This document shows, piece by piece, positions 1 through 64,000 of a stretch of DNA of 64,000 nucleotides (positions are counted from its first letter, which is position 1; every line of letters begins with the position of its first letter). Position numbers and translations under genes: made by a program. A model generated the notes under the pieces. It was not told the origin of the DNA. It did not search any database and worked only from the letters and a program-made list of their open reading frames with translations. The stretch covers positions 800,001 through 864,000 of the forward strand of contig CM000431.1 in assembly GCA_000165345.1 (NCBI GenBank), given 5' to 3'.

Positions 1-362
1 GAGCTTGTAATCCCTCCAAAACCTCTTCATCGTCACCAGCAGCAATTTCTTTATCACAGGGAGATTCTCCTTCGATGGAAGATTTTACTTCTATAAGAAG
101 TTGTTTTAGATCTTGACTATTTAATCCTTTTTTAACTTTTCCTGTACATGTTACAATAAAATCAGCACCACCAAGAATTGCACATCTAACCAATGACGAT
201 AATCTAGATGCTTCGTTGATTTCACCTATTTCTAGTACTACCTTCAATAATATGTTTGGGCCAATCAATGATTTTACACGTGCAATTTCATTTATTACCT
301 TCTCCATCTGCTGTAATAGCAATTGATGTGTATATTTGTATAACATTGGGTATATAAAGCTC
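1..362 (-). CDS. Deoxyribose-phosphate aldolase (DERA/DeoC)-like, exon 2. It runs off the window at the 5' coordinate edge, so the gene is partial.
   Basis: The minus-strand frame is open from 362 to position 1. Its translation ...LKVVLEIGEINEASRLSSLVRCAILGGADFIVTCTGKVKK... aligns to the DERA motif LKVIIETGEL...AGADFIKTSTGKV. It joins exon 1 through a 51-nt GTAAGT...CTTCAG intron (413..363). Confidence 0.7.
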
Positions 363-413
363 CTGAAGTAGAATATTAATGGCTCAAATTAATATAAACA
401 TGAATTAACTTAC

Positions 414-739
414 CTATAATCAACAACATATTCGATTTCATGTACTTTGTAATACTCAACTGCATTATATATTTCAGCATCAATAGCCTCCGAGCAGCCA
501 TCACCTCTTGGCCAAGCTACAACAGTGGATAATGCTGTGCTGCTATTTTCAGGTAGTGAATGTTTGACAGATGGAATAAATTGCGGATAGGTTGAAATAG
601 AAACAGGAGCTAAAAGTTGATCTGAAGATGCCTCTCTTATTGCATTCTTCAATAATTTATTGTTCATTTCCGAAGTGTAAAGTGTAAGCTCACAAACATT
701 TGCAACCTTTCTTAAAAATTCTTTTTGATCTTCTTTCAT
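414..739 (-). CDS. Deoxyribose-phosphate aldolase-like, exon 1 (N-terminal 109 aa).
   Basis: The ORF translation ...YPQFIPSVKHSL...STVVAWPRGDG...EIEYVVDYR matches the DERA N-terminal region (IYPRFIPIA...ATVTNFPHGND...EVDVVFPYR). The apparent stop TAA is part of a GTAAGT splice donor. Confidence 0.7.
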
Positions 740-974
740 ATTTTGGAGTTGGTAAATCTTCTAATGATAAAAATACTTTTTTTTTTGTATTAATATAAAA
801 ACTTTGGTCTACCCTAAATTATTTGGAAATCCAAGCCTATTTATTGAGCTTGATACTATCTGTTGAAAACCAAATATTTAATACTTTAGCCTTCACACAG
901 GTTTCTCAGGAAACCGTATTATTTATTAATATAAAAATTATTTAAATAATAAATTATATAAATAAGCAAATAAA

Positions 975-1032
<58 letters not shown>

Positions 1033-1857
1033 AAGAATTATAAAGCAAACATGCACACTATGCGCAACAACATGTCTCCTGCAGCTAGTGTTTTTTATTT
1101 TCAAAGATTCAAGCCGCAATGTAAGAAATTCGAAAATTAATACAATAAGTAAACATTAACTGTAAACAGATGGATTAGTTATAACAAAACTACTTTTATA
1201 GTAATATGTAAACCATAATTTCAATCTATTTTTTGGTATTTATAGAAAATGTACTAATTTCTGGCGCTCACATGTCACAATTCACTTTCAATTATTGATT
1301 CTATTGTATGTGAGAATTGGAAATTTGAAACTATTTCAGATGTATCCATACTTGAGAAGTAGTTTGACATTGCAGTTGCTGTTTTATAAGAATTTATGTT
1401 CATTGAACAATCAGAGTTATTGTCTTCTATTCCACCATCGCACTCGACATCTATTGCTTCACTTTTACTTTGAAAATTTATATCTATAGTGTTATTTGTC
1501 TTACTTAACATATCTATGGGGTCCACTCTCCAATAATTGAATGAATTATACTAAGGGAAAGAGTTAATAAAAGAAAGTCAATGGAACTATTCACAAATAA
1601 ACACATTGATATTTAGAAATCAAGTTCAAATTCATTAAAAAATTAGATTAAGAGAGATAGATCGAAATAAAACACTACCAAAATTTATTTCATCAGTCTA
1701 TCGTGTTTAATCCTATTTTCAATGATTTCACATTGCTTTTATATAGAATTTGAACCCAATAGTCTAATATGATCATGCTTACAATTTCAAGTGTTTATTT
1801 GTAAGAATAGTAGCAACATAACTGAAATGAGAATGGTAGCAGTAACTTTCCCTAATC

Positions 1858-2101
1858 TTAGACAATAATTTGATCCCGATCAATATTTTCTAAGTTACAG
1901 GTGCATGTCAACCAGTCACAGCCTCCATCTAAAGCAGAATGTTGCAGTAGTTTATATTTTCGACGAACCTGATCATCCAAAATATCCAATTGATTGTCAT
2001 CATTCTCAATAAAATTGCATGTATCTTTGTTTAAATTATTTTTTGTAGATTCGCTAAGCGGTGGGAACATATATTCAACTATTTCTGATAGAGTCTCGTA
2101 T
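1858..2101 (-). CDS. Probable 3' exon of the lipin gene (Cys-containing C-terminal tail). This is tentative.
   Basis: The lipin stop TAA sits inside a GTAAGT donor. A 50-nt intron (2151..2102, GTAAGT...TTTTAG) joins in frame to the 70-aa ORF 1858..2070. Intron size and signals match the other two introns in the window. Confidence 0.45.
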
Positions 2102-2151
2102 CTAAAATTGAGGTTAATATTTTAAGAAAAAACAAAATATTGTGAACTTAC

Positions 2152-3896
2152 GTTTTTGCATAGGTCTTATTTATATGATGTATCACCCCTTTTGGATCTA
2201 TTATGAAAATTTTTCCTTCGGGAATTCCTACATGAGAATATGAACGATAGTCGGTATCTCGATTTCCAAATCCGGCATAAAGGGGGTTTCTATAAATTGG
2301 GAACAAGTTTCGGATATCTCTCAAGGCAGCAATTTTGAAAATATATGGCTTTCTATCTATTACTTCTCTCTTAAATGATGGAAAGAGTCGATCAGGAGAC
2401 AAAAAAACAGGTCCATCCGGTAAAGTTACATTACCAGAATTTCCTACCTGCTTCAACCCAAATAAAAAGTCACGGGTTGCATCCGCTTGACCAATCGCCC
2501 TAGCAGTTAAGTAAACAATTTTGTAGCCATTGGATTCAATATTAGTCATAAGTTCCGCTACACCCTGGTGTGACCAATCTCTCCCAACAATTGGCATAAG
2601 CTGCCCCAATACATCCGAGCGTGTAATTGTGCCATCTACATCTGATACTACAATCCTCGAATCAGGAGGCCAAAGATAAATAGTCCCACTTACAGTCTTC
2701 CTACCCTGTAAAGAAGACTCAACAGTATAAGTTACTCGATTTGCGCCCCATTTCAAATTCATGCTTTTCAATTGGTCAGATGTTGGTCTCAAAGAGTGTC
2801 TGAGGTACTTAACTGGAGGTTTTGATCTGCATAAGTATATGCAATTTGGTGTGTTAGTTGGATTATCCATTCTTAATAAATTTGGAGAACTTGATATGCT
2901 TTCAATACTTTCAAATGAAGATACTTCACAATTGTCAACAGAAACAGGCGCTGTAAGACAGCCTTGAATATGAGATTTAGAAGAAAGTGGCAATGTTGAT
3001 GAGAGGCACCTATTTGCACGGTGGTTCCCACTAATGTGATCAAAGTTAGAGTCAATAATTCCACAGTCTGAAGATGAGCGGATTTTTTTGGAGCTTTTTT
3101 CGGGTATTCCTAAGAACTTCTTCAATGCTTGCGTTGATGGAGGCTTGCCAAATGCAATTATTGATGTAATTACTGGATAAAACGCTTTAATTGGATAATA
3201 AGGAGGCTTTCCATCTATAACTGCAACTAGGCACGAATGATACCAAAGGTCTGGATCATTTTCGAACTGTTCAAAGGAGATAATATTACTTTGAAATACA
3301 TATTCATCATGTCTTGAGTCTTCCTCACCTCCATATAGTAAGTGACCACAGAGAGATAGCGTAATGTTGTATCTCTGAAAAACTTCATTTATATTTTGAA
3401 TATTTTCATTTTCAGTTTCTATATTTGTGAAATTTGAAGGGTCAGTACTATCTGTCTTATTTCTATACTCGACAGTAGTTTCAAATGACTTAGCATGGGA
3501 TATATTTAAACTTGAATTATTTGCTGGCTGTGAAGGCGTACTAATTTCCACATCACTTGGCGATGATTCACGGGAATCCGTTGGAGAAGAAATGTTTTCA
3601 AAACTATCTTCAGGGGGATCATCTTGGTGAATAAAGTATGCCTCGCCCGCAGCTCCTAACTTCATTTTTAATGGGATATCATTCCCATTAACATTAATTG
3701 AGACATGTTTCTCTCTACTTTTAAGTAACTTTGCTTTACCAAATCTAACATGGAAAGGAGTGCTATGAAGTGTTCCGTCCGCCTGAGGTACCACAATGAT
3801 ATCAATACATCCGCTTAAGGTTGCTTGGTTTATGTCCAATACTGAGCTAACCGAGCTTACGATCCTTCCCCACATCTTCTTACTAAAAAAATACAA
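2152..3896 (-). CDS. Lipin / phosphatidate phosphatase (Ned1/Pah1 family), exon 1.
   Basis: The N-terminal N-LIP region ([30 protein letters not shown]) is present. The C-terminal HAD/LNS2 domain carries the catalytic DxDxT motif ([14 protein letters not shown]). Confidence 0.85.
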
Positions 3897-4405
3897 ATTA
3901 ATTCATATTATTATATATTTTGACACTATAAATCAGGATATGAAGCTCAATATCCAAATTAGTTCAATAATAGATTAGATAATAATCAGCTTGATTATAG
4001 GCGAGAATGCACAAATTGGTATATTCTGGCCTAATTAGATTGCTATTTCCTCATGAAATATCAATTAATCAAATATTTTTGGCGCTCAAATCAAAGGAAA
4101 ATGTTGGGGAGGGGAGAATCAAACAAAATTTTTGTTATAGAAAATTATTATGCATAATTATGTGGCTAGGTTAACTAATTCCTTGTAAAACCTCGGGTAT
4201 TGCTTTACCTATGTAGAATTGTGGAGATATTGTCTAAACATACACATTTTCTAATACATGAGTACTTAAGGACGTTAGGATCTAAACTGATAACTTAACG
4301 CTATTTTTTTCTTCATAAATTACATTATTTACTTTTTAGACGTTTCTTTTTCAATGTTTTTAGTTACTAATTAAAATAAAAGCGCCATTTTTTTTTGTTT
4401 GCTCA

Positions 4406-5374
4406 GTGTTTGCGAATACTATTCACAAATTCATGCAATCGAAAAAAATAGAATTACATGATACAGACTCGAATGCACCCTTGTTACCATACTTAAGGAG
4501 GCTATTCAATACACTAAATAGAGAAATATGTTTATTCTACCTTCCATTAAATTTACCTTGCATGTACTCAGTTCCTTTTATAGAACAAGAACATTTAATT
4601 AAAAACCTATCAAGCGCTGACAACATTGATATATCTAGTTCAAAAAAAAGCTTTAACAGAAATAACAAGGTAGAGTTAATTAAGAGTCTCTATGTATATA
4701 GACACTCAAAAGAGTTTTGTTATATTGAAAGCTGCATTGATAGTGTGAGAGTTAGTCTTAAGTTCTACTTTAAATGCGAATTTGAAAGAAGATTGTTCAA
4801 TCAGCTAACGATTTTTATGAAGAAGAATTCAGATTATTTGCAATTAGTGAGAAAAAAATCGATTGAAGGATTTGATATTAGCTTTTTAATTACAAACCAC
4901 ATTTTAAATTCATACAACAATAAGATTTGTATAAGTAATAAAAGTAACTATGATGGCCAAATGGGTAAATATGATGTGATTCATTTTATTTTGAAATTTG
5001 TTGTTGATATTGATAGACAAATTCAAGACAAAATGCTTCAATCAACATATTTCTCGAGATATTATATTAGAAAACTACTTCAAGAATTCAATGTTAATGT
5101 TTTATATAAGCAGAATAGCATCAATATTCCTAAACATAAAAAACAATTAGATGAAACAAACAAATCGGAAATAAAAGGAATAGATCCTAACAAAGCTGAA
5201 ATAAGTATCAGTGAGAAAAATAATAATTTATTAGAGACTAAAAAGAGCCTAACATCTACGAAAAATATCAATTCAGGAAGTATAGCAACTCAATTAAATG
5301 ATTCAATAGGCCGAGATGCTATTGTGCTGAAAGCACTGAAAACTAGGAATCGAATAAAAAATTTAATTAACTAA
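4406..5374 (+). CDS. Hypothetical protein (322 aa, K/N-rich). I recognise no domain.
   Basis: Long ORF in a gene-dense region. Its stop abuts the stop of the convergent kinase gene. Confidence 0.5.
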   Translation: MFANTIHKFMQSKKIELHDTDSNAPLLPYLRRLFNTLNREICLFYLPLNLPCMYSVPFIEQEHLIKNLSSADNIDISSSKKSFNRNNKVELIKSLYVYRHSKEFCYIESCIDSVRVSLKFYFKCEFERRLFNQLTIFMKKNSDYLQLVRKKSIEGFDISFLITNHILNSYNNKICISNKSNYDGQMGKYDVIHFILKFVVDIDRQIQDKMLQSTYFSRYYIRKLLQEFNVNVLYKQNSINIPKHKKQLDETNKSEIKGIDPNKAEISISEKNNNLLETKKSLTSTKNINSGSIATQLNDSIGRDAIVLKALKTRNRIKNLIN

Positions 5375-8300
5375 TCATTCATACAATAAAAATCTATAAG
5401 AAATTGTACTAACCTACATTCATTGTCAAGAATTATTTCCAAATTATTCGAGTTGCTTGAACCTGGGTAATTACTAATAAACTCTTTAGCATAAATAGTC
5501 AAGTTTGAATCAGAAGAAAAACACCATTCTATTTTGTACTTAATTTCTGAATATAAAATTGGATTGTTTTGATTATCAGTCAAGTATGAATTATTCACTA
5601 AATTTGAAAGTGCTAGATTATTTGCTTGATATGGCAAATACGAGGATTTGTTTGAAGAGTTCATTGATACATGTCTTCTATTGTCGCCAAAACTCCCACG
5701 AACTATTTGTACAATCCAGTGCAATAAAGGAAATCTACTCTTTATATGATTTTTCTGCTTTATAGTATCTACATTATTTAAAGAAATATTTCTCTGGCAT
5801 TTTATCCCCTTTAATAACAATAGCTGTCTTAATTTAAAAGACTTAACTTGATACTTGGTATTATTATTTAAAATGAATACATGAATTCCAGAATTTAAAA
5901 GCAATTCACAATTGCTAGTTAAGCCTACATTTACTAAAGGGATGATCATCTTAAACTTTGTGTTTCTGAGGATTTTATATATTATTCTTTCGAGTACTAT
6001 TTCGAATCCTACTGCCGAAATCCTATCATTGTTTTTTATTGAGCTATAATTCTTAAAAAATATTACTTTATTGGTATTGGCACTAATATACCAATTATCG
6101 AACCTTCCTCCTTTGACGAGTAGCTCAACATTTGATTGCTTTAAAGAAGCATACGAGGAATTAATATGGTTCAAACTATACCTATTTTCAAATATTAAAT
6201 CCATTATGCAGCCCACTTTACAAATTGGTATATTTTGTGAACAACTAAATGAAGATTCTGCATTTTGGTTGTTTTGATCACTAGAAGTTTCACCTGAAAA
6301 AATATAGAAAAAAAAACCTGATTCAAAAAAATTATTGTTTGAAAATAATATTGGATCAAAAAATATTTTTGTAATACCCAAATTAGTGTTGTTTAATAAA
6401 TTGTTGAATAAAAATATTCTATATATAACCTTCAGTAAATTAGGAGTAAATAATTCTGGATTTATCAATATTTCATTTTGATTTAGCATTTTTTCTTCAC
6501 TAAAATTGTCTGTTGTTTTAAAGTTCAATGCAAGACTGTTATTATAGCCTTTATTATTTACTAAGTTTATAAAAAGCGGATATCTTGTAACTTTCGCTAA
6601 TTCCTTGAAAAACTCATTTTTGCAAGTGATGATAAATTTTTTCTTTTCTATTTCAAACAAGTTGGAAACTTCATTTGTACCCTTATTAATTATTTCAATA
6701 AAATCATGTATTGAACCCTTGAAATCATTTATGATATATAAAATATATTCTACCACTTTTTCTAAAATTGAAGGGTATGATAATATTTTTAATCCAATGT
6801 AATATTTTAAAATTGGTTCTGGAAGCTCAGATTTAATTATATTTGATCCTTCAATTTCACGATCAAAATTGTAACTGTTTACGAACTCTGCAAGAGAAAT
6901 TAATGTGATTTTTTGTAAAAAATTGAGTAATTTCACTCTTGAAATTCCTATTGGAATTAAATTATGTAACCAAATCTGAATATATTTTGCCTTTTCATAC
7001 TTGATTCCAACCCAACTTTCCAACAATGAAATAAATAGCTGAGAATCTCCCCAAACTAAAATTGGTTGTCCAATGAACCTCTCATAAGGCTTAAGCGTAT
7101 CTAATGCTGTAATTATAATTTCAATATCATAATAAATTACAATATTATAATACCACATTGGAGAAATGTTTAAATTGCCACTAATATTTTGAACTTCAAT
7201 AGGAAATTCAATGAAATTGCTAATGCTATCAAATTCTTCAATAACACGATCGTTTATTTTTACTACAATCTCGTATGTTCCAAAAAGCAATTCTTTAGGA
7301 TGGCCGTGAGTCGTTGCGTATTTATTATTATTCGTATCCAAATTAATTAAATTATCCTGAGTATAAATTGAATCTATATAAAATCTTTTAATTACAGCTC
7401 CCATTCTTAATCCATGCCCATCCCCTAGTTGTGCAGACATATTTTTTAAAATATTATTGCATAGTACAAGAGGATTTCCGCTTCTATCTAGAAGTATAAC
7501 TCTTAAGGGGTTTTCGGAAATGGCTATGCTCTCGCTTAACTCACTATCGTCTTTGCTATTTTGTGAATTTTTCTTAGAGAAGTGCTTTCTCCCTTTTTTA
7601 TGTTTTTGTTGGGACTCAATTTCACATCTTTCATTAGTAGATAAAATTAAATAATCGAGATCAAAGTTAACTTTTCTTTCATTGCAGTTGATCTCATTCT
7701 GAGTTTTCTCATCAATAATTAAATTCTTATTGGTACTTTTTGGAAACAAAATGGGAATACCAACTTCAGTTGCACCATGTGTTTTGAAAATATTCTTTAT
7801 ATAAGAAATTAATTCGGATCTTTTCTTATAATAATGATGGTGATTTATTAATATATTATTTGATTGGAATGGGTAGATCCTATACCCAGAATTGTTTAGT
7901 TGAAAGGAGAAATATGAAAAGGATGCATTGCTTCGATAGAGTTGTTTGTCCAATGATCTTTTTTCAATTGAAAATAATGTAGAGAGTATTTGAATATTCT
8001 CGTGAATATATGGGTTCCTGCTAATAATATCGCATATCTTTTGAGAACTATATCCTTTTGCGCCATTTAAGTCAATATCGGTTGCACCTATAACTAGGTC
8101 TTCTGAATTCAAATAAAATTTCGTTTGTTTCAAAATCCATTCATTGTAAAGAAGCTGATAAGATGTAGGCCTTTCTTCTGGATTGTGGCTTAATAATGAC
8201 TTAATAAGCGCTCGAACTTTATTGGGAATATTACAATTGTTGGGAATAGTTCCATATTTGGTTAATTGAGTAAGTATCTGCACTCTTTCCATTCCTGTAT

Positions 8301-10017
8301 TAAAAGGAGGATGGTACATTTCAAATAAAATAACCCCAAGACTAAACATATCTGCGCTTTGATTATAAAAATTGCCTTTACATTGTTCAGGGGCCATATA
8401 AAACATCGTTCCCACTCCTGATGAAAGTTCATTATTTGCTTTTGAGCCATCAATTGAATTGCTTGAATAAGAAAATCTATCGAAGATATTAACAAATGTT
8501 GTGAGCCCAAAATCTCCTAATTTAACCAAGTACAAATTTTCGTCTTGTATTTCATTAGAATTTTCATCTAATTGTAAAAAAATATTTGAAGGTTTTAAGT
8601 CACGATGGATTACTCTCTTTCCATGTAAATATGAAAGTCCTTGAACGATCTGATAGAAAATATGCCAAATAAGCTTGTGGTTATTGCAAACTAATCCTTT
8701 ATCAATTGCATTTTGAAGAGAGTAACCAGAACAATATTCCATTTGAATAAATAAATAAATAGACTTTTTTTTCTCTCCATGAAATGATCCTTGGCTTGGC
8801 CCTTTATTTTTGTGTTCTGCAAGAGTAGAGAGATCATTTGATATATATTGAGCCGTCATTGCAGAGAATTGAGAAATTAATTCAGGAGCAAATGAGCTAT
8901 AAATATTTCCATCAAAAAAATCATTATTGATACATCTAGAATTACCATCAACAGATTCTTGAACCCAAGCATGGTAATACCTAACTATTTTTTCATGATT
9001 TAAGCAAGCAAGCATTGCAGCCTCATTTATTAACATGTGGTTTTCATGTAAATTTTTTGAGCCAAGTGGTATTTGTTTAATTGCATAAGTGCACTTCCCT
9101 CCAAAATGTTCTCGAGCCATAAATACAGAGCCAAATCCACCATACCCTAATATTTTAATAACCTCGAAGTTGTCTTCAAATCTATTTGAAGAAAAAATAT
9201 AATGACTATCTTCTTCATGATTACTCTCATTTAACGAATTTAATTTACATTCATAATCTCTAAGATATTCTTTGTCATTCTCAGCATTATTTCCTAAAGC
9301 ATTTTTAGGAACTATTTGAGTTTGATGTTTAGTTTCCTCAAATTTATTTGCACAATCCAAAATGCCCTTTATAATGTTTATTATTTGAGTGAGTCGGTAT
9401 TCAATTTGCGGATTTTTAAGAAATTTATCAATATTTGTTTTTATCTTTTCTTTAAAACTTTTGCTCATATTATAATGGGAAAGGTAACAAATATCTGGTG
9501 GAATCTTTGGGTATTGATTGTTGATTGAAATCTCTAATTCAAGTCCTTTAAATTGTTTTTCAACATTGTTTGGAGTGCAAGAGTTTGATAAATTCAAGTT
9601 ATTAAAAGAATTTAATACATTTCTTGAGCTTGGATGATCTTCTGGTGATAGTGGTCTGCTATCCAAAATTTTATTGTTAATATGGTCATCTAAAACAAAA
9701 CGTGTATTATTTATACTAATATTCCCAATCAAAACAGTCAGTAACAAATCTCTATTTGATATGGTAGTCTTTATATTTGATTCAGAGTTTGAAAAAAGGG
9801 ATGATGAGCTGTCAGTCACTTCGTCTTCGCCTTGATCATCTTCAAATAAAATCAAACTCCCACTGCTCCCATCAATGTTTGATAAGGAATTCAGTCCGCA
9901 AAACCTTGTACTTTCTGTTGAAATAAATCCAAAATCTAAAATGTGAACTATTGCATGCTCATCTTTAGAAATTATTTCCAGCTCTTCAGCTAGGCTGATA
10001 ATCGAATCTTTACTCAT
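5371..10017 (-). CDS. GCN2-type eIF2-alpha kinase: Ser/Thr kinase domain with a large insert, followed by a HisRS-like domain.
   Basis: Kinase motifs are present: GYGGFGSVF...AIK, HRDLKPSNIFL, DFGL, MFYMAPE. A long insert lies between the N- and C-lobes, which is typical of eIF2a kinases. Downstream, ELISYIKNIFKTHGATEVGIPILFP resembles HisRS motif 1. Confidence 0.75.
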   Translation of the reverse strand: MSKDSIISLAEELEIISKDEHAIVHILDFGFISTESTRFCGLNSLSNIDGSSGSLILFEDDQGEDEVTDSSSSLFSNSESNIKTTISNRDLLLTVLIGNISINNTRFVLDDHINNKILDSRPLSPEDHPSSRNVLNSFNNLNLSNSCTPNNVEKQFKGLELEISINNQYPKIPPDICYLSHYNMSKSFKEKIKTNIDKFLKNPQIEYRLTQIINIIKGILDCANKFEETKHQTQIVPKNALGNNAENDKEYLRDYECKLNSLNESNHEEDSHYIFSSNRFEDNFEVIKILGYGGFGSVFMAREHFGGKCTYAIKQIPLGSKNLHENHMLINEAAMLACLNHEKIVRYYHAWVQESVDGNSRCINNDFFDGNIYSSFAPELISQFSAMTAQYISNDLSTLAEHKNKGPSQGSFHGEKKKSIYLFIQMEYCSGYSLQNAIDKGLVCNNHKLIWHIFYQIVQGLSYLHGKRVIHRDLKPSNIFLQLDENSNEIQDENLYLVKLGDFGLTTFVNIFDRFSYSSNSIDGSKANNELSSGVGTMFYMAPEQCKGNFYNQSADMFSLGVILFEMYHPPFNTGMERVQILTQLTKYGTIPNNCNIPNKVRALIKSLLSHNPEERPTSYQLLYNEWILKQTKFYLNSEDLVIGATDIDLNGAKGYSSQKICDIISRNPYIHENIQILSTLFSIEKRSLDKQLYRSNASFSYFSFQLNNSGYRIYPFQSNNILINHHHYYKKRSELISYIKNIFKTHGATEVGIPILFPKSTNKNLIIDEKTQNEINCNERKVNFDLDYLILSTNERCEIESQQKHKKGRKHFSKKNSQNSKDDSELSESIAISENPLRVILLDRSGNPLVLCNNILKNMSAQLGDGHGLRMGAVIKRFYIDSIYTQDNLINLDTNNNKYATTHGHPKELLFGTYEIVVKINDRVIEEFDSISNFIEFPIEVQNISGNLNISPMWYYNIVIYYDIEIIITALDTLKPYERFIGQPILVWGDSQLFISLLESWVGIKYEKAKYIQIWLHNLIPIGISRVKLLNFLQKITLISLAEFVNSYNFDREIEGSNIIKSELPEPILKYYIGLKILSYPSILEKVVEYILYIINDFKGSIHDFIEIINKGTNEVSNLFEIEKKKFIITCKNEFFKELAKVTRYPLFINLVNNKGYNNSLALNFKTTDNFSEEKMLNQNEILINPELFTPNLLKVIYRIFLFNNLLNNTNLGITKIFFDPILFSNNNFFESGFFFYIFSGETSSDQNNQNAESSFSCSQNIPICKVGCIMDLIFENRYSLNHINSSYASLKQSNVELLVKGGRFDNWYISANTNKVIFFKNYSSIKNNDRISAVGFEIVLERIIYKILRNTKFKMIIPLVNVGLTSNCELLLNSGIHVFILNNNTKYQVKSFKLRQLLLLKGIKCQRNISLNNVDTIKQKNHIKSRFPLLHWIVQIVRGSFGDNRRHVSMNSSNKSSYLPYQANNLALSNLVNNSYLTDNQNNPILYSEIKYKIEWCFSSDSNLTIYAKEFISNYPGSSNSNNLEIILDNECRLVQFLIDFYCMND

Positions 10018-10152
10018 TTGATCGCATTTTTTTTATTAATTTCCTGTTAAATTAAAAAGAAATCAGTAGAGCGCCCAATTAAATTTCATAATTTGTTTCT
10101 TAGATGTTATAAGAAATGAATGGAAAAGTTAGCCAAATAAATCGATTGACAA

Positions 10153-10812
10153 ATGATATTTTTGTCTCTAATCGGTGCATTTGAGCCCTTTATAAGCATA
10201 GATAACCTCAAATTTATTGTGAAAAACCTTCAGATTTTAACAGGGAAAGAAATCAAGTTTATTAAGCATGCAGAAACTAATATAAATTTGGTTATGAAGG
10301 GAAGGTGTAGTGTTGGTAATATTTCTGACCTTAAGGACTATGCAGATTTGAAGGAGCAATCAAATCCAGGGAATCATCAACAGATCTCTACAAATTCTAT
10401 GCTGGAAGTATTGCTTAAGATGAAAAATAAATTCATCACAGAAAACTCAAAAAATCAGATGGATTCCAACTTTTTTTTAATTGGAATAACAAGTTTGGAT
10501 ATATTTCCAACAAATGATCATGAATATGTATTCGGTCAAAGCGACCCAGAAAAAGGAATTGCAATAATATCTGCATATAGGCTATATCAAAATAATAAAA
10601 ACTTAATGAATAGTCGAATATTAAAAGTAATAATGCATGAATATGGTCATTTAATGAAATTAGGGCATTGTAAACACGTATGTTTGATGTCTGTTATATG
10701 TTCGATAAGCGAACTTGATAACAGAACGCTATATTGCTGTGAAAATTGTCTAAATCAAATTAGAGAAAAAAGTTCTACATCGGAGTCAGTGAAGAACTTA
10801 TTTGAGTTTTGA
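10153..10812 (+). CDS. Archaemetzincin-like zinc metallopeptidase
   Basis: The sequence HEYGHLMKLGHCKHVCLMS...(15 aa)...CCENC fits the archaemetzincin signature HExxHxxGxxHCxxxxCxM...CxxC. Confidence 0.6.
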   Translation: MIFLSLIGAFEPFISIDNLKFIVKNLQILTGKEIKFIKHAETNINLVMKGRCSVGNISDLKDYADLKEQSNPGNHQQISTNSMLEVLLKMKNKFITENSKNQMDSNFFLIGITSLDIFPTNDHEYVFGQSDPEKGIAIISAYRLYQNNKNLMNSRILKVIMHEYGHLMKLGHCKHVCLMSVICSISELDNRTLYCCENCLNQIREKSSTSESVKNLFEF

Positions 10813-12062
10813 AATAAGTTTGTAGATGAAAGTTTGCTATATTCAATATAGTTATAAGGAACAATATTTTTCTTATCTTTAATAAAACATGCTGAGTAAT
10901 TATGTAAAATTCCGTTGGGGGATGTTATTTCATGAGCCAAAATTTCTTCTGTGCTTAAACCAATTAAATCTTCATAATTCAAGTTATGAAGATGTCGGTT
11001 GACCTTTGCATTGCTTGCATTCATAGTTAAAGTATTTGATAAATGTCTAATTACAGGCACAACACTCTTATTGTGAATATATAACTCCCATAGCCCAAAA
11101 TTACTTGACAAATAAGTACCCATTTCACAGTTGTTATTTAAACTATCCGCTGTATCAATTTTTTGTCCCTCAGACAAATTTACTGAAGGCTTGTAAGGAT
11201 TAAAAAATTGATCATTTTTATACGAATTAATTCCTTTATCATATGACCATAACTCGCCTTGTGTATTTTTCAAAATTGTGTTTACATATTCATAAATTTC
11301 ATCACTTTCATTGAGAGATAAAACCGGAAACAGTATATTTCTATGCTTTTTAATTATGCTATTAACTAGCGCAATTATCCAAACCGTATTATTCATAGAA
11401 GTAAATAATGAAATTCGAATTAACTTTTTAATGAAACAACTTAATACTGTCATGGGAATTAATGGCGAAAACAGAGAAATTGATAGTAATTTCAAGAACT
11501 TGGCTCTAACTTTCAATGAAAATACTGGAGGGCATAGCAATTCATATAATCGACGATAGTAGCCTGAACTTATATTTTCTTCACTTTCGTTATTTAAATT
11601 AAAGCCTTCGTTTAGTCTATTATTGACAATAAGGTAAAATAGCCCATTTAATGAAATTACTGAGATGGCTAACTTATCCATAGGATTTATTTTGTTACTT
11701 ATACCATCGAAACAATTTTTAAATATATCAGCAAGTTCCAATGGGTTAGATATTATTGGTATTACAAACTCTGAAACGTACTCTAATGCATCCTTTAAAA
11801 TAGGAAGTGGAATATTTCTGTTTTCATCATTATAGTTCATAATAACTATATTAATATATTTCAACCAAAGTTTTTGATAAATCACTCTATAATTCTTGTC
11901 AAATTTAGCAATTTTATCTAGATCTCCATCAAAATCAGAACCAAACATCAAATTGGTCTTGTCTTTGCGTGAACAATCAAATTCCTTTGATTGGTTTTCA
12001 TTGCTTGGACTCGGCAAGTTGACTAATATATGATGCACCCTTAAAAAAATAGTTGTTGCCAA
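10755..12062 (-). CDS. Noc4/CBF(Mak21)-domain nucleolar protein, C-terminal part. It is probably the same gene as 12076..12834.
   Basis: A CBF-like helical region is present (RRLYELLCPP...KFLKLLSISLFSPLIPMTVLSCFIKKLIRISLFTSMNNTVWIIALVNSIIKKH). The ORF begins with TTG rather than ATG, so it is probably an internal continuation. Confidence 0.5.
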   Translation of the reverse strand: MATTIFLRVHHILVNLPSPSNENQSKEFDCSRKDKTNLMFGSDFDGDLDKIAKFDKNYRVIYQKLWLKYINIVIMNYNDENRNIPLPILKDALEYVSEFVIPIISNPLELADIFKNCFDGISNKINPMDKLAISVISLNGLFYLIVNNRLNEGFNLNNESEENISSGYYRRLYELLCPPVFSLKVRAKFLKLLSISLFSPLIPMTVLSCFIKKLIRISLFTSMNNTVWIIALVNSIIKKHRNILFPVLSLNESDEIYEYVNTILKNTQGELWSYDKGINSYKNDQFFNPYKPSVNLSEGQKIDTADSLNNNCEMGTYLSSNFGLWELYIHNKSVVPVIRHLSNTLTMNASNAKVNRHLHNLNYEDLIGLSTEEILAHEITSPNGILHNYSACFIKDKKNIVPYNYIEYSKLSSTNLFQNSNKFFTDSDVELFSLI

Positions 12063-12075
12063 ATTAACTTTTTCG

Positions 12076-12834
12076 TTATTGGTTAAACCATTGTATCATT
12101 GATTCATTTTTTTTGCCAAAATTAAAGATTAATCCCTCTGAGTATTTGTTTAGAAAGTTTAAAATATTTTTCAAAAAAAAGTACCTTAAATCTTTAAAAT
12201 TTGTGATATATTCATTAAGAAGCAAATTTTCCATGATAAAGGTATCATTTGTCATGTTATTTCTACTATCTAAAATAATTCTGTTGATTTCATTGTTTTG
12301 GATAGAGCTAGTCAAAATACTTCTAATAATAAATGTGCTTAAGGAGATCGGAAAATTTCCAGTTTCGTCAAAGTTACCTTTTTCCTTCATATTTTTATAG
12401 TTTCTAATCATAATATCATCTTTAAGCCATTTCATAAATATTTGTACTATCACAGCCCGCAGATTATTTCTATTGGATGAAATACACTTACCCAAATCAT
12501 TATTTATTTGTATGCCTTCAGTACCTATATATTGGTTGTCCATAATAATAGAAGATAATTTAAGAAATTGATGAACTAATGGCTTTAATGAAGATATGGA
12601 TTCATTAACATCTTTATTTTCATCTAATAATAATTCACGAGAGAAATCACTAAAAGACTGATCAGTATCTCCCATAGAAAGAATATCAATTGGTATAGGC
12701 TCCATTGTAGCTTTTCTTGCTTCAGAAATTTGTTTGTTCAAATCTAACAACATTTTCGTAACAATTTCCAATTTAACCTTCTTAGATTTAGAAGCCTTAT
12801 TAAGCTTTTTGGATGTTTGGGAATGAGATTTCAT
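12076..12834 (-). CDS. N-terminal part of the Noc4/CBF-like gene, or a separate hypothetical 252-aa protein.
   Basis: An ATG-initiated ORF ends 13 nt upstream of the next ORF, in a different frame. No canonical intron can be modelled between them. Confidence 0.45.
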   Translation of the reverse strand: MKSHSQTSKKLNKASKSKKVKLEIVTKMLLDLNKQISEARKATMEPIPIDILSMGDTDQSFSDFSRELLLDENKDVNESISSLKPLVHQFLKLSSIIMDNQYIGTEGIQINNDLGKCISSNRNNLRAVIVQIFMKWLKDDIMIRNYKNMKEKGNFDETGNFPISLSTFIIRSILTSSIQNNEINRIILDSRNNMTNDTFIMENLLLNEYITNFKDLRYFFLKNILNFLNKYSEGLIFNFGKKNESMIQWFNQ

Positions 12835-12956
12835 GTTTATAGATTCTTTCTTTAAATATCAAGAAAGAGCCCTTAAATAAATAGTTGAATTTATAAATAA
12901 GTTTTTGCCAATTATCCAAAAATTAGTTTTATGATAATAGTCAAAAAATAACTACT

Positions 12957-12976
12957 TTGGCGGCGCAATCGCGCGA
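12957..12976. promoter_or_regulatory. E2F-like GGCGC-core motif cluster (TTTGGCGGCGCAATCGCGCG) in the divergent promoter between the Noc4-like and AK6 genes
   Basis: GC-rich TTTGGCGC-type element in an otherwise AT-rich intergenic region, about 70-120 bp from both start codons. Similar elements occur at 1258..1270, 4076..4087, 21546..21572, 31236..31241, 42124..42132, 48325..48333 and 63953..63965. Confidence 0.5.
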
Positions 12977-13043
12977 TAATTTGCAATTAGATAGAATATT
13001 CATTCCATTCTGAATGCTTGAAAACATAAAAATATAAAATATA

Positions 13044-13583
13044 ATGCTAGGTAAAGGTAGAAAGCCTAACATACTAATTATTGGCACCCCTGGTACAGGG
13101 AAAACTTCATTAAGTAAAAAACTAGAGAAAAAACTGGAAGGCTACAAAAGAATTGAACTTTCAAAAGCTATTAAAAAACATAGGCTCTACAGTGAATGGG
13201 ATGATAAAATGGGAGCAAGCATTTTCGACGAGAATCTAGTTAGAAGATATCTAAAAAATCAATTGGATAAATATAATTCTAAGAATGTTGGCATAATACT
13301 CGATTTCCATTCAGTAAATTTCATCAAGAGAAAGTGGTTCGACATTGTTTTTTGCTTAAACTCAGAAACCCATGTTTTGTTTGATAGGCTTGAGAAAAGA
13401 GGTTACAGCCAAGATAAAATTAAAGAGAATGTTGAGTGCGAAATTTTCAAGGTTATTAGATTTGACGCTACAGAGATATTCGATGAGGAACAAATAATTG
13501 ATTTACAAAGTAATAATATCTGTGAGCAGAGGTCAAATATAAAATTTATATTGAATAAAATATCTAGCATTGAAAATAGTTAA
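13044..13583 (+). CDS. Adenylate kinase isoenzyme 6 (AK6 / Fap7 / hCINAP-like)
   Basis: P-loop NILIIGTPGTGKTSLSKKL. The size (179 aa) and overall layout match the AK6/Fap7 family. Confidence 0.85.
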   Translation: MLGKGRKPNILIIGTPGTGKTSLSKKLEKKLEGYKRIELSKAIKKHRLYSEWDDKMGASIFDENLVRRYLKNQLDKYNSKNVGIILDFHSVNFIKRKWFDIVFCLNSETHVLFDRLEKRGYSQDKIKENVECEIFKVIRFDATEIFDEEQIIDLQSNNICEQRSNIKFILNKISSIENS

Positions 13584-13950
13584 AACAATCTCCACTTAGA
13601 CCTTTTTTTAGTTAATCTTTTATTTTTATAGAACATATTTACCCGCCTAATTTGACATGTAATTATTATTGTGGACAATTCATATAGGTTCATCCACGTC
13701 TTCAACAGGTTTAGATCTGATTAAATTTGAATTATTTTACTATCAATCAGTGGAGGAAGGTGGCTTATGGTAGTGAGTGAGCACAAAAATTGATTTGTAT
13801 ATTAGTAAAATTATGAACTGAGATATAACTTCTATGACGCTGATGAATAGGCAAGAATTATAGTTAAAGTTACTTGATAAGAAAAGAAGATAAAAGTAAG
13901 CTGATTGAGGTAGGGATAATAGTAGTAATCAAGATTGAACAACAACAAAC

Positions 13951-15075
13951 ATGAGTATTGGAAGTTTTGTACCTGAGGTAATTTTTATGGATAACATAGA
14001 GTCAAATATTAAACTACTCACAGAAAATGAGAATTCGAATAACCAAATTGAGTGTATTTCAAAAGAGAATTTTTTAAATTTGAATTCTCAATTTAAACAA
14101 TCATCAGATAGTTTATCTTTTGATATGAAAATAAGAACAGAAAATATTAATTTAAATTCTATTCAAGAACCATCAAAAGTTGACCATTATTATAAAATTC
14201 AACCTTTGCAAGGCATTGAGCAGAATATTGGCGAAAACATTCAAATTCCTGTTGAAGATGAAGTTCAGAGTTATACGAGCTATAGCAATTTCAAATTAGA
14301 ATGGGATCATGAAAATAAAGCATTATTCGTAGTAATTCCTTCAGTTGATAGTTTGGACCATTGGATGATGCTGTTTTTGCAACCTTTAGGTATTACTTGT
14401 GATTCGCTGAGTTTAAATAATTGTTGTTTAAAAAGAAATTGCGACTTTCGAATACGGCTTGATGATGAAAGACTGTTACTTTATCCAGATTTATTAAAAG
14501 ATATTTCTGACTTTTTAAGTACACAGTATTTAAATTGGCAATATTATAGGGAAAATGTAATTATGAGGGATTGCGAGGTGATGGACTCTGAACAAGAAAA
14601 GTATATCGGTGATAACTTAATAAATGGCAATCATTTCGGTCCAAAATGTTACAATTATTGGAAATTCCCTGATATAAATGTATTCGTGAATAATGATTCT
14701 CACTTAAATAATGAAATTAACTTTGCAGAGGATGAAAATTCCAGTAAATTTTATGAAAAAGAAAATTTTTCTCAAAATAATGGTAGCTTTGAAAGGAATA
14801 TTCAAAAATCAATCACCAATTACAACACAGACATTTACGGAAAGTGTTTATTAGTTCCAGAACTGTGTTCAAAAGGTGATGAACCTTTGGTACAGAATAA
14901 TACATTATCATGTCTTACTACCAATATTTCTGATTTAAATGTGCTAACTACAGACTCTGGCGTACTTCAAGTATTGACATCTGAGAATTCTAATCATGAT
15001 GATAACTATTTTGCATTAAATACGAACAGTTCAATGGGAACAAATGACAAGGAGTATTTCCCTATTGAAACTTAG
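13951..15075 (+). CDS. Hypothetical protein (374 aa)
   Basis: Long ORF. I recognise no domain. Confidence 0.45.
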   Translation: MSIGSFVPEVIFMDNIESNIKLLTENENSNNQIECISKENFLNLNSQFKQSSDSLSFDMKIRTENINLNSIQEPSKVDHYYKIQPLQGIEQNIGENIQIPVEDEVQSYTSYSNFKLEWDHENKALFVVIPSVDSLDHWMMLFLQPLGITCDSLSLNNCCLKRNCDFRIRLDDERLLLYPDLLKDISDFLSTQYLNWQYYRENVIMRDCEVMDSEQEKYIGDNLINGNHFGPKCYNYWKFPDINVFVNNDSHLNNEINFAEDENSSKFYEKENFSQNNGSFERNIQKSITNYNTDIYGKCLLVPELCSKGDEPLVQNNTLSCLTTNISDLNVLTTDSGVLQVLTSENSNHDDNYFALNTNSSMGTNDKEYFPIET

Positions 15076-15169
15076 AAAAAAAAACAAATTCACTGTTTTT
15101 CAAATATTATATAAAATTATACTAGTTGAAAAATAAATTATAGCTTTCGATTTTTAATATTAAGTAATG

Positions 15170-15673
15170 CTAATCTTGATCTTCGCAGTATTCTATGTTC
15201 TTTGGTGTTTCTCCAGTTAATATATATCTTCTGTTTTGTGCGTTTTTATTATAAATTAGAGCAAATTCTTCAGGCCTTTTTTCGTTCTCAAAGTAATAAA
15301 TCCCATCTTCTTTTTTTGTGAAGTCTTCTTCTTTGGGAACTGAATAACGACAACAAATTAAACTTAAAATCACGCAAATTAATAAAACGATTACAAGAAT
15401 TACGAGAATAACTTGACTTATTTGAGATGAAAATGGTTGATCATAGCTAATATTCCATTTATAGCTGGAAAGGCTTAGTTCTCCATTTGCTCTTCTTCCA
15501 GGAGAATTAAATATCTCATGGTTTTCATTTACAATATCCCATGCGTTCTTTTTTGTTCTAACAAAAGAATAAGCATGATTTGATAGTAAATTTAAAGATA
15601 GGTCATATTCAAAATTTATATTAAAAGCTATAATGGAAAAAAATAGAGCTATTATTTTGATATAACTTCGCAT
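15170..15673 (-). CDS. Small signal-peptide / single-pass membrane protein (hypothetical)
   Basis: N-terminal hydrophobic segment MRSYIKIIALFFSIIAF. Internal transmembrane segment ISQVILVILVIVLLICVILSLICC. Confidence 0.4.
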   Translation of the reverse strand: MRSYIKIIALFFSIIAFNINFEYDLSLNLLSNHAYSFVRTKKNAWDIVNENHEIFNSPGRRANGELSLSSYKWNISYDQPFSSQISQVILVILVIVLLICVILSLICCRYSVPKEEDFTKKEDGIYYFENEKRPEEFALIYNKNAQNRRYILTGETPKNIEYCEDQD

Positions 15674-16166
15674 TCTGATATAGGCCCTTTAAGTTGTATA
15701 ATTTTGAAATTCAAGATTCCCAAAGTATGTTTTAAACAATTATAAACATAAATAAATCAAATTGAACTCAGTGTGGTGTAAAGTTAAATTTGTTATTAAT
15801 CCCAGTAATTAATTTTTGATAAATTAATTTGCAATTTTTAGATCATTTTTTGGCAAGTATTAGTTACAATTCGACAATATCATTAAATAATCCTTTTTTA
15901 GTCAAAAGTCTATTAGAATACAACTCAATATATGTTTATATTATTTTTGCATTACTAATCCAATCTATATTTCATTCGTGTGAATTGCAATATTTGTACA
16001 CTACCAGTCATTGGCGGGAAGTATTTATTCCTATTAAGGTTTTTTCTCACAAGGATAAAAATCGCAAATTATACAAAAAACAACTCGGCACTCATTCATT
16101 GTTTTAGTAGGCCTGTTTTATAAAATATTAGCTTAATTTAAGCTTGTTTTTTGTATATATGTTTCA

Positions 16167-16562
16167 TTGAGCGATTTTGATATCTTGATCATAAGTAATA
16201 AAATGTTAAGCGAAGGGGAAAGTGAGTTATTAATAGAAGACGAAAACCCTATTGCTAGATTCTCTTTGGAATTAGAGTTTGTGCAATGTCTTTCAAACCC
16301 AGACTATCTTCAATGGTTATCAAAGGAGGGATATTTTGAAGATGAGTCATTCGTCAATTACTTAAAATATTTATTGTATTGGTGTGAATTCCCATATGTG
16401 AAGTATATATCTTATCCCCATTGTATTAAAATGCTGAGACTGCTTCAGATCGAAGATTTCAGAAAAAACTTGTCGAAGGAAGAAGTAATTCAAATTATTC
16501 GCGAACAACAAACATATCAATGGATTTACTCTGACATAAAAAAAGAACATTTAAAGTTATAG
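16167..16562 (+). CDS. MED31: Mediator complex subunit 31 (Med31/Soh1)
   Basis: RFSLELEFVQCLSNPDYLQWLSKEGYFEDESFVNYLKYLLYWCEFPYVKYISYPHCIKMLRLLQ aligns closely with the Med31 consensus (RFQ.ELEFVQCLANP.YL..LAQ.GYF.D..F.NYLKYL.YW..PEY.KY..YP.CL..LELLQ). Confidence 0.9.
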   Translation: MSDFDILIISNKMLSEGESELLIEDENPIARFSLELEFVQCLSNPDYLQWLSKEGYFEDESFVNYLKYLLYWCEFPYVKYISYPHCIKMLRLLQIEDFRKNLSKEEVIQIIREQQTYQWIYSDIKKEHLKL

Positions 16563-16978
16563 ATAACTTAAAGTGGTATTCATCTATGATTTATGGGGTT
16601 GTGGAGTTTGATTAATTGTAGAATTCCAATATTTAAATATCGCTCCGAGGAGCACTTTTGTTGAGATTCTAATTTGAAAGAAAAAATCTTTTTTCTATAG
16701 TAGTAATCATCAAATTTTTCACAAGTGTGAATTTAGGTCTTGATAATATCGTATTTATTTTACTTCATACTAAAAAAGTAATTATTTATGCTTTATCCAA
16801 TAATTTGGACTAAAAGTTTAAAAAGCAATGACTAATATAACAAAAATTTTCAATTATTTGTTTCTGATAAACAATAAAAGCTAATTATTATTTAAATTCT
16901 AGAACAATATTAACAACTAGTACATGGAACTATTTTTTTATTTAAGCGTTATTAAGATTTTTGAGATAGTGTAATTTA

Positions 16979-19138
<2,160 letters not shown>

Positions 19139-19400
19139 GCTAATATTATGTATTTATATTGTATATTTATCTAGATGCAATAACTAGAAGTGCAACAAAT
19201 TTGAAGTAAATTTGTGTTGATTTTCTCCTGAAATTTTATTGTGCACAAATACTTATGGTAGCAATTAATAAATCCGCCAATTATTTTTAACGGATTATTA
19301 AAATAGAATTATATTTAGTTTAGATTATAATCAAATTAACTAATTAGAAGATATTTTTGATTCTAATGAATTTCAATAATTATTTCCAATTGAATCCAAA

Positions 19401-19429
19401 CTTTAATCAAAAAAAAATTTTAAAAATGT
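19401..19429 (-). terminator. Pol III oligo-T terminator downstream of tRNA-Gly
   Basis: T5 and T9 runs on the tRNA coding strand immediately 3' of the discriminator base. Confidence 0.6.
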
Positions 19430-19500
19430 GCGTGTATCGGGAGTCGAACCCGAGCCATCAGTTCGGAAAACTGAGATGCTAGCCGTTACACCATACACGC
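19430..19500 (-). tRNA. tRNA-Gly (anticodon UCC), 71 nt. It has intragenic A/B boxes and a downstream oligo-T terminator.
   Basis: The reverse complement GCGTGTATGGTGTAACGGCTAGCATCTCAGTTTTCCGAACTGATGGCTCGGGTTCGACTCCCGATACACGC folds as a cloverleaf. The acceptor is a 7-bp stem GCGTGTA/TACACGC. The anticodon stem is TCAGT/ACTGA, with loop TTTCCGA giving anticodon TCC. The T-arm is TCGGG-TTCGACT-CCCGA. The discriminator is A. T5 and T9 runs follow on the coding strand. Confidence 0.85.
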
Positions 19501-19627
19501 CCACGTCTGAACGGTTGTTTTTAGTGATTATAATCTAAAAAACAAACATTAATTCGAAAAGTCTACATTAGGAATTAAAAAAAAGAAAACAAAAAAAAAA
19601 AAACAATTCGAGAGCAATATTAATAAT

Positions 19628-21157
19628 TTATGAAAATATTTTTGCTTTAAAGCTAAATAGATCGCGTATATTTGGGATATTATAACTAATCATCGTTGGC
19701 CTTTCAAGAGAAAGCCCCCATGCAATCACAACGATGTCAGAGGGAAACCCGAGTGGTCTAAGCATTTCTGGTCTAAATAAGCCGGAATTTCCAACTTCGA
19801 TCCACTTTTTTAGGGTAGTGTGGTATCCAAAGATTTCCATAGAAGGCTCAGTATAAGGGTTAAATGCAGGTTTAAATTTAAGATCGGAAATACCAATCTT
19901 TTCGTAGAAAGTCTTTAAAGTTCCGATTAGATCTGCAAGTGTAAGATTCTTGTCGACAATTAATCCCTCAACCTGATGAAACTCAGCAAGATGGGTAGCA
20001 TCGATTGATTCATTTCTGAAAACACGGTCAATTGAGAAGTAAGCCTTTCTCTGGAAATTATCAAAAGATAGTCCGTTCTCGTTATATAAATACATTTGAG
20101 CAAGTTTATAAAGCATTCTTACGGAAACTGCTGTTGTGTGAGTTCTAAGAAGATTTTTAGAGGCTTCTTCAATACTCCAATTGTAAGATAAACCAATTGA
20201 TCCATATCCGCCAATCTCATGTACTTTTTTAACTTTATCAATGTGATCGTTCGACAACTCCATTTCATTTCTGAAAGTACTTGGAGTTTCTAAGAAGAAA
20301 GTATCATGAGAATCTCTTGCAGGATGTTTTTGAGGTTGGAAAAGAGCATCAAAATTCCAGAATGAACTTTCAACCCAGCGATTAGTAGGCATCTCTTCAA
20401 ATCCCATTTGAGATAAAATTCTCTTAAACTTTCTTGAAGTGCGAGTAAGAGGATGAATATTTCCTCTTGGCAGTCTTTTTCCTTTTGCATTGAAATTATA
20501 GGGTTTAAACTCGTTGTTTTCCCAACTTGAGTTCATAATCATTTCTTGGGTTAAATCAGTAATCATAGGTTTAAGCTTCACAGTAAAGTCCTCCCCCTTA
20601 TTAATCATGAAGTAAGATATTTTCTGTGAGATTGCAAGTTTTCTCTTTTTTAATTCTGCTATTATTTGTAAATCTTGTTTAGTTAGTTGACTCTCTTTAA
20701 CACCATTTACCCCCACAATAAGAAGATTTTTCCCTAACTCATCGGTATTTAATAAATCCATGTTGGAATCAGCAGGAATCTCTATTAGTCCCAATTCTTT
20801 ATTTAATTTGATCAGCTTTTTCTGAAGACATTTTGAAAGCCCTATTTTAAATATGGAGCCTCCCAGAAATGTCATTGCCTCGTCTTGTTTAATTTTATGA
20901 TCAGACTTTTCCAAAATAATTTTAATAAGCCTGTATTCTGGTGATCCATTCAACAAATAGTCTTTTCCCTCATCTGTAAGAGATAACATATTGTCCGAAA
21001 TAAATTGTGTTTTAATAATATTACGGGACTCCAAACTTTTAATTACTCCTATTACTCTTTCATGCTCACATTTGAGTTCTTCTGAAATGCTAATACTGCT
21101 TAAAGAACAATTAAGCGACTCAAGCTTTTCTAATATTGTTACAGGTTCCACTTCCAT
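19628..21157 (-). CDS. Phenylalanyl-tRNA synthetase alpha subunit (cytoplasmic)
   Basis: [55 protein letters not shown] is near-identical in pattern to the eukaryotic FARSA class II motif region. The C-terminal catalytic core is ...[10 protein letters not shown]. Confidence 0.9.
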
Positions 21158-21728
21158 GGTTTGATCACACGATTAATGCTCTATTAAAAATGATTTTTTT
21201 TCCAAGTTTGACATAGTTAAAACAATTATTAGGCGGCTTTCAGTATTTTTAATTGTCTCTTAAAATTAGAAGAAAATAGCATAGCTAATAATGAAAATCT
21301 ATAAAGTAATTAAGATTATCGTACTAACAAAACAATTTATTACAAATGAAAAATCTAGAAATCACAAAAAAAAAATTATTATTGCGAGTATTGAAATAGG
21401 TTATGACAGAATCAAAACGTATATCCTCCTATCTAATACTTTTAAACTCAATAAATAATATGTTCATTGTTATCTTTCTCTTAAATTTTTGTCTTTTCAT
21501 CGATGGATTTTTTTTTTTTAACAAGAAAATTATTAAATTGGGAATTAGCGCCATATATAAGCGCTGGCAAACTAGTTAGTTTGATGATACTTAAAGGCGG
21601 AGTAAATTAGCTTTTGTAGTCCGATTAGATTGAGTTAGCTAGTGGTTTTTCTATAAAGGGGGATTTAGAACAAAATTATTAACATATATGAGAGAACTTT
21701 TGTTATGAACGTAGGAAACTAACCTCTA

Positions 21729-24620
21729 ATGAACGACGCAGAGGAAGATTGGCAAGATCCGCTTTTGGATGTGAGCATTCCATATAATTCGCTTGCACCC
21801 TATGCACTGACTTGCTATCAACTTGATGAAGATCTTCAGGATTTAATATCATTTTTTTCAACTTTGAGCAAGGAAGATTTAGCTCATCATATAAACGAAA
21901 CGTCTTTTGAGTCCAGCTTACGTTTATTGAAGGATGTTCTACTCGTTCAACCAAACAAATTAGTCAGTTCTAATGGGAATGCACTCGCATATGAATTACT
22001 TGAAAGCAAGGAAGACCTTCAGAGAGACTTCAGTTCTTCAAGTGCTGATATTCTTACAAAGTTTCAAAAGAATGATTCAGCTGGAACTGACCTTTCAATA
22101 TTGGATTCTCCTAATGGTATTATTAGAGTGGCAAATGAAACCAAAGTTAGAACAGATATAGTGGGTGGCGACCCGACTTTAAATAATTCTCAATTTCTTG
22201 AGGGATCTATTCAAGCTTCTAATTCTTCATACAGAATTGTGAGTAATGGTGAAGAAAATAAATTTGTAGATCAATCCAAAATGCTAATGGCATTTTTCAA
22301 GGAGTTGGAGGCTGCCAAACTTTTTGAGAATTTGGAATCATTTTCTGGAATATTAGCAGCACATTCTATTCACTTGAAAATTCTTCAAGATGTTGTTACT
22401 GACATCTTCAGAGTAGAAGAGCTTAGATTAAGACTTTGTTCACAGCTTGCAGCCTTATTAAACCCCATTATTTTATCAAGATTGGAATCTTACAATAATT
22501 CACTATTCTTCACTGCATTTACAATTCCTTCAAACGAAGGCTCATCCATTGATTTAAGAGAAAGTCATTGCTCATTACCTAATCCAATCATTTATAAATG
22601 GCCTTCAAACTCTGTTTGCATTGAAGATTATAAACTGTATATGTCAAGGCTTCCTCTTTTATGTTTTTCTGAAGTATTTAAATTGGGTTCATGTATCAGT
22701 CAATCGTTAAAAGTTCATGATAATTATCAAAAAACAATAGAAACTGATGCTGAGCAGACTGTAGATTTCTCTGAAATCTATCCAGATGAATGCTCTATAA
22801 GAATAAAATCCTTAGACTCGATTTATAATCAAAGAAATGGCTCTCAGATAGACCATCCCTTGTTTCATGTAGATTATGGTTCTAATAGCAACTTGGATGC
22901 TAATAGTAATTTTGTTCATCATCCTTTATGTACTGATATTGCTCAGGATTCCAAAGATATTGAAAGAGACGTTATATTTGTTAATGGCAAGGAGTATAGC
23001 GGAGCTAATGGCGGCTACGAGAGAATTGTTTATATTGTTGCAAACCTGATTGAAAACTATTGGCTGAAATCTTCCAATGGATTTGAGGACTCTAATTTAA
23101 ATACTGAGACTAAAGAAGGTACCCTACAAGGCAGCAGTAAGACTGTTGAACTTTGCAGCGGATCAATCTTCAACTTAGTTAACAATGATCCAAACGAAAA
23201 TTATGATGAGAGAAACACTGAATCTGTCGTAATTGCAACAATACTACTTCATGTATTGAGTAGAACATTTTCAGGCGGTGCATGCTTTGACAAAGTCTCC
23301 CTTGTATATAATAAGCCAGACTGTATTGTGATTTCTCCAAATAGTAAGCGAGCAAGACCACTAGAGATGCTTATACTCCCAAATGTTGCTCTAATGCTTT
23401 CGACATTGAGGTTTAGACTATATGAAGTTATGGAGAATTTAACTGTAAATACGCAACCCTGCTTTCTGGTTGATACACATGTGGTGTCTAGACTTGTTCC
23501 TGACTCTGGGTTGATTGAATTGCTTCCATTTTATTCCTTTCACATTCTATCAAGAACTCCAGTAAGTAAGATCCCATCATCCATATACCAACACCTATTA
23601 AGGTGCGCAAATTTATTTCTTGCTAAGAATATTCTCTTTACAAGAGTCAAAATCGCAAAGAAAGTGGAAGCAGGTACGCAATCGGTGCCTCCAGTAGAGA
23701 TAGAATGCGAAAAACTACAACTAAATGTTGATCAACCATCTGAAGTTCGTGAAGAACCGTGCGGAAAATGTAACACGGCTCAAAATGATTCAAAGGAAAG
23801 TGATCAAAATGTTGCAGAGGCTTTTATTTCCAATAGTAAATGCCTAGACACTGATAAGATCATTGAAGTCACTGGAGACGACTTAACAATAATAACCCCA
23901 GGCGAAGCAGCTTTATTTAGAATGTTCACAAATATACAAGACAAGGAAGCTATACATAACAGCAGTATAGAAAACATTAACTTGAGTAACTCTGAAGTCT
24001 CCACTAATAAAGAGGCTGCGGAAGATAGAGATCGCTATGATTGTGATTCTAATGAATCTATTAAAGAAGAAATAAGGGATAGTGATCCTAGAATATCCAA
24101 TTCGGAATCAAAACCTCAACATACAGTTGTAGAACAAGATTTCCCGATGACGGTAGTGCCTGATAGATCTGTTCAAATTCACGCCTCAGTAAATTCCCAC
24201 CTTGAAGAACAAGAAGGTAATTCTTATTCAAATTACAACACTTTCAGAACTCAACAACAAAGCAATTCAGGAGAAAATCAAATTTCTGATAACACTAAGA
24301 ATTCTTCGTACTCTGATTATATCTCAACAGAAAGCAAAGAAAATAGTGAGAAAAGCTGTATTAGTTTTGGCCTGCAATCCGGTAAAAACATTCCTAAACT
24401 GTATCTTTGCCATAATGTTGAAATTCCAGATTCATGTTCTTTGACATCAAACATTTATATTGCATCGTCTGAAAATTCGTCTAATCTTGCAAATGACTTA
24501 TGTAACTTGCCAGCTGATTCAATTGGAGCCATTGACCAAGAAAATCAACAGCTTGCACTTTTCTTACAATCCAAGAGAGTTATTTCTCAATTTGGAATAT
24601 TTAACATTATTAATACTTGA
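21729..24620 (+). CDS. Hypothetical protein (963 aa)
   Basis: Long ORF with an S/N-rich C-terminal third. I recognise no domain. Confidence 0.5.
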   Translation: MNDAEEDWQDPLLDVSIPYNSLAPYALTCYQLDEDLQDLISFFSTLSKEDLAHHINETSFESSLRLLKDVLLVQPNKLVSSNGNALAYELLESKEDLQRDFSSSSADILTKFQKNDSAGTDLSILDSPNGIIRVANETKVRTDIVGGDPTLNNSQFLEGSIQASNSSYRIVSNGEENKFVDQSKMLMAFFKELEAAKLFENLESFSGILAAHSIHLKILQDVVTDIFRVEELRLRLCSQLAALLNPIILSRLESYNNSLFFTAFTIPSNEGSSIDLRESHCSLPNPIIYKWPSNSVCIEDYKLYMSRLPLLCFSEVFKLGSCISQSLKVHDNYQKTIETDAEQTVDFSEIYPDECSIRIKSLDSIYNQRNGSQIDHPLFHVDYGSNSNLDANSNFVHHPLCTDIAQDSKDIERDVIFVNGKEYSGANGGYERIVYIVANLIENYWLKSSNGFEDSNLNTETKEGTLQGSSKTVELCSGSIFNLVNNDPNENYDERNTESVVIATILLHVLSRTFSGGACFDKVSLVYNKPDCIVISPNSKRARPLEMLILPNVALMLSTLRFRLYEVMENLTVNTQPCFLVDTHVVSRLVPDSGLIELLPFYSFHILSRTPVSKIPSSIYQHLLRCANLFLAKNILFTRVKIAKKVEAGTQSVPPVEIECEKLQLNVDQPSEVREEPCGKCNTAQNDSKESDQNVAEAFISNSKCLDTDKIIEVTGDDLTIITPGEAALFRMFTNIQDKEAIHNSSIENINLSNSEVSTNKEAAEDRDRYDCDSNESIKEEIRDSDPRISNSESKPQHTVVEQDFPMTVVPDRSVQIHASVNSHLEEQEGNSYSNYNTFRTQQQSNSGENQISDNTKNSSYSDYISTESKENSEKSCISFGLQSGKNIPKLYLCHNVEIPDSCSLTSNIYIASSENSSNLANDLCNLPADSIGAIDQENQQLALFLQSKRVISQFGIFNIINT

Positions 24621-25644
24621 CAAGTCAGCCAATACCTTTTTTACTTATTACCTTTTCATTAATGTGTTGTTCATTTAATCCAACTTATGATTGTGTAAAA
24701 CTTATTGCCGTGATTTTTATTGAATTTCAGGATCATTGGTGATTAATTTTAATACACTGATAATAATATATAAAAATTACACTTAGTATTCTATAATAAG
24801 CGTTCTTTTTATTTTGTACAAATTTCATTCCTAAAATTAAAAATCCATCAACTATGATTATGTTATTTTCTTTAGCATGGCAACTTTCGTTTATTCCAAA
24901 GCTATTAATTCTATAATCTTAAGTAGAGCTAGACTTTAAATCTATATAACTCTAAAACTTGCTTCAGGTGAAGATAGTGAGTTGAAACCTGTAACTTCAA
25001 CAGTCCATAACAAATTAATTAGTGATTATAACTTATTGCAGAGTTATTAATCGATTGAAGAGAATTCATTCTAAGCCTCTAATTTCGTTTTCTTTCCTCC
25101 TTCCAAATGTTACCCAAATGAATTAATATTCAACGAATGAGAAGTACATGTTTAAGTTTTTAATAGTAAAACACGTCACAACTCAATATTTAGAAACAAA
25201 CACACCAGAGAAAACCTGAACATGAAGATAAAACAATTAGTTTTAAACATTACTATCACGAAACACTTTTTTACAAAAAAAAATCGTCAATTTCGACGTT
25301 AGTCCGCAGGTGAAACAAAATTCGAGGTGGAGGCCTTTCTAATTATTTGTAAAGCGACATAATTCACTCCAGAATGAAAAACAAAAATTTAAGTATCAAA
25401 TAATTAAATCAAAAAGATGCCATCCAAACCAGTTTCTCTCTGGAAGAATGAAAGGTTATTTCTTAATACCCATCTGAATCCCAAATCAATGACTAATTAT
25501 AGAACTGTGTTAAAATAGCATAAAATAATTTCCCGAATCCCCTTGAGCTAGTTCAAATGCATGCAAGGGAGTACAATTTATTAATTTATAGTTAGAAACA
25601 GCCAAATTAAGACTGTTAACCATAATTCTTCAAAGTTCCAAAAA

Positions 25645-25698
<54 letters not shown>

Positions 25699-25969
25699 TT
25701 ACATTATGAAAGGAATCGTTATAATCATGAAAAATAGTAATAATATAGTATTAAAATAACCCAAAATTACTAGTCAATAATCAATTATTAAATCATTCCA
25801 TTAAGCTTAACGAATTGGGTAATTCTGTACAAATGTAAATAATGAGCTGTATATTTATCCATCGTAATTGTCTTTAACAAAATAAATTCGTAAATGCTCC
25901 TTTTTATTAAATACGGATAACGCTTGTTGAATAATAATTATTATCAATGCTAAATACAAACGAAAGGAA

Positions 25970-30307
<4,338 letters not shown>

Positions 30308-31375
30308 TAGCCAATAGGATTAACTCCTATAAACGAAAAAGATCGAGATAATAAAGTCTATGTATTAACTCGTAAATACACCGATAATATTACGTTGCAA
30401 ATTGGAGTTATAGATTCGGAATCTAAAATGCCTCTAATTAGCAAACTAGAAAAATCCCTAAAATTAATTAGAAACTTTCCAATTAATAAGCTCTCAAATA
30501 TTCAGCTTATAAATTCTAAGTGCATAAAGATTCATACAGTATACGAGTCCTTATATTTTTTTACGCTTAAATTTTCATTTGAAAATAATTCTCTGTTCCA
30601 AACTCTTTAAATATTTGTATCTAAACAATCATGCTCCTGTTTAGTAAAATGAAAAAGATTCCAAACTTATATTTGATATGAAGATCTTGAGCCTCAACTT
30701 ATTTCGATTGTATCAAATACAAAATAAACAAAGTTCAGTTCAAACCTCCTGATCAACATAACCCAATAAATTCTTTATTTTAGAAACTTATTAATTTTAT
30801 TTCATTTCTAGGTTAATAGTCAGTTCGTACAGTCAATCTATTTCTTGCCACTATCTGACAATATTAATTTTTGTATTTAACTAATAATTTATTAATAAAT
30901 CTATCTATACGTCACGTTTTACGGTACCGCTGAATGTCTTAAACTTAATCTACATTTCTAACTGTTTAGATTGACTCAAAAGTAAATTCTGTCTTATTTC
31001 CACGCATTTCGCGTCTACTACTATTGGGCTGCTAGACACAAAACTGGGCGGGTGTCCCTTCTACCTATTTAAATTTAAAAGAGATAAGCATTAAAAAAAT
31101 AAAGTATTCATTGGAGTTCTATTCCAGATCTACTCACTTCGATATGTGTCTAACTATTAGTAAATTAAAATATATTTATTTCTATATTTACCTGAATTGG
31201 TTCGGTCCACTATGCTCACCGAAAAAAAGGAACTCTGGCGCTACTTTGAAACTGAATATTTAAAAAACAAAAATTTAGACAACTTAAAAGCTTCTCACTA
31301 AAATCTAGATGAGGAGAGGAGACTTTGACTTGTATCTCTCGTTTAGTTTGGATAGTTCATCTTAAGTAGCAGCTC

Positions 31376-32902
31376 CTACTGAATTGAACATGCACTTGTA
31401 GGATTCCATGAACACTCTCTGCAGCTAAAGAAACTTTTTTCGTAGCTTTCTGCACTGTCTACAGAGATTGTATCATCCATTGTCCTTGATCTAGTAGATC
31501 TCTTGAATCCAGTACCATTATCTTTTATTGTAATGATAACCATGTTGTTTGAAAGGCGACTTGTTGATTTAGATGGGTTGAAAGGCGAAATGTTAGAGTT
31601 ACTTAGTTTCTCTAGCTTGTTATTGAACTGAGTTCTGGAGTCAAAGTCAGAATCATTGAAAGAGAATCCCAGACTCGCTGCTTCCCCGTTTAAGACTCTC
31701 TGTAGGTCTTCCACTAGAGGTGTTACTGTTATTGACCTTCTTAGCTGGTTCCCGACACGAATAAACCTTAAAATTTTGGGCTCAGTAAATCTACCGGAAA
31801 TCCTTTCAAAAGAAATAGTTTCAGAAGCACCTCCAACCTCTGAATCTTTGTTTTCTGAGTATTCACCACCAGCGCAAACTTTTACGGTCCTGGAAAAGTC
31901 TGAAACTGTATTCCTGCAATTTGTCTTGGCTTCGTACACTGTTGTATCATTGCTGTGAGCAAATTGACCAGCTGTACCAGATACTGTTGTGGAAAGCACG
32001 CTTGAATTTAAGGCATCATTAGAACTCGTCAGTTCGCCATTCTTATACTTTAGAGACTGGTGTGTATAGTAAACATCTGAGAAAGGAATATGTTCAGATT
32101 CTTGATTATTGCCGTTCTCCGACGTATTACTTATAGATGAGGTATATTTTGCATTATCTCTTGCCCACATTCTTAATCTCTCTTGTTGCAAAACTGCCAC
32201 ATTTAGTTGGCTTAAGTAATTATCTTCAGTGTCCCTCTCGTAAATTCTGCGGCTTGTGTTTCCTTCATCATCAAACCTACCAGGTTCTTGTTTATTTTCG
32301 ACCTTAGCATAGCCTCCATCTTCCAAGATGTCAGCGTCTTGAATATCTTCAATATTGCTACTCAAACTTTCCACTCTTTTATTAATTTCACTTAGTTTCG
32401 CGTTCATCTGGGCAAAGTCGTGCGATAACCCACAATTGTTCTTTTCTCTATTTTCACTACTAGTTGGTGAGGCAGACTTAGATCTACAGTTCTCTGACTT
32501 TTGGAGGCAGTAATCACCAGCATCCTGGCCATTAGACACTGTTTTCTTATTCGGAAAGTTAAATTCGCTTATAGTATCGGAATCTTTGTTTTTTAGGCGT
32601 CCTGCAAGCCTCTTAATTATATCAATACTCGGAATATTCTTTCTTGCACTAGTTAAAGCTGAAAATGTTTCCGAGTCTGTGATCGAATTTGAATCAACAT
32701 TGATACTATCTTCTGTGATTGCTAATTTTGAGTCAGAAATATTGTTATTCTTCAGAGCAACTCCTTCTAGATTTGAAAAATCGTTGCTAGTTTTTATCAA
32801 TAATTGGTCAACCAGCCTAGTTGCCTTCCTCATAATTTCACTAGAGGACGGTGAAAAGGTTTTCTCAGATATTGTTGTTTCGATCATGATTACTAGGTTC
32901 AA
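31376..32902 (-). CDS. Hypothetical S/N-rich protein (508 aa)
   Basis: Long ORF. I recognise no domain. Confidence 0.45.
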   Translation of the reverse strand: MNLVIMIETTISEKTFSPSSSEIMRKATRLVDQLLIKTSNDFSNLEGVALKNNNISDSKLAITEDSINVDSNSITDSETFSALTSARKNIPSIDIIKRLAGRLKNKDSDTISEFNFPNKKTVSNGQDAGDYCLQKSENCRSKSASPTSSENREKNNCGLSHDFAQMNAKLSEINKRVESLSSNIEDIQDADILEDGGYAKVENKQEPGRFDDEGNTSRRIYERDTEDNYLSQLNVAVLQQERLRMWARDNAKYTSSISNTSENGNNQESEHIPFSDVYYTHQSLKYKNGELTSSNDALNSSVLSTTVSGTAGQFAHSNDTTVYEAKTNCRNTVSDFSRTVKVCAGGEYSENKDSEVGGASETISFERISGRFTEPKILRFIRVGNQLRRSITVTPLVEDLQRVLNGEAASLGFSFNDSDFDSRTQFNNKLEKLSNSNISPFNPSKSTSRLSNNMVIITIKDNGTGFKRSTRSRTMDDTISVDSAESYEKSFFSCRECSWNPTSACSIQ

Positions 32903-33445
32903 TAAAACTATTTATCCGTCAATATTTGTGATAAGTTATACACAAATCCTATCATTAGTAAGCTATCTCAAAAAGTTATTAACCTGATTCTGACTTTTCA
33001 TATAAGATATTCAAATGAATTCTTTTCCACTTTGATATAAAGTCGGTTATTCTTCCTTCAAAAATCAATGTGAACAACAAATATACATATATATATATTT
33101 ATTTATATGTTTATTTAAACCAATAAAAATTTTAGAGAATTTACCTTAGATTTTTTAAAGGATGAACGATATTCAAAAAAAATTTCTCTTCCTATTTCCC
33201 CTCTAAACTCACACAAATAAATAGATTGTCTTGTGTCATGTCTCAGGCGGGAGACACCGGTACCTTAATATTAAAGAAAACAAAAAAAAAGCGATAATAT
33301 AAATTAGGGTCAAAAATTGATTTTTAGTAAATTGGTAAAGGGTTGATTCAACAATATTGAGATAGTAAGGATTTCGATATTGGTCCAAAATAAATATTTA
33401 GTTAATACTTTTTTAGATTTTCAGAAACGTATTTCTTAAGTTGAA

Positions 33446-35101
33446 ATGGACCATAATCTTGAATTGGGGAACTACTCCGATTTTGATTTTCAAACCACTT
33501 CAAAATGGATAGCTAAACACTCAAAAGGCAAAGAAGGGCTAATTGTTGCATTGCAATTTTCTGTATCTGATATTAAATATGCCCCAAGAATTCAATATCT
33601 TATAGAAAAGCAAGTAAATTGTATAGTTTCAAAAGAAGATGGTTCTAAAGATCAATGTAATATTCGATTTTTTGTTTTATCTGATATTGTAAACCCAGCA
33701 TGTTGTCTGGATGTTTTAAATATCAAAAAGTCACATTCAGATTTAGTAATACACTTTGGTTACAGTTGCTATCATAATATTAGAAACTTCCGTCTACCTG
33801 TTTACTTTGTCCCATCCTCCTCTGACTATTTTTATGTTTCAGAATCTAATACGCTCTGCGATATTACAAGCTTTCTGTATAAACAGCTAAATAATAGGCT
33901 TCTTGAGGGGAATAATTCTTTGAAAAGGATGAATGTGATACTCTCATTCCAAGGAATATTAAAGAACAACTCTCAAACGACATTGTTGGATAAAATAAGA
34001 AGTTCTGAATTGAATAAAACTAGCAATGATGTAGAGATTTGCATATACCAACTTTCCCCTATAAATGTTACTGACTGTATTCAAGATCAACACTCGGAAT
34101 TTATTTGTGATTTACTTCTATCAAAATTGGGGCACGACAAAGAGTTAAAACTTGATGATTTGGAGAAGCGTTTTGAGAGGTCCAAAAATATGACTTCAAG
34201 TGAATCTGTAATTTTCTTCCACTTTATTTCTAAAGATGATAAATATTCTAATCTTCCTAATTCTTTTCTGGAAAGAATTTTCCTTAGATATAATCAATTA
34301 TTTGAAATTTTTTTGTGCCAAGTAAATGACTCAGATTCTAGCATAGAACTAAATCCAAATGCTTTGAATGAGTTGAGTTCTATAATATCTAAAAGATTTG
34401 TTGTTATTGAAAAGGCAAAGTCAATCCATTCTGAAAATCATGTCGCTTTTGTAATTACTCCTGGAATAACGCAATTAGAATGGAAACTTATTGAATTTTT
34501 TAAAAGGCATAATTACAGGATAAACGCAGATAATGGGAAAAAAATAAAGATTGAAACTCACATTATTTCTTTAACTGGAGTGAATGAAGTAAAATTAAGA
34601 AATTTCCCAGATATTGATATTTTCTGTTTTTTTGGTTGTTCTGAGTATTTTTTATCCCATATTATTAAAAATCTTAATTTAAAAACTCCAATTATTCTTA
34701 CACCCTTTGAATACCAGGTATTTCTTGGAATTACAGAATGGAGTACGCGTTATCTAAATACCCCAGACTTACAATCTCATGTCTTAAGTGACAATGATCT
34801 TTCTTTTCACTCTTCAATATCAGATTCTGAAGATTCTGAATTAGATCAAGATTTTTCAAAACTTTCAATTGAGGACTCAGAAATATTGAAAAATAACACA
34901 CTTTCCACGAAAACTGAATCTTATTCTTTGCAAAGTATCGACAAGAAAACTAAAAAGTTATTGGTATCATTAAACTCAATTAAAAATAAATATGGGCGTT
35001 CTTATTTTGGTCTAAATCCCTTGGAAAACACTGATCATATACCTAAAATTACTCAAGGAAGAGATGGAATCGCATCCATGTATAAAAATGAAATAATATA
35101 A
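33446..35101 (+). CDS. Diphthamide biosynthesis protein 2 (DPH1/DPH2 family, 2-(3-amino-3-carboxypropyl)histidine synthase subunit)
   Basis: The overall layout and several stretches (IVALQFSVSDIKYA..., GYSCYHN..., FVITPGITQLEWKLIEF..., DIFCFFGCSEY) look DPH1/2-like. My confidence is moderate. Confidence 0.55.
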   Translation: MDHNLELGNYSDFDFQTTSKWIAKHSKGKEGLIVALQFSVSDIKYAPRIQYLIEKQVNCIVSKEDGSKDQCNIRFFVLSDIVNPACCLDVLNIKKSHSDLVIHFGYSCYHNIRNFRLPVYFVPSSSDYFYVSESNTLCDITSFLYKQLNNRLLEGNNSLKRMNVILSFQGILKNNSQTTLLDKIRSSELNKTSNDVEICIYQLSPINVTDCIQDQHSEFICDLLLSKLGHDKELKLDDLEKRFERSKNMTSSESVIFFHFISKDDKYSNLPNSFLERIFLRYNQLFEIFLCQVNDSDSSIELNPNALNELSSIISKRFVVIEKAKSIHSENHVAFVITPGITQLEWKLIEFFKRHNYRINADNGKKIKIETHIISLTGVNEVKLRNFPDIDIFCFFGCSEYFLSHIIKNLNLKTPIILTPFEYQVFLGITEWSTRYLNTPDLQSHVLSDNDLSFHSSISDSEDSELDQDFSKLSIEDSEILKNNTLSTKTESYSLQSIDKKTKKLLVSLNSIKNKYGRSYFGLNPLENTDHIPKITQGRDGIASMYKNEII

Positions 35102-36477
35102 TTTTATCTAGAACTCAAAGCTATGGGAACAAGAAATGCAAAACAATCAACTGCTTAAAATCGGTGCGTGATTCATATATGATCAATTAGTCAAAATGAC
35201 TCAAACTTTATAGATTAACCGTTCACTATATTTAAACTAATCAGAAATTGGAAAAAACAAAATATATTACACCAACACTTGATTCCACTTACACAAGCCA
35301 AACTTTTTAACAGTTAGAGGAAAATACACTTCACAATTAAGGGTTATAAAGTTATTTTTCCATAAATAGAGAATTTAGAAAGTAATGCTAATAATATCGA
35401 GTAATAGATGATACACTACCCTATTTAAATAAAATACAACAATCTTTTTAATTATCTTCTCATCAAATTTCAAATTGAAACCTTGCCGCCGCCTGTGTGC
35501 GTTTTCTTACCCAATATACGGAAAATTACTTTCAGTATACTTTTTTTTCGGTAATATTGACAAAGCACTTCTTCTTTTGTACAGAACATCAGCACAGTAT
35601 TCTCGGCATTAATTCATTTTATCATTTGCATATATAACTGCTGTATGATTTATGCTTAATAAGTAATGCTATCTATTATCAACATATTAAGCTTTGTATT
35701 TAAGTATGGTTTATTGAATTGTACTTCTCATCTACTTTTCTCTATAATAGCACTCTTTTTCTTACTTGAATTCAGAATTCTGACTTCAAAACAAAGCCAA
35801 ATGATTGTTAAATAAAAAGAAGAAATAATAACAAAGACTGTTATTATTCATCTCTTTAATTAATATTGGTTGTTTTAAAGAGAAATAAGCAATAATTAGC
35901 GTTAACATTTAATTTCATTTTTTTCTTTTTTTGTCTTCATTCACTCTTATTATTTGTGTAATATTTATTATTTGAAGCATAGTATTTAGAATAATTAAGA
36001 TATCTCTTCCAACTTTTAAATTTTTTTCCCCACAGCTCTATACATACCTCTCTAAACAATCTCTACTTATCAAAAAAAAAGGTTAACTCCATATGATTTT
36101 CCAACCCTGAAAACCTTATAATATCACCAAATTATTAACAATGATTTCTTCCCTTTAATCATATTTCTTTTATCTTCTTAATTATATATTTTTGGGAAGG
36201 AAAATATATAATTTTGAAGAAAATTATATAAAAGATGCAATAATTTCCAAATTACATTTCAAGGGAAGTTTTAGTATTTAGTAAAGTATAGGGTGGGCAT
36301 GGGCTATCTGATATGGATAGAGATTTTGTCAATGAATACATCAGGAAAGAATAATAACATTAAATTCTTCAAAAAGCTTTGGCGTACGTAATGGGCGTGG
36401 TAAAAAAAATATATATATATATGAAAAGCTTAGAAATATATATATTCTATTTTGCTTCAACTTAAATATGCTTGCTT

Positions 36478-39400
36478 TTAAGATGTAGAGTATTTTGGAA
36501 TAACATGCAATGTAGCCTGTACTGAGAATGATTCTGGAATGTATTTACCGCTATTTGCAATATTCTCTTCATCCTTTGAAGTATCTGGTTGCTCCTCAAC
36601 CTTTGAAATTTGTGAAGATGTGAGTGAAGTTGCTGAGGCTAAACGTAAATCGGTTCTGTAAGTGACACTCAATTCTACCTCACTAGAAATCTGATAGATT
36701 GAAACTCCTGTTGTGAATATGGATGCAGCAGAAACCTTACATGCAATTAATCTGAATTGGTTATTAACATATGCAAGATTTACAACAATTTTCTTGTTGG
36801 TAGAACATACACAGCCTCCACTTAATGTACCAGTAGCATTAATCTTTCCTGGGACATTTTCCAAAGTGAAGCTAGAACCGTTTGTTTTTAATCTTAATTG
36901 CGGTTTTCCTGTTTGACCTGAGAATATTAAATCCTTACCACAAGTCATCTCAATACTCAAACTTTCATTGGGTGAAAATGGCATACCGGAAGATAAAATT
37001 GCATTCTTAGAAACTACAGTACCCATAGGATATAAATTGCTTGCGTTTAAATTTGGAGTGTACAATGTTCTTTTGAGACCATATACTATTGCTGCAGTGG
37101 TCTGACTTGAATCAATAAATACTTGACCAAATGTCTTAGCAGCATTGAAATGTTGGTTGTATGGTAGTTTACATAATAATGCAGACTTTCCTACTACGTA
37201 GCTGTGGAAATAGACATGCAAGTCGGATCCATCTACGAAGAATGTAATATAGTATTTACTACCAGGTTGGAATTCAGCTTCATCTGGTACTTGTGATGAA
37301 CAGCTTGAGAATGTTCCAGCTTCACCAGAATATAAAGAACTGAAGAATGAAATATATTTCCTGGCAATAACTAGTGTGTAAACAACTGATCCGTTGTATA
37401 ATAGTACAATTGAATGTAAGAAACCTGGGAAATTGGGGAAAGTCTTTGCTACCTCATCCTTAACATAATTTGGGTAACGTGATTTGAAAACAAGAGAAAA
37501 GTGATTTGGATGTAATGAAGTAGAGCATAAATTCTCAATTGAACTAGCTGGTAAATATACTCCTGGTGTAGAGAAATATCCATATGTTGGATTTTGTGCA
37601 TTGCACAAATTATAAGCTAGTACCATAGATGCTTTTGCTGTAGTAGATCCATATTTAATATATTGCCAAGGAGCTGGGTTACTACTATCTGTTTTGACAT
37701 ATTCTATAACAAAACCATCTAGCTGAGATACTAATACCTGATTAAAGTTATCCTTGTTTTCAAGTGCTAATAATACCTTCCACTGGCCATCCAAATGATA
37801 ACCAATAGCATTACCGACAAATTGAATAATAAATTCTTTAGAACCAAAGTTATACACGCTGTAAGTATCTGTTGAACGTTCAAATCTTGTAGTAAACTTG
37901 ATTGTAACACTTCCAGACCACAATGTAGATGTAGATGAAAATTCAAGTTGTGCTACAATAGTACCATCTTCTCTTTTGAAAGAGAGTGAAAATGTATTCT
38001 TTTGGAATGAATAAAATCTGATAAAGAACTTAGCATCATTGTTAACCGGCTTATTACCAGGCATGTAAACCTTCGAAGTGGTACATACACCATAAATGCT
38101 TAATGTGCAGCTGTTATCGCCAGATCTTGGAGCATAGAATTCCTTAGAAACTGGGAACCATGTATTAACATTGTTACTTAAAGAGTAACTGTATGGACTC
38201 TTTACTAATAATTCAGGGACAATAGAGTTAATTGGCTCATACTTAGTGAAGTCACGATTATATGCAGTTTCACCCCATGCTGAAATTACAGAAACAAGAT
38301 TTCTTCTCAACATGGCAAATTTACCTGAGCCATATGGATTTTCAATTAATAAATTAATTGCCGAATCTTTGAACCCAATACCAATTCTATATTTAGATCC
38401 TTCTTCTAAATTCACGCTCGAGGGGATTGGGGCACCAACATGGCCATTATTTCTAGTAATGGCAAGGGGATTATGGATTGATAGACCCAATTGATCTTCT
38501 GTAATAAAGAATTGAAGTATAGTACGTCCATTACTTGCCTTTAAATTGAAAACTTGAATAGCATTTTCAATTGGAATACCAATATTAAAGGCTTGTTCGA
38601 GATTAGAAGATGGCTTTTCAACAGTACCTGTAATCATAATAGAGTAACCATTTGTTAAACGATTTGTACTCATATTAATCAAGGAAGAACAATTGTCGAG
38701 ACTGGTTGAAACAGACTTTCTTGCATCACATGGAGAATGGAATGTTAAGTCATCGTCCTTTTTAATATTATCGGAATTGGTAGAGTATTTTTCACTGGTG
38801 TATTCCAAGGCAACAGAACCACCACCAAATACTGGAAATGTTGCAACCCGGACACTGTTTCCAGACATATTTTTATGGAAGATAAATTTAAGCTTCTTAT
38901 TTAAAGATGTAGATGGAACACTTCCGAGTAAGAGACCGCAAATGGAAGCATATATTTTAGATTGATCTGATGAAAGAAGGACAGAAAGACCTTCATGCAA
39001 GATTCTTTCCATACAACTTGGAGGGATCTTTGCATAAATAATATCTTGTGTATTAACATTTCTCATGCTAAATTTACCAGTTGAAATAACCGTAAAGGCA
39101 AATTGATCAGAGTTGTTATCTGATGACTTCACATAGAAAGTGAATGGGAATATGACTGATGAAGACTTGACTGTCAAGTAAGTGCCCTTGACAAAACCTG
39201 AGCCATCCATGTGAACAATCTGAGATGCATTACACTCTCCATTTGTTGCCAAATAACAGTTTGCAGCTTGTTGCTGTGTTCTAGAAGTCGAACTACCTCC
39301 ACTGATACCTTCATATCCTTCGGCAGGATAATCATTAGAAAGTGTGTATTTAGAACTTCCTGAATAGACATTATCCTTTACTGGCCTGAATCTGGTAATT

Positions 39401-41001
39401 GAAATGGATCCGAGATTTAAATCACAGAATAACAAGACTTTGTTTCCAATATATCCAGATACTCCTAATTTGTTATTATTTGAAAGACCAACAATTATTT
39501 TTATTTCATTTTTTTGATTAAACACATTATTACCAGATAAATAGACAGAACAAGCGTCTGTTAAGATACCACTTTCTGAGAATAACACTAAAGAAACTGA
39601 ATTTACAGATAAGAATACTGCTGCTCTCATATTTTCTGCGTCACCCATTGCAATTGCTCCAAAGAGCTCTTTTTGTGAAATGTTTGCATAATCATTAAAG
39701 TAATTACCAGAGTCATAAAGAGATTGGATTTCTACTTTTTGACCGGGAGATAATGGGTTTTGTAGTCTAAATTCAGAACCATAACAAGACGTTTCTCCAA
39801 CTCTACATTTGTATCTACCAACTGCAGAACCCATTAAGGTTTGCTCTGGAATACTTAGCATTACTGAAGTTGTAAACCAAACTGTGGTTCTAATCTTATT
39901 TATTTGAGCACCTTTAATCTCGGTTGATGCGAAACAGGTATCACCAATACAGATAAGTAAATGTCCGTCTGTGAAAAAATAACCCAAATGTACGATATCT
40001 CCAGAATTCAAATGATTTTTTAATGAATTTGCATCGAAATTTACCTCTTTATTTTCATTTTTATGAGCATTCTGGATAAGGAATTTGTATTTGTTGTTAC
40101 CAGAGTAGGTAATGCTTATTGTTAATTGAATTTTTGAATCGTTGTATTTAATGAACGTGTGCTTTACTTTGTTAGAGGTTATCTCTCCTTGATTAATTAC
40201 AATCTTAACACCATCCTCGAAAATGTTTCCACCTGGATACACGACTTCAGTACCTCTTCTCAAAGAGAATGGGCCAGAATATACTTGTGAGCTTGGATTA
40301 CCAGGCATAGTGTGTTGAACAAAAGTTTTGGGAGCGGTAAGTGTCATAGTTTGTTCGAAGTGAATATTATAATCCATTGGACCAGTGAGTGGAACTATCG
40401 AGCTAATAGCTTTGTTCAAAATATAGAGACTTCCTACTTCGTAGTATTTCCCATCCTTATGCTTGAATAAAAATGTCAAATAACTATTGTTATAGTAAAG
40501 ATAATAGTCGAAGTCGTCTCCTGACTCGACTCTGAAATTAGAAGGGGTTCTATCAATGCTTATACCTTTACTAATACGTTTAGAATCAACGAAATTCTTT
40601 GTATCAACCTCACCAACGAGACCAAATCCAATAGTCTCCTTTGTAATAACCATATCAATGAAGGGCTTCTTGTTGTCATCAATAATTCTCAAGACAAGTT
40701 TGGTTTGTTCGACTGGAATCCCATTAAATTTACTAGCAAATAAATTGATAGAATCTGGAATTTTACCTCTTAATCTTAATGTATAACCACTTGAGAGCTT
40801 GTTTGAACACAAACCAATTACAGAGCCACCTCTGCACGATGTTGATTGGCATGAGAAACCCAAACTACAACTTTCTCTTGGAACAGATGCAGCTGGAGGA
40901 ATTTCGGTTTCTGATGATGCCGAAACAGAAGCGCATCCCAGAAGGGTGTTGAGAAACAACCCTGCTAGGAATACTCCAAAGTATTTCTGGAGCCTATTCA
41001 T
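36478..41001 (-). CDS. Large secreted protein (1507 aa) with an N-terminal signal peptide and repeated beta-rich, lectin/ConA-like-looking modules
   Basis: Signal peptide MNRLQKYFGVFLAGLFLNTLLGCASVSA. There is no C-terminal transmembrane segment. The protein is rich in G/S/T/Y/N with scattered Cys. Blocks of F.I....N....F.L.F...DG recur. Confidence 0.55.
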   Translation of the reverse strand: MNRLQKYFGVFLAGLFLNTLLGCASVSASSETEIPPAASVPRESCSLGFSCQSTSCRGGSVIGLCSNKLSSGYTLRLRGKIPDSINLFASKFNGIPVEQTKLVLRIIDDNKKPFIDMVITKETIGFGLVGEVDTKNFVDSKRISKGISIDRTPSNFRVESGDDFDYYLYYNNSYLTFLFKHKDGKYYEVGSLYILNKAISSIVPLTGPMDYNIHFEQTMTLTAPKTFVQHTMPGNPSSQVYSGPFSLRRGTEVVYPGGNIFEDGVKIVINQGEITSNKVKHTFIKYNDSKIQLTISITYSGNNKYKFLIQNAHKNENKEVNFDANSLKNHLNSGDIVHLGYFFTDGHLLICIGDTCFASTEIKGAQINKIRTTVWFTTSVMLSIPEQTLMGSAVGRYKCRVGETSCYGSEFRLQNPLSPGQKVEIQSLYDSGNYFNDYANISQKELFGAIAMGDAENMRAAVFLSVNSVSLVLFSESGILTDACSVYLSGNNVFNQKNEIKIIVGLSNNNKLGVSGYIGNKVLLFCDLNLGSISITRFRPVKDNVYSGSSKYTLSNDYPAEGYEGISGGSSTSRTQQQAANCYLATNGECNASQIVHMDGSGFVKGTYLTVKSSSVIFPFTFYVKSSDNNSDQFAFTVISTGKFSMRNVNTQDIIYAKIPPSCMERILHEGLSVLLSSDQSKIYASICGLLLGSVPSTSLNKKLKFIFHKNMSGNSVRVATFPVFGGGSVALEYTSEKYSTNSDNIKKDDDLTFHSPCDARKSVSTSLDNCSSLINMSTNRLTNGYSIMITGTVEKPSSNLEQAFNIGIPIENAIQVFNLKASNGRTILQFFITEDQLGLSIHNPLAITRNNGHVGAPIPSSVNLEEGSKYRIGIGFKDSAINLLIENPYGSGKFAMLRRNLVSVISAWGETAYNRDFTKYEPINSIVPELLVKSPYSYSLSNNVNTWFPVSKEFYAPRSGDNSCTLSIYGVCTTSKVYMPGNKPVNNDAKFFIRFYSFQKNTFSLSFKREDGTIVAQLEFSSTSTLWSGSVTIKFTTRFERSTDTYSVYNFGSKEFIIQFVGNAIGYHLDGQWKVLLALENKDNFNQVLVSQLDGFVIEYVKTDSSNPAPWQYIKYGSTTAKASMVLAYNLCNAQNPTYGYFSTPGVYLPASSIENLCSTSLHPNHFSLVFKSRYPNYVKDEVAKTFPNFPGFLHSIVLLYNGSVVYTLVIARKYISFFSSLYSGEAGTFSSCSSQVPDEAEFQPGSKYYITFFVDGSDLHVYFHSYVVGKSALLCKLPYNQHFNAAKTFGQVFIDSSQTTAAIVYGLKRTLYTPNLNASNLYPMGTVVSKNAILSSGMPFSPNESLSIEMTCGKDLIFSGQTGKPQLRLKTNGSSFTLENVPGKINATGTLSGGCVCSTNKKIVVNLAYVNNQFRLIACKVSAASIFTTGVSIYQISSEVELSVTYRTDLRLASATSLTSSQISKVEEQPDTSKDEENIANSGKYIPESFSVQATLHVIPKYSTS

Positions 41002-42272
41002 TTTGATCTAATTCTGGATGAAGACAACTTATACACTAAACCTGTTCTTTTGTACACTTCTTGAATACTAGATTTCTTCAGTTTAATAAAAACAAGAATA
41101 TTTGTTGCCTTTGCCAATTATTCTCTTACGCAGTTGCTCTGCGACTAACTGAAGACTAATCACACCAACAGTCAACTTTCAATTCGCAACCAGATTATGC
41201 ACCCCTGATATTGCATGCATTATGCGGAGACAAGACATACTCCCGCATTACTCATTTCTATACGTACAAATGGGAGGTTAATTAGTAAACGTAACAAAAC
41301 TTGCTAATTAAGTCAATTATTTGTTCACTAACGTCTTTATTTAAATTGGAGTTTTTTTGAGAAAATTGAGTCAAAAGAAAATTTATTAATGCATATGGCG
41401 GTAAGATTTGTACTAGGAAAAAAACACACGAAAATGAATAATTTTTTAAAAAATTACTTAAAATTCTTGTATAATCAAAATGAATATTAATTAGTGAATT
41501 TATATTTATATTTTAAAGTGTTTTAGTTTAATCAGAAAATGCTTATCTGAATTCATACGTTTTAATTTCTTCCAACTAAAGATAACACCAATTAACGATT
41601 AAGTTTTAATTATATACAAAAAATTGAATAGATCTGCTAGCATATTTAAAATAAATTACCTGCTTATTAGGATTTGATTCTCAAGTGCCATTTGTGGGTT
41701 CAAGAAGAGATGGATCATTTATAGCTGCATTAATATTAACAAATATTCAGTTAGTTTTTCTTAAAATTAACGTAATTATTGAATTGCGTTGTTAGAAACC
41801 ATAGCTTGCCGCCAAATAGTGATGATTAATTAAATCTCAAATTTTAAAAGAAGGAAAAACTTAATAGCTAAGATTTCATGTTCAAAAAAGGAGAATTTAA
41901 TTAGATTCTGTAATAAATTGTGTTAATTCTAAGATGAACAAATTTTGCATATCTATATAACCATCAATTTAGAAGAAAGTAACATTTGAAATCAAACTGA
42001 TTTATTAGCCAAAATATTTTGCATCTAGTCTTTATATATATAATGAGGGGGTTAAACTAAAATGTTCAAATCAAAATTTTTGTTTTTTTTTATTTAATCA
42101 ATTTTTTAAACTTTAAATGGAGTTTTGGCGGTAACTATTCTATACGCGATTATCGAAAGTCAAAGTGACAGAAAAGAAATTATAAATAGGTGGGAATAAA
42201 TTAAAGATTATTAAAAAAAGGTATTCAACTAGAAAATTATAAAGGTTTGAATTGGCTGTCTAAAAACAAACA

Positions 42273-44258
42273 ATGAAAAACGAAAATGATAGCAATGAAT
42301 TGCTTTCATTTTCTGAACTCTATGGCTCAATTCTTGATAGAAGGATTATTCAATCTTTGACTAATAGCAATTACTTGGTACCAACTAAAGTACAAGTCGA
42401 GGTCATTAAAAAGATTATTGAAGGTAAGGATTTATTAATTAACTCTTATACAGGTTCGGGAAAAACATTGGCTTATGCAATTCCTATTTGCCATAATTTA
42501 TTAAATATATCAAATAGATTAGCTAATAAGGTGTATTCATTAGTTTTAGTACCTTCAAGAGAGCTAGTAATCCAAACCCATGAAATTTTTGAGCAACTGT
42601 TGGTTTTCTGTGAGAATAATGTTTCTGTTGGAACTATATTTAATGCAGATGATAATTTGTTACATAAAGGGAAGGATCTTAAATATGGTAGCTTTCGTTA
42701 CAATATATTGATTTCAACTCCTGGAGATATCTTATGCGCTAAAGGAATGGGCTCAAAGGAGTCGATTTTCCAGAATATTGCTCATTTAGTAATTGATGAG
42801 GCTGATTTGTTATTTGCTTTTGGTTATGACAAAGATATGAGCAAAGTTTTGGATCTACTTCCAAATTCTCAAGATAGAAAGTATCAATGTATATTGCTTT
42901 CTGCAACATTAAACAAGGAAGTTGATTCTCTTAAAAAAATGGTCCTTCATAGACCTATTTTTGTTGATATTAAACCTGAAATTAAGGAAGATTATTTCGA
43001 TCAAGAAGGTAATGATTCAAAGTGCCAAACCTCGGGATTGTTAAGCGAGTACTATACCATTTGCGACAGCATGGTGGATAAATGGTTAATGCTCTACATT
43101 CTTCTGAAGATGAATGTAATTCCTAGAAAATGCCTTATTTTTGTATCTGAAGTAGATACTGCATACTCAATTAAGCTCTTTCTTGAAAGGTTTGGGATGA
43201 GTTGTGGCGTTCTCACTCCTATTATTCCTGCTGCAACTAGGAGAATGCTAATACAGTGCTTTAACCAAGGAAGCTATGACATTTTAGTAACTAGTGATAC
43301 AATAAATGAAAAGGATGAATCAGTATTAAGTATTTTAAAGGATAATTCAATCACATATAGAGGGGTTGACTATAAGGAAGTTGCTTCCGTATTTAATTTT
43401 GATTGTCCAAGTAGTGTTAGGTCATATATTCATCATATTGGTAGAACAGCTAGAGGTGGTTCTTCAGGAGTTTCAATAACTATTGTCAATAGTAATATAC
43501 CTAACGAAATGGAAGTATTGGATGAGCTTTTAAACGATAGCAACCGAAAAATGAATAAATTGAAGATCACATCCGAAGAGGTTGCCTGCTTCAGATATAG
43601 AATTGAAGATTGTATGCGAATTTTAACAAAAGGTAACATACAAAGGCACAAACTCCAGGAAATACAAGGGCTTATCCTGAACAATACCCGTCTTCTTAAG
43701 TCTGGCTATTTCAGCAAGCATCCAGGAGATAAAAATGTACTAAAGTCTTACCATAAGCATATTACAAATGCTTTAAATATTTCAAATTCTGGAAGGGAGC
43801 ACATTAAGAATATCCCTGATTATTTATATGATATGGTTAATAATAATATTTCCAATAGTCCTGATTTTGTTTTAGATCAATCTTCTATGCCAAATGTTTC
43901 AATGGATAGTGTACTTTCTAATACCAATAATAGTAGTCATGGTGGAAGTTTGACAGAAAAGGTACAAGAGGCTATTCGTAGAATGGGAGCCAAAGATTTC
44001 CAGTTTGTTAAAGAAAATAATCTTAACCCAACAAATGTAAACAAAACTGGAAATTTAAATTCTGGCAAGAAGAGAATTATAAGTCGAAAATCTCAGCTTA
44101 AGAAGGAACCAAAGTCGTACGAAGGTACTGTTCCAGATGAGCTTCCGGCTATTTCAGGCCGTAAGTTATGGAAGCTTAAACACAAAAAACGTGTTAAGAA
44201 GTACAAAGACTTTATTGATGATAACAAATACAGGAAGAAAAGGGGCGTAAGAAGATAA
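42273..44258 (+). CDS. DEAD-box ATP-dependent RNA helicase (DDX56/Dbp9-like)
   Basis: Q motif PTKVQ. Motif I SYTGSGKTLAY. Motif Ia PSRELV. Motif II VIDEADLL. Motif III LLSAT. Motif VI HHIGRTARGG. Basic C-terminal tail. Confidence 0.85.
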   Translation: MKNENDSNELLSFSELYGSILDRRIIQSLTNSNYLVPTKVQVEVIKKIIEGKDLLINSYTGSGKTLAYAIPICHNLLNISNRLANKVYSLVLVPSRELVIQTHEIFEQLLVFCENNVSVGTIFNADDNLLHKGKDLKYGSFRYNILISTPGDILCAKGMGSKESIFQNIAHLVIDEADLLFAFGYDKDMSKVLDLLPNSQDRKYQCILLSATLNKEVDSLKKMVLHRPIFVDIKPEIKEDYFDQEGNDSKCQTSGLLSEYYTICDSMVDKWLMLYILLKMNVIPRKCLIFVSEVDTAYSIKLFLERFGMSCGVLTPIIPAATRRMLIQCFNQGSYDILVTSDTINEKDESVLSILKDNSITYRGVDYKEVASVFNFDCPSSVRSYIHHIGRTARGGSSGVSITIVNSNIPNEMEVLDELLNDSNRKMNKLKITSEEVACFRYRIEDCMRILTKGNIQRHKLQEIQGLILNNTRLLKSGYFSKHPGDKNVLKSYHKHITNALNISNSGREHIKNIPDYLYDMVNNNISNSPDFVLDQSSMPNVSMDSVLSNTNNSSHGGSLTEKVQEAIRRMGAKDFQFVKENNLNPTNVNKTGNLNSGKKRIISRKSQLKKEPKSYEGTVPDELPAISGRKLWKLKHKKRVKKYKDFIDDNKYRKKRGVRR

Positions 44259-44336
44259 GTGAAAATTAAAAATTATATTTTTTTTCTTTTAATTATCGAT
44301 AGTCCTTGTTTCTACATTATAATGGAAACTCTTGAC

Positions 44337-47300
44337 TTAATTTTCGTTTAAACTATCTAATACGTACTTTAAATACTCCAATTTCGTTTCTTTATAGAAT
44401 TTTTTCATCTCCTCAATAAGTTCCAGCTCTGAGCCTGAAAAGTAGTTAATATAAACTACCAAAAATACCAAGAGTGTATTTTTGCAAGCTGAATCTTTAT
44501 ATGAGGTGATAATTTCTGAAATTAAATTAATTATTTTTTCATTATCGGAAGTTTCAATCATTTTTTTATTTGATTTAAATTGCCAAAATATATATGAAAT
44601 ATCAGTCTTATTGTGATATAGTAGAAATTTCATGATCTTAATATTAGATAGAATTTTTAATATAAAGCCAGTATCTGAAATGGTTTCAAATATAAAAACA
44701 ATGAATATGAAATAAAAGCAGTCAAGCAACTGTTCTGGGAAGTATATATTTGAGTCACAAAAGGCTGAAATGAGTGAGTCAATAAGCTTTAATAAGCATT
44801 CATTATCAGTTTTGTTGTTTAAGTTGTACATTGTTTTGGCACAAATCGATTTGTTTTGTCTCCAGGTACGAATCATCTCTAATAAATAATCCTGTAAGTT
44901 TTCATTTTCTTTAACAGACTTTTCTTTATTCATGTGGACATAATTCTGAAGTTCTAATGAAAACTTTAAATAATCTAAAATAGTAATTCCCATTAAATTA
45001 TAATTAGAGTTATCAGTCTCTAAATATTTTGATCTTGAAATATTAATAATTTGATTTATTGAGCATTCAAATATATACTTCGATAAGAAATCAATCAATT
45101 CTTTCATTGATTTGGAACTTTCCAAAGAAAGTAGTTGTTTATTGAAAACTCTCTTCATTAAGGAGAAAAGAAATGGATTTTCTGTAGAAGTTGTTTCTTG
45201 GGATATAGTTGTAATCTGATAATATACAATATTGACGGAGTAAATAAATGGATTTAATATTAGTAAATTTGTATTATTCAAGCAAAGCGAGTATTCGTCT
45301 AATACTCTACCATAGAAATTATCAAATGGTTCTGAGATTTGCTTATTCAATTTAAGAATCCAAAATAAGGTAATAGAATACTCCTCAAGATTTTTGCTAG
45401 CGAAAAGAAGTATAAATAGTTTTTCATATAGAATTTTGGAGTTATAGTTAAAATTTTCTATTTCAAAAATCAATTTATCATTTTTAGAAATAGTTACTTT
45501 ACTAGATTTAGGAGCTGAAGGGTCAAGTATTGCAATGTCACTGGTTTTAATGTGTTCATTGTGTGTTGACAAAAGAAGATAAATATAAAGCAAATTAGAA
45601 TTTAAGGACTGTAAGTAAATTGAATTTTTCTTAACAACATTATTATTTGTAATTATTGTCTGACTATCGTTCATATTAAGAGCTTCAAAATAGCATAATT
45701 CGTAACTGAAAAGCTGATTTGACTTTAAATAAAAGTCTGAGTTATCTGTACTTATGTAATTTGGAAGAATATAATTTTCAGTAAGTATTTGATACATTTC
45801 TGATAGTAAATCAAATGATGGTTTCATGTATTTGAAATTTAAAGAAATGATTTCCTCTTTACCAGTTAATAAGTGTATCCGAGATACTTCCTTTAAAAAA
45901 GTTGAGATCAGAATTATAAAGAAGAAATCTCCATAGGTTTTATTATTTGATAAAATACTTTGAGAATTTGTGATGCCCATTTCAATTTCGAGTAGAAAAC
46001 CGCTTTCCAATGTGAGTAAATCTATGTTAAAATCCTGCTTTGAATGAGTTTTGAGGTAACTTTCGCAAAAGCTGATAAGTTCGAAGTGTGGTTCAAAGTT
46101 ATCATTGGCAAAGCTGGAGTTGGAGTTGTATCTTTCAATTAAGAGAACTTGGAATCTGATAATTGATGTTGATAAAAGGACGAAATCAAAGTTTTCATAG
46201 TTACCAAGAGATAAGTTACCTCTAATTATTTTAACTTTTTCAAAGATTTTTCCAATGAGTTGGTTAAGAACTTGAATAAATTGTAAGTGTTCGTGTTCAA
46301 TCTCATGGTATTTAGAAAAAAGCAATAGATTACATCCTAGTCCATATAAATGATAAATTATGAAAGATTGAATTGAGTCTTTAAGATCTACAAATGTGAG
46401 GTAATGAATGAGATCTTTGCAAAAAATTGACAAATCCTCTAAATAAATATCCTTCAATGCCATTATACCAATCAGTTTTACTCCTTCAACAAGGCTTAAT
46501 TGAATAAATTCACTTATTTCACTTGAGTGTAATTTCCGAGGATCCAAAACAGCTAAAATAACTATTCTTAAAATTGGGAGTACTGATTTGATAAGGAAAT
46601 TACTTAAGAAATCATTTTGAATACTGACAAATTTGCTTTCAATACGATTATCAATACAATAAAGTGACTGAGTATAAGTGCTAATTAAATAAATAAAGCT
46701 GAAGAGTAATTTGGCCATAGGAGAGTTAGAGTACTCCTGGGACGCTAATTCGGATGAAGAAAAGTCAAAAACTTCATCTCCAAGAGCATTTATCATATCT
46801 TCTAATGATTGAAAGCAAATACTTTGGTCATAAATACATTCTCTTTGAATAAAGAGCCTAATAATACTTATGCTGGATATACGAGATTCCAAGGCTCCAT
46901 ATTTATTTTGAGCCATCCTACAAAGAAAAGAGAATAAATAGTTCTTCTGAACTGATAACTCACTATTATCGTATTTAGTTGGTACATACTTAAATATCTC
47001 TTGCATTGTATCTCTTAGTAGCTCTAGACTTCTTCCATCAGGTAGGTCAAATCTGATAAGGTGTTCTTCATCTTGCAAATCGTTATATCTTATACCAAGA
47101 GATTGTTTTTGCATCAAGTGCGTAAAGAACTCTAATCTCTGACTAATAATGTTGTTTCTGAAATAAGAAGGGAAGTAAACCAATTTTTCATCTAAAATTT
47201 CAAAAACAAACTCTGAAGGGGTTAAAAAGTAGCTTAAGAGCTTGAATTTGCATGCTTCTGGTAAATTATTTTTGGTTGATCTGATGGGAAATTGTCCACC

Positions 47301-48053
47301 AGTAAGTAAATTGTTTAAAGCTATTACTGAGTTTTCTGCAGTTCTTGAAGCATAAGATTCATGGAATAGCATATTCAGTAACAAATAGTGGATTGAAAGA
47401 TCTCCTGTTAAATACTTATACCATCTATGTATTCCAAACAAATATCCAAGCAAGTATTTATGATAAGTTTTCCCGAATTGGTGGTCAAAAGTATGGTACT
47501 CTCTTATTTTAATAAAAATTTTTCCTAAAGTACGGATTGCTATACATCTTTGAGACACATTGCTGCTTCTAGAGAGGTGCATAAGTTCAGGAATAGTGTA
47601 TCCTTCAAATTCACCTTGTTCAGAGTGGTGATGCAGCCCTTTGTAGAAATATAAATTATCGTTCTTATACTTTTCTTCAGAGTTAGAGTTATCGCAAAGG
47701 CAGCCTTCAAAATCAAACCTAAGGTTGTGAAGATTCATATCGGATTTACCTGGAGATTCCCAATCATTTACATCCTCACCTAATGGATTTGTCCAACGCA
47801 ATTTTAAAATATCATTTTGAGTAAAGTTAAAAATTAAAGGAGGTTTTGACTCGAAACCCTCATTTATTGGATTTTTATTCGCTCTATCCGTTTCTTTACT
47901 TCCTTCTTCACCTTTCTTTTCCAATTTTTTTCGATTGTATACTGCAGGAAATCCTGTATTTGGATGTTTAGATTGGAGTTTCTCACTTGCAAGGAAGCTA
48001 CCAACCTCCTCCTCTACTATATTAAAATCATCAGTGTTTGCATTTATTTGCAT
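44337..48053 (-). CDS. RPAP1/Rba50-like (RNA polymerase II-associated protein 1), tentative
   Basis: LRFDFEGCL and EGYTIPELMHLSRSSNVSQRCIAIRTLGKI resemble the conserved RPAP1 blocks (LRFDL.G.LL; EGYTLQELLHLTRSQVSQQRALAL.VL). Confidence 0.45.
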   Translation of the reverse strand: MQINANTDDFNIVEEEVGSFLASEKLQSKHPNTGFPAVYNRKKLEKKGEEGSKETDRANKNPINEGFESKPPLIFNFTQNDILKLRWTNPLGEDVNDWESPGKSDMNLHNLRFDFEGCLCDNSNSEEKYKNDNLYFYKGLHHHSEQGEFEGYTIPELMHLSRSSNVSQRCIAIRTLGKIFIKIREYHTFDHQFGKTYHKYLLGYLFGIHRWYKYLTGDLSIHYLLLNMLFHESYASRTAENSVIALNNLLTGGQFPIRSTKNNLPEACKFKLLSYFLTPSEFVFEILDEKLVYFPSYFRNNIISQRLEFFTHLMQKQSLGIRYNDLQDEEHLIRFDLPDGRSLELLRDTMQEIFKYVPTKYDNSELSVQKNYLFSFLCRMAQNKYGALESRISSISIIRLFIQRECIYDQSICFQSLEDMINALGDEVFDFSSSELASQEYSNSPMAKLLFSFIYLISTYTQSLYCIDNRIESKFVSIQNDFLSNFLIKSVLPILRIVILAVLDPRKLHSSEISEFIQLSLVEGVKLIGIMALKDIYLEDLSIFCKDLIHYLTFVDLKDSIQSFIIYHLYGLGCNLLLFSKYHEIEHEHLQFIQVLNQLIGKIFEKVKIIRGNLSLGNYENFDFVLLSTSIIRFQVLLIERYNSNSSFANDNFEPHFELISFCESYLKTHSKQDFNIDLLTLESGFLLEIEMGITNSQSILSNNKTYGDFFFIILISTFLKEVSRIHLLTGKEEIISLNFKYMKPSFDLLSEMYQILTENYILPNYISTDNSDFYLKSNQLFSYELCYFEALNMNDSQTIITNNNVVKKNSIYLQSLNSNLLYIYLLLSTHNEHIKTSDIAILDPSAPKSSKVTISKNDKLIFEIENFNYNSKILYEKLFILLFASKNLEEYSITLFWILKLNKQISEPFDNFYGRVLDEYSLCLNNTNLLILNPFIYSVNIVYYQITTISQETTSTENPFLFSLMKRVFNKQLLSLESSKSMKELIDFLSKYIFECSINQIINISRSKYLETDNSNYNLMGITILDYLKFSLELQNYVHMNKEKSVKENENLQDYLLEMIRTWRQNKSICAKTMYNLNNKTDNECLLKLIDSLISAFCDSNIYFPEQLLDCFYFIFIVFIFETISDTGFILKILSNIKIMKFLLYHNKTDISYIFWQFKSNKKMIETSDNEKIINLISEIITSYKDSACKNTLLVFLVVYINYFSGSELELIEEMKKFYKETKLEYLKYVLDSLNEN

Positions 48054-48524
48054 ATCTGGTAGACTTTTTAATCTAGAAACTTATCCAAAAATAATTAGTC
48101 AATTCTTAGCATTTTGACATTTTCCTATTAGATTGAGCCCGCCAAATTGATTCATTGCTTTTTAAGCCTGCTTAAATGAGAGCCAAAGAAATAGATAATA
48201 ATAATAATTCTTCAATAGCTAATGAAATTCAGGGGAAGTTGTGAGATTTTCCAATCTATTAGTTGTTTTTTAGTATCTTTTTAGCTTTAAATGCATATAG
48301 TTTACCATAATTATTTTGGCCAGGGTGGCGCCTCCCCACAACTAGTATTTTTATTTCCGTATATAATGTATTTAACGAGTTATATAAAAGGAAAAGAAAA
48401 TCATATAAGGCATAAAGGTTAGTGTTATATTGTTAATAACACTACTATTGAAGTTTTAAAAGAATTTCACTTTAGCTAATTGTCGGGTTAACAAGTCCTT
48501 TAACGACTTTATTTAAACATCACT

Positions 48525-48550
48525 ATGCAGAGCTCAATTGAAAATGCAAG
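48525..48550 (+). CDS. Replication protein A 14-kDa subunit (RPA3), exon 1 (MQSSIENA + 2 nt)
   Basis: ATG is followed by AG|GTAAGT. A 60-nt intron (48551..48610) ends ...CTAATAG. It joins in frame to exon 2. Confidence 0.6.
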
Positions 48551-48610
48551 GTAAGTTTTACTATTTTCTTTGATTCTAAATAATTTTTTAACCTAACATT
48601 TGACTAATAG

Positions 48611-48929
48611 GAGAGTAAACAAGGAGGAACTACAAAACTTCGTCAACAAGCAGGTTAGATTTGTTGGAAAAGTAGTTTCAGTCGAAGGAGAAATAGTAAT
48701 TTTAGAGGCGCCAGATGGTGGCACTGTCAGATGTAGAACTATAAGCCCACCACCAAGCACTTATGTAGAAGTCATTGCTCAAGTTATGCCCGATCTGTCA
48801 TTAACTCAAACGGACTTCATGTTTGATTTAGGCGACTCACTAAATATGGATTTAGTTAATGAAAGTATCAAAGTTTCGTTTCATCCCAAGTTAAGACAGC
48901 ATTGGGAGCCTGTTTCTAATATTGCTTAG
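48611..48929 (+). CDS. RPA3 (RPA14) OB-fold subunit, exon 2
   Basis: RVNKEELQNFVNKQVRFVGKV...FDLGDSLNMDLVNESIKV matches human RPA14 ([21 protein letters not shown]...FDLGLYNEAVKI). The ORF track begins this ORF at a TTG that lies inside the intron. Confidence 0.7.
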
Positions 48930-49002
48930 ATTACTTATAAGTTTTCTACACTATTTTAATATAATTTTTTTCTTCAATGGGAGCTTTCATCTTCAGTCTT
49001 CT

Positions 49003-49017
49003 CCCCCCCCCCCCCCC
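49003..49017. repeat. C15 homopolymer in the 5' intergenic region
   Basis: Direct reading of the sequence: ctcccccccccccccccttactc. Confidence 0.9.
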
Positions 49018-49149
49018 TTACTCTTCATTTCTATGCTGTCTTGCTAACTTTCAAAGACTGTGCATTCCCGCTAACTGTCATTCCAATCCCGGTTTCTACA
49101 GAAACTTCCAAAATCAAATTGAGAGTTTGTGATTTAAAAGACTATTTAG

Positions 49150-52100
49150 GTGCAAAATTTATGTAATACTTGTTTGGAAGAAAATTTATTTCAGATCTTT
49201 TTCAGTATGGATCTATCTATATCCCCAAATTCTCTACTAAAGGAATTAATTGCAAACAAGGAATTCGTTCATATTGTCTCTACAGATGTATTGGCAGTTA
49301 CTGATAATTGTCTAGACTTTATTTGGGACGTTGGGATTAGTGGTCCCAGAGGTTCGGAAAGTAAAATATTTAATTCTAATAAACATTTGGTAGGTTTAAT
49401 AAGAAGAGGTCTTTCTTTTGGAATTAAACTTTCATTAGAAAAAGCTAAGAAATCAAAGAAGTGGTTTGAATATGATCCCAATAAAATTAAAGTTTGGATT
49501 CTCAAGCGAGGAATGGAAAAGTTTGGGGATTTACTATTTGATTTTGAAAAAAGATTGGATCAGATAACTCCTATATTAGGAGAAAACTTAAAGGGATTGA
49601 AAATTGTGGCATTGGAAAAGCTAGACGGAGAAAACTCCCAAATCTCTTACTTTGATACCACTGATCAATGGGTTATTGGTTCTAAGAATGTAACCATACT
49701 TTGTAGAGATATTAATGATTTAGAAAGTACTTTATATGCAGAAAGTAGATACGAATCTGTGAAAGTTAGTGCATACTCTTGGTTTCGTACACTGGAACAG
49801 TTCAAAGCTTGTTCTAAAGGGGATTTTGTAGCAAAAATTAATGATCTCAAGAAACTACTTATGAACAATACTTTGCTTTGCGAGACTATTGGAAATTCCA
49901 ATAGACAACATATAATTAATTATTTAGATATCACCACCCCTCAACTCTACTTCACTGGGTTGGTTTCAAAAGAAAACAAACGTGACAGCTGTTATAATCC
50001 TGTGTCTCTGATGCAATTTTTGGATCCATTTTTTTTCAAGTACACTGCCAAATTCGTTGATTTGCCTTCTCAATCCATCGTTTCTGAATCTTTAGAAAAA
50101 CGGATTTTTGGGAATATCTCAATTAGTTTCAGCCCAATCTGTTCTTTTAACAACCAAAGCTTTGACTTCCAAAGTATAGATGAACTTTGTAACTATTTAT
50201 CAGTTATACAAAGCATTATACTAACTCTAAGAACAAACACTGAAGGGATAGTGTTATATCTTATTAATTCTGGCCAAAAGTTGGATCAAGATATTGTTTT
50301 GTCTGCATTTAAGATAAAATCCCTGCAATTTTCCACTCTAAGACTTATTCGAGAAAATTTAAAGAACTCAATCATAAAGAATTTTGCAATTAATGGACTT
50401 GATGAATATAAAGAGGCAATGACACAACCTTACAAAAATCATAATTCTATCATGAAATACTCCATAGATAACTTTTGGTTCTCAGTATATAAATACTTAA
50501 TCATTTCAGTCCAAAATAATGCTGAAAACTTCTTCAATGTAATCGACAAAAACTTTAAGATTATTCGCAAACAAATTTCCAACGTTTATAATATCTTTGA
50601 CATTGAAATTGTTAATCAAATTGAGAATGAATTTGTTTTCTTCAAGCAATTACTATTATATTCTTCCATTTACTTAATAGATCAAATTATTTACTTAAAC
50701 TTGAATAACACTAAAACGGATAGTGTACAACTCTCCAGATACTTTTTTGACTCATTTTCGAGCTTTATTTCCGATATAAAGTCTCAAATATCCTGTTCCA
50801 GAAAATTAACTGGTATACCTCCGAGTATTTGCTCTACTTGTAATGTAAATTCATCCGGGTCAGTCATAGTTTCGCCTAGTCACTTTGGAAGTATTCCATC
50901 TGGATCTACTATTGAGTTTATGGTTCCTCCTTTTAACTGGTCTTGGAAAGAAATCAAGGATATGCTTTCTTCGGACTTCTCTCTTAGTCATGATACTTGG
51001 ATTCTCAACAAAGATGAATACTATGTAACTTTAGACCAAAAAGATTCCAGTGAAAGTTTTTTGTTTCCTTTTTCAAAGACAAAATATCATCTTTTTGTTA
51101 ATTTGAGACATGTATTCGATGATTGTGTATCACGAGAAAGAAACCAACTTTATAGTTACTATAAAATATTCGTTCCTAATAAGCATAAATTGTCTACAGA
51201 TAGTAATAATGAGGTTATCTTTACTAGAACTGAAAATAGTATCAAGTTGTCTACATTTAGATCCAGTTCAGTTAGACTATTCTGGAAAATGATCGGGAAA
51301 CTAGATTCTGCTACCAAGACAACTATTATAAATGAAATTGGAACTAAAGGATACAATCAGCTAAACCAAAACCAACAACTTGTAAGAAAATTAGAGACTC
51401 TCCCATTGAAGTTTCCTTGGGTTAATAAAAGTTGTACATATATCTTTCCTTCTGGTTACGCTATTAATATAAGAGACTTTGAGCACTTGCTATATGCAAT
51501 TTTTGGGTCTAGTGATTTTAAATACGTAGTAAATTCATTTTATAACTGTGAAACAAACCAAGACTTAAGCGAAACCGTTAATATTAAAGAAAGCCCAACT
51601 GGTAATGGATTAAAACTTGAAACCACTTTTGTTTTACCATGTGGAATCCCTGGTTCAGGCAAATCATTCATGCTCAAGTCATTTATCAAAAAACAAATGT
51701 CGATACGAAAAGATTCATATTATGTTTCAGCGTTAACTTCAGGAGAACATGTAACTAAATTTGATATGGAAGATGAATCCATTTACTCGCTGATTGTCTC
51801 GTCAAATAATAAGTCGAACTCTTCCAAAGATAAACGATTTGACTTGATTTTTTATGTATCCAAAGATGGATGCACAAGAAGTATATTGAATGGGTTTAAA
51901 TGGAACTATAACGCATTATTTTCCGAGAAAATTCCAAAAACATACACTAATTATAGTTTACCAGCTGATTCTTCCGAAGATTCATTGTCTGAAACAGAGT
52001 TTCGGAAATTGTCCAAAAAGTCCAAGTTTTGTATGAACTTTATAATTGAGTCTTTCATAAACCTTTGCTCAGAAATAGTCAAAGGTAATTACGAGAAAGG

Positions 52101-53817
52101 TTCAACTAAAGATGAGAGCTTTCCTGAGTGGGTTAAACATTTGAAAAGTGAATATAATTTTACCAGGAACTTAAGAATTTTAATTCTTGTGGATATGAAC
52201 CATACTCCGGATGCATTTGTCGGAATTAATGAAGATTTTAGTAGTAAATTTAAATTAACTGAAATCACCTTATATAAAGTAATTGTATTATTTATCTCCC
52301 AAGGCTTTATAAAAAGTTCTAGAAGGCCAAAAAAATGGAGATTTATCATGAGTAAAGAAGAAGTGATAATATCTATTTTAAAAATGATTAAAAGAAAAAA
52401 TCACAGTACCCTTAAGGGACTTTCTAGGAAAAGTGTAAATGTTTTACTTCATTTCCTTACTTTATACTCTCAAGTGATTAAACTTGTAAATGAAAATGGA
52501 CAGGCAATTAATTCAGTATTATCAAAGAATACCTTTAAATCATTGGGTTTTAATGGAGTTATTGAAATAAAAAATGACTATACTGAATTCAAATCTATTT
52601 TAAAAGAGAATAGTGAAATTTTTGCATCACTAAAATCGGATCTAACACAGATATTAAACAATAATATAGACCTTCAGAATACAAAAAATAGTGAGAAGAT
52701 TGTCTCTAGATTTATGGATAATCTTGAAATTCTTTCAAATTCAATCAATTCAATCCCAGATTCTTTAAATCATTTTGCTGTTAACTCATTTTATTCGTTT
52801 ATTTATTCTACATGCAATAATATCCCCTTCAAGGAATCAGAAAATAACTCAACAAAACTCTATTATAGTTTGGGAAATAATTTGATAATTAAACCATTTA
52901 ATTTGAATGTCAATCCAAAAGGAGATTTGGGTGATTACTTGTCCCGAATTCGGGGAGAGCATAACCTTACAGCAATTACTTTTGAAAACCATAAATCAAG
53001 TATAGAAGCAATTACTAAGATTTGGAATGATCATAAAGAATCACTGGAAGACACCATAAATCATGATTCTGATTCTAAAGAAGATGTTGATCACAAAGTT
53101 ATAAAACTAGAAGATATTCCAAATGATAAAAAGCATGTTACTTGCTGCTTTTTTGGACATACTACTGATTCAAACACTAAAGATAAGTCAAATGTTGAAT
53201 TTTTGCTTATTAGCAAAACCATTTCCAATTTACAAGTTTTGCTTTCTTTGCCTTTTATTGGCAGAAGTTATGACTTCCAAGTTTCATATTTGATTTTTAT
53301 TCACGGTTGGAAATTGGCATTCTTGACTGTTTCTCCTATGTCAAAACTATTTGAAATTCCATCAAATGAGACGAATTATGATATTATAATTAATGAAAAA
53401 CTTCCTAATAATTCAGTGGAAAATGAAAGTGTTAAGGAATTTAGTTCAAATCCTGAGATTGACGAATTTGAAGGAATTGGTAATAAGACAAGTTTGTTGC
53501 TAACATCCTTATTACCTTTTAGAGAAAATGGACATTCTCATATTACTTTAATTTCTGAAAAATTTAATCCTGTAATCTCAAACGTTGCAATTAACCTTTT
53601 AGGTGAAGACTTTTCAAAATTATCAAGCCTGGATGCGAATGAATATGGGGTACAGACTTTGGAAGTTCAAGTAAATGAACAGCCATTGGAGGGAATTCTG
53701 AAAAAAGGACTAAGTGAAGATGACTCTAAACTGGATCCTGTGAAAACTCTAAGAATTTTAGCAATTAGACTTTGGGATAAGAGGATAATGCTAAAAGGAG
53801 ATTTAGGATATATGTGA
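49150..53817 (+). CDS. Trl1-type (fungal/plant-like) tRNA ligase: RNA ligase/adenylyltransferase, polynucleotide kinase and 2H cyclic phosphodiesterase domains in order
   Basis: Motif I/Ia EKLDGENSQISYFDTTDQWVIGSKNVT matches yeast Trl1 [33 protein letters not shown] and FFFKYTAKF resemble motifs IV/V (EGFVI, FFFKYKF). The P-loop GIPGSGKSF lies at about aa 830. Two HxT motifs (HVTC...GHTT and HITL) lie in the C-terminal ~300 aa. The true start may be the ATG at 49207. Confidence 0.7.
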   Translation: MQNLCNTCLEENLFQIFFSMDLSISPNSLLKELIANKEFVHIVSTDVLAVTDNCLDFIWDVGISGPRGSESKIFNSNKHLVGLIRRGLSFGIKLSLEKAKKSKKWFEYDPNKIKVWILKRGMEKFGDLLFDFEKRLDQITPILGENLKGLKIVALEKLDGENSQISYFDTTDQWVIGSKNVTILCRDINDLESTLYAESRYESVKVSAYSWFRTLEQFKACSKGDFVAKINDLKKLLMNNTLLCETIGNSNRQHIINYLDITTPQLYFTGLVSKENKRDSCYNPVSLMQFLDPFFFKYTAKFVDLPSQSIVSESLEKRIFGNISISFSPICSFNNQSFDFQSIDELCNYLSVIQSIILTLRTNTEGIVLYLINSGQKLDQDIVLSAFKIKSLQFSTLRLIRENLKNSIIKNFAINGLDEYKEAMTQPYKNHNSIMKYSIDNFWFSVYKYLIISVQNNAENFFNVIDKNFKIIRKQISNVYNIFDIEIVNQIENEFVFFKQLLLYSSIYLIDQIIYLNLNNTKTDSVQLSRYFFDSFSSFISDIKSQISCSRKLTGIPPSICSTCNVNSSGSVIVSPSHFGSIPSGSTIEFMVPPFNWSWKEIKDMLSSDFSLSHDTWILNKDEYYVTLDQKDSSESFLFPFSKTKYHLFVNLRHVFDDCVSRERNQLYSYYKIFVPNKHKLSTDSNNEVIFTRTENSIKLSTFRSSSVRLFWKMIGKLDSATKTTIINEIGTKGYNQLNQNQQLVRKLETLPLKFPWVNKSCTYIFPSGYAINIRDFEHLLYAIFGSSDFKYVVNSFYNCETNQDLSETVNIKESPTGNGLKLETTFVLPCGIPGSGKSFMLKSFIKKQMSIRKDSYYVSALTSGEHVTKFDMEDESIYSLIVSSNNKSNSSKDKRFDLIFYVSKDGCTRSILNGFKWNYNALFSEKIPKTYTNYSLPADSSEDSLSETEFRKLSKKSKFCMNFIIESFINLCSEIVKGNYEKGSTKDESFPEWVKHLKSEYNFTRNLRILILVDMNHTPDAFVGINEDFSSKFKLTEITLYKVIVLFISQGFIKSSRRPKKWRFIMSKEEVIISILKMIKRKNHSTLKGLSRKSVNVLLHFLTLYSQVIKLVNENGQAINSVLSKNTFKSLGFNGVIEIKNDYTEFKSILKENSEIFASLKSDLTQILNNNIDLQNTKNSEKIVSRFMDNLEILSNSINSIPDSLNHFAVNSFYSFIYSTCNNIPFKESENNSTKLYYSLGNNLIIKPFNLNVNPKGDLGDYLSRIRGEHNLTAITFENHKSSIEAITKIWNDHKESLEDTINHDSDSKEDVDHKVIKLEDIPNDKKHVTCCFFGHTTDSNTKDKSNVEFLLISKTISNLQVLLSLPFIGRSYDFQVSYLIFIHGWKLAFLTVSPMSKLFEIPSNETNYDIIINEKLPNNSVENESVKEFSSNPEIDEFEGIGNKTSLLLTSLLPFRENGHSHITLISEKFNPVISNVAINLLGEDFSKLSSLDANEYGVQTLEVQVNEQPLEGILKKGLSEDDSKLDPVKTLRILAIRLWDKRIMLKGDLGYM

Positions 53818-53977
53818 AACTAGATATTTAAATATAGGTGATCATTTTATATATTGGTGGCACATCTACAGTTACAGCAGTAATATTAAAGAGAAGCAGG
53901 GGAATATTTCTCTTTTTTATTCAATGTTGTGTATATTTATATTTATAATTATGTATAGCTTGGTTTTAAACATGCAT

Positions 53978-55219
53978 TTACAATATAAAATAGGGGCACT
54001 TATTAGAAATGAACCAATGTTCAAAATCTTCAATAGAAATCATATTATCTGAATCCTTATCCAAATGATCGAATATGATTTCTATTTCACTTTTTGAAAT
54101 ACTGAAAGGGAAATTCAATGACTTTAATCCGTTGAATAGCTCATCCTGGTTGATTTGGCCATTTCCATCTTCATCCAAAGCATTAAAAAAACGGTGGATT
54201 TTTTTAAGCTTATATTCAGGGTCGTGATCTTTGCTTATTTTAATATTTCCCAATTCAGAATGGGAAATTTCATCTCTATTATAAATACCTAGATCTTCTA
54301 AATCCCTGCTCCCGTAATACTTGAGGATATTTAGAATCTTTCTTAGCTTTGAAGCTGCTAATATCCCAAATATAATGTTAAGTATTCCTGTAAGCCCTAC
54401 AAATAGTGACATGAGTGAGAAGTATGTAGATTGAGTTAAATATAGAGAAATGGTGCAGAGCAGAATTTGTATAGATCCTCTTCCAACTGATAGTTCTAGG
54501 AATTTGAACCAAGTGCGAACAAATATCTCTATGTGCTTGATTCGCTTCTTTTTAGATACTTCAATGATTAAAACTACAGAGGATATGGATATAATATATA
54601 GCGAGATGACTATTGCTAGCAAGTTTATTGAGATCAGTCCAAAAATGCAGTTTAGGGTACCCATCAAGAACAGGTTTGCGGTTGCTACCTGAGATAAAAC
54701 CCTGAATGATTTTTGTCCCTTAAAAACCTGATCCCTAAACTCTAAATACTGCTCCAATAGGTCCTGTTTTACTTCTAGAAATGAATTCACCGCTTCTTTC
54801 TTTAAGTTTTGAAAAAGTTCATTATCCGTTTTATCTTGGATATCAATTTTTTGTTCATACCGTTCTTTTTTCAGGAGGTGAGCACTTTCGTCGTTGCTGA
54901 GGTTCCCCTGTCCAGGTTCCCCATTTTCCTTTAAACTAACACTCTCTATCTCCCCGTCACATTTCTTCCCATTTGTATTTCCAAGGTTTACTTTGATTTT
55001 ACTTCCCTTGTCGATATTTCTCGACTTTTCGCTATGATTAGCCTTATTGTTTTCATTTTCCTGATTATTTTCCCTTTCATATTCATCCTCATAAATAACA
55101 ACGGAATCTTTGGAAGATCTGAGCTCCTTTTTGTCGGAATCTGGAGTTTTATGGTCGGGATTGTTTCTTCTCATTTCAATAAAGAATGTGAGAATAGAAA
55201 CAATATAAACATAGATCAA
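53978..55219 (-). CDS. Multi-pass membrane protein with two C-terminal EF-hands (hypothetical)
   Basis: EF-hand loops DEDGNGQINQDE and DKDSDNMISIED. Several hydrophobic helices lie in the middle. The N-terminus is charged. Confidence 0.55.
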   Translation of the reverse strand: MIYVYIVSILTFFIEMRRNNPDHKTPDSDKKELRSSKDSVVIYEDEYERENNQENENNKANHSEKSRNIDKGSKIKVNLGNTNGKKCDGEIESVSLKENGEPGQGNLSNDESAHLLKKERYEQKIDIQDKTDNELFQNLKKEAVNSFLEVKQDLLEQYLEFRDQVFKGQKSFRVLSQVATANLFLMGTLNCIFGLISINLLAIVISLYIISISSVVLIIEVSKKKRIKHIEIFVRTWFKFLELSVGRGSIQILLCTISLYLTQSTYFSLMSLFVGLTGILNIIFGILAASKLRKILNILKYYGSRDLEDLGIYNRDEISHSELGNIKISKDHDPEYKLKKIHRFFNALDEDGNGQINQDELFNGLKSLNFPFSISKSEIEIIFDHLDKDSDNMISIEDFEHWFISNKCPYFIL

Positions 55220-55743
55220 AAAGTAGTTTATTTTTAAAAAACTTAAACAAAGAAAGAAATGACAATTTTTATTATTTTTTTTCCAAATTATTCAGGCCTC
55301 TAAATCCTATACCGGCATTGGGTATCGGATTTTTTTTTATATAAAAATGCATCTACGTGGCCCCCCACAAAGTAATTAGTCCCCCCTCTTCTATAAATAT
55401 ATTTTTTATATGAAAGATTTAATATATTAGAAATTAAATAGATAAAATTTGGAGTAAATATCTTAGTAAAGAGGAGGAAAGTGAAATGAATATAGATTAA
55501 CAAATATATCTAAAATATAAACCTAGACATAAATATCCTAACTTAACTTAAATCTAAATGGTTTTTAAAATATGATTTTAAATCTGATGAATTTCTAATG
55601 TATTTTTAAACATATTCTCTTGCTAAATTAATAAAATAATAACCTTTTTACCTGAATTTCCCAGAATCTGGTAGTTTATTGCATTCATACTGAAATAGCT
55701 AGGATTTTACTCGGATTATTTTAAAGCAATTATATTCAACCCC

Positions 55744-58700
55744 TTATTCAACCACTTTTATTAGCTGGAATAGATTTCCCTTCCTCTGTAGTGCACATGT
55801 ACCTGGCTCAATAAAGTCACCTTTGACTGCATTGTGAAGAGTAATACTTGGATCCATAGGCCACCAATTAAATGGCCTTGCATACCATCCTAAAGTATTT
55901 CCAAGAGCTGTAGTTTGGGGAACATCCTCCAATGTTGGAATATGCCAAATCCCAGATGTAACCCAAGTTACTACGTCTCTATGTCGGATAACTTCATCAT
56001 CCATAATGAACGAATCAAATCTGACAGCAGGTTTTGAAGCGAATTTATTATCTCTTGGAAGATCTGCATCAAGTTCTGAGTACTTAAACACGGAAGAAGC
56101 CAAATCATACTTTGACCAAGATGCTGGTCCTGAGTAAAGCTCATGTTCAGGCATCAAGTCTGCAATAGATTTAATAGATTTTATCATAAACCCACCAACA
56201 TTCCCATAAGTTTGTAATTTTTCATCAACAACAAAGTATGCTTTAGGATGATGATGAGTTTCATTCAGCATAGAATAGGCATTTGTTTCTCTTTCTGCTA
56301 TAATTCTCTCCAAAATATGGTGTCCTTCTTTCTCAGGATCTCTCCTTACTTTAACCCAAGCTACAGAATTATCCGTATAGTCTGGTCCAAGATCAAAGTC
56401 GACCTTCCAAACAGCAAAGTGAGAGTGTAAAGCTGCCATTTGTCCAGATGGAGTAATCTGAGTCCCGTATTTCTTTTGTTTAGCAGAGAAATATGGTACT
56501 TCCAGACCTGCATATAGTTCACCTGTAAAGCTGACTCCCATTTCAAATGATCCCTGATTATACAAAATAAGGTCTACAATGTAATCGTAGTTGGAGACTG
56601 TAATAATTTGCCTGATAACTAGACTAGTAAGGGGTGCAGCATCTTTAATACCTCCAGATTTCCAATGGGATCTAATTGGTCTTCCAGTATCTAACTCGAA
56701 GATACAGGCACTGCTATCCCAGAAGATAGTCTGAGCAGTGTTTGCGCATTCAAGACCAGGATGGACTTTTCTTGCTGCTGTACCTAAACCTCCGTACCAA
56801 CTGTCCAAGAAGAACCACTGTCTTTCAAATACGGTATAATGAGCCATTGCGTCCACCATTGCAACTTCAAATGCCACTCTTCTTCCTAAAAATGTTAAAT
56901 TCCATATTTTCAGCCCACTATCACGATCATTTGTGAGAGTTAGCTCCCATCCAATCCAATTGACTGTATAAGCCTCTCTATTAGGGGATTTGAAAACTTG
57001 GAATCTTCTACCTCCAGGTTCACAATGTTCAGGTTTAGCTCTGGATTCCAATCCTCCTCTACTAAACATCTCAAGGAACTGAAGCTTTCTTAGCCTTAGT
57101 TCATTCATATGTTTTTCTCTTTGTATTCTTCTCTCTTGTAGAATATTTGGAGTTACAAGTTTTAAAGGAAGGTTGCTAAATGGAGTACCTGAGCTCTGAC
57201 TTTCTTCAATACTTGCTTTGGCTTCATTGTAAGTACTAACCAAGTCCTGAAGAGTTTTAAAAGAAGTTCCATCATACCAAATCCTATTTACCAACATCTG
57301 ATGCATCCTGTCAAACTCTATCTTTGCGTGGCCATTTCTAATGCTCTCTAATGTTGTATAAGGTGCCTTCAATTCGAAAAATATTGGACACTGATTACCT
57401 TCTTTTGTTTTCAAGCCTATCCATAGCTTTGGCTCTGCATCTTCATCCTCATCTTCTTCATCTACATCTTTTCTTTCCTGTTCTTCCTCATTCTCTGAAG
57501 TAACGTTGTGAGGTTGATAAATTATTGGACCTAATTTGACATAATCCTTTCCAAATACTTGGTCTCTGGGAAGATAATTTCCACAAGTTTCGAATACTAT
57601 CTTATCCAAAGAATTCTGTTCCAAAAGCTCTCCCAATTTAAGCATTGGAATTGAGAATCTTGTTTTTCCTTCATCATTTATTATAATCTGCTCCAGCCTC
57701 CTCCCAAAAGGTCCAGTAGGATTCCAGCCATCACATTCTACTGGTCTTGGCTCAGATATTGGATAATGTTTCATTGCTATAATTTTCTCATCTTCACTTA
57801 CGTTGCTAGTAGTGTTTGAATCTGCGACATTCCATAAGCCGATATTCTCAGTCTCTTTTTTGGTAAGAATAATAGGTCCAACTTTCCACTGATGGTAAAG
57901 ACCATTCAATCCAAGAGGATCAACCATATTTTCAGTTTCATTGCAAGATCCAAACCTAACTCTTGCATATCTCTCTGGAGGGTTTGGCTTTGGGTAAAGC
58001 TCTGGAGTCCTTTTATGTAGATCTAGGGAATCCAAATATTCATAGGCCTCAGTCTTATTCACAAACAATGTGACCCTATAAGGACCTTTTGACCCAACTG
58101 ACTCCTTTACTGAGTCAAAGTAGCTCCTAACTTTCATTTCTTCTAAATATGTCAAAGGATCAAAAGGTGTTTCCATTCCATTTTCTACTTCTGAAGGGTA
58201 TGAAGGGATATCACAAAACTTTCCAAAAGAAGAAATATCCTTTGCTGTTGCCCATATATCTGAGATAGTCATTGTTAGTCCTGTCCTACTCTGAGCCATA
58301 CAATAAATAATATACTTTTGGTTGCCTTCAATTCCATTCAAGATTAGTTGCTTTTCTTCTTTAGGATCACTTACTTCAGTATTTTGGCCATACTTTTCGA
58401 TTTCACTTGGACTTGGATACATACCTTCTGGTAGAGTTGCTACACAAGTTATCTTTCCAGGGGTATCACTCTTTACAACAATATTAAATCTTCCAAGTTC
58501 CGGTACAATCCTCGTGATCTCAATTTTTGGAACTCTATCTTTAGTTGTGACTCTCTTGGTTAAGTTTGCCAACACTTTTTCAAAGCTTATTCTATTTGAT
58601 CTTGGTAATGCTAAATCCTCTGCCAAACAGACTATATCATATTCTGTGGATGGAATTAAATTCCTAATTGATAGTTTAATATCTCCACTAATATCCTTAC

Positions 58701-61053
58701 TGGAGATATTTTTCTCAACTCCACTACTTTTTATAAGTTTTACAAGCCTCTGTTCATCAATATGGTCTTTGTTTGCCAAATCTCTAATTCTTGAAAAGTT
58801 GTTATTATTGTCTGCCATACACCAAATCGTTCCTGATTCATTAATCTTCAAAGTAAGCTCAACACTTTCCTCTAATGTTTTAAATTGCTTTATTTCAAGT
58901 TCTGGACTCTTTGAATCAGTAGTTACTCTTATTCTTGAGTATTCAACAGAAAGATCATCCACACTAGAAACAGAGTCAGTATTTCCCTTATTCTTAATGA
59001 TTCTACTAACTTCCTCAGAGAAGCAGAAGAGATCGTACTCTGTATTTGGTCTAATTTCACCCTTAGAAAATGATGAAATAACAAATGTATGACTCTCCTT
59101 TATATTTAAAGATTTCGGGGCTCTTTGTCCATATTTCTTAAGAACTGATACTGTTGGTGTAATAGCTCCTGCTCTGGTAATTCCACACCAAACATCCACT
59201 CCCTCTCTGTTGGACTTTATTGTAGCTCTAATTGTTTTTTCATCTGCTTCAACCTTTTCTATCTGTATTGAACCAATACTTAATTCAGTCTTAAGGCTAG
59301 ATCCTTGCTTGAATCCTTCTCCAACTTTAATCACTTCATCAAAGAACCTGAATTCCAAGTAGCTTCCACTATTCCATCCATCTCCGTAAGAATCATGCAA
59401 GCTTACAGTGTAGTTTCCATATCCTGGTAGACAGCATGGAATCCAGTCAGTACTTGAAACAAGGTCAGAATTTACATTAATATTATTGAAAGAGTAGGTT
59501 CTTCCACTACATCCCAAAGCTCCCTCTACTTCCCAAGACTTCTCAGTTGTGAAGTTACTACTTACAAGCCTTACTTCTCCCCATACACATCTTTGGTCCT
59601 CTCTCTCACTAGATCTCATTACCTCATTTGAGCAATGCCCTGATTTTACAATAATATCATCCAAAGCAATCAAGCTATCCTCAGAACGTCCACCAACTCC
59701 CTCAATAATCATTCTCAAGGGAGTTATACCGTCAGAATAGAATTCAAACCCCCCAAATTGCCATGATGGACCCTGCTGCCCTACAACAAGCCAGTTTGGA
59801 CGTCCATAATGCAATGTAGGTTTTGGGATTTTGTTTTCCAGACGATTTCCTTTACCATCAAGTTGAACTGAGTTCAAAAGACCTGATGCCATATACATCC
59901 TTAACACATTTACATCAGCTCCTGCCATGAAATATCTTAAAGTTAGACAATGACTACCAAAGCTATATACCCTTGGATTTCCTATTAATACTGCTGAAGC
60001 TCCTGGCATATATCCTGGTGCTCTAAAGAAAATATAGTGCCCTTCTCCCTTCACTCCTGTAGTTGTATCACTTTCTGGTCTCGACCCAACTATAGTTTCC
60101 TCACCAACTCCAAGTTCAAATCTTGTCTTTGTTTGGTAGTCTAAAAGAGAGCTGAATCCACAACCAAGGTAACCTTGGAGCTCAAAATCACAATTAAATG
60201 ATGAGTTTTCTTTGGTATTTAATAAACCAGCTGAATAAATATGTAATTTTGGGCTCATGGTATCCTTGAATGCTCTACTTCTTGCAGGAGAATAACAAAT
60301 TGTAAAACTATCAGCATCATCTTTAATCCCATTTATACTGAAGATTACTGTCGCCTGCCTAGCAGCAGATTTTTGCATATTATCACCAATAACAAGCTCT
60401 GAAGTCTCGTATGATCTTACTCCTTTAAACGGTCCCAAGCCAATTTTATTTGGTGGACATTTTCTTAGAATATCACTAAGTAGTAAGTTCTTTTGCTTAA
60501 TAGTCTTCTCTGGAGAATAATTTTCATTTTTTAGTAGGTAAATTGAATCATCTTGTGTTAGACCTACTCCAGATATAGCAACTATACAATTTGATCTTTT
60601 AATACAAAAGTATTCTTGAACAATTGGAGAGATTTCTACAATTGAGTTAGAAGGTCCAGATACTGCCTCATCCTCAGCCCCACTTTGTAACATATAGCCT
60701 CTATTCCCTTCTTCTGGACAGGAGGAGGCACCATCTATAATTTCTGTGGGATTTGGAGAATCTTGGGTATACAAATACAAAACACATCCTTTTTCGGATT
60801 TTTTGTCAGAGCTTACTGCCTTTTCTGGATTGTTAGATTTTTCCTGTAAAGATCTTAGCGAAGGTCTGCCTTTAGATTGTTCTTGTCTTTCTGGAAATAA
60901 TAGCTCTTCAATAGCTGAAGGTTCATTCATACTTGGAAGAATTCCCGCATTTCTAGTTAGTGGATTTGAAGCATCAGCTTCATTTATTTGACTACAGATT
61001 AGTTCAGATAAACTGAAAAAAGTCAGAAGCAAGAACTTTAACCAATGAAGCAT
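55744..61053 (-). CDS. Secreted MAM-domain / copper amine oxidase fusion protein (1769 aa)
   Basis: Signal peptide MLHWLKFLLLTFFSLSELICS. A MAM-like block lies at about aa 290-400 (NCDFELQGYLGCGF...GEGHYIFF...CLTLRYFMAG). The C-terminal copper amine oxidase domain has the topaquinone consensus TVSNYDYI (about 56586..56600) and copper His motifs HSHFAVW and HHH. Confidence 0.8.
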   Translation of the reverse strand: MLHWLKFLLLTFFSLSELICSQINEADASNPLTRNAGILPSMNEPSAIEELLFPERQEQSKGRPSLRSLQEKSNNPEKAVSSDKKSEKGCVLYLYTQDSPNPTEIIDGASSCPEEGNRGYMLQSGAEDEAVSGPSNSIVEISPIVQEYFCIKRSNCIVAISGVGLTQDDSIYLLKNENYSPEKTIKQKNLLLSDILRKCPPNKIGLGPFKGVRSYETSELVIGDNMQKSAARQATVIFSINGIKDDADSFTICYSPARSRAFKDTMSPKLHIYSAGLLNTKENSSFNCDFELQGYLGCGFSSLLDYQTKTRFELGVGEETIVGSRPESDTTTGVKGEGHYIFFRAPGYMPGASAVLIGNPRVYSFGSHCLTLRYFMAGADVNVLRMYMASGLLNSVQLDGKGNRLENKIPKPTLHYGRPNWLVVGQQGPSWQFGGFEFYSDGITPLRMIIEGVGGRSEDSLIALDDIIVKSGHCSNEVMRSSEREDQRCVWGEVRLVSSNFTTEKSWEVEGALGCSGRTYSFNNINVNSDLVSSTDWIPCCLPGYGNYTVSLHDSYGDGWNSGSYLEFRFFDEVIKVGEGFKQGSSLKTELSIGSIQIEKVEADEKTIRATIKSNREGVDVWCGITRAGAITPTVSVLKKYGQRAPKSLNIKESHTFVISSFSKGEIRPNTEYDLFCFSEEVSRIIKNKGNTDSVSSVDDLSVEYSRIRVTTDSKSPELEIKQFKTLEESVELTLKINESGTIWCMADNNNNFSRIRDLANKDHIDEQRLVKLIKSSGVEKNISSKDISGDIKLSIRNLIPSTEYDIVCLAEDLALPRSNRISFEKVLANLTKRVTTKDRVPKIEITRIVPELGRFNIVVKSDTPGKITCVATLPEGMYPSPSEIEKYGQNTEVSDPKEEKQLILNGIEGNQKYIIYCMAQSRTGLTMTISDIWATAKDISSFGKFCDIPSYPSEVENGMETPFDPLTYLEEMKVRSYFDSVKESVGSKGPYRVTLFVNKTEAYEYLDSLDLHKRTPELYPKPNPPERYARVRFGSCNETENMVDPLGLNGLYHQWKVGPIILTKKETENIGLWNVADSNTTSNVSEDEKIIAMKHYPISEPRPVECDGWNPTGPFGRRLEQIIINDEGKTRFSIPMLKLGELLEQNSLDKIVFETCGNYLPRDQVFGKDYVKLGPIIYQPHNVTSENEEEQERKDVDEEDEDEDAEPKLWIGLKTKEGNQCPIFFELKAPYTTLESIRNGHAKIEFDRMHQMLVNRIWYDGTSFKTLQDLVSTYNEAKASIEESQSSGTPFSNLPLKLVTPNILQERRIQREKHMNELRLRKLQFLEMFSRGGLESRAKPEHCEPGGRRFQVFKSPNREAYTVNWIGWELTLTNDRDSGLKIWNLTFLGRRVAFEVAMVDAMAHYTVFERQWFFLDSWYGGLGTAARKVHPGLECANTAQTIFWDSSACIFELDTGRPIRSHWKSGGIKDAAPLTSLVIRQIITVSNYDYIVDLILYNQGSFEMGVSFTGELYAGLEVPYFSAKQKKYGTQITPSGQMAALHSHFAVWKVDFDLGPDYTDNSVAWVKVRRDPEKEGHHILERIIAERETNAYSMLNETHHHPKAYFVVDEKLQTYGNVGGFMIKSIKSIADLMPEHELYSGPASWSKYDLASSVFKYSELDADLPRDNKFASKPAVRFDSFIMDDEVIRHRDVVTWVTSGIWHIPTLEDVPQTTALGNTLGWYARPFNWWPMDPSITLHNAVKGDFIEPGTCALQRKGNLFQLIKVVE

Positions 61054-61480
61054 CTTTTCTTGATTGTTTAAGCTTAAATTAAGATTATATATAATATTAG
61101 TGAGTTAATTTCGACACTTATTTAGCTGCATTCAGCCTTTTTCTTATGCAAAATAATCTTTATTAAATTTAAGGTTTAAATTAATTAATATTATTTGTTT
61201 ATATTAAAAGAATCTGTAAGCTTTTGAGCACTAGATTTAACTTATTAATGTATTTATCGCCAATACTTATACTCTCTAAGTTAAGAAGAAAAGGGAGGTA
61301 TTGGTGAAAATAGTATTCGAATCTATTTATATTTAGATTGAATAATATTAATTTTTAATTCCCAAAAATTATTTCAATTGATTTATATTTGAGAGAAATC
61401 AAATATTACAAATAATATCACTTTTACATCTTTAGACCTTACTTTATATGAAATTCAAACCTTGTTGCATCTACATGCTC

Positions 61481-61520
61481 GGATTTTTGCATGCAAATTG
61501 CAAACTGCATGCAAAAATCC
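61481..61520. promoter_or_regulatory. 40-nt palindrome carrying two GCATGCA (G-box/AP2-like) motifs, upstream of the MAM-CuAO gene
   Basis: GGATTTTTGCATGCA-AATTGCAAAC-TGCATGCAAAAATCC has perfect 15-nt inverted arms. It lies about 430 bp upstream of the CuAO ATG. Confidence 0.5.
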
Positions 61521-61730
61521 GTCTCAAGTAATTTTTACTTTTAAGTATAACTTGAGAACACTTAGGGAAATAAGAGAATATTTAAATTCACAAAATAATT
61601 GAATAAAAATGATAGAAAAGCTCAAAATTATTATTTAATGCCTTTAGACAAAAATCTAAAAAAAGCTATTAGAGTTAATAATACTAGGAGAGAGAAATCT
61701 CTAGGTTATAAAATATCATTGAATAAAAAA

Positions 61731-63782
61731 TTAAGAATCTGAATCTTGAGACTCACAGGAATTATCCTCATGATTAGCATAGTTTTCACTAGATTGATTA
61801 TCTGAATTACCTGGTTTATATGCCTTCTGAGTGATTGCCCAAGAGGCCTGTTTAAGCTCTTCCAGTTGTGATTTAATACTCTGAATAGCGGATTCATAGT
61901 CTGAAGACTGGGTAGATTCTTGTAAAATAGATTGTAATTTAGAAATCTTGGATTCCAAGCTATCTTTTTCTTGGGTATTGATTTGGTCAGCTAGAGAAGA
62001 AATTTGATTTTGTACAGAGTAGATAAAGGCTTCTGCATCATTCTTGAGATCAATAAGCTCTTTTTTAGCTTGATCATTTGCTCTGTATTCTTCAGCTTCT
62101 CTGATCATTTTCTCAATTTCAGCACCACTTAGACCTCCAGAAGATTGAATAGTGATCTCGTGTTTCTTTCCAGTTGACTTATCAATTGCACCAACATTCA
62201 TAATTCCATTTGCATCAATATCAAAGGTGACTTCAATTTGAGGTACCCCTCTGGGTGCTGGAGGAATTCCCATCATTTCAAATTGTCCAAGCAACTTATT
62301 ATCAGCAGCAAATTCTCTTTCTCCTTGGAAAACTTTAATTCCAACTTGAGTTTGATTGTCTGCAGCAGTGGAGAATACTTGGCTCTTTTTAGTAGGTATT
62401 GTGGTATTTCTGTTAATTAATCGAGTAAAAACTCCACCCAAAGTTTCAATACCTAAAGATAAGGGTGTAACGTCGAGTAACAAAAGATCCTTGATCTCCC
62501 CTTTCAAAACACCAGCTTGTATAGCAGCTCCCATTGCAACAGCTTCGTCAGGGTTAACTCCTTTTGATGGCTCTCTTCCAAAGATCTTTTTAACTGTTTC
62601 AGAAACTTTAGGCATTCTAGTCATTCCTCCGACTAAAATAACGTCATTAATCTTTTCCTTAGGGATACCAGAGTCACGAATACATTTCTCACTAGGAGAA
62701 ATAGTCTTTTTCAATAAATCGTCAACAAGTTCTTCATATTTGGCTCTACTTAGTTTGATTTGTAGATGTTTAGGACCTCTTGCATCAGCAGTAATGAAAG
62801 GAAGATTAATTTCAACTTGAGTCTTACTACTCAGCTCTTTTTTTGCAGTTTCTGAGGCTTCCCTTAACCTCTGTAATGCAAGCTTATCACGACTTAAATC
62901 TATTCCTTGCGTTTTCTTGAATTCCTGAATTAAATAATTCAAAATTCGTTGATCAAAGTCTTCTCCTCCTAGGGAAGTGTTACCATTAGTTGCTTTAACT
63001 TCAAACACTCCGCCAAGAATCTCTAAAATAGAAATATCGAAAGTACCTCCTCCCAAATCATAAACTGCGATTGTTTTGCCATCTGCTTTTTCCATTCCGT
63101 ATGCAAGAGCCGCTGCTGTTGGCTCATTAATGATTCTTGTTACATTTAAGCCTGCTATAGAGCCAGCATCCTTAGTTGCTTGACGCTGAGAATCATTAAA
63201 GTAAGCTGGCACAGTAATAACAGCATGCTTTACACCTCTACCAAGATAAGTTTCGGCAGTTTCTTTCATTTTTTCCAAAATAAATGCTCCAATTTGACTT
63301 GGACTATATCTTTCACCTCTAGCTTCAACCCAAGCATCCCCATTATCAGCCCTGACAATCTTATATGGTAAAATTCCCTGTTCCTTCTTGATTGCTTCTT
63401 CTTCGTACCTTCTTCCAATTAGCCTCTTTGTTGCGTAAACAGTGTTTTCTGGGTTTGTGATTGCTTGTCTTTTTGCAACTTCACCAACCAATCTCTGCCC
63501 ATCTTCAGAAAAAGCCACAACAGATGGAGTTGTTCGCATTCCTTCAGAATTTTCTAATACTTTGGGTTGAGTACCTTCTAATATGGCAGTACAAGAATTT
63601 GTAGTTCCTAAATCAATTCCTATAATGTCACCAGTAATTCTCCTATTTGAAGACTTTTTGCCTTCACATTTTGAGCTCATATACCTTGAAAACACTAACG
63701 GAAGGCTCCTTTTAAGTATTCTAGCTGCAATACCAGACGAATTCACCACCCCATTAAAGCTACTATTAATTATCATAGACAT
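61731..63782 (-). CDS. Mitochondrial-type Hsp70 (DnaK/Ssc1-like) with an N-terminal targeting presequence
   Basis: [30 protein letters not shown] and [12 protein letters not shown] are classic HSP70 signatures. The ~45-aa basic/hydroxylated N-terminal extension is typical of a presequence. The organellar-type tail is [11 protein letters not shown]. Confidence 0.9.
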
Positions 63783-64000
63783 TCTCGAAAGAACAAGTCA
63801 GTGATTTGACCAAGGAACAAATTCTAAATTTAACACTAAAAAGCAATTCCTTCTATTAAAGTACCTTTAACTTATTGCCGAATTCTCAAATTATTAAATT
63901 GGGCTTTTTTTTATTTCTCGAATTCCGTAAATAAATTTTGCTATACTGGGGCTTTTTGGCGCCATAGGTGTTCTTCTGATTGTCAAAAATAGATAAAAAG

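What the first reader, a model, noticed from the sequence alone, without database searches (positions are those of the whole stretch)
1..739. Spliced DERA-like aldolase with valine at the Schiff-base lysine position
The gene is clearly DeoC/DERA-like across two exons. But in the conserved GADFIKTSTGK motif the catalytic Lys (E. coli K167) is replaced, giving GGADFIVTCTGK. The Asp102 equivalent appears to be Glu (EIEYVVDY against EVDVVFPY). This suggests either a pseudo-enzyme or a non-canonical mechanism. Toxoplasma has a DERA-like protein (TgDPA) reported to interact with actin-depolymerizing factor, so a structural or moonlighting role is plausible. The gene is also mis-split by the ORF track: its apparent stop is a GTAAGT donor.
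Basis: seen in the sequence. Interest (0 to 1): 0.6.

Follow-up and report, generated by a model that had tools for sequence, protein, structure and literature searches.

The report
Cryptosporidium DERA-like protein lacking catalytic lysine
This is the already-annotated Cryptosporidium parvum "deoxyribose-phosphate aldolase" gene; its product keeps the aldolase fold and a strongly conserved pocket but has valine in place of the lysine that does the chemistry, so it is probably not that enzyme and resembles the inactive Toxoplasma protein TgDPA.

Summary
Window 1-739 (minus strand) holds the 5' part of a two-exon gene: exon 1 at 739-414, a 51-nt GTAAGT...TTCAG intron at 413-363, and exon 2 from 362 off the window start. 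The window is Cryptosporidium parvum chromosome 3. The spliced 405-aa product is identical to annotated C. parvum proteins named "deoxyribose-phosphate aldolase" (QOY42676.1 and others).

It is a DERA homologue by sequence and predicted fold. E. coli K167 (Schiff-base lysine) is Val179, D102 is Glu103, D16 is Glu17 and C47 is Ser49. K137, K201 and the phosphate-binding residues are kept. This pattern is invariant in 10 Cryptosporidium species, while K167 is Lys in 216 of 217 other DERA homologues examined.

The gene is under strong purifying selection (barrel dN/dS 0.02-0.09), and the former active-site positions are the most conserved part.

Toxoplasma TgDPA shows a similar pattern (E16, S47, E102, Gln at 167). 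Trees do not support a common origin.

Best reading: a conserved pseudo-aldolase or repurposed DERA-like ligand binder that cannot run the canonical reaction. It is a new member of a known kind, of modest interest, and the database name is probably wrong functionally.

The parts
414..739 (-). Exon 1 of the DERA-like gene (Met1 to the first two bases of codon Arg109). It encodes beta1-beta4 of the barrel, including Glu17 (691-689, E. coli D16), Ser49 (595-593, C47) and Glu103 (433-431, D102).
   Evidence: The product is identical to annotated C. parvum proteins.
363..413 (-). 51-nt intron, GTAAGT...TTCAG, phase 2. The apparent stop codon TAA (412-410) lies inside the donor.
   Evidence: Only the 51- and 54-nt introns keep the frame open. 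An intron sits at the same codon in four other Cryptosporidium loci, with lengths 50, 54, 50 and 188 nt. These lengths are not all multiples of three, so the segment cannot be coding. The spliced product equals the annotated protein.
1..362 (-). Exon 2, 5' part (last base of codon 109 to Ala229); it continues past the window start to residue 405. It encodes Lys149 (244-242, E. coli K137), the invariant block SLVRCAILGGADFIVTCTGK with Val179 (154-152, in place of K167), and the start of a Cryptosporidium-specific insertion (GESPCDKEIAAG...).
740..1030 (-). 5' flank of the gene. There is an in-frame stop 12 codons upstream of the ATG, and an AT-rich (TA)n/(TATATACA)n microsatellite at about 960-1030.
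   Evidence: Several independent short-read assemblies break about 268 nt upstream of the ATG, inside this repeat.

Best explanation
The gene encodes a genus-wide conserved, DERA-derived TIM-barrel protein that can no longer run the canonical class I aldolase reaction. The Schiff-base lysine on strand beta6 is a valine, and the proton-relay aspartate (D102) plus D16 and C47 are replaced by Glu, Glu and Ser.

The protein is not decaying. It is kept under strong purifying selection, and the old pocket is the most conserved part. That pocket still holds the K137 and K201 equivalents, two glutamates, and the intact phosphate-binding residues (K172, G204, G205, S238 equivalents).

I infer that it still binds a phosphorylated sugar-like ligand in the old active site. 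I also infer that it acts non-catalytically, as a binder, regulator or scaffold in the manner of a pseudoenzyme, probably through its lineage-specific additions. These are a roughly 48-residue insertion between alpha6 and beta7 with an invariant GE(S/T)PCDKE motif, and an 85-residue disordered tail ending in an invariant SK.I..EY..N.

Shown: homology, fold, the substitutions, their invariance and the selection. Inferred: loss of dR5P cleavage, retained ligand binding and a non-catalytic role.
For: Homology and fold:
- PDB phmmer gives E=1e-14 to DERAs.
- The AF2 model of the C. serpentis orthologue (63% identical) has eight beta-strands and pLDDT above 90 over most of the barrel. Foldseek's top hits are DERA structures, with TM 0.87 normalised to the target.

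Substitutions:
- The alignment around K167 is gap-free.
- All 10 Cryptosporidium species have E17, S49, E103, K149, V179, K184, K257, G260 and S294.
- Canonical DERAs have K167 in 126/127 and 90/90, D102 in 125/127 and 88/90, and C47 in 119/127 and 90/90.

Selection:
- Nei-Gojobori dN/dS for the barrel is 0.02-0.09 in the pairs where dS is not saturated. The best pair is C. parvum vs L005, with dS 0.74 and omega 0.068.
- Former pocket positions are invariant at 14 of 15 sites, against 151 of 305 for the rest of the barrel (Fisher p=6e-4).
- The longest invariant runs are the pocket strands SLVRCAILGGADF, VTCTGK, TFRIGSSTLHP, LKVVLEI and STVVAWP.

Family thresholds:
- The protein fails the curated equivalog threshold for deoC (57.8 bits against 117.3).
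- It also fails Pfam DeoC gathering.

Precedent:
- TgDPA (PDB 3qyq/4eiv) has E16, S47, E102 and Q167.
- From my own knowledge of Tonkin et al. 2015 (J Mol Biol 427:840; not held in the library), TgDPA was inactive on dR5P and bound F-actin.
- From my own knowledge of Heine et al. 2001 (Science), K167 is the Schiff-base lysine of E. coli DERA and mutants at K167, K201 and D102 lose activity.
Against: - No activity or binding data exist for any Cryptosporidium orthologue.
- Extreme conservation of the pocket with an intact phosphate site and two lysines is also what a repurposed, still catalytic enzyme would show.
- TgDPA is an imperfect precedent. It has additionally lost phosphate-site residues (L172, V204), which Cryptosporidium keeps. 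Trees give no support for common ancestry once the catalytic columns are removed (5% bootstrap).
- The 3-D position of the insertion's invariant Lys213 could not be measured, because no model coordinates were available. It is placed on the non-catalytic face only by TIM-barrel topology.
Confidence: 0.6

Rival explanations
1. It is a repurposed, still catalytic enzyme. With Val at 167, the neighbouring Lys257 (K201 equivalent) or Lys149 (K137 equivalent) sits in a more hydrophobic pocket with a depressed pKa. It acts as the nucleophile or base on a phosphorylated substrate other than dR5P, or on dR5P by a shifted mechanism, with Glu103 and Glu17 as acid/base.
For: - The pocket is the most conserved part of the protein (14 of 15 sites invariant, p=6e-4).
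- The phosphate-binding residues K184, G260, G261 and S294 are retained, unlike in TgDPA.
- Both other pocket lysines and two carboxylates are invariant.
- Purifying selection is strong.
Against: - TgDPA also keeps the K137 and K201 equivalents yet was reported inactive on dR5P (my recollection of Tonkin 2015; not verified here).
- I know of no DERA-family member shown to use K201 or K137 as the Schiff-base lysine.
- In E. coli DERA, K167 mutants are inactive despite having K201 (own knowledge, Heine 2001).
- Four simultaneous active-site changes are typical of pseudoenzymes.
Confidence: 0.25
2. It is a TgDPA orthologue in the strict sense. A single ancient duplication and inactivation in the apicomplexan ancestor produced an actin/ADF-associated DERA-like protein that Cryptosporidium and tissue-cyst coccidia both inherited, so it works as TgDPA does on actin dynamics. 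This overlaps with the best explanation but adds common descent and a specific partner.
For: - Shared states are D16E, D102E, loss of K167 and I139V, plus C47S in TgDPA itself. Both also share the motifs GGADF and (I/V)D(W/Y)R.
- Crypto+DPA is recovered in 24-32% of NJ bootstraps.
Against: - Support falls to 5% when nine active-site columns are removed. DPA instead groups with canonical Plasmodium DERA (31-68%).
- The residue at 167 differs (Val vs Gln).
- Overall identity to TgDPA (25%) is no higher than to E. coli DERA (23%) or P. yoelii DERA (24%).
- phmmer scores to TgDPA (33.9 bits) are lower than to bacterial DERAs (58 bits).
- The insertion and tail are Cryptosporidium-specific.
- No actin or ADF interaction data exist.
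Confidence: 0.1
3. It is a decaying pseudogene or an annotation artefact with no function.
For: Loss of the catalytic lysine. Old annotations split or truncated the gene (C. hominis TU502 XP_667090.1 + XP_667089.1; Iowa II 394-aa model).
Against: - The open frame is intact across the conserved intron in at least 10 species.
- dN/dS is 0.02-0.1.
- There are 165 invariant residues in the barrel.
- Intron position and lipin / DERA-like / GCN5 synteny are conserved out to C. serpentis.
Confidence: 0.02

Closest known systems
TgDPA, the Toxoplasma gondii deoxyribose-phosphate-aldolase-like protein (PDB 3QYQ, 4EIV), and its Neospora and Besnoitia orthologues
   Same: - DERA TIM-barrel fold.
- Schiff-base Lys167 is lost.
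- D16 to Glu and D102 to Glu; C47 to Ser in TgDPA itself.
- K137 is retained and K201 mostly retained.
- Extra residues lie between beta6 and beta7.
- Both fall below the Pfam DeoC and TIGR00126 thresholds.
   Different: - Val rather than Gln at position 167.
- Cryptosporidium keeps the phosphate-binding K172, G204 and S238 equivalents, which DPA has changed (L/R172 and V/I204 in all four DPA proteins; G238 in TgDPA only).
- Cryptosporidium has a longer insertion (about 48 aa, with an invariant PCDKE motif) and an 85-aa disordered C-terminal tail.
- Only about 25% identity, and no phylogenetic support for orthology once active-site columns are removed.
- TgDPA's actin/ADF binding and its inactivity are experimental (literature, from memory). 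Nothing is known for Cryptosporidium.
Canonical class I 2-deoxyribose-5-phosphate aldolase (DeoC/DERA; E. coli 1JCL, Colwellia 5C2X, Plasmodium yoelii 2A4A)
   Same: - Homologous over the whole barrel (E=1e-14).
- Predicted fold TM 0.85-0.87 normalised to the target.
- Conserved beta-strand motifs LLKVxxE, GADFxxTxTGK, GxKxxGG and FRxGxS.
- K137, K172, K201, G204/G205 and S238 are retained.
   Different: - Lacks the nucleophile K167 (Val).
- D102, D16 and C47 are replaced.
- Has a 48-aa insertion and an 85-aa tail.
- Scores half the deoC equivalog cutoff.

Membership tests
Deoxyribose-phosphate aldolase (DeoC/DERA, EC 4.1.2.4; TIGR00126 equivalog) | Sequence passes the curated equivalog score threshold | tested here: not met
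   TIGR00126 scores 57.8 bits against a cutoff of 117.3 for the C. parvum protein, and 48.8 for C. serpentis. Pfam PF01791 DeoC gives no hit for C. parvum and 18.5 against 23.8 for C. serpentis.
Deoxyribose-phosphate aldolase (DeoC/DERA, EC 4.1.2.4; TIGR00126 equivalog) | Schiff-base lysine on strand beta6 (E. coli K167) | tested here: not met
   Val179 in a gap-free alignment of GGADFIVTCTGK with AGADFIKTSTGK. It is invariant in 10 species.
Deoxyribose-phosphate aldolase (DeoC/DERA, EC 4.1.2.4; TIGR00126 equivalog) | Proton-relay residues D102 and K201 | tested here: not met
   D102 is replaced by Glu103. The K201 equivalent Lys257 is retained.
Deoxyribose-phosphate aldolase (DeoC/DERA, EC 4.1.2.4; TIGR00126 equivalog) | (beta/alpha)8 barrel of the DERA type with a phosphate-binding site (K172, G204, G205, S238) | tested here: met
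   The AF2 model has eight strands, and Foldseek's top 50 hits are all DERA structures or DERA-derived engineered variants, with E down to 2e-15. K184, G260, G261 and S294 are present.
Deoxyribose-phosphate aldolase (DeoC/DERA, EC 4.1.2.4; TIGR00126 equivalog) | Cleaves 2-deoxyribose-5-phosphate to glyceraldehyde-3-phosphate and acetaldehyde | not testable with these tools
   Needs a recombinant enzyme assay.
TgDPA-type catalytically impaired DERA-like proteins | DERA fold with the Schiff-base lysine replaced and D102 to Glu, D16 to Glu | tested here: met
   The table of sites shows Cryptosporidium with E/E/V and Tg/Nc/Bb DPA with E/E/Q. The unnamed fourth DPA-like protein P0204 has D/E/Q.
TgDPA-type catalytically impaired DERA-like proteins | Common descent with TgDPA (orthology) | tested here: inconclusive
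   NJ bootstrap for Crypto+DPA is 24-32%, falling to 5% without active-site columns. DPA+Plasmodium gets 31-68%.
TgDPA-type catalytically impaired DERA-like proteins | Binds actin or actin-depolymerising factor; inactive on dR5P | not testable with these tools
   These are experimental properties reported for TgDPA (Ueno 2010 and Tonkin 2015, from memory; the papers are not held).

The most novel reading that the evidence does not exclude
The Cryptosporidium protein is not a dead enzyme. It would be a DERA barrel that has moved its chemistry: Lys257 or Lys149, in a pocket made more hydrophobic by Val179 and flanked by Glu17 and Glu103, with the phosphate site intact, catalyses a new reaction on a phosphosugar. 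Alternatively it serves as a metabolite sensor coupled to the genus-specific PCDKE insertion and C-terminal tail. Either way, this minimal-metabolism parasite would have an unrecognised activity currently hidden under a wrong 'DERA' label.
Probability: 0.2. Interest if true: 0.6.

Novelty: new member of a known kind. Interest (0 to 1): 0.35.

Why it matters
Every current Cryptosporidium annotation that names this gene calls it a deoxyribose-phosphate aldolase or a DeoC-family aldolase. Metabolic reconstructions of this drug-poor pathogen may therefore inherit a reaction the protein almost certainly cannot perform.

The protein is conserved across the genus under strong constraint, which argues that it does something important. 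The parallel with Toxoplasma TgDPA suggests that apicomplexans have turned DERA barrels into non-catalytic proteins, possibly twice independently.

It is a tractable case for pseudoenzyme biology. It is not a new kind of system, and no function can be assigned from sequence.

Tried and rejected
Intron and frame:
- Other intron models were rejected. Acceptors at 311 and 308 (the visually obvious ttacag/cag) break the frame, and only the 51- and 54-nt introns keep it open. The 51-nt model matches the annotated proteins.
- A ciliate-style reading of TAA as a sense codon was considered and dropped. Intron lengths differ by non-multiples of three between species.

TgDPA comparison:
- The Tonkin 2015 paper could not be read by DOI or PMC id.
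- Getting TgDPA residues from the PDB search took several attempts. Short or heavily masked queries gave nothing, and a truncated query left TgDPA ranked tenth.
- Masking only YPQFIP brought it to the top. A hybrid query then exposed residues 25-273.

Searches:
- The representative search unintentionally used only the C-terminal 291 profile positions, because three of the seven rows covered the N-terminus. It still covers the K137, K167 and K201 region.
- Literature searches for the gene IDs (cgd3_3200 and others) and for Cryptosporidium plus DERA found nothing relevant.
- A search for a second, canonical DERA in Cryptosporidium found none among the named hits. The candidate caps make this inconclusive.

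Other:
- The phylogeny is only NJ with Kimura distances and is unresolved.
- Model coordinates are not exposed, so distances from Lys213 or Lys257 to the pocket could not be measured.

Full report
**What is in the sequence**

The feature is on the minus strand. An ATG at 739-737 follows an in-frame stop 12 codons upstream. It opens a 109-codon ORF whose stop, TAA at 412-410, lies inside a consensus donor AG|GTAAGT. I tested every AG acceptor downstream. Only a 51-nt intron (413-363...ctacttcAG|G) or its +3 neighbour (54 nt) keeps the frame open. The eye-catching ttacag/cag at 311 and 308 does not. Exon 2 (362-1) runs off the window start.

**Source and full gene**

Exact-sequence look-ups show the window is Cryptosporidium parvum chromosome 3. 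Two other window ORFs are identical to C. parvum proteins: PheRS alpha at 19631-21157(-) and ORF 13951-15072(+).

A Logan contig (L002) matches the window with 0 mismatches over 739 nt and supplies the rest of the gene. With the 51-nt intron the product is 405 aa. It is identical to KAL5369674.1, QOY42676.1, WKS77069.1 and WRK31562.1, which are named "Deoxyribose-phosphate aldolase" or "hypothetical protein CPHLJ_3g3200".

- C. hominis TU502 splits it into XP_667090.1 (109 aa) and XP_667089.1 (291 aa).
- The Iowa II model is 394 aa.
- The C. muris RN66 model lacks 11 residues at the junction.

**The intron is real**

Four other Cryptosporidium loci have a GTAAGT donor at the same codon. Intron lengths are 50, 54, 50 and 188 nt (C. 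serpentis). Differences that are not multiples of three exclude a coding reading. Synteny of lipin, the DERA-like gene and GCN5 is conserved in C. serpentis.

**Homology and fold**

- phmmer against PDB gives E=1.1e-14 to Colwellia DERA, about 3e-12 to E. coli DERA, 2.6e-11 to P. yoelii DERA and 2.3e-7 to T. gondii DPA.
- The protein is nevertheless divergent. Pfam DeoC is below gathering or absent.
- The NCBIfam deoC equivalog scores 57.8 bits against a cutoff of 117.3.
- An exhaustive HMMER search of 1.84 billion cluster representatives finds only the Cryptosporidium cluster below 1e-30. Canonical DERAs start at about 1e-16.
- An AlphaFold2 model of the C. serpentis orthologue (mean pLDDT 75, above 90 for most of the barrel) has the eight strands of a TIM barrel. 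It also has two extra helices in an insertion between alpha6 and beta7, and a disordered tail from residue 321.
- Foldseek's top 50 PDB hits are all DERA structures or DERA-derived engineered variants. TM normalised to the target is 0.87 for Colwellia DERA and 0.75-0.80 for TgDPA.

**Active site**

In gap-free local alignments GGADFIVTCTGK pairs with AGADFIKTSTGK, and HEIEYVVDYR pairs with DEVDVVFPYR.

| E. coli residue | C. parvum residue | Status |
|---|---|---|
| D16 | Glu17 | replaced |
| C47 | Ser49 | replaced |
| D102 | Glu103 | replaced |
| K167 | Val179 | replaced |
| K137 | Lys149 | kept |
| K172 | Lys184 | kept |
| K201 | Lys257 | kept |
| G204 / G205 | Gly260 / Gly261 | kept |
| S238 | Ser294 | kept |

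Ten Cryptosporidium species share exactly this pattern, apart from one G205 to S in C. serpentis. In two independent sets of other DERA-family proteins:
- K167 is Lys in 126/127 and 90/90.
- D102 is Asp in 125/127 and 88/90.
- C47 is Cys in 119/127 and 90/90.

I addressed it as far as sequence allows. The flanks of Val179 are identical to the canonical motif, so no shift is possible. The other genus-invariant lysines (K6, K59, K98, K139, K213, K396) fall in helices, alpha-beta loops, the insertion or the tail. These lie on the face of a TIM barrel opposite the catalytic one. I could not measure distances because model coordinates are not exposed.

**Not a pseudogene**

Nei-Gojobori dN/dS across the barrel is 0.02-0.09 where dS is not saturated. 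For C. parvum vs L005, dS is 0.74 and omega is 0.068. The tail evolves faster, with omega 0.11-0.25.

Fourteen of the 15 former pocket positions are invariant in nine species, against 151 of 305 for the remaining barrel positions (Fisher p=6e-4). The longest invariant runs are the pocket strands themselves: SLVRCAILGGADF, VTCTGK, TFRIGSSTLHP, LKVVLEI and STVVAWP. The remodelled pocket is therefore what selection is preserving.

**Comparison with TgDPA**

The TgDPA paper is not in the library. I recovered TgDPA residues from the PDB sequence search with a masked query and then hybrid queries. I later obtained the full sequence (P0187) and the Neospora and Besnoitia orthologues.

TgDPA has FFEVAALT (D16 to E), VSV (C47 to S), DEIECLIDWR (D102 to E), LKVVL (K137 kept), GGADFLQTSSG (K167 to Q) and IGIK (K201 kept). 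That is the same set of positions changed as in Cryptosporidium, three of them to the same residue. TgDPA differs in having also lost phosphate-site residues (L172, V204, G238), which Cryptosporidium keeps. P. yoelii DERA is fully canonical.

Is this common descent? NJ bootstraps recover Cryptosporidium+DPA in 24-32% of replicates. That falls to 5% when nine active-site columns are removed. DPA tends to join canonical Plasmodium DERA instead, at 31-68%. Overall identity of the C. parvum protein to TgDPA (25%) equals its identity to E. coli or Plasmodium DERA (23-24%). Common origin is therefore unsupported, and convergence is at least as likely. The methods available are too weak to settle it.

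**Interpretation**

Established enzymology of E. coli DERA rests on my own knowledge of Heine et al. 2001. There K167 forms the Schiff base and D102 and K201 form the proton relay. On that basis the Cryptosporidium protein should not catalyse the canonical reaction.

By my recollection of the abstract of Tonkin et al. 2015, TgDPA is inactive on dR5P and binds F-actin. By my recollection of Ueno et al. 2010, it binds ADF.

The most likely reading (about 0.6) is a conserved pseudo-aldolase that still binds a phosphorylated ligand and acts non-catalytically. The main rival (about 0.25) is a repurposed enzyme using Lys257 or Lys149. Strict TgDPA orthology with an actin role is possible but unsupported (about 0.1). 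A decaying pseudogene is excluded.

**Novelty**

The gene and its splice are already in public annotations. DERA-like proteins without catalytic residues are known from Toxoplasma. I found no paper noting that the Cryptosporidium "DERA" lacks the catalytic lysine. I file it as a new member of a known kind, with practical value as a likely functional mis-annotation in a pathogen genome. Interest is modest, at 0.35.

Noticed in passing
window 960-1030: There is an AT-rich microsatellite, (TA)n interspersed with TATATACA/TATGTA units, about 220-290 nt upstream of the gene's ATG. Independent short-read assemblies of the same organism break about 268 nt upstream of the ATG, inside this repeat.
   Followed up: partly
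beyond window start; C. parvum protein residues ~205-252 (begins at window ~75-1, minus strand): A Cryptosporidium-specific insertion of about 48 residues lies between helix alpha6 and strand beta7. It carries the genus-invariant motifs GE(S/T)PCDKE(I/V)AAG and PNRLR.LQ.R. It is predicted as two extra helices of low to medium confidence. TgDPA has a shorter, unrelated insertion at the same place.
   Followed up: partly
beyond window start; C. parvum protein residues 321-405 (locus L002 ~1280-1537): An 85-residue acidic tail is predicted disordered and evolves faster than the barrel (omega 0.11-0.25). It nevertheless ends in a genus-invariant C-terminal motif SK.I..EY..N, and intestinal species also conserve GISHPSAP and NKDIIKVEALN. 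These look like short linear motifs with an unknown partner.
   Followed up: no
window 19428-19500 (-): A tRNA-Gly (anticodon TCC) sits about 130 nt downstream of the phenylalanyl-tRNA synthetase alpha gene (19628-21157, minus strand).
   Followed up: no
window 4406-5374 (+): An ARPC4 (Arp2/3 complex 20 kDa subunit) homologue lies in an ORF of 322 aa that the ORF lister starts at GTG. The Pfam match spans residues 24-226 for a 167-position profile. This implies an internal insertion of about 40 residues and a C-terminal extension, or an unrecognised intron.
   Followed up: no
window 2148-3896 (-): The upstream neighbour is a lipin/Ned1/Smp2 phosphatidate phosphatase homologue (LNS2, Lipin_N and Lipin_mid domains). 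The order lipin, DERA-like gene, GCN5-type bromodomain acetyltransferase is conserved in C. serpentis (L008).
   Followed up: partly
protein P0032 (from; not in the window): An 821-aa protein of unknown origin consists of three tandem, apparently canonical DERA domains, each with GADFLKTSTGK or GADFVKTSTGK and VGFKAAGG. It was the best non-Cryptosporidium hit to the profile.
   Followed up: no
proteins P0033 and P0047 (from; not in the window): Two canonical DERAs of about 285 aa, rich in Asn, Lys and Ile, with N-terminal extensions, were the nearest single-domain relatives of the Cryptosporidium clade. They were its sister group in one NJ tree. Their source organism is unknown, and they might mark the lineage from which the Cryptosporidium gene derives.
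   Followed up: no
public annotations of orthologues: Gene models disagree at the intron:
- C. hominis TU502 is split into two proteins.
- The C. parvum Iowa II model is 394 aa.
- The C. muris RN66 model lacks 11 residues (RSFAFPMLYNF).
- The C. felis model uses the +3 acceptor and lacks Arg109.
   Followed up: yes

What the first reader, a model, noticed from the sequence alone, without database searches (positions are those of the whole stretch)
36478..41001. 1507-aa secreted protein built from repeated beta-rich (lectin/ConA-like?) modules
The signal peptide, the absence of a transmembrane segment or GPI signal, and the G/S/T/Y/N-rich composition suggest a large secreted or glycosylated protein. 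Hydrophobic and aromatic patterns recur roughly every 180-200 aa, for example ...FxIxxxNxxxxFxLxFxxxDG... This hints at tandem beta-sandwich domains of galectin, LamG or ConA type, which could serve as a wall, adhesin or lectin protein. A GCATGCA G-box lies about 180 bp upstream (around 41200).
Basis: inference. Interest (0 to 1): 0.5.

Follow-up and report, generated by a model that had tools for sequence, protein, structure and literature searches.

The report
Secreted eight-module galectin-like Cryptosporidium protein
This is cgd3_3370 of Cryptosporidium parvum, an abundant, so far uncharacterised secreted sporozoite/oocyst protein, and it is predicted to be a chain of eight galectin-like beta-sandwich modules that lack the classical sugar-binding residues, which gives a vaccine-candidate protein its first structural assignment.

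Summary
The ORF is real (36478..41001, minus strand, 1507 aa). It is 100% identical to C. parvum Iowa II cgd3_3370 (XP_626888.1), annotated as hypothetical. It has a signal peptide and no transmembrane or GPI-like segment.

Sequence tools see no domain: Pfam, PDB sequence search and self-BLASTP all found nothing. AlphaFold2 models of both halves are all-beta, in eight blocks spaced 158-202 aa apart.

- **Repeats:** Profile-profile comparison shows M1~M5 (E 2e-11). It also supports a duplicated four-module unit and links M7 to galectins (E 3.4e-4).
- **Binding site:** The canonical galectin sugar-binding residues are absent.
- **Distribution:** The family is restricted to the genus Cryptosporidium. 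It evolves faster than its neighbours, mainly in M2 and M3.
- **Promoter:** A 29-nt block invariant in six species contains TGCATGCA. This is the ApiAP2 "AP2_1" site, not a "G-box".

The glycosylation idea and the motif label are not. Lectin or adhesin function remains an inference.

The parts
36478..41001 (-). Complete CDS of cgd3_3370 (1507 aa plus stop). It is a single exon.
   Evidence: ORF listing. It is 100% identical to C. parvum Iowa II XP_626888.1 / EAK89002.1 / UniProt Q5CUC6 and corresponds to cpbgf_3003370. The gene order cgd3_3360 (DPH), cgd3_3370, cgd3_3380 (DEAD-box) is confirmed.
40918..41001 (-). Signal peptide (residues 1-28, with predicted cleavage after VSA)
   Evidence: The hydrophobic core has KD 1.87 and is preceded by R/K residues. 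It is modelled as a helix at residues 2-23. NCBI names some orthologues 'signal peptide-containing protein'.
40801..40917 (-). Cys-rich N-terminal cap (residues 29-67; C45, C51, C56, C65)
   Evidence: The cysteines are invariant in the intestinal clade and nearly invariant across the genus. pLDDT is low here.
40342..40800 (-). Module M1 (residues 68-220), a galectin-like beta-sandwich
   Evidence: Nine predicted strands. M1 is homologous to M5: hhalign 97.3%, E 2e-11, 175 columns.
39847..40284 (-). Module M2 (residues 240-385), a beta-sandwich and the fastest-evolving module
   Evidence: Ten strands, with core pLDDT 62-84. dN/dS is 0.94 between C. parvum and C. hominis. The in-register match to M6 scores 28.4, above all 112 controls.
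39334..39810 (-). Module M3 (residues 398-556), a beta-sandwich preceded by the C399/C406 pair
   Evidence: Eleven strands, with most 10-residue blocks at pLDDT 63-90 (two blocks lower). dN/dS is 0.79. The in-register match to M7 is weak, at score 19.1.
38836..39258 (-). Module M4 (residues 582-722), a beta-sandwich preceded by the C582/C590 pair
   Evidence: Eleven strands, with pLDDT about 64-77. The in-register match to M8 scores 25.4.
38167..38730 (-). Module M5 (residues 758-945), a beta-sandwich and a paralogue of M1
   Evidence: Ten strands. M1-M5 has E 2e-11. M5-M7 scores 29.0 over 178 columns in register.
37687..38124 (-). Module M6 (residues 960-1105), a beta-sandwich and the best-modelled module of the C-terminal half
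   Evidence: Twelve strands, with pLDDT 69-89. It is preceded by the C965/C973 pair, which is invariant across the genus.
37072..37605 (-). Module M7 (residues 1133-1310), a galectin-like module with a sequence-level link to galectins
   Evidence: hhalign against a validated six-galectin profile gives score 30.8, E 3.4e-4 and 131 columns, against a control maximum of 18.1. The canonical ligand residues are replaced by T, P, F, A, S and V.
36652..37029 (-). Module M8 (residues 1325-1450), a beta-sandwich and the most conserved module
   Evidence: Ten strands. dN/dS is 0.08. Identity to C. parvum is 98% in C. hominis and 68% in C. bovis, and the invariant fraction of 0.26 is the highest of any module.
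36481..36651 (-). Conserved acidic C-terminal tail (residues 1451-1507; ...EEQPDTSKDEE...YIPESF...HVIPKY), not hydrophobic
   Evidence: dN/dS is 0.10. Many columns are invariant across the genus. pLDDT is low, below 50. KD is 0.13.
41191..41219 (-). Invariant 29-nt promoter block TGCATGCAATATCAGGGGTGCATAATCTG (-218..-190). It contains the AP2_1 palindrome TGCATGCA (41212-41219) and a second TGCAT.
   Evidence: The block is identical in C. parvum, C. hominis, C. meleagridis, C. ubiquitum, C. canis and C. bovis, at -213 to -221 from the ATG. It is unique in the window.
41127..41165 (-). Second conserved upstream block (-164..-126), with the inverted repeat CGCAG-N5-CTGCG
   Evidence: Invariant runs of 9, 18 and 7 nt across the six species, against a background of about 2-6 invariant columns per 30. 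The predicted hairpin is weak and inconsistent between species.

Best explanation
This is cgd3_3370 of Cryptosporidium parvum, a real and highly expressed protein found only in this genus. It enters the secretory pathway through an N-terminal signal peptide. It has no membrane anchor of its own.

The mature protein is predicted to be a string of eight disulfide-containing beta-sandwich modules of about 125-190 aa each. Their fold is the galectin / ConA-like jelly roll. The eight modules arose from the duplication of a four-module unit (M1-M4 giving M5-M8).

The classical beta-galactoside-binding residues of galectins are not retained. The modules are therefore best seen as galectin-like binding modules with non-canonical sites. 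These sites could bind a different glycan or a protein partner, as the galectin-like domains of Toxoplasma MIC1 and M2AP do.

Most likely mechanism (inferred). The protein is made for the sporozoite/oocyst stage under a conserved AP2_1-containing promoter. It is stored in or released from the sporozoite secretory system, and it acts outside the cell as a multivalent binding scaffold or adhesin. The conserved C-terminal end (M7, M8 and the tail) docks it to a parasite partner, because it has no anchor of its own. The fast-evolving N-terminal modules (M2, M3) are the exposed face that meets the host or the immune system.

What is shown: gene identity, expression, signal peptide, all-beta eight-module architecture, galectin-like fold, internal duplication, absence of canonical ligand residues, genus restriction, the gradient of evolutionary rate, and the conserved promoter block.

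What is inferred: ligand type, localisation, polarity of function, and which factor binds the promoter.
For: Identity and expression:
- The protein is 100% identical to XP_626888.1.
- Its intensity is about 3e7 in an oocyst proteome, against 1.5-2.6e5 for its two neighbours.
- It was detected with 29 peptides and 162 PSMs in another dataset.
- It is among the 20 most abundant proteins of an oocyst-wall-enriched fraction, and it is present in sporozoite extracellular-vesicle proteomes.

Architecture:
- AF2 models of residues 1-760 and 745-1507 are almost entirely strand, in 4+4 blocks.
- Module starts are spaced 158-202 aa apart.

Fold:
- Foldseek gives multi-domain alignments to neurexin LNS2-6 (921 columns, E 9.6e-11), to laminin LG, and to both CRDs of Gal-8, Gal-9 and Tl-gal.
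- M7 matches the galectin profile at E 3.4e-4, above all 48 controls.

Duplication:
- M1-M5 has E 2e-11. M2-M6, M4-M8 and M5-M7 are at or above the control maximum.
- The collinear 4+4 pairing is the best of 105 perfect matchings (rank-sum P 0.0035).

Other points:
- Non-canonical site: there is no H.N.R or W..E.[RK] anywhere in the protein, and the M7 alignment shows substitutions at the ligand positions.
- Genus restriction: an exhaustive hmmsearch of 1.84e9 representatives returned only Cryptosporidium clusters, including C. serpentis at 30% identity and fully collinear.
- Rate gradient: dN/dS is 0.37 for the gene against 0.14-0.22 for its neighbours. It is 0.94 for M2, 0.79 for M3, 0.08 for M8 and 0.10 for the tail.
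- Promoter: a 29-nt invariant block containing TGCATGCA. AP2_1 is bound by cgd2_3490, the orthologue of Plasmodium AP2-Sp, which regulates sporozoite genes.
- Functional relevance: the gene was chosen as one of 11 surface or immunogenic vaccine candidates. [quoted passage not shown]
Against: - The models have only moderate confidence (mean pLDDT 58.6 and 53.2). The alignment holds 12 orthologues, and inter-module orientation is not reliable.
- Pfam finds no galectin, LamG or other domain even at E<=1.
- With the canonical sugar-binding residues absent, carbohydrate binding is unproven.
- I could not access any localisation data (hyperLOPIT or tagging). Presence in a wall-enriched fraction fits a structural role equally well.
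- On the antibody array the gene's fragments were not flagged among the protective antigens.
- The CRISPR result is a pooled-screen statement about a group of genes, not a dedicated knockout of this gene.
- A dN/dS of 0.94 in M2 is compatible with relaxed constraint and does not prove positive selection.
Confidence: 0.6

Rival explanations
1. The protein is a structural component of the oocyst, for example the inner wall, the matrix around the sporozoites or the residual body. The eight beta-sandwich modules would serve as rigid, disulfide-stabilised building blocks or cross-linkers of wall glycoproteins and glycolipids, not as a host-directed adhesin.
For: - It is among the 20 most abundant proteins in an oocyst-wall-enriched proteome, alongside COWP3, 6, 7 and 8.
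- It is very abundant in whole-oocyst proteomes.
- It has 26 cysteines outside the signal peptide, mostly in conserved pairs.
- AP2_1-like motifs also occur upstream of class II COWP genes and of genes that peak at 72 h.
Against: - The same wall fraction also contains clear sporozoite and cytosolic proteins (GP60, HSP70, HSP90, CCp1-3, glucan phosphorylase), so presence does not show that it is a wall constituent.
- The protein is released in sporozoite-derived vesicle preparations.
- Others selected it as a surface or immunogenic candidate.
- It has no COWP-type Cys-rich repeats and no Pfam hit, and it is only 1.8% Cys.
- Fast evolution of M2 and M3 is less expected for a buried structural protein.
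Confidence: 0.22
2. The protein is an escorter or chaperone of the secretory pathway, analogous to Toxoplasma M2AP or the MIC1 galectin-like domain. Its galectin-like modules would bind and stabilise other parasite adhesins (for example the TSP-family, mucin or AGP proteins) on the way to micronemes and the surface. It would have no host ligand of its own.
For: - It lacks the canonical sugar-binding residues.
- It has no membrane anchor, so it must rely on a partner.
- The conserved C-terminal module and tail are suited to docking.
Against: - Eight modules and 165 kDa are far more than known escorters need.
- No sequence homology to M2AP or MIC1 was detectable.
- The high non-synonymous rate in M2 and M3 argues for an exposed face rather than a conserved intra-parasite interface.
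- No partner is known. It was not significantly enriched in the one pull-down-type dataset seen.
Confidence: 0.13
3. The protein is a carbohydrate-active enzyme. One or more ConA-like modules would be a GH16-type or PL7-type glycanase acting on host mucus or parasite polysaccharide.
Against: - Galectins and non-enzymatic lectin folds rank consistently above the enzymes.
- There is no GH16 catalytic E-x-D-x(x)-E motif anywhere in the protein.
- There is no Pfam glycoside hydrolase or lyase hit.
- The matched parts of GH32 and GH43 enzymes are their non-catalytic beta-sandwich domains (established knowledge of those families).
Confidence: 0.03
4. The protein is a largely disordered or mucin-like, heavily glycosylated surface protein, and the apparent periodicity is only a compositional effect.
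For: The composition is rich in S, N, G and T. Mean pLDDT is only 53-59.
Against: - The longest S/T run is 5 residues, and sequons are depleted at 13 against 20.7 expected.
- About 85 beta-strands are predicted, with module cores at pLDDT 70-90.
- Structural matches are strong and family-consistent.
- Module-module profile matches are far above column-shuffled controls.
- Cysteines and hydrophobic cores are conserved down to 30% identity.
Confidence: 0.02

Closest known systems
Tandem-repeat galectins (human galectin-8 and -9, Toxascaris leonina Tl-gal, the porcine adenovirus fibre galectin domains; Pfam PF00337)
   Different: - It has eight modules rather than two.
- It has a signal peptide and paired cysteines, whereas canonical galectins are made in the cytosol without a signal peptide (established knowledge).
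- Identity is 6-14% and there is no Pfam PF00337 hit.
- The H-N-R / N / W-E-R ligand residues are absent.
- The modules are longer, at about 125-190 aa against about 130 aa.
LNS / laminin-G domain arrays (alpha-neurexin-1 LNS2-6, laminin alpha LG1-5)
   Same: These are long extracellular strings of ConA-like beta-sandwiches. They are the top Foldseek hits, with alignments that span many modules (921 columns, E 9.6e-11). They are secreted or extracellular multivalent binding scaffolds.
Apicomplexan galectin-like domains: Toxoplasma gondii MIC1-GLD (2k2s) and M2AP (8j64)
   Different: Those proteins carry a single domain, not eight. No sequence homology to them was detectable. Microneme localisation and a partner are unknown for cgd3_3370.
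Cryptosporidium oocyst wall proteins (COWP1-9) and CpCCp / LCCL-lectin adhesive proteins
   Same: They are co-abundant in the same oocyst and wall proteomes. They are also large, secreted, modular proteins specific to the genus or the phylum.
   Different: cgd3_3370 has no COWP-type Cys-rich repeats and no LCCL, discoidin or ricin domains (no Pfam hit). Its fold class is different.

Membership tests
Galectins (Pfam PF00337, Gal-bind_lectin) | Galectin CRD fold (two-sheet beta-sandwich of about 130 aa) | tested here: met
Galectins (Pfam PF00337, Gal-bind_lectin) | Significant match to the family sequence profile | tested here: not met
   Pfam hmmscan of the whole protein returned 0 families at E<=1. 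Only M7 reaches hhalign E 3.4e-4 (38% probability) against a six-galectin profile. The other seven modules stay within control range or only just above it (M3 20.3, M8 19.1; control maximum 18.1).
Galectins (Pfam PF00337, Gal-bind_lectin) | Conserved beta-galactoside-binding residues (H-x-N-x-R, N, W-x-x-E-x-R) | tested here: not met
   There is no H.N.R, H.NPR, W..E.[RK] or WG.E anywhere in the protein. In the M7-galectin alignment, Gal-3 H158, N160, R162, W181, E184 and R186 align to T, P, F, A, S and V.
Galectins (Pfam PF00337, Gal-bind_lectin) | Cytosolic synthesis without a signal peptide (established knowledge of the family) | tested here: not met
   A clear N-terminal signal peptide is present.
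Galectins (Pfam PF00337, Gal-bind_lectin) | Binding of beta-galactosides | not testable with these tools
   This needs recombinant modules tested on glycan arrays or lactose columns.
ConA-like lectin/glucanase fold superfamily | Jelly-roll beta-sandwich that matches several member families | tested here: met
   The hits, in order, are galectins, then GH16, CBM66, legume-lectin-like, ERGIC-53/VIP36/Emp47, PL7, SPRY and LG/LNS. Each module has 9-12 strands.
Laminin G / LNS domains (Pfam Laminin_G_1/2/3) | Match to the family sequence profile | tested here: not met
   There is no Pfam hit at E<=1. The similarity is at fold level only.
GH16 glycoside hydrolases | Catalytic motif E-[ILV]-D-[IVAF]-[VILMF]0-1-E on the concave sheet | tested here: not met
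   A regular-expression search found no occurrence. There is no Pfam GH16 hit.
Apicomplexan microneme galectin-like-domain proteins (TgMIC1, TgM2AP) | Sequence homology to MIC1 or M2AP | tested here: not met
   An exhaustive profile search with the C-terminal half returned only Cryptosporidium orthologues. Caveat: the N-terminal half was not searched exhaustively.
Apicomplexan microneme galectin-like-domain proteins (TgMIC1, TgM2AP) | Microneme localisation and complex formation with a transmembrane adhesin | not tested
   The spatial-proteomics paper (Guerin 2023) is not held in the library. No tagging data were found.
Mucin-like glycoproteins of Cryptosporidium (GP900, GP40/15, mucins) | Long Ser/Thr-rich tracts for O-glycosylation | tested here: not met
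   The longest S/T run is 5 residues, and N-glycosylation sequons are depleted.
COWP oocyst wall proteins | Arrays of Cys-rich type I/II repeats | tested here: not met
   The protein is 1.8% Cys, with 27 cysteines spread as isolated pairs. There is no Pfam hit.

The most novel reading that the evidence does not exclude
cgd3_3370 would be a lectin or adhesin specific to the genus Cryptosporidium, with eight non-canonical galectin-like sites. It would cross-link parasite surface glycoproteins to the host glycocalyx or mucus. It could account for part of the long-known sugar-inhibitable attachment of sporozoites. Its fast-evolving modules M2 and M3 would contribute to host range, which would fit the report that anthroponotic C. 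parvum TU114 carries a C. hominis-like allele at this locus.
Probability: 0.12. Interest if true: 0.75.

Novelty: new variant of a known kind. Interest (0 to 1): 0.45.

Why it matters
Cryptosporidium is a leading cause of childhood diarrhoea, and there is no vaccine. cgd3_3370 is one of the most abundant oocyst/sporozoite proteins. It was included among 11 'leading vaccine candidates' and falls in the group scored as fitness-conferring. [quoted passage not shown]

Assigning it an eight-fold galectin-like architecture, with a conserved C-terminal end and a variable N-terminal end, makes it experimentally tractable:
- Individual modules can be expressed, tested on glycan arrays and host cells, and used as defined immunogens.
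- The conserved modules are rational antigen choices.
- The variable modules are candidates for host-adaptation studies.

The invariant 29-nt AP2_1-containing promoter block is a ready-made element for dissecting stage-specific transcription. An eight-module galectin-like array, formed by duplicating a four-module unit, would also be an unusually long tandem array for this fold.

Tried and rejected
- **Sequence-level domain searches.** Self-BLASTP (word size 2, E<100) found no internal repeats. Pfam at E<=1 and phmmer against PDB sequences found nothing meaningful. Domain detection at sequence level therefore fails. The repeats appeared only with orthologue profiles, and more clearly once the 30%-identical gastric-clade sequences were added.
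- **AFDB fold search.** The afdb50 library was not available, so I could not look for similar predicted structures in other apicomplexans.
- **Localisation and stage data.** The hyperLOPIT paper is not held. The single-cell atlas paper was not found. The Oberstaller 2013 supplements held as text do not list the gene. The sporozoite phosphoproteome paper has no supplements held.
- **'Dispensable (Akey 2023)'.** This label appears next to cgd3_3370 in the extracted Supplementary Table 2. I rejected it as a row shift. The main text attributes that phenotype to AGP1, and Akey et al. used cgd3_3370 only as a PCR control.
- **'Integral membrane protein'.** This is the UniProt name given to the C. 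meleagridis orthologue. I rejected it because no hydrophobic segment qualifies and the two best candidates are predicted beta-strands.
- **Other readings rejected.** A GH16 enzyme and a mucin-like protein were both rejected. The 'G-box' label was rejected.
- **Upstream hairpin.** An RNA hairpin in the second upstream block is weak and is not predicted consistently across species.
- **Antibody array.** Fragments of the gene are present on the array but are not flagged as associated with protection.

Full report
**1. The observation**

The window is about 30% GC and packed with long intronless ORFs.

The protein is 100% identical to the Cryptosporidium parvum Iowa II hypothetical protein XP_626888.1 / EAK89002.1 (UniProt Q5CUC6). 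It corresponds to cpbgf_3003370 and CPATCC_0034390, that is, cgd3_3370 on chromosome 3. Its neighbours are a diphthamide-synthesis gene and a DEAD-box helicase. A proteomics table lists these as cgd3_3360 and cgd3_3380 on either side of cgd3_3370.

The N-terminus is a typical signal peptide. Outside it, no 19-residue window exceeds a Kyte-Doolittle mean of 1.67, and the C-terminus is not hydrophobic. There is therefore no transmembrane segment and no GPI-like signal. The composition is rich in S, N, G, T and Y, as stated.

**2. The repeats**

Self-BLASTP finds no repeats even at E<100. I noticed that conserved cysteine pairs recur about every 180 aa, so I cut the orthologue alignment into eight slices and compared them as profiles.

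With 13 intestinal-clade orthologues, M1 against M5 already gave 92.7% probability and E 4e-7. I then added two gastric-clade sequences at about 30% identity (C. serpentis KAL7068567.1 and a related Logan assembly). This changed the results as follows:
- M1-M5 rose to 97.3%, E 2e-11, over 175 columns (score 75.6).
- M5-M7 (29.0), M2-M6 (28.4) and M4-M8 (25.4) aligned in register.
- The 112 column-shuffled controls had mean 13.7, sd 2.7 and maximum 26.4.

The collinear pairing M1-M5, M2-M6, M3-M7, M4-M8 is the best of all 105 perfect matchings of the eight modules (rank-sum P 0.0035). This indicates that a four-module unit was duplicated.

Its core motif recurs 3 times against 0.43 expected.

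**3. The fold**

Pfam (0 families at E<=1) and phmmer against PDB sequences see nothing.

I predicted residues 1-760 and 745-1507 with AlphaFold2, using 12-sequence orthologue alignments.
- Mean pLDDT was 58.6 and 53.2, with module cores at 70-90.
- Both models are almost purely beta, in four blocks each, with 9-12 strands per block.
- Block starts are 158-202 aa apart.

Foldseek is an independent method. It aligned the C-terminal half over 921 columns to alpha-neurexin LNS2-6 (E 9.6e-11), to laminin LG arrays, and over 330-365 columns to both CRDs of the tandem-repeat galectins Gal-8, Gal-9 and Tl-gal. Several consecutive modules therefore have this fold, not just one.

At sequence level, I compared each module profile with a profile of six galectins. 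I had first validated those six as PF00337 members. Module 7 scored 30.8 (E 3.4e-4, 131 columns spanning the whole domain), against a control maximum of 18.1. M7 links to M5 and M5 links to M1, so this chain supports the M1/M5/M7 type by sequence as well.

**4. What it is not**

- **Not a canonical galectin.** The galectin ligand signature is absent from the whole protein. In the M7 alignment, Gal-3 H158, N160, R162, W181, E184 and R186 correspond to T, P, F, A, S and V. The F-sheet core motif is retained. Unlike galectins, the protein also has a signal peptide and conserved cysteine pairs.
- **Not a GH16 enzyme.** There is no GH16 catalytic motif.
- **Not mucin-like or heavily glycosylated.** The longest S/T run is 5 residues. 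N-glycosylation sequons are depleted, at 13 against 20.7 expected, with only 28 of 1000 shuffles as low.

It should therefore not be filed as a galectin family member. It is a genus-specific array of galectin-like (ConA-like superfamily) modules with non-canonical surfaces.

**5. Distribution and evolution**

The word-indexed search found orthologues only in Cryptosporidium: C. hominis at 93%, then C. tyzzeri, C. meleagridis, chipmunk genotype, C. ubiquitum and C. canis, down to C. bovis at 54% and C. ryanae at 53%.

The exhaustive hmmsearch of 1.84 billion representatives, using the C-terminal-half profile, returned just two clusters. Both are Cryptosporidium, and no paralogue appeared. The gastric-clade protein is collinear over essentially its full length at 30% identity. 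Synteny (DEAD-box, this gene, DPH) is conserved out to C. bovis.

Between C. parvum and C. hominis:

| Region | dN | dN/dS |
|---|---|---|
| cgd3_3370, whole gene | 0.033 | 0.37 |
| Four flanking genes | 0.010-0.016 | 0.14-0.22 |
| M2 | | 0.94 |
| M3 | | 0.79 |
| M8 | | 0.08 |
| C-terminal tail | | 0.10 |

Across the genus, M8, the tail and M7 have the highest invariant fractions among the modules. A review records this locus as one of three where anthroponotic C. parvum TU114 resembles C. hominis.

**6. Expression and biology from the literature**

- The protein is among the 20 most abundant in an oocyst-wall-enriched proteome.
- It is about 100-fold more intense than its neighbours in a whole-oocyst dataset.
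- It is present in sporozoite extracellular-vesicle proteomes. That paper lists it among proteins without similarity to known families.
- It was detected with 29 peptides in another dataset.
- It was printed on an antigen array but is not flagged as protective.
[quoted passage not shown] - The 'Dispensable' label printed beside it in the extracted supplement is a row shift.

I could not reach any localisation or stage-resolved transcript data.

**7. The upstream motif**

TGCATGCA lies at 41212-41219, which is 211-218 bp upstream of the ATG. In C. parvum this is the AP2_1 ApiAP2 site, and the G-box is G.GGGG.

Aligning the intergenic regions of six species shows two sharp conservation peaks against a poorly conserved background:
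- A 29-nt block, TGCATGCAATATCAGGGGTGCATAATCTG, is invariant at -218..-190, even in C. bovis.
- A second block at -164..-126 contains CGCAG-N5-CTGCG.

The composite 29-nt block is unique in the window. AP2_1 is bound by cgd2_3490, the orthologue of Plasmodium AP2-Sp, which controls sporozoite genes. cgd2_3490 peaks at 72 h in C. parvum. This fits a sporozoite/oocyst-stage product, but binding at this site is an inference.

**8. Mechanism**

*Shown:* the protein is secreted, abundant and genus-restricted. It is a chain of eight beta-sandwich modules with a galectin-like fold that arose by a 4+4 duplication. It has non-canonical putative binding surfaces, a constrained C-terminal end and a fast-evolving N-terminal part.

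*Inferred:* it works outside the parasite as a multivalent binding scaffold or adhesin. It is docked through M7, M8 and the tail to a parasite partner, because it has no anchor of its own. M2 and M3 are exposed to the host or to immunity.

*Rivals:* a structural oocyst component (about 0.22), an M2AP-like or MIC1-like escorter (about 0.13), an enzyme (about 0.03), and a disordered mucin-like protein (effectively refuted).

**9. Verdict**

The novelty is moderate. The fold class is well known, but an eight-module array that is signal-peptide-bearing, non-canonical and genus-specific is a new variant. It gives the first structural handle on a protein of practical interest.

The main weaknesses are the moderate model confidence and the lack of localisation and ligand data.

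Noticed in passing
window 41127-41165 (minus strand; -164..-126 from the cgd3_3370 ATG): A second upstream block is conserved across six Cryptosporidium species: GTGTGATTA-g-TCTTCAGTTAGTCGCAGA-N5-CTGCGTA. The arms of its inverted repeat (CGCAG/CTGCG) are invariant while the 5-nt spacer varies. It could be a palindromic factor site, a transcription-start region or a 5'UTR element. The predicted RNA hairpin is weak and inconsistent between species.
   Followed up: partly
whole window, especially 61488-61513, 25558-25565, 9952-9958 and 10266-10272: GCATGCA (AP2_1) occurs 12 times in the window against 4.1 expected, and none of 100 shuffles reached 12. Two full TGCATGCA palindromes, 18 bp apart, lie about 435-460 bp upstream of the MAM / copper amine oxidase ORF that starts at 61053 on the minus strand.
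   Followed up: no
window 55744-61053 (minus strand): A 1769-aa ORF combines a MAM domain (itself a ConA-like jelly roll; E 2e-14) with a C-terminal copper amine oxidase domain (E 1e-55). This is an unusual fusion for a parasite with a reduced genome.
   Followed up: no
window 49150-53817 (+), 21729-24620 (+), 16979-19138 (-), 31376-32902 (-): Four further large ORFs (1555, 963, 719 and 508 aa) have no Pfam match at E<=1e-5. The 508-aa ORF is conserved in C. hominis at 95.5% identity.
   Followed up: no
window 36478-41001 compared with L001 10001-14524: Synonymous divergence between C. parvum and C. hominis is also higher in cgd3_3370 (dS 0.091) than in its four neighbours (0.069-0.071). This hints at older alleles, introgression or a local difference in mutation rate. 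It may relate to the reported sharing of a C. hominis-like allele by anthroponotic C. parvum TU114.
   Followed up: partly
literature: PMC12368253 Supplementary Table 2: In the text extracted from the PDF, 'Dispensable (Akey et al., 2023)' is printed on the cgd3_3370 row. The main text assigns that phenotype to AGP1, and Akey et al. used cgd3_3370 only as a PCR control. The row annotations appear to be shifted.
   Followed up: yes
orthologue gene models (P0016, P0020): Some public gene models of the orthologue are truncated. C. hominis OLQ17116.1 has 1299 aa. C. serpentis KAL7068567.1 has 1419 aa and lacks about 94 N-terminal residues, on a contig of only 4465 nt. UniProt names the C. meleagridis orthologue 'Integral membrane protein', which the sequence does not support.
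   Followed up: partly
window 61731-63782 (-), 5371-10017 (-), 19628-21157 (-): Ordinary housekeeping context: an Hsp70-family protein (E 6e-264), a 1548-aa protein kinase, and the phenylalanyl-tRNA synthetase alpha subunit.
   Followed up: no

What the first reader, a model, noticed from the sequence alone, without database searches (positions are those of the whole stretch)
55744..61053. Secreted MAM-domain + copper amine oxidase fusion (1769 aa)
A C-terminal copper amine oxidase with an intact TPQ consensus (TVSNYDYI) and His ligands is fused behind a signal peptide. In front of it lie ~1100 aa containing at least one MAM-like adhesion domain and further Cys/Gly-rich modules (for example GDGWNSG). 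Amine oxidases are rare in alveolate parasites. A MAM-CuAO architecture suggests an extracellular H2O2-generating or amine-detoxifying surface or adhesion enzyme. It may have been acquired by lateral transfer.
Basis: partly seen in the sequence, partly recalled or inferred. Interest (0 to 1): 0.55.

Follow-up and report, generated by a model that had tools for sequence, protein, structure and literature searches.

The report
Known Cryptosporidium female-gamete copper amine oxidase
The finding is real, but it is the already annotated Cryptosporidium parvum gene cgd3_3430, a secreted multi-domain copper amine oxidase made almost only by female gametes and probably used to harden the oocyst wall, so it is not a discovery.

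Summary
Window 55744-61053 (minus strand) is one uninterrupted 1769-aa ORF. It has a signal peptide, a MAM domain (aa 288-475, Pfam E 2e-14) and a C-terminal copper amine oxidase (CuAO) domain (aa 1342-1737, E 1e-55). The TPQ tyrosine (Y1489), catalytic Asp (D1417) and three copper-binding His (H1543, H1545, H1704) are all intact.

The protein is identical to C. parvum EAK88998.1/Q5CUC0, gene cgd3_3430, annotated as an [quoted passage not shown]. Published RNA-seq shows about 2^9-fold higher expression in females than in asexual stages. Its orthologues EtAO2 (Eimeria) and TgAO2 (Toxoplasma) are macrogamete proteins proposed to cross-link the oocyst wall.

New here is a fuller module map: signal peptide, linker, an unassigned Cys-containing domain, MAM, an unnamed "GDGW" beta module, three FN3-like domains, then a complete CuAO unit (D2-D3-D4) co-linear with human diamine oxidase.

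The same architecture occurs in gregarines (Gregarina, Selenidium) and in the free-living chromerids Chromera and Vitrella. The fusion therefore predates the Apicomplexa, and recent lateral transfer is not supported.

Enzyme activity and the wall-hardening role are untested in Cryptosporidium. Novelty: already known. Interest is low.

The parts
55744..61053 (-). Complete single-exon CDS of C. parvum cgd3_3430 (1769 aa plus stop; 199.3 kDa, pI 5.5)
   Evidence: ORF. Exact-sequence match to EAK88998.1/Q5CUC0. Gene id and the 199 kDa mass come from PMC11039866 and the calculated mass.
60988..61053 (-). Signal peptide, aa 1-22 (MLHWLKFLLLTFFSLSELICSQ)
   Evidence: This is the only hydrophobic segment in the protein (Kyte-Doolittle scan). 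Database names also say 'signal peptide'. The cleavage site was not predicted with a dedicated tool.
60790..60987 (-). Poorly conserved Ser/Glu/Lys/Pro-rich linker, aa 23-88
   Evidence: Identity to C. andersoni is only 10.6%, against 86% for the catalytic domain.
60193..60789 (-). N-terminal Cys-containing domain, aa 89-287, fold unassigned
   Evidence: C90, C112, C150, C156, C199 and C253 are invariant across Cryptosporidium. The domain aligns with the chromerid and Selenidium orthologues. Pfam gives no hit, and hhalign finds no relation to the MAM, GDGW or FN3 modules.
59629..60192 (-). MAM domain, aa 288-475
   Evidence: Pfam PF00629, 54.1 bits, E 2.1e-14. The orthologue profile matches solved MAM domains of SR-C-like protein, MDGA1, neuropilin, enteropeptidase and meprin. 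C288, C298, C369 and C474 are invariant.
59263..59598 (-). 'GDGW' module, aa 486-597: an all-beta extracellular module with the motif DSYGDGWNG and no Pfam family
   Evidence: Pfam gives no hit. An HMM of the module finds 1-6 copies in unrelated proteins: bacterial T9SS cargo, an M4 peptidase, a trypsin-domain protein and a Vitrella LNR protein. The AF2 model shows eight strands, but pLDDT is only about 55.
58954..59262 (-). FN3-like domain 1, aa 598-700
   Evidence: AF2 beta-sandwich with block pLDDT about 67-84. Foldseek top hits are tandem FN3 arrays (E 4e-11). hhalign probability against repeats 2 and 3 is 98%.
58549..58953 (-). FN3-like domain 2, aa 701-835
   Evidence: phmmer also hits FN3 repeats of a fish tenascin-X-like protein.
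58219..58548 (-). FN3-like domain 3, aa 836-945
   Evidence: There is also a weak Pfam hit to a DSCAM Fn3-like model (E 0.17).
57754..58176 (-). CuAO D2 (N2-like) domain, aa about 960-1100, with Cryptosporidium-specific insertions
   Evidence: The orthologue profile aligns co-linearly with residues 10-105 of human DAO (FDPLT..., PxRYARVR..., KVGPL). The match is weak on its own (i-Evalue 0.84). Pfam Cu_amine_oxidN2 is sub-threshold in two orthologues (E 0.08). The assignment is an inference from co-linearity.
57034..57753 (-). CuAO D3 region plus linker, aa 1101-1340, including an acidic insertion at aa about 1183-1207
   Evidence: The main profile match to human DAO starts at DAO residue 211 (VEQVWYNGKFY aligned with VNRIWYDGTSF) and runs on into D4. 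DUF1965 is sub-threshold in the Vitrella-type orthologue.
55843..57030 (-). CuAO catalytic D4 domain, aa 1342-1737
   Evidence: Pfam PF01179, E 1.2e-55. Human DAO matches at E 5.5e-42 with the single sequence and 1.4e-71 with the profile. This is the most conserved part of the protein: 86-99.8% identity across Cryptosporidium species.
56578..56601 (-). TPQ consensus TVSNYDYI, aa 1485-1492; Y1489 is the TPQ precursor
   Evidence: Translation, alignment to the DAO TPQ position, invariance.
61480..61521 (.). 42-bp palindrome with two TGCATGCA octamers, 427-468 bp upstream of the ATG; candidate ApiAP2 site in the promoter
   Evidence: Inverted repeat I1. The octamer occurs 4 times in the window against 0.74 expected. 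TGCATGCA is also found upstream of the orthologues in C. felis, C. bovis and C. andersoni. It is a known ApiAP2 motif (PMC4117751). Function at this site is inferred.

Best explanation
What is shown: the ORF is C. parvum cgd3_3430. It encodes a 199-kDa soluble secretory protein with this module order: signal peptide, linker, unassigned Cys-containing domain, MAM, GDGW module, three FN3-like domains, then a complete animal/fungal-type copper amine oxidase (D2-D3-D4). Every residue needed for TPQ chemistry is present. Transcription is switched on almost exclusively in female gametes.

What is inferred: the protein enters the secretory pathway of the macrogamont. By analogy with EtAO2 and TgAO2, it is stored in cytoplasmic granules resembling wall-forming bodies and released as the oocyst wall is laid down. 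There the copper/TPQ centre oxidises primary amines with O2, producing an aldehyde, NH3 and H2O2. The substrates would be lysine side chains of wall proteins, as in the related Pichia lysyl oxidase, and/or free diamines. The peptidyl aldehydes would condense into covalent cross-links, and the H2O2 would feed peroxidase-type cross-linking. Together these would harden the wall. The MAM, GDGW and FN3 modules would hold or oligomerise the enzyme in the wall matrix. The module set is inherited from the chromerid-apicomplexan ancestor.
For: Identity: exact match to EAK88998.1/Q5CUC0. The gene id cgd3_3430 fits its neighbours: cgd3_3420, an EF-hand/TM protein, is the ORF at 53978-55219, and cgd3_3440, HSP70, is the ORF at 61731-63782.

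Catalytic competence: Pfam and PDB matches, with the TPQ Tyr, Asp base, HxH and third His all aligned and invariant from Cryptosporidium to chromerids. D4 is the most conserved module, at 86% identity between C. parvum and C. andersoni against 40-70% for the accessory modules. That pattern indicates selection on catalysis.

Subfamily: the orthologue profile scores human DAO 1e-71, an Aspergillus CuAO 2e-62, AOC3/BSAO 1e-60 and Pichia lysyl oxidase 2e-52. Plant enzymes score 1e-28 and E. coli 1e-24.

Secretion: a single N-terminal hydrophobic segment and no transmembrane segment.

Stage: mean log2 CPM is 1.3 in asexual stages, 10.7 in females in vitro and 11.9 in females in vivo, giving logFC 9.36 (PMC6877471 supplement). 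The authors list amine oxidases among the female wall-building genes.

Orthologue biology: EtAO2 and TgAO2 localise to macrogamete cytoplasmic foci, and TgAO2 also to the surface of early oocysts (PMC4345034). An Eimeria necatrix CuAO was detected in wall-forming-body and oocyst-wall proteomes (PMC10729351). The C. parvum protein was detected in vesicle preparations from excysted sporozoites (PMC11039866).

Ancient architecture.
Against: No enzymatic, localisation or knockout data for the Cryptosporidium protein turned up in the searched library. EtAO2 antibody did not stain Eimeria oocysts, and its Western band was 60 kDa smaller than predicted. The coccidian model invokes dityrosine cross-links between tyrosine-rich wall proteins. 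A CuAO does not form dityrosine directly, and the Cryptosporidium wall is described in terms of Cys-rich COWPs. The substrate cannot be read from sequence, and the AF2 model of the oxidase half was too poor to inspect the substrate channel (pLDDT 43). D2 and D3 are assigned only through weak, co-linear matches.
Confidence: 0.6

Rival explanations
1. The enzyme is a free-amine ectoenzyme. It would be secreted to the parasite surface or gut lumen to oxidise host or microbial diamines (putrescine, cadaverine, histamine). The purpose would be detoxification, local H2O2 production or host modulation, not wall building.
For: The closest solved relative is human diamine oxidase. The protein is secreted. 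It was found in extracellular vesicle preparations from sporozoites.
Against: Transcription is essentially confined to females and near background in asexual stages, whereas asexual stages face the same gut environment. The free-living chromerids carry the same architecture, so the ancestral role cannot be specific to a host gut. The coccidian orthologues sit in macrogamete granules and on early oocysts.
Confidence: 0.15
2. The protein is mainly a structural or adhesive wall or surface component acting through its MAM, GDGW and FN3 modules, and the oxidase moiety is catalytically irrelevant or dead.
For: More than half of the protein is made of adhesion-type modules. The N-terminal half resembles a MAM-Ig-FN3 receptor ectodomain (RPTPmu ectodomain 2V5Y is among the Foldseek hits).
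Against: All catalytic residues are invariant across very distant lineages. The catalytic domain is the most strongly conserved module. A pseudoenzyme would be expected to show the opposite pattern.
Confidence: 0.05
3. The gene was acquired recently by lateral transfer from an animal host or a bacterium into Cryptosporidium.
For: The best PDB matches are animal AOC1-3. MAM is best known from animals. One bacterial T9SS protein combines GDGW modules with a MAM domain (P0071).
Against: Module-for-module orthologues exist in Gregarina niphandrodes, Selenidium pygospionis, Vitrella brassicaformis and Chromera velia, and in coccidia. Synteny HSP70-AO-EF-hand gene is conserved in C. felis and C. bovis, and HSP70-AO in C. 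andersoni. GC content of the gene (0.37-0.38) falls within the range seen for other coding stretches of the window. Only a transfer that predates the chromerid-apicomplexan ancestor remains possible, and I could not test that.
Confidence: 0.03

Closest known systems
EtAO2 (Eimeria tenella ETH_00028385) and TgAO2 (Toxoplasma gondii TGME49_500391, formerly 286778/286782)
   Same: They belong to the same orthologue group, OG5_127171. They share the signal peptide + MAM + CuAO architecture and are specific to female gametes or gametocytes. They have been proposed as oocyst-wall cross-linking enzymes.
   Different: The Cryptosporidium protein is somewhat larger (199 kDa against a predicted 183 kDa), with insertions in D2 and D3. 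Cryptosporidium wall proteins are described as Cys-rich COWPs rather than the tyrosine-rich proteins invoked for Eimeria. No antibody, tagging or knockout data for Cryptosporidium were found.
Human diamine oxidase AOC1 (PDB 3HI7) and the AOC2/3/BSAO group
   Same: The window protein is co-linear with it from the start of D2 to the end of D4. It shares the TPQ motif, Asp base, three His, the CxC-type disulfide pair positions C1436/C1450 and the acidic Ca-site-like motifs.
   Different: The window protein carries about 960 extra N-terminal residues (Cys-containing domain, MAM, GDGW, three FN3). The gate Tyr of DAO (YLD) is Phe here (FLD). Substrate specificity is unknown.
Pichia pastoris lysyl oxidase PPLO (PDB 1N9E/1W7C)
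   Same: It belongs to the same animal/fungal CuAO subfamily (profile E 1.9e-52, match from D3 into D4). From general knowledge, it is a CuAO that accepts peptidyl-lysine, which gives a precedent for protein cross-linking by a TPQ enzyme.
   Different: It has no accessory adhesion modules. Whether the window enzyme has a similarly wide substrate funnel could not be assessed, because the model was of low confidence.
Type IIB receptor tyrosine phosphatase ectodomain (RPTPmu, PDB 2V5Y: MAM-Ig-FN3 x4)
   Same: The module order of a MAM domain, a small beta module and tandem FN3 domains is analogous. 2V5Y appears among the Foldseek hits and among the MAM profile hits.
   Different: There is no phosphatase and no transmembrane segment. 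The module after MAM is the GDGW module, not an Ig domain. The resemblance is architectural and is not shown to be homologous beyond the individual domains.
Plant apoplastic copper amine oxidases in cell-wall stiffening
   Same: This is a functional analogy from general knowledge: a secreted CuAO supplies H2O2 for peroxidase-mediated cross-linking of wall polymers.
   Different: Plant enzymes belong to a more distant CuAO subfamily (pea 1KSI, E 8e-29 against 1e-71 for DAO) and lack the N-terminal modules.

Membership tests
Copper amine oxidase (TPQ-dependent, Pfam PF01179) | Catalytic D4 domain scores above the curated Pfam threshold | tested here: met
   189.5 bits against a cut-off of 27, E 1.2e-55, full-length match to profile positions 2-407 of 407.
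Copper amine oxidase (TPQ-dependent, Pfam PF01179) | TPQ precursor tyrosine in the T-x-x-N-Y-(D/E)-Y consensus | tested here: met
   TVSNYDYI at aa 1485-1492. Y1489 aligns with the TPQ position of human DAO, where the mutant/TPQ entry 3MPH shows X at that position. Invariant in all orthologues.
Copper amine oxidase (TPQ-dependent, Pfam PF01179) | Three copper-ligand histidines (HxH plus a distal His) | tested here: met
   H1543 and H1545 (LHSHF) and H1704 (WHIP) align with the DAO motifs IHTHL and LHIP. Invariant.
Copper amine oxidase (TPQ-dependent, Pfam PF01179) | Catalytic base aspartate | tested here: met
   D1417 (FFLDSW) aligns with the Asp of DAO YLDVGW. I mapped that position to hDAO Asp373 by counting from the TPQ residue, which rests on my own knowledge that the TPQ is residue 461. 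Invariant.
Copper amine oxidase (TPQ-dependent, Pfam PF01179) | N-terminal D2 and D3 alpha/beta domains precede D4 | tested here: inconclusive
   The profile match is co-linear with DAO residues 10-105 (D2), but its i-Evalue is 0.84. The strong match begins at DAO residue 211 (end of D3). Pfam N2 reaches only E 0.08 in 2 of 11 orthologues and DUF1965 E 5e-4. The AF2 model shows alpha/beta elements at moderate pLDDT for aa 965-1065 only.
Copper amine oxidase (TPQ-dependent, Pfam PF01179) | Self-processed TPQ cofactor, bound Cu(II), homodimer, amine-dependent H2O2 production | not testable with these tools
   Needs recombinant protein and biochemistry.
MAM domain (PF00629) | Profile match above threshold, with the conserved cysteines | tested here: met
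   54.1 bits against a cut-off of 26.4. The orthologue profile hits solved MAM domains at E 3e-25 to 1e-5. C288, C298, C369 and C474 are invariant.
Fibronectin type III domains | Seven-strand beta-sandwich similar to FN3, with sequence-profile membership | tested here: inconclusive
   The fold criterion is met: Foldseek top hits are FN3 arrays (E 4e-11) on a model with pLDDT mostly about 67-94 in these domains. phmmer reaches tenascin-X FN3 repeats. Pfam fn3 itself is only sub-threshold (E 0.11 in 2 orthologues; the DSCAM Fn3-like model at E 0.17).
Apicomplexan AO2 orthologue group (EtAO2/TgAO2, OG5_127171) | Same MAM + CuAO architecture, assignment to the orthologue group, female-gamete expression | tested here: met
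   Architecture. The orthologue group pairing cgd3_3430 with ETH_00028385 and the female logFC of 9.36 come from the PMC6877471 supplements. These last two points are taken from the literature and were not recomputed.

The most novel reading that the evidence does not exclude
The most novel reading not excluded has two parts. First, cgd3_3430 is a lysyl-oxidase-like wall-hardening enzyme belonging to a cyst-wall toolkit that already existed in the free-living, chromerid-like ancestor of the Apicomplexa. On this view it was kept by oocyst-forming lineages; loss from lineages without an environmentally resistant oocyst is a prediction I did not test. Second, its 'GDGW' module (aa 486-597) represents an undescribed extracellular domain family shared with bacterial T9SS cargo and secreted proteases, possibly a matrix- or glycan-binding module.
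Probability: 0.3. Interest if true: 0.4.

Novelty: already known. Interest (0 to 1): 0.15.

Why it matters
The oocyst wall is what makes Cryptosporidium resistant to chlorine and transmissible through water. A single-copy, female-specific, extracellular enzyme with a druggable copper/TPQ active site is a plausible transmission-blocking target. Inhibitors of this enzyme class, such as semicarbazide and hydrazines, already exist. That idea is already in the coccidian literature, and the gene has carried this annotation since the genome was published. The value of this check is therefore confirmation, a more complete module map, and evidence that the fusion is ancient rather than laterally acquired.

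Tried and rejected
1. The AF2 model of aa 965-1769 built on a 14-sequence alignment had mean pLDDT 43. That is too poor for fold search or for inspecting the substrate channel, so I did not use it.
2. The word-index homologue searches returned only 4-7 hits each. A broadly sampled CuAO phylogeny could not be built, and the question of a deep origin stays open.
3. Pfam scans of four separate segments covering most of the non-MAM, non-D4 sequence (aa 23-287, 476-610, 611-1010, 1011-1341) gave nothing usable.
4. The N-terminal domain (aa 89-287) is not a second MAM, an FN3 or a GDGW copy; hhalign probabilities were below 1%.
5. The antisense ORF at 58322-59092 (+, 256 aa, TTG start) lies wholly inside the conserved CDS and translates to Ser/Leu-rich low-complexity sequence. 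I treat it as a by-product of the coding strand and not as a gene.
6. A literature search for a described 'GDGW' domain found nothing relevant.
7. Searches for functional work on cgd3_3430 in Cryptosporidium found only expression, proteomic and polymorphism mentions.
Full report
**Observation.** The ORF list shows an ATG-initiated open reading frame at 55744..61053 on the minus strand. It encodes 1769 aa, matching the reported coordinates exactly. The window is AT-rich (GC 0.27-0.38) with long uninterrupted ORFs. Pfam places a MAM domain at aa 288-475 (54.1 bits, E 2.1e-14) and the copper amine oxidase enzyme domain at aa 1342-1737 (189.5 bits, E 1.2e-55). NCBIfam primary-amine-oxidase models match well below their cut-offs, as expected for a divergent eukaryotic member.

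The best solved relative is human diamine oxidase (3HI7, E 5.5e-42), followed by bovine and human AOC3, an Aspergillus CuAO and Pichia lysyl oxidase. In the printed alignment, TVSNYDYI aligns with the DAO TPQ motif, FFLDSW with the catalytic-base motif YLDVGW, LHSHF with IHTHL, and WHIP with LHIP. This gives Y1489, D1417, H1543, H1545 and H1704. All five are invariant in 10 Cryptosporidium sequences and in alignments that add gregarine and chromerid orthologues. A Kyte-Doolittle scan finds only the N-terminal segment hydrophobic, and no window exceeds 1.6. The protein is thus predicted to be secreted and soluble, with a mass of 199.3 kDa.

**Identity.** An exact-sequence look-up finds the protein as C. 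parvum EAK88998.1 / Q5CUC0, named [quoted passage not shown]. Near-identical entries exist from C. hominis, C. meleagridis, C. tyzzeri, C. ubiquitum and chipmunk genotype I. More distant orthologues (60-85% identity) come from C. canis, C. felis, C. bovis, C. ryanae and C. andersoni.

A proteomics table lists "cgd3_3430 Amine oxidase, 199 kDa" (PMC11039866). The Tandel et al. 2019 supplements list cgd3_3420 (EF-hand/TM), cgd3_3430 (amine oxidase) and cgd3_3440 (HSP70) consecutively. These match the flanking ORFs at 53978-55219 (EF-hand, Pfam) and 61731-63782 (HSP70, Pfam). The same HSP70-AO-EF-hand order is found in C. felis and C. bovis, and HSP70-AO in C. andersoni. The finding is therefore an already annotated gene on C. 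parvum chromosome 3.

**Anatomy beyond the annotation.** I mapped the remaining sequence as follows.
- **aa 23-88:** a poorly conserved linker (10.6% identity to C. andersoni).
- **aa 89-287:** a domain with six invariant cysteines. It aligns with the chromerid and Selenidium orthologues, has no Pfam match and shows no profile similarity to the other modules. Its fold remains unassigned.
- **aa 486-597:** An HMM built from the orthologues finds 1-6 copies of it in unrelated proteins. These include Bacteroidota-type T9SS cargo (one of which also has a MAM domain), a thermolysin-family peptidase, a trypsin-domain protein and a Vitrella LNR-domain protein. The consensus is roughly L-x-T-x-x-W-x-x-E-I-S-W-E-L ... 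C-L-x-x-G-x-Y-T-h-x-h-x-D-S-Y-G-D-G-W-N-G. No Pfam model covers it, and a literature search found no description. The AF2 model predicts about eight strands at low confidence (pLDDT about 55).
- **aa 598-945:** three mutually homologous repeats (hhalign probability 98%, E about 1e-14). They fold as beta-sandwiches with block pLDDT mostly about 67-94. Foldseek matches them to tandem FN3 arrays of fibronectin, the insulin receptor, contactins and the RPTPmu ectodomain (best E 4e-11). The exhaustive phmmer search also reaches FN3 repeats of a fish tenascin-X-like protein.
- **From about aa 960:** the sequence is co-linear with human DAO from DAO's first residues. A profile of 11 orthologues aligns FDPLT...PxRYARVR...KVGPL with DAO residues 10-105 (D2). 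That match is weak by itself, with i-Evalue 0.84. The profile then aligns strongly from DAO residue 211 (end of D3) through residue 694 (overall E 1.4e-71). Sub-threshold Pfam hits to Cu_amine_oxidN2 and DUF1965 in some orthologues agree with this.

The accessory region is therefore about 960 aa, and the C-terminal 810 aa form a complete CuAO unit. Cryptosporidium adds insertions to this unit, including an acidic stretch at aa 1183-1207. The AF2 model of this half was poor (pLDDT 43) and I did not use it.

**Distribution and the lateral-transfer idea.** I ran an exhaustive HMMER search of 1.84 billion representative proteins with aa 476-1340. It found full-length relatives at E 1e-109 to 1e-62. 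Cluster look-ups assign them to Selenidium pygospionis, Vitrella brassicaformis (CEL93257), Chromera velia (Cvel_22317) and Gregarina niphandrodes (XP_011129569). All carry MAM plus Cu_amine_oxid and align module for module: N-terminal domain, MAM, GDGW, three FN3, D2, D3, D4. The coccidian orthologues EtAO2 and TgAO2 are known from the literature.

The fusion was therefore present before apicomplexans diverged from the free-living chromerids. A recent or host-derived transfer into Cryptosporidium is not supported. The oxidase belongs to the animal/fungal AOC/PPLO-type subfamily: profile E 1e-71 to 1e-52, against 1e-28 for plant and 1e-24 for E. coli enzymes. Whether that reflects a very ancient transfer could not be tested, because the word-index homologue searches returned too few sequences for a phylogeny.

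**Function.** Tandel et al. 2019 give these log2 CPM values for cgd3_3430 in sorted stages: asexual 0.2-3.8 (mean 1.33), females in vitro 10.5-10.9 (mean 10.68) and females in vivo 11.3-12.8 (mean 11.94). The resulting logFC is 9.36. Their text lists amine oxidases among female genes that build or modify the oocyst wall.

In Eimeria tenella the orthologue EtAO2 is a gametocyte-upregulated transcript, and its protein localises to macrogamete cytoplasmic foci. In Toxoplasma, TgAO2 also labels the surface of early oocysts. Both were proposed to cross-link wall proteins (PMC4345034; also PMC13049769). An Eimeria necatrix CuAO was recovered in wall-forming-body and wall proteomes.

Within Cryptosporidium the catalytic domain is the most conserved module, at 86% identity to C. 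andersoni against 40-70% for the accessory modules. That argues the chemistry is under selection.

I therefore favour this model. The protein is a secreted, female-specific TPQ enzyme delivered to the nascent oocyst wall. There it oxidises primary amines to aldehydes plus H2O2, and these products drive covalent hardening of the wall. The MAM, GDGW and FN3 modules tether it in the matrix. Identity, architecture, catalytic residues and stage specificity are shown. Localisation, substrate and the cross-linking role are inferred.

Several caveats apply:
- No functional data exist for the Cryptosporidium protein in the searched library.
- The EtAO2 antibody results were ambiguous.
- A CuAO does not itself make dityrosine.
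- Cryptosporidium walls are described mainly in terms of Cys-rich COWPs.

**Rivals.** A luminal diamine-scavenging ectoenzyme is possible. It fits poorly with female-restricted expression and with conservation in free-living chromerids. A purely structural or adhesive protein with a dead oxidase is contradicted by the conservation pattern. Recent lateral transfer is contradicted by the phylogenetic distribution and by synteny.

**Noticed in passing.** The 677-bp intergenic region upstream of the gene contains a 42-bp near-perfect palindrome (61480-61521) with two TGCATGCA octamers. The same octamer lies upstream of the orthologues in C. felis, C. bovis (three overlapping copies) and C. andersoni. 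It is a documented ApiAP2 binding motif (PMC4117751), so this is a plausible regulatory element for the female-specific promoter.

**Verdict.** The gene is already known and annotated as such. Interest is low. The residual novelty lies in the unnamed GDGW module, the unassigned N-terminal domain and the still-untested biochemistry.

Noticed in passing
window 61480-61521 (intergenic, upstream of the AO gene): A 42-bp near-perfect palindrome (two 21-nt arms, no spacer) carries two TGCATGCA octamers, 427-468 bp upstream of the ATG. The octamer occurs 4 times in the window against 0.74 expected. It is also present upstream of the orthologue in C. felis, C. bovis (three overlapping copies) and C. 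andersoni. TGCATGCA is a published ApiAP2 binding motif, so this may be a cis-element of the female-specific promoter.
   Followed up: partly
window 59263-59598 (-), aa 486-597: The 'GDGW' module (consensus ...W..E.SWEL...C...G.YT....DSYGDGWNG...) has no Pfam family. It recurs in 1-6 copies in unrelated secreted proteins: bacterial T9SS cargo (one of which also has a MAM domain), an M4 peptidase, a trypsin-domain protein and a Vitrella LNR protein. It appears to be an undescribed extracellular domain family.
   Followed up: partly
window 60193-60789 (-), aa 89-287: A conserved N-terminal domain with six invariant cysteines is shared with the chromerid and Selenidium orthologues. It has no Pfam or PDB sequence match and no similarity to the other modules. 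No structure prediction was run for it, so its fold is unknown.
   Followed up: partly
window 58322-59092 (+): A 256-aa TTG-initiated ORF lies antisense inside the AO coding sequence. Its translation is Ser/Leu-rich and low in complexity. It is most likely a by-product of the coding strand rather than a gene.
   Followed up: no
window 57430-57510 (-), aa about 1183-1207: An acidic insertion (ENEEEQERKDVDEEDEDEDAEP) sits in the D3 region. It is present in intestinal Cryptosporidium species but absent from C. andersoni, gregarines and chromerids in the alignment. Its function is unknown.
   Followed up: no
window 53978-55219 (-) and 61731-63782 (-): The flanking genes are an EF-hand/transmembrane protein (cgd3_3420, which also gives a weak COPI_assoc hit) and an HSP70 that I take to be mitochondrial-type (cgd3_3440). 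The order HSP70-AO-EF-hand is conserved in C. felis and C. bovis. In C. andersoni the gene downstream of AO differs.
   Followed up: partly
C. hominis orthologue of 55744-61053: A comparative genomics paper (PMC4407392) lists the cgd3_3430 orthologue among the more polymorphic secreted-protein loci of C. hominis. In my alignment, the C. parvum / C. hominis differences are most frequent in the N-terminal domain (95.5-97% identity), while the GDGW, FN3-3 and D4 modules are 99.5-100% identical.
   Followed up: partly
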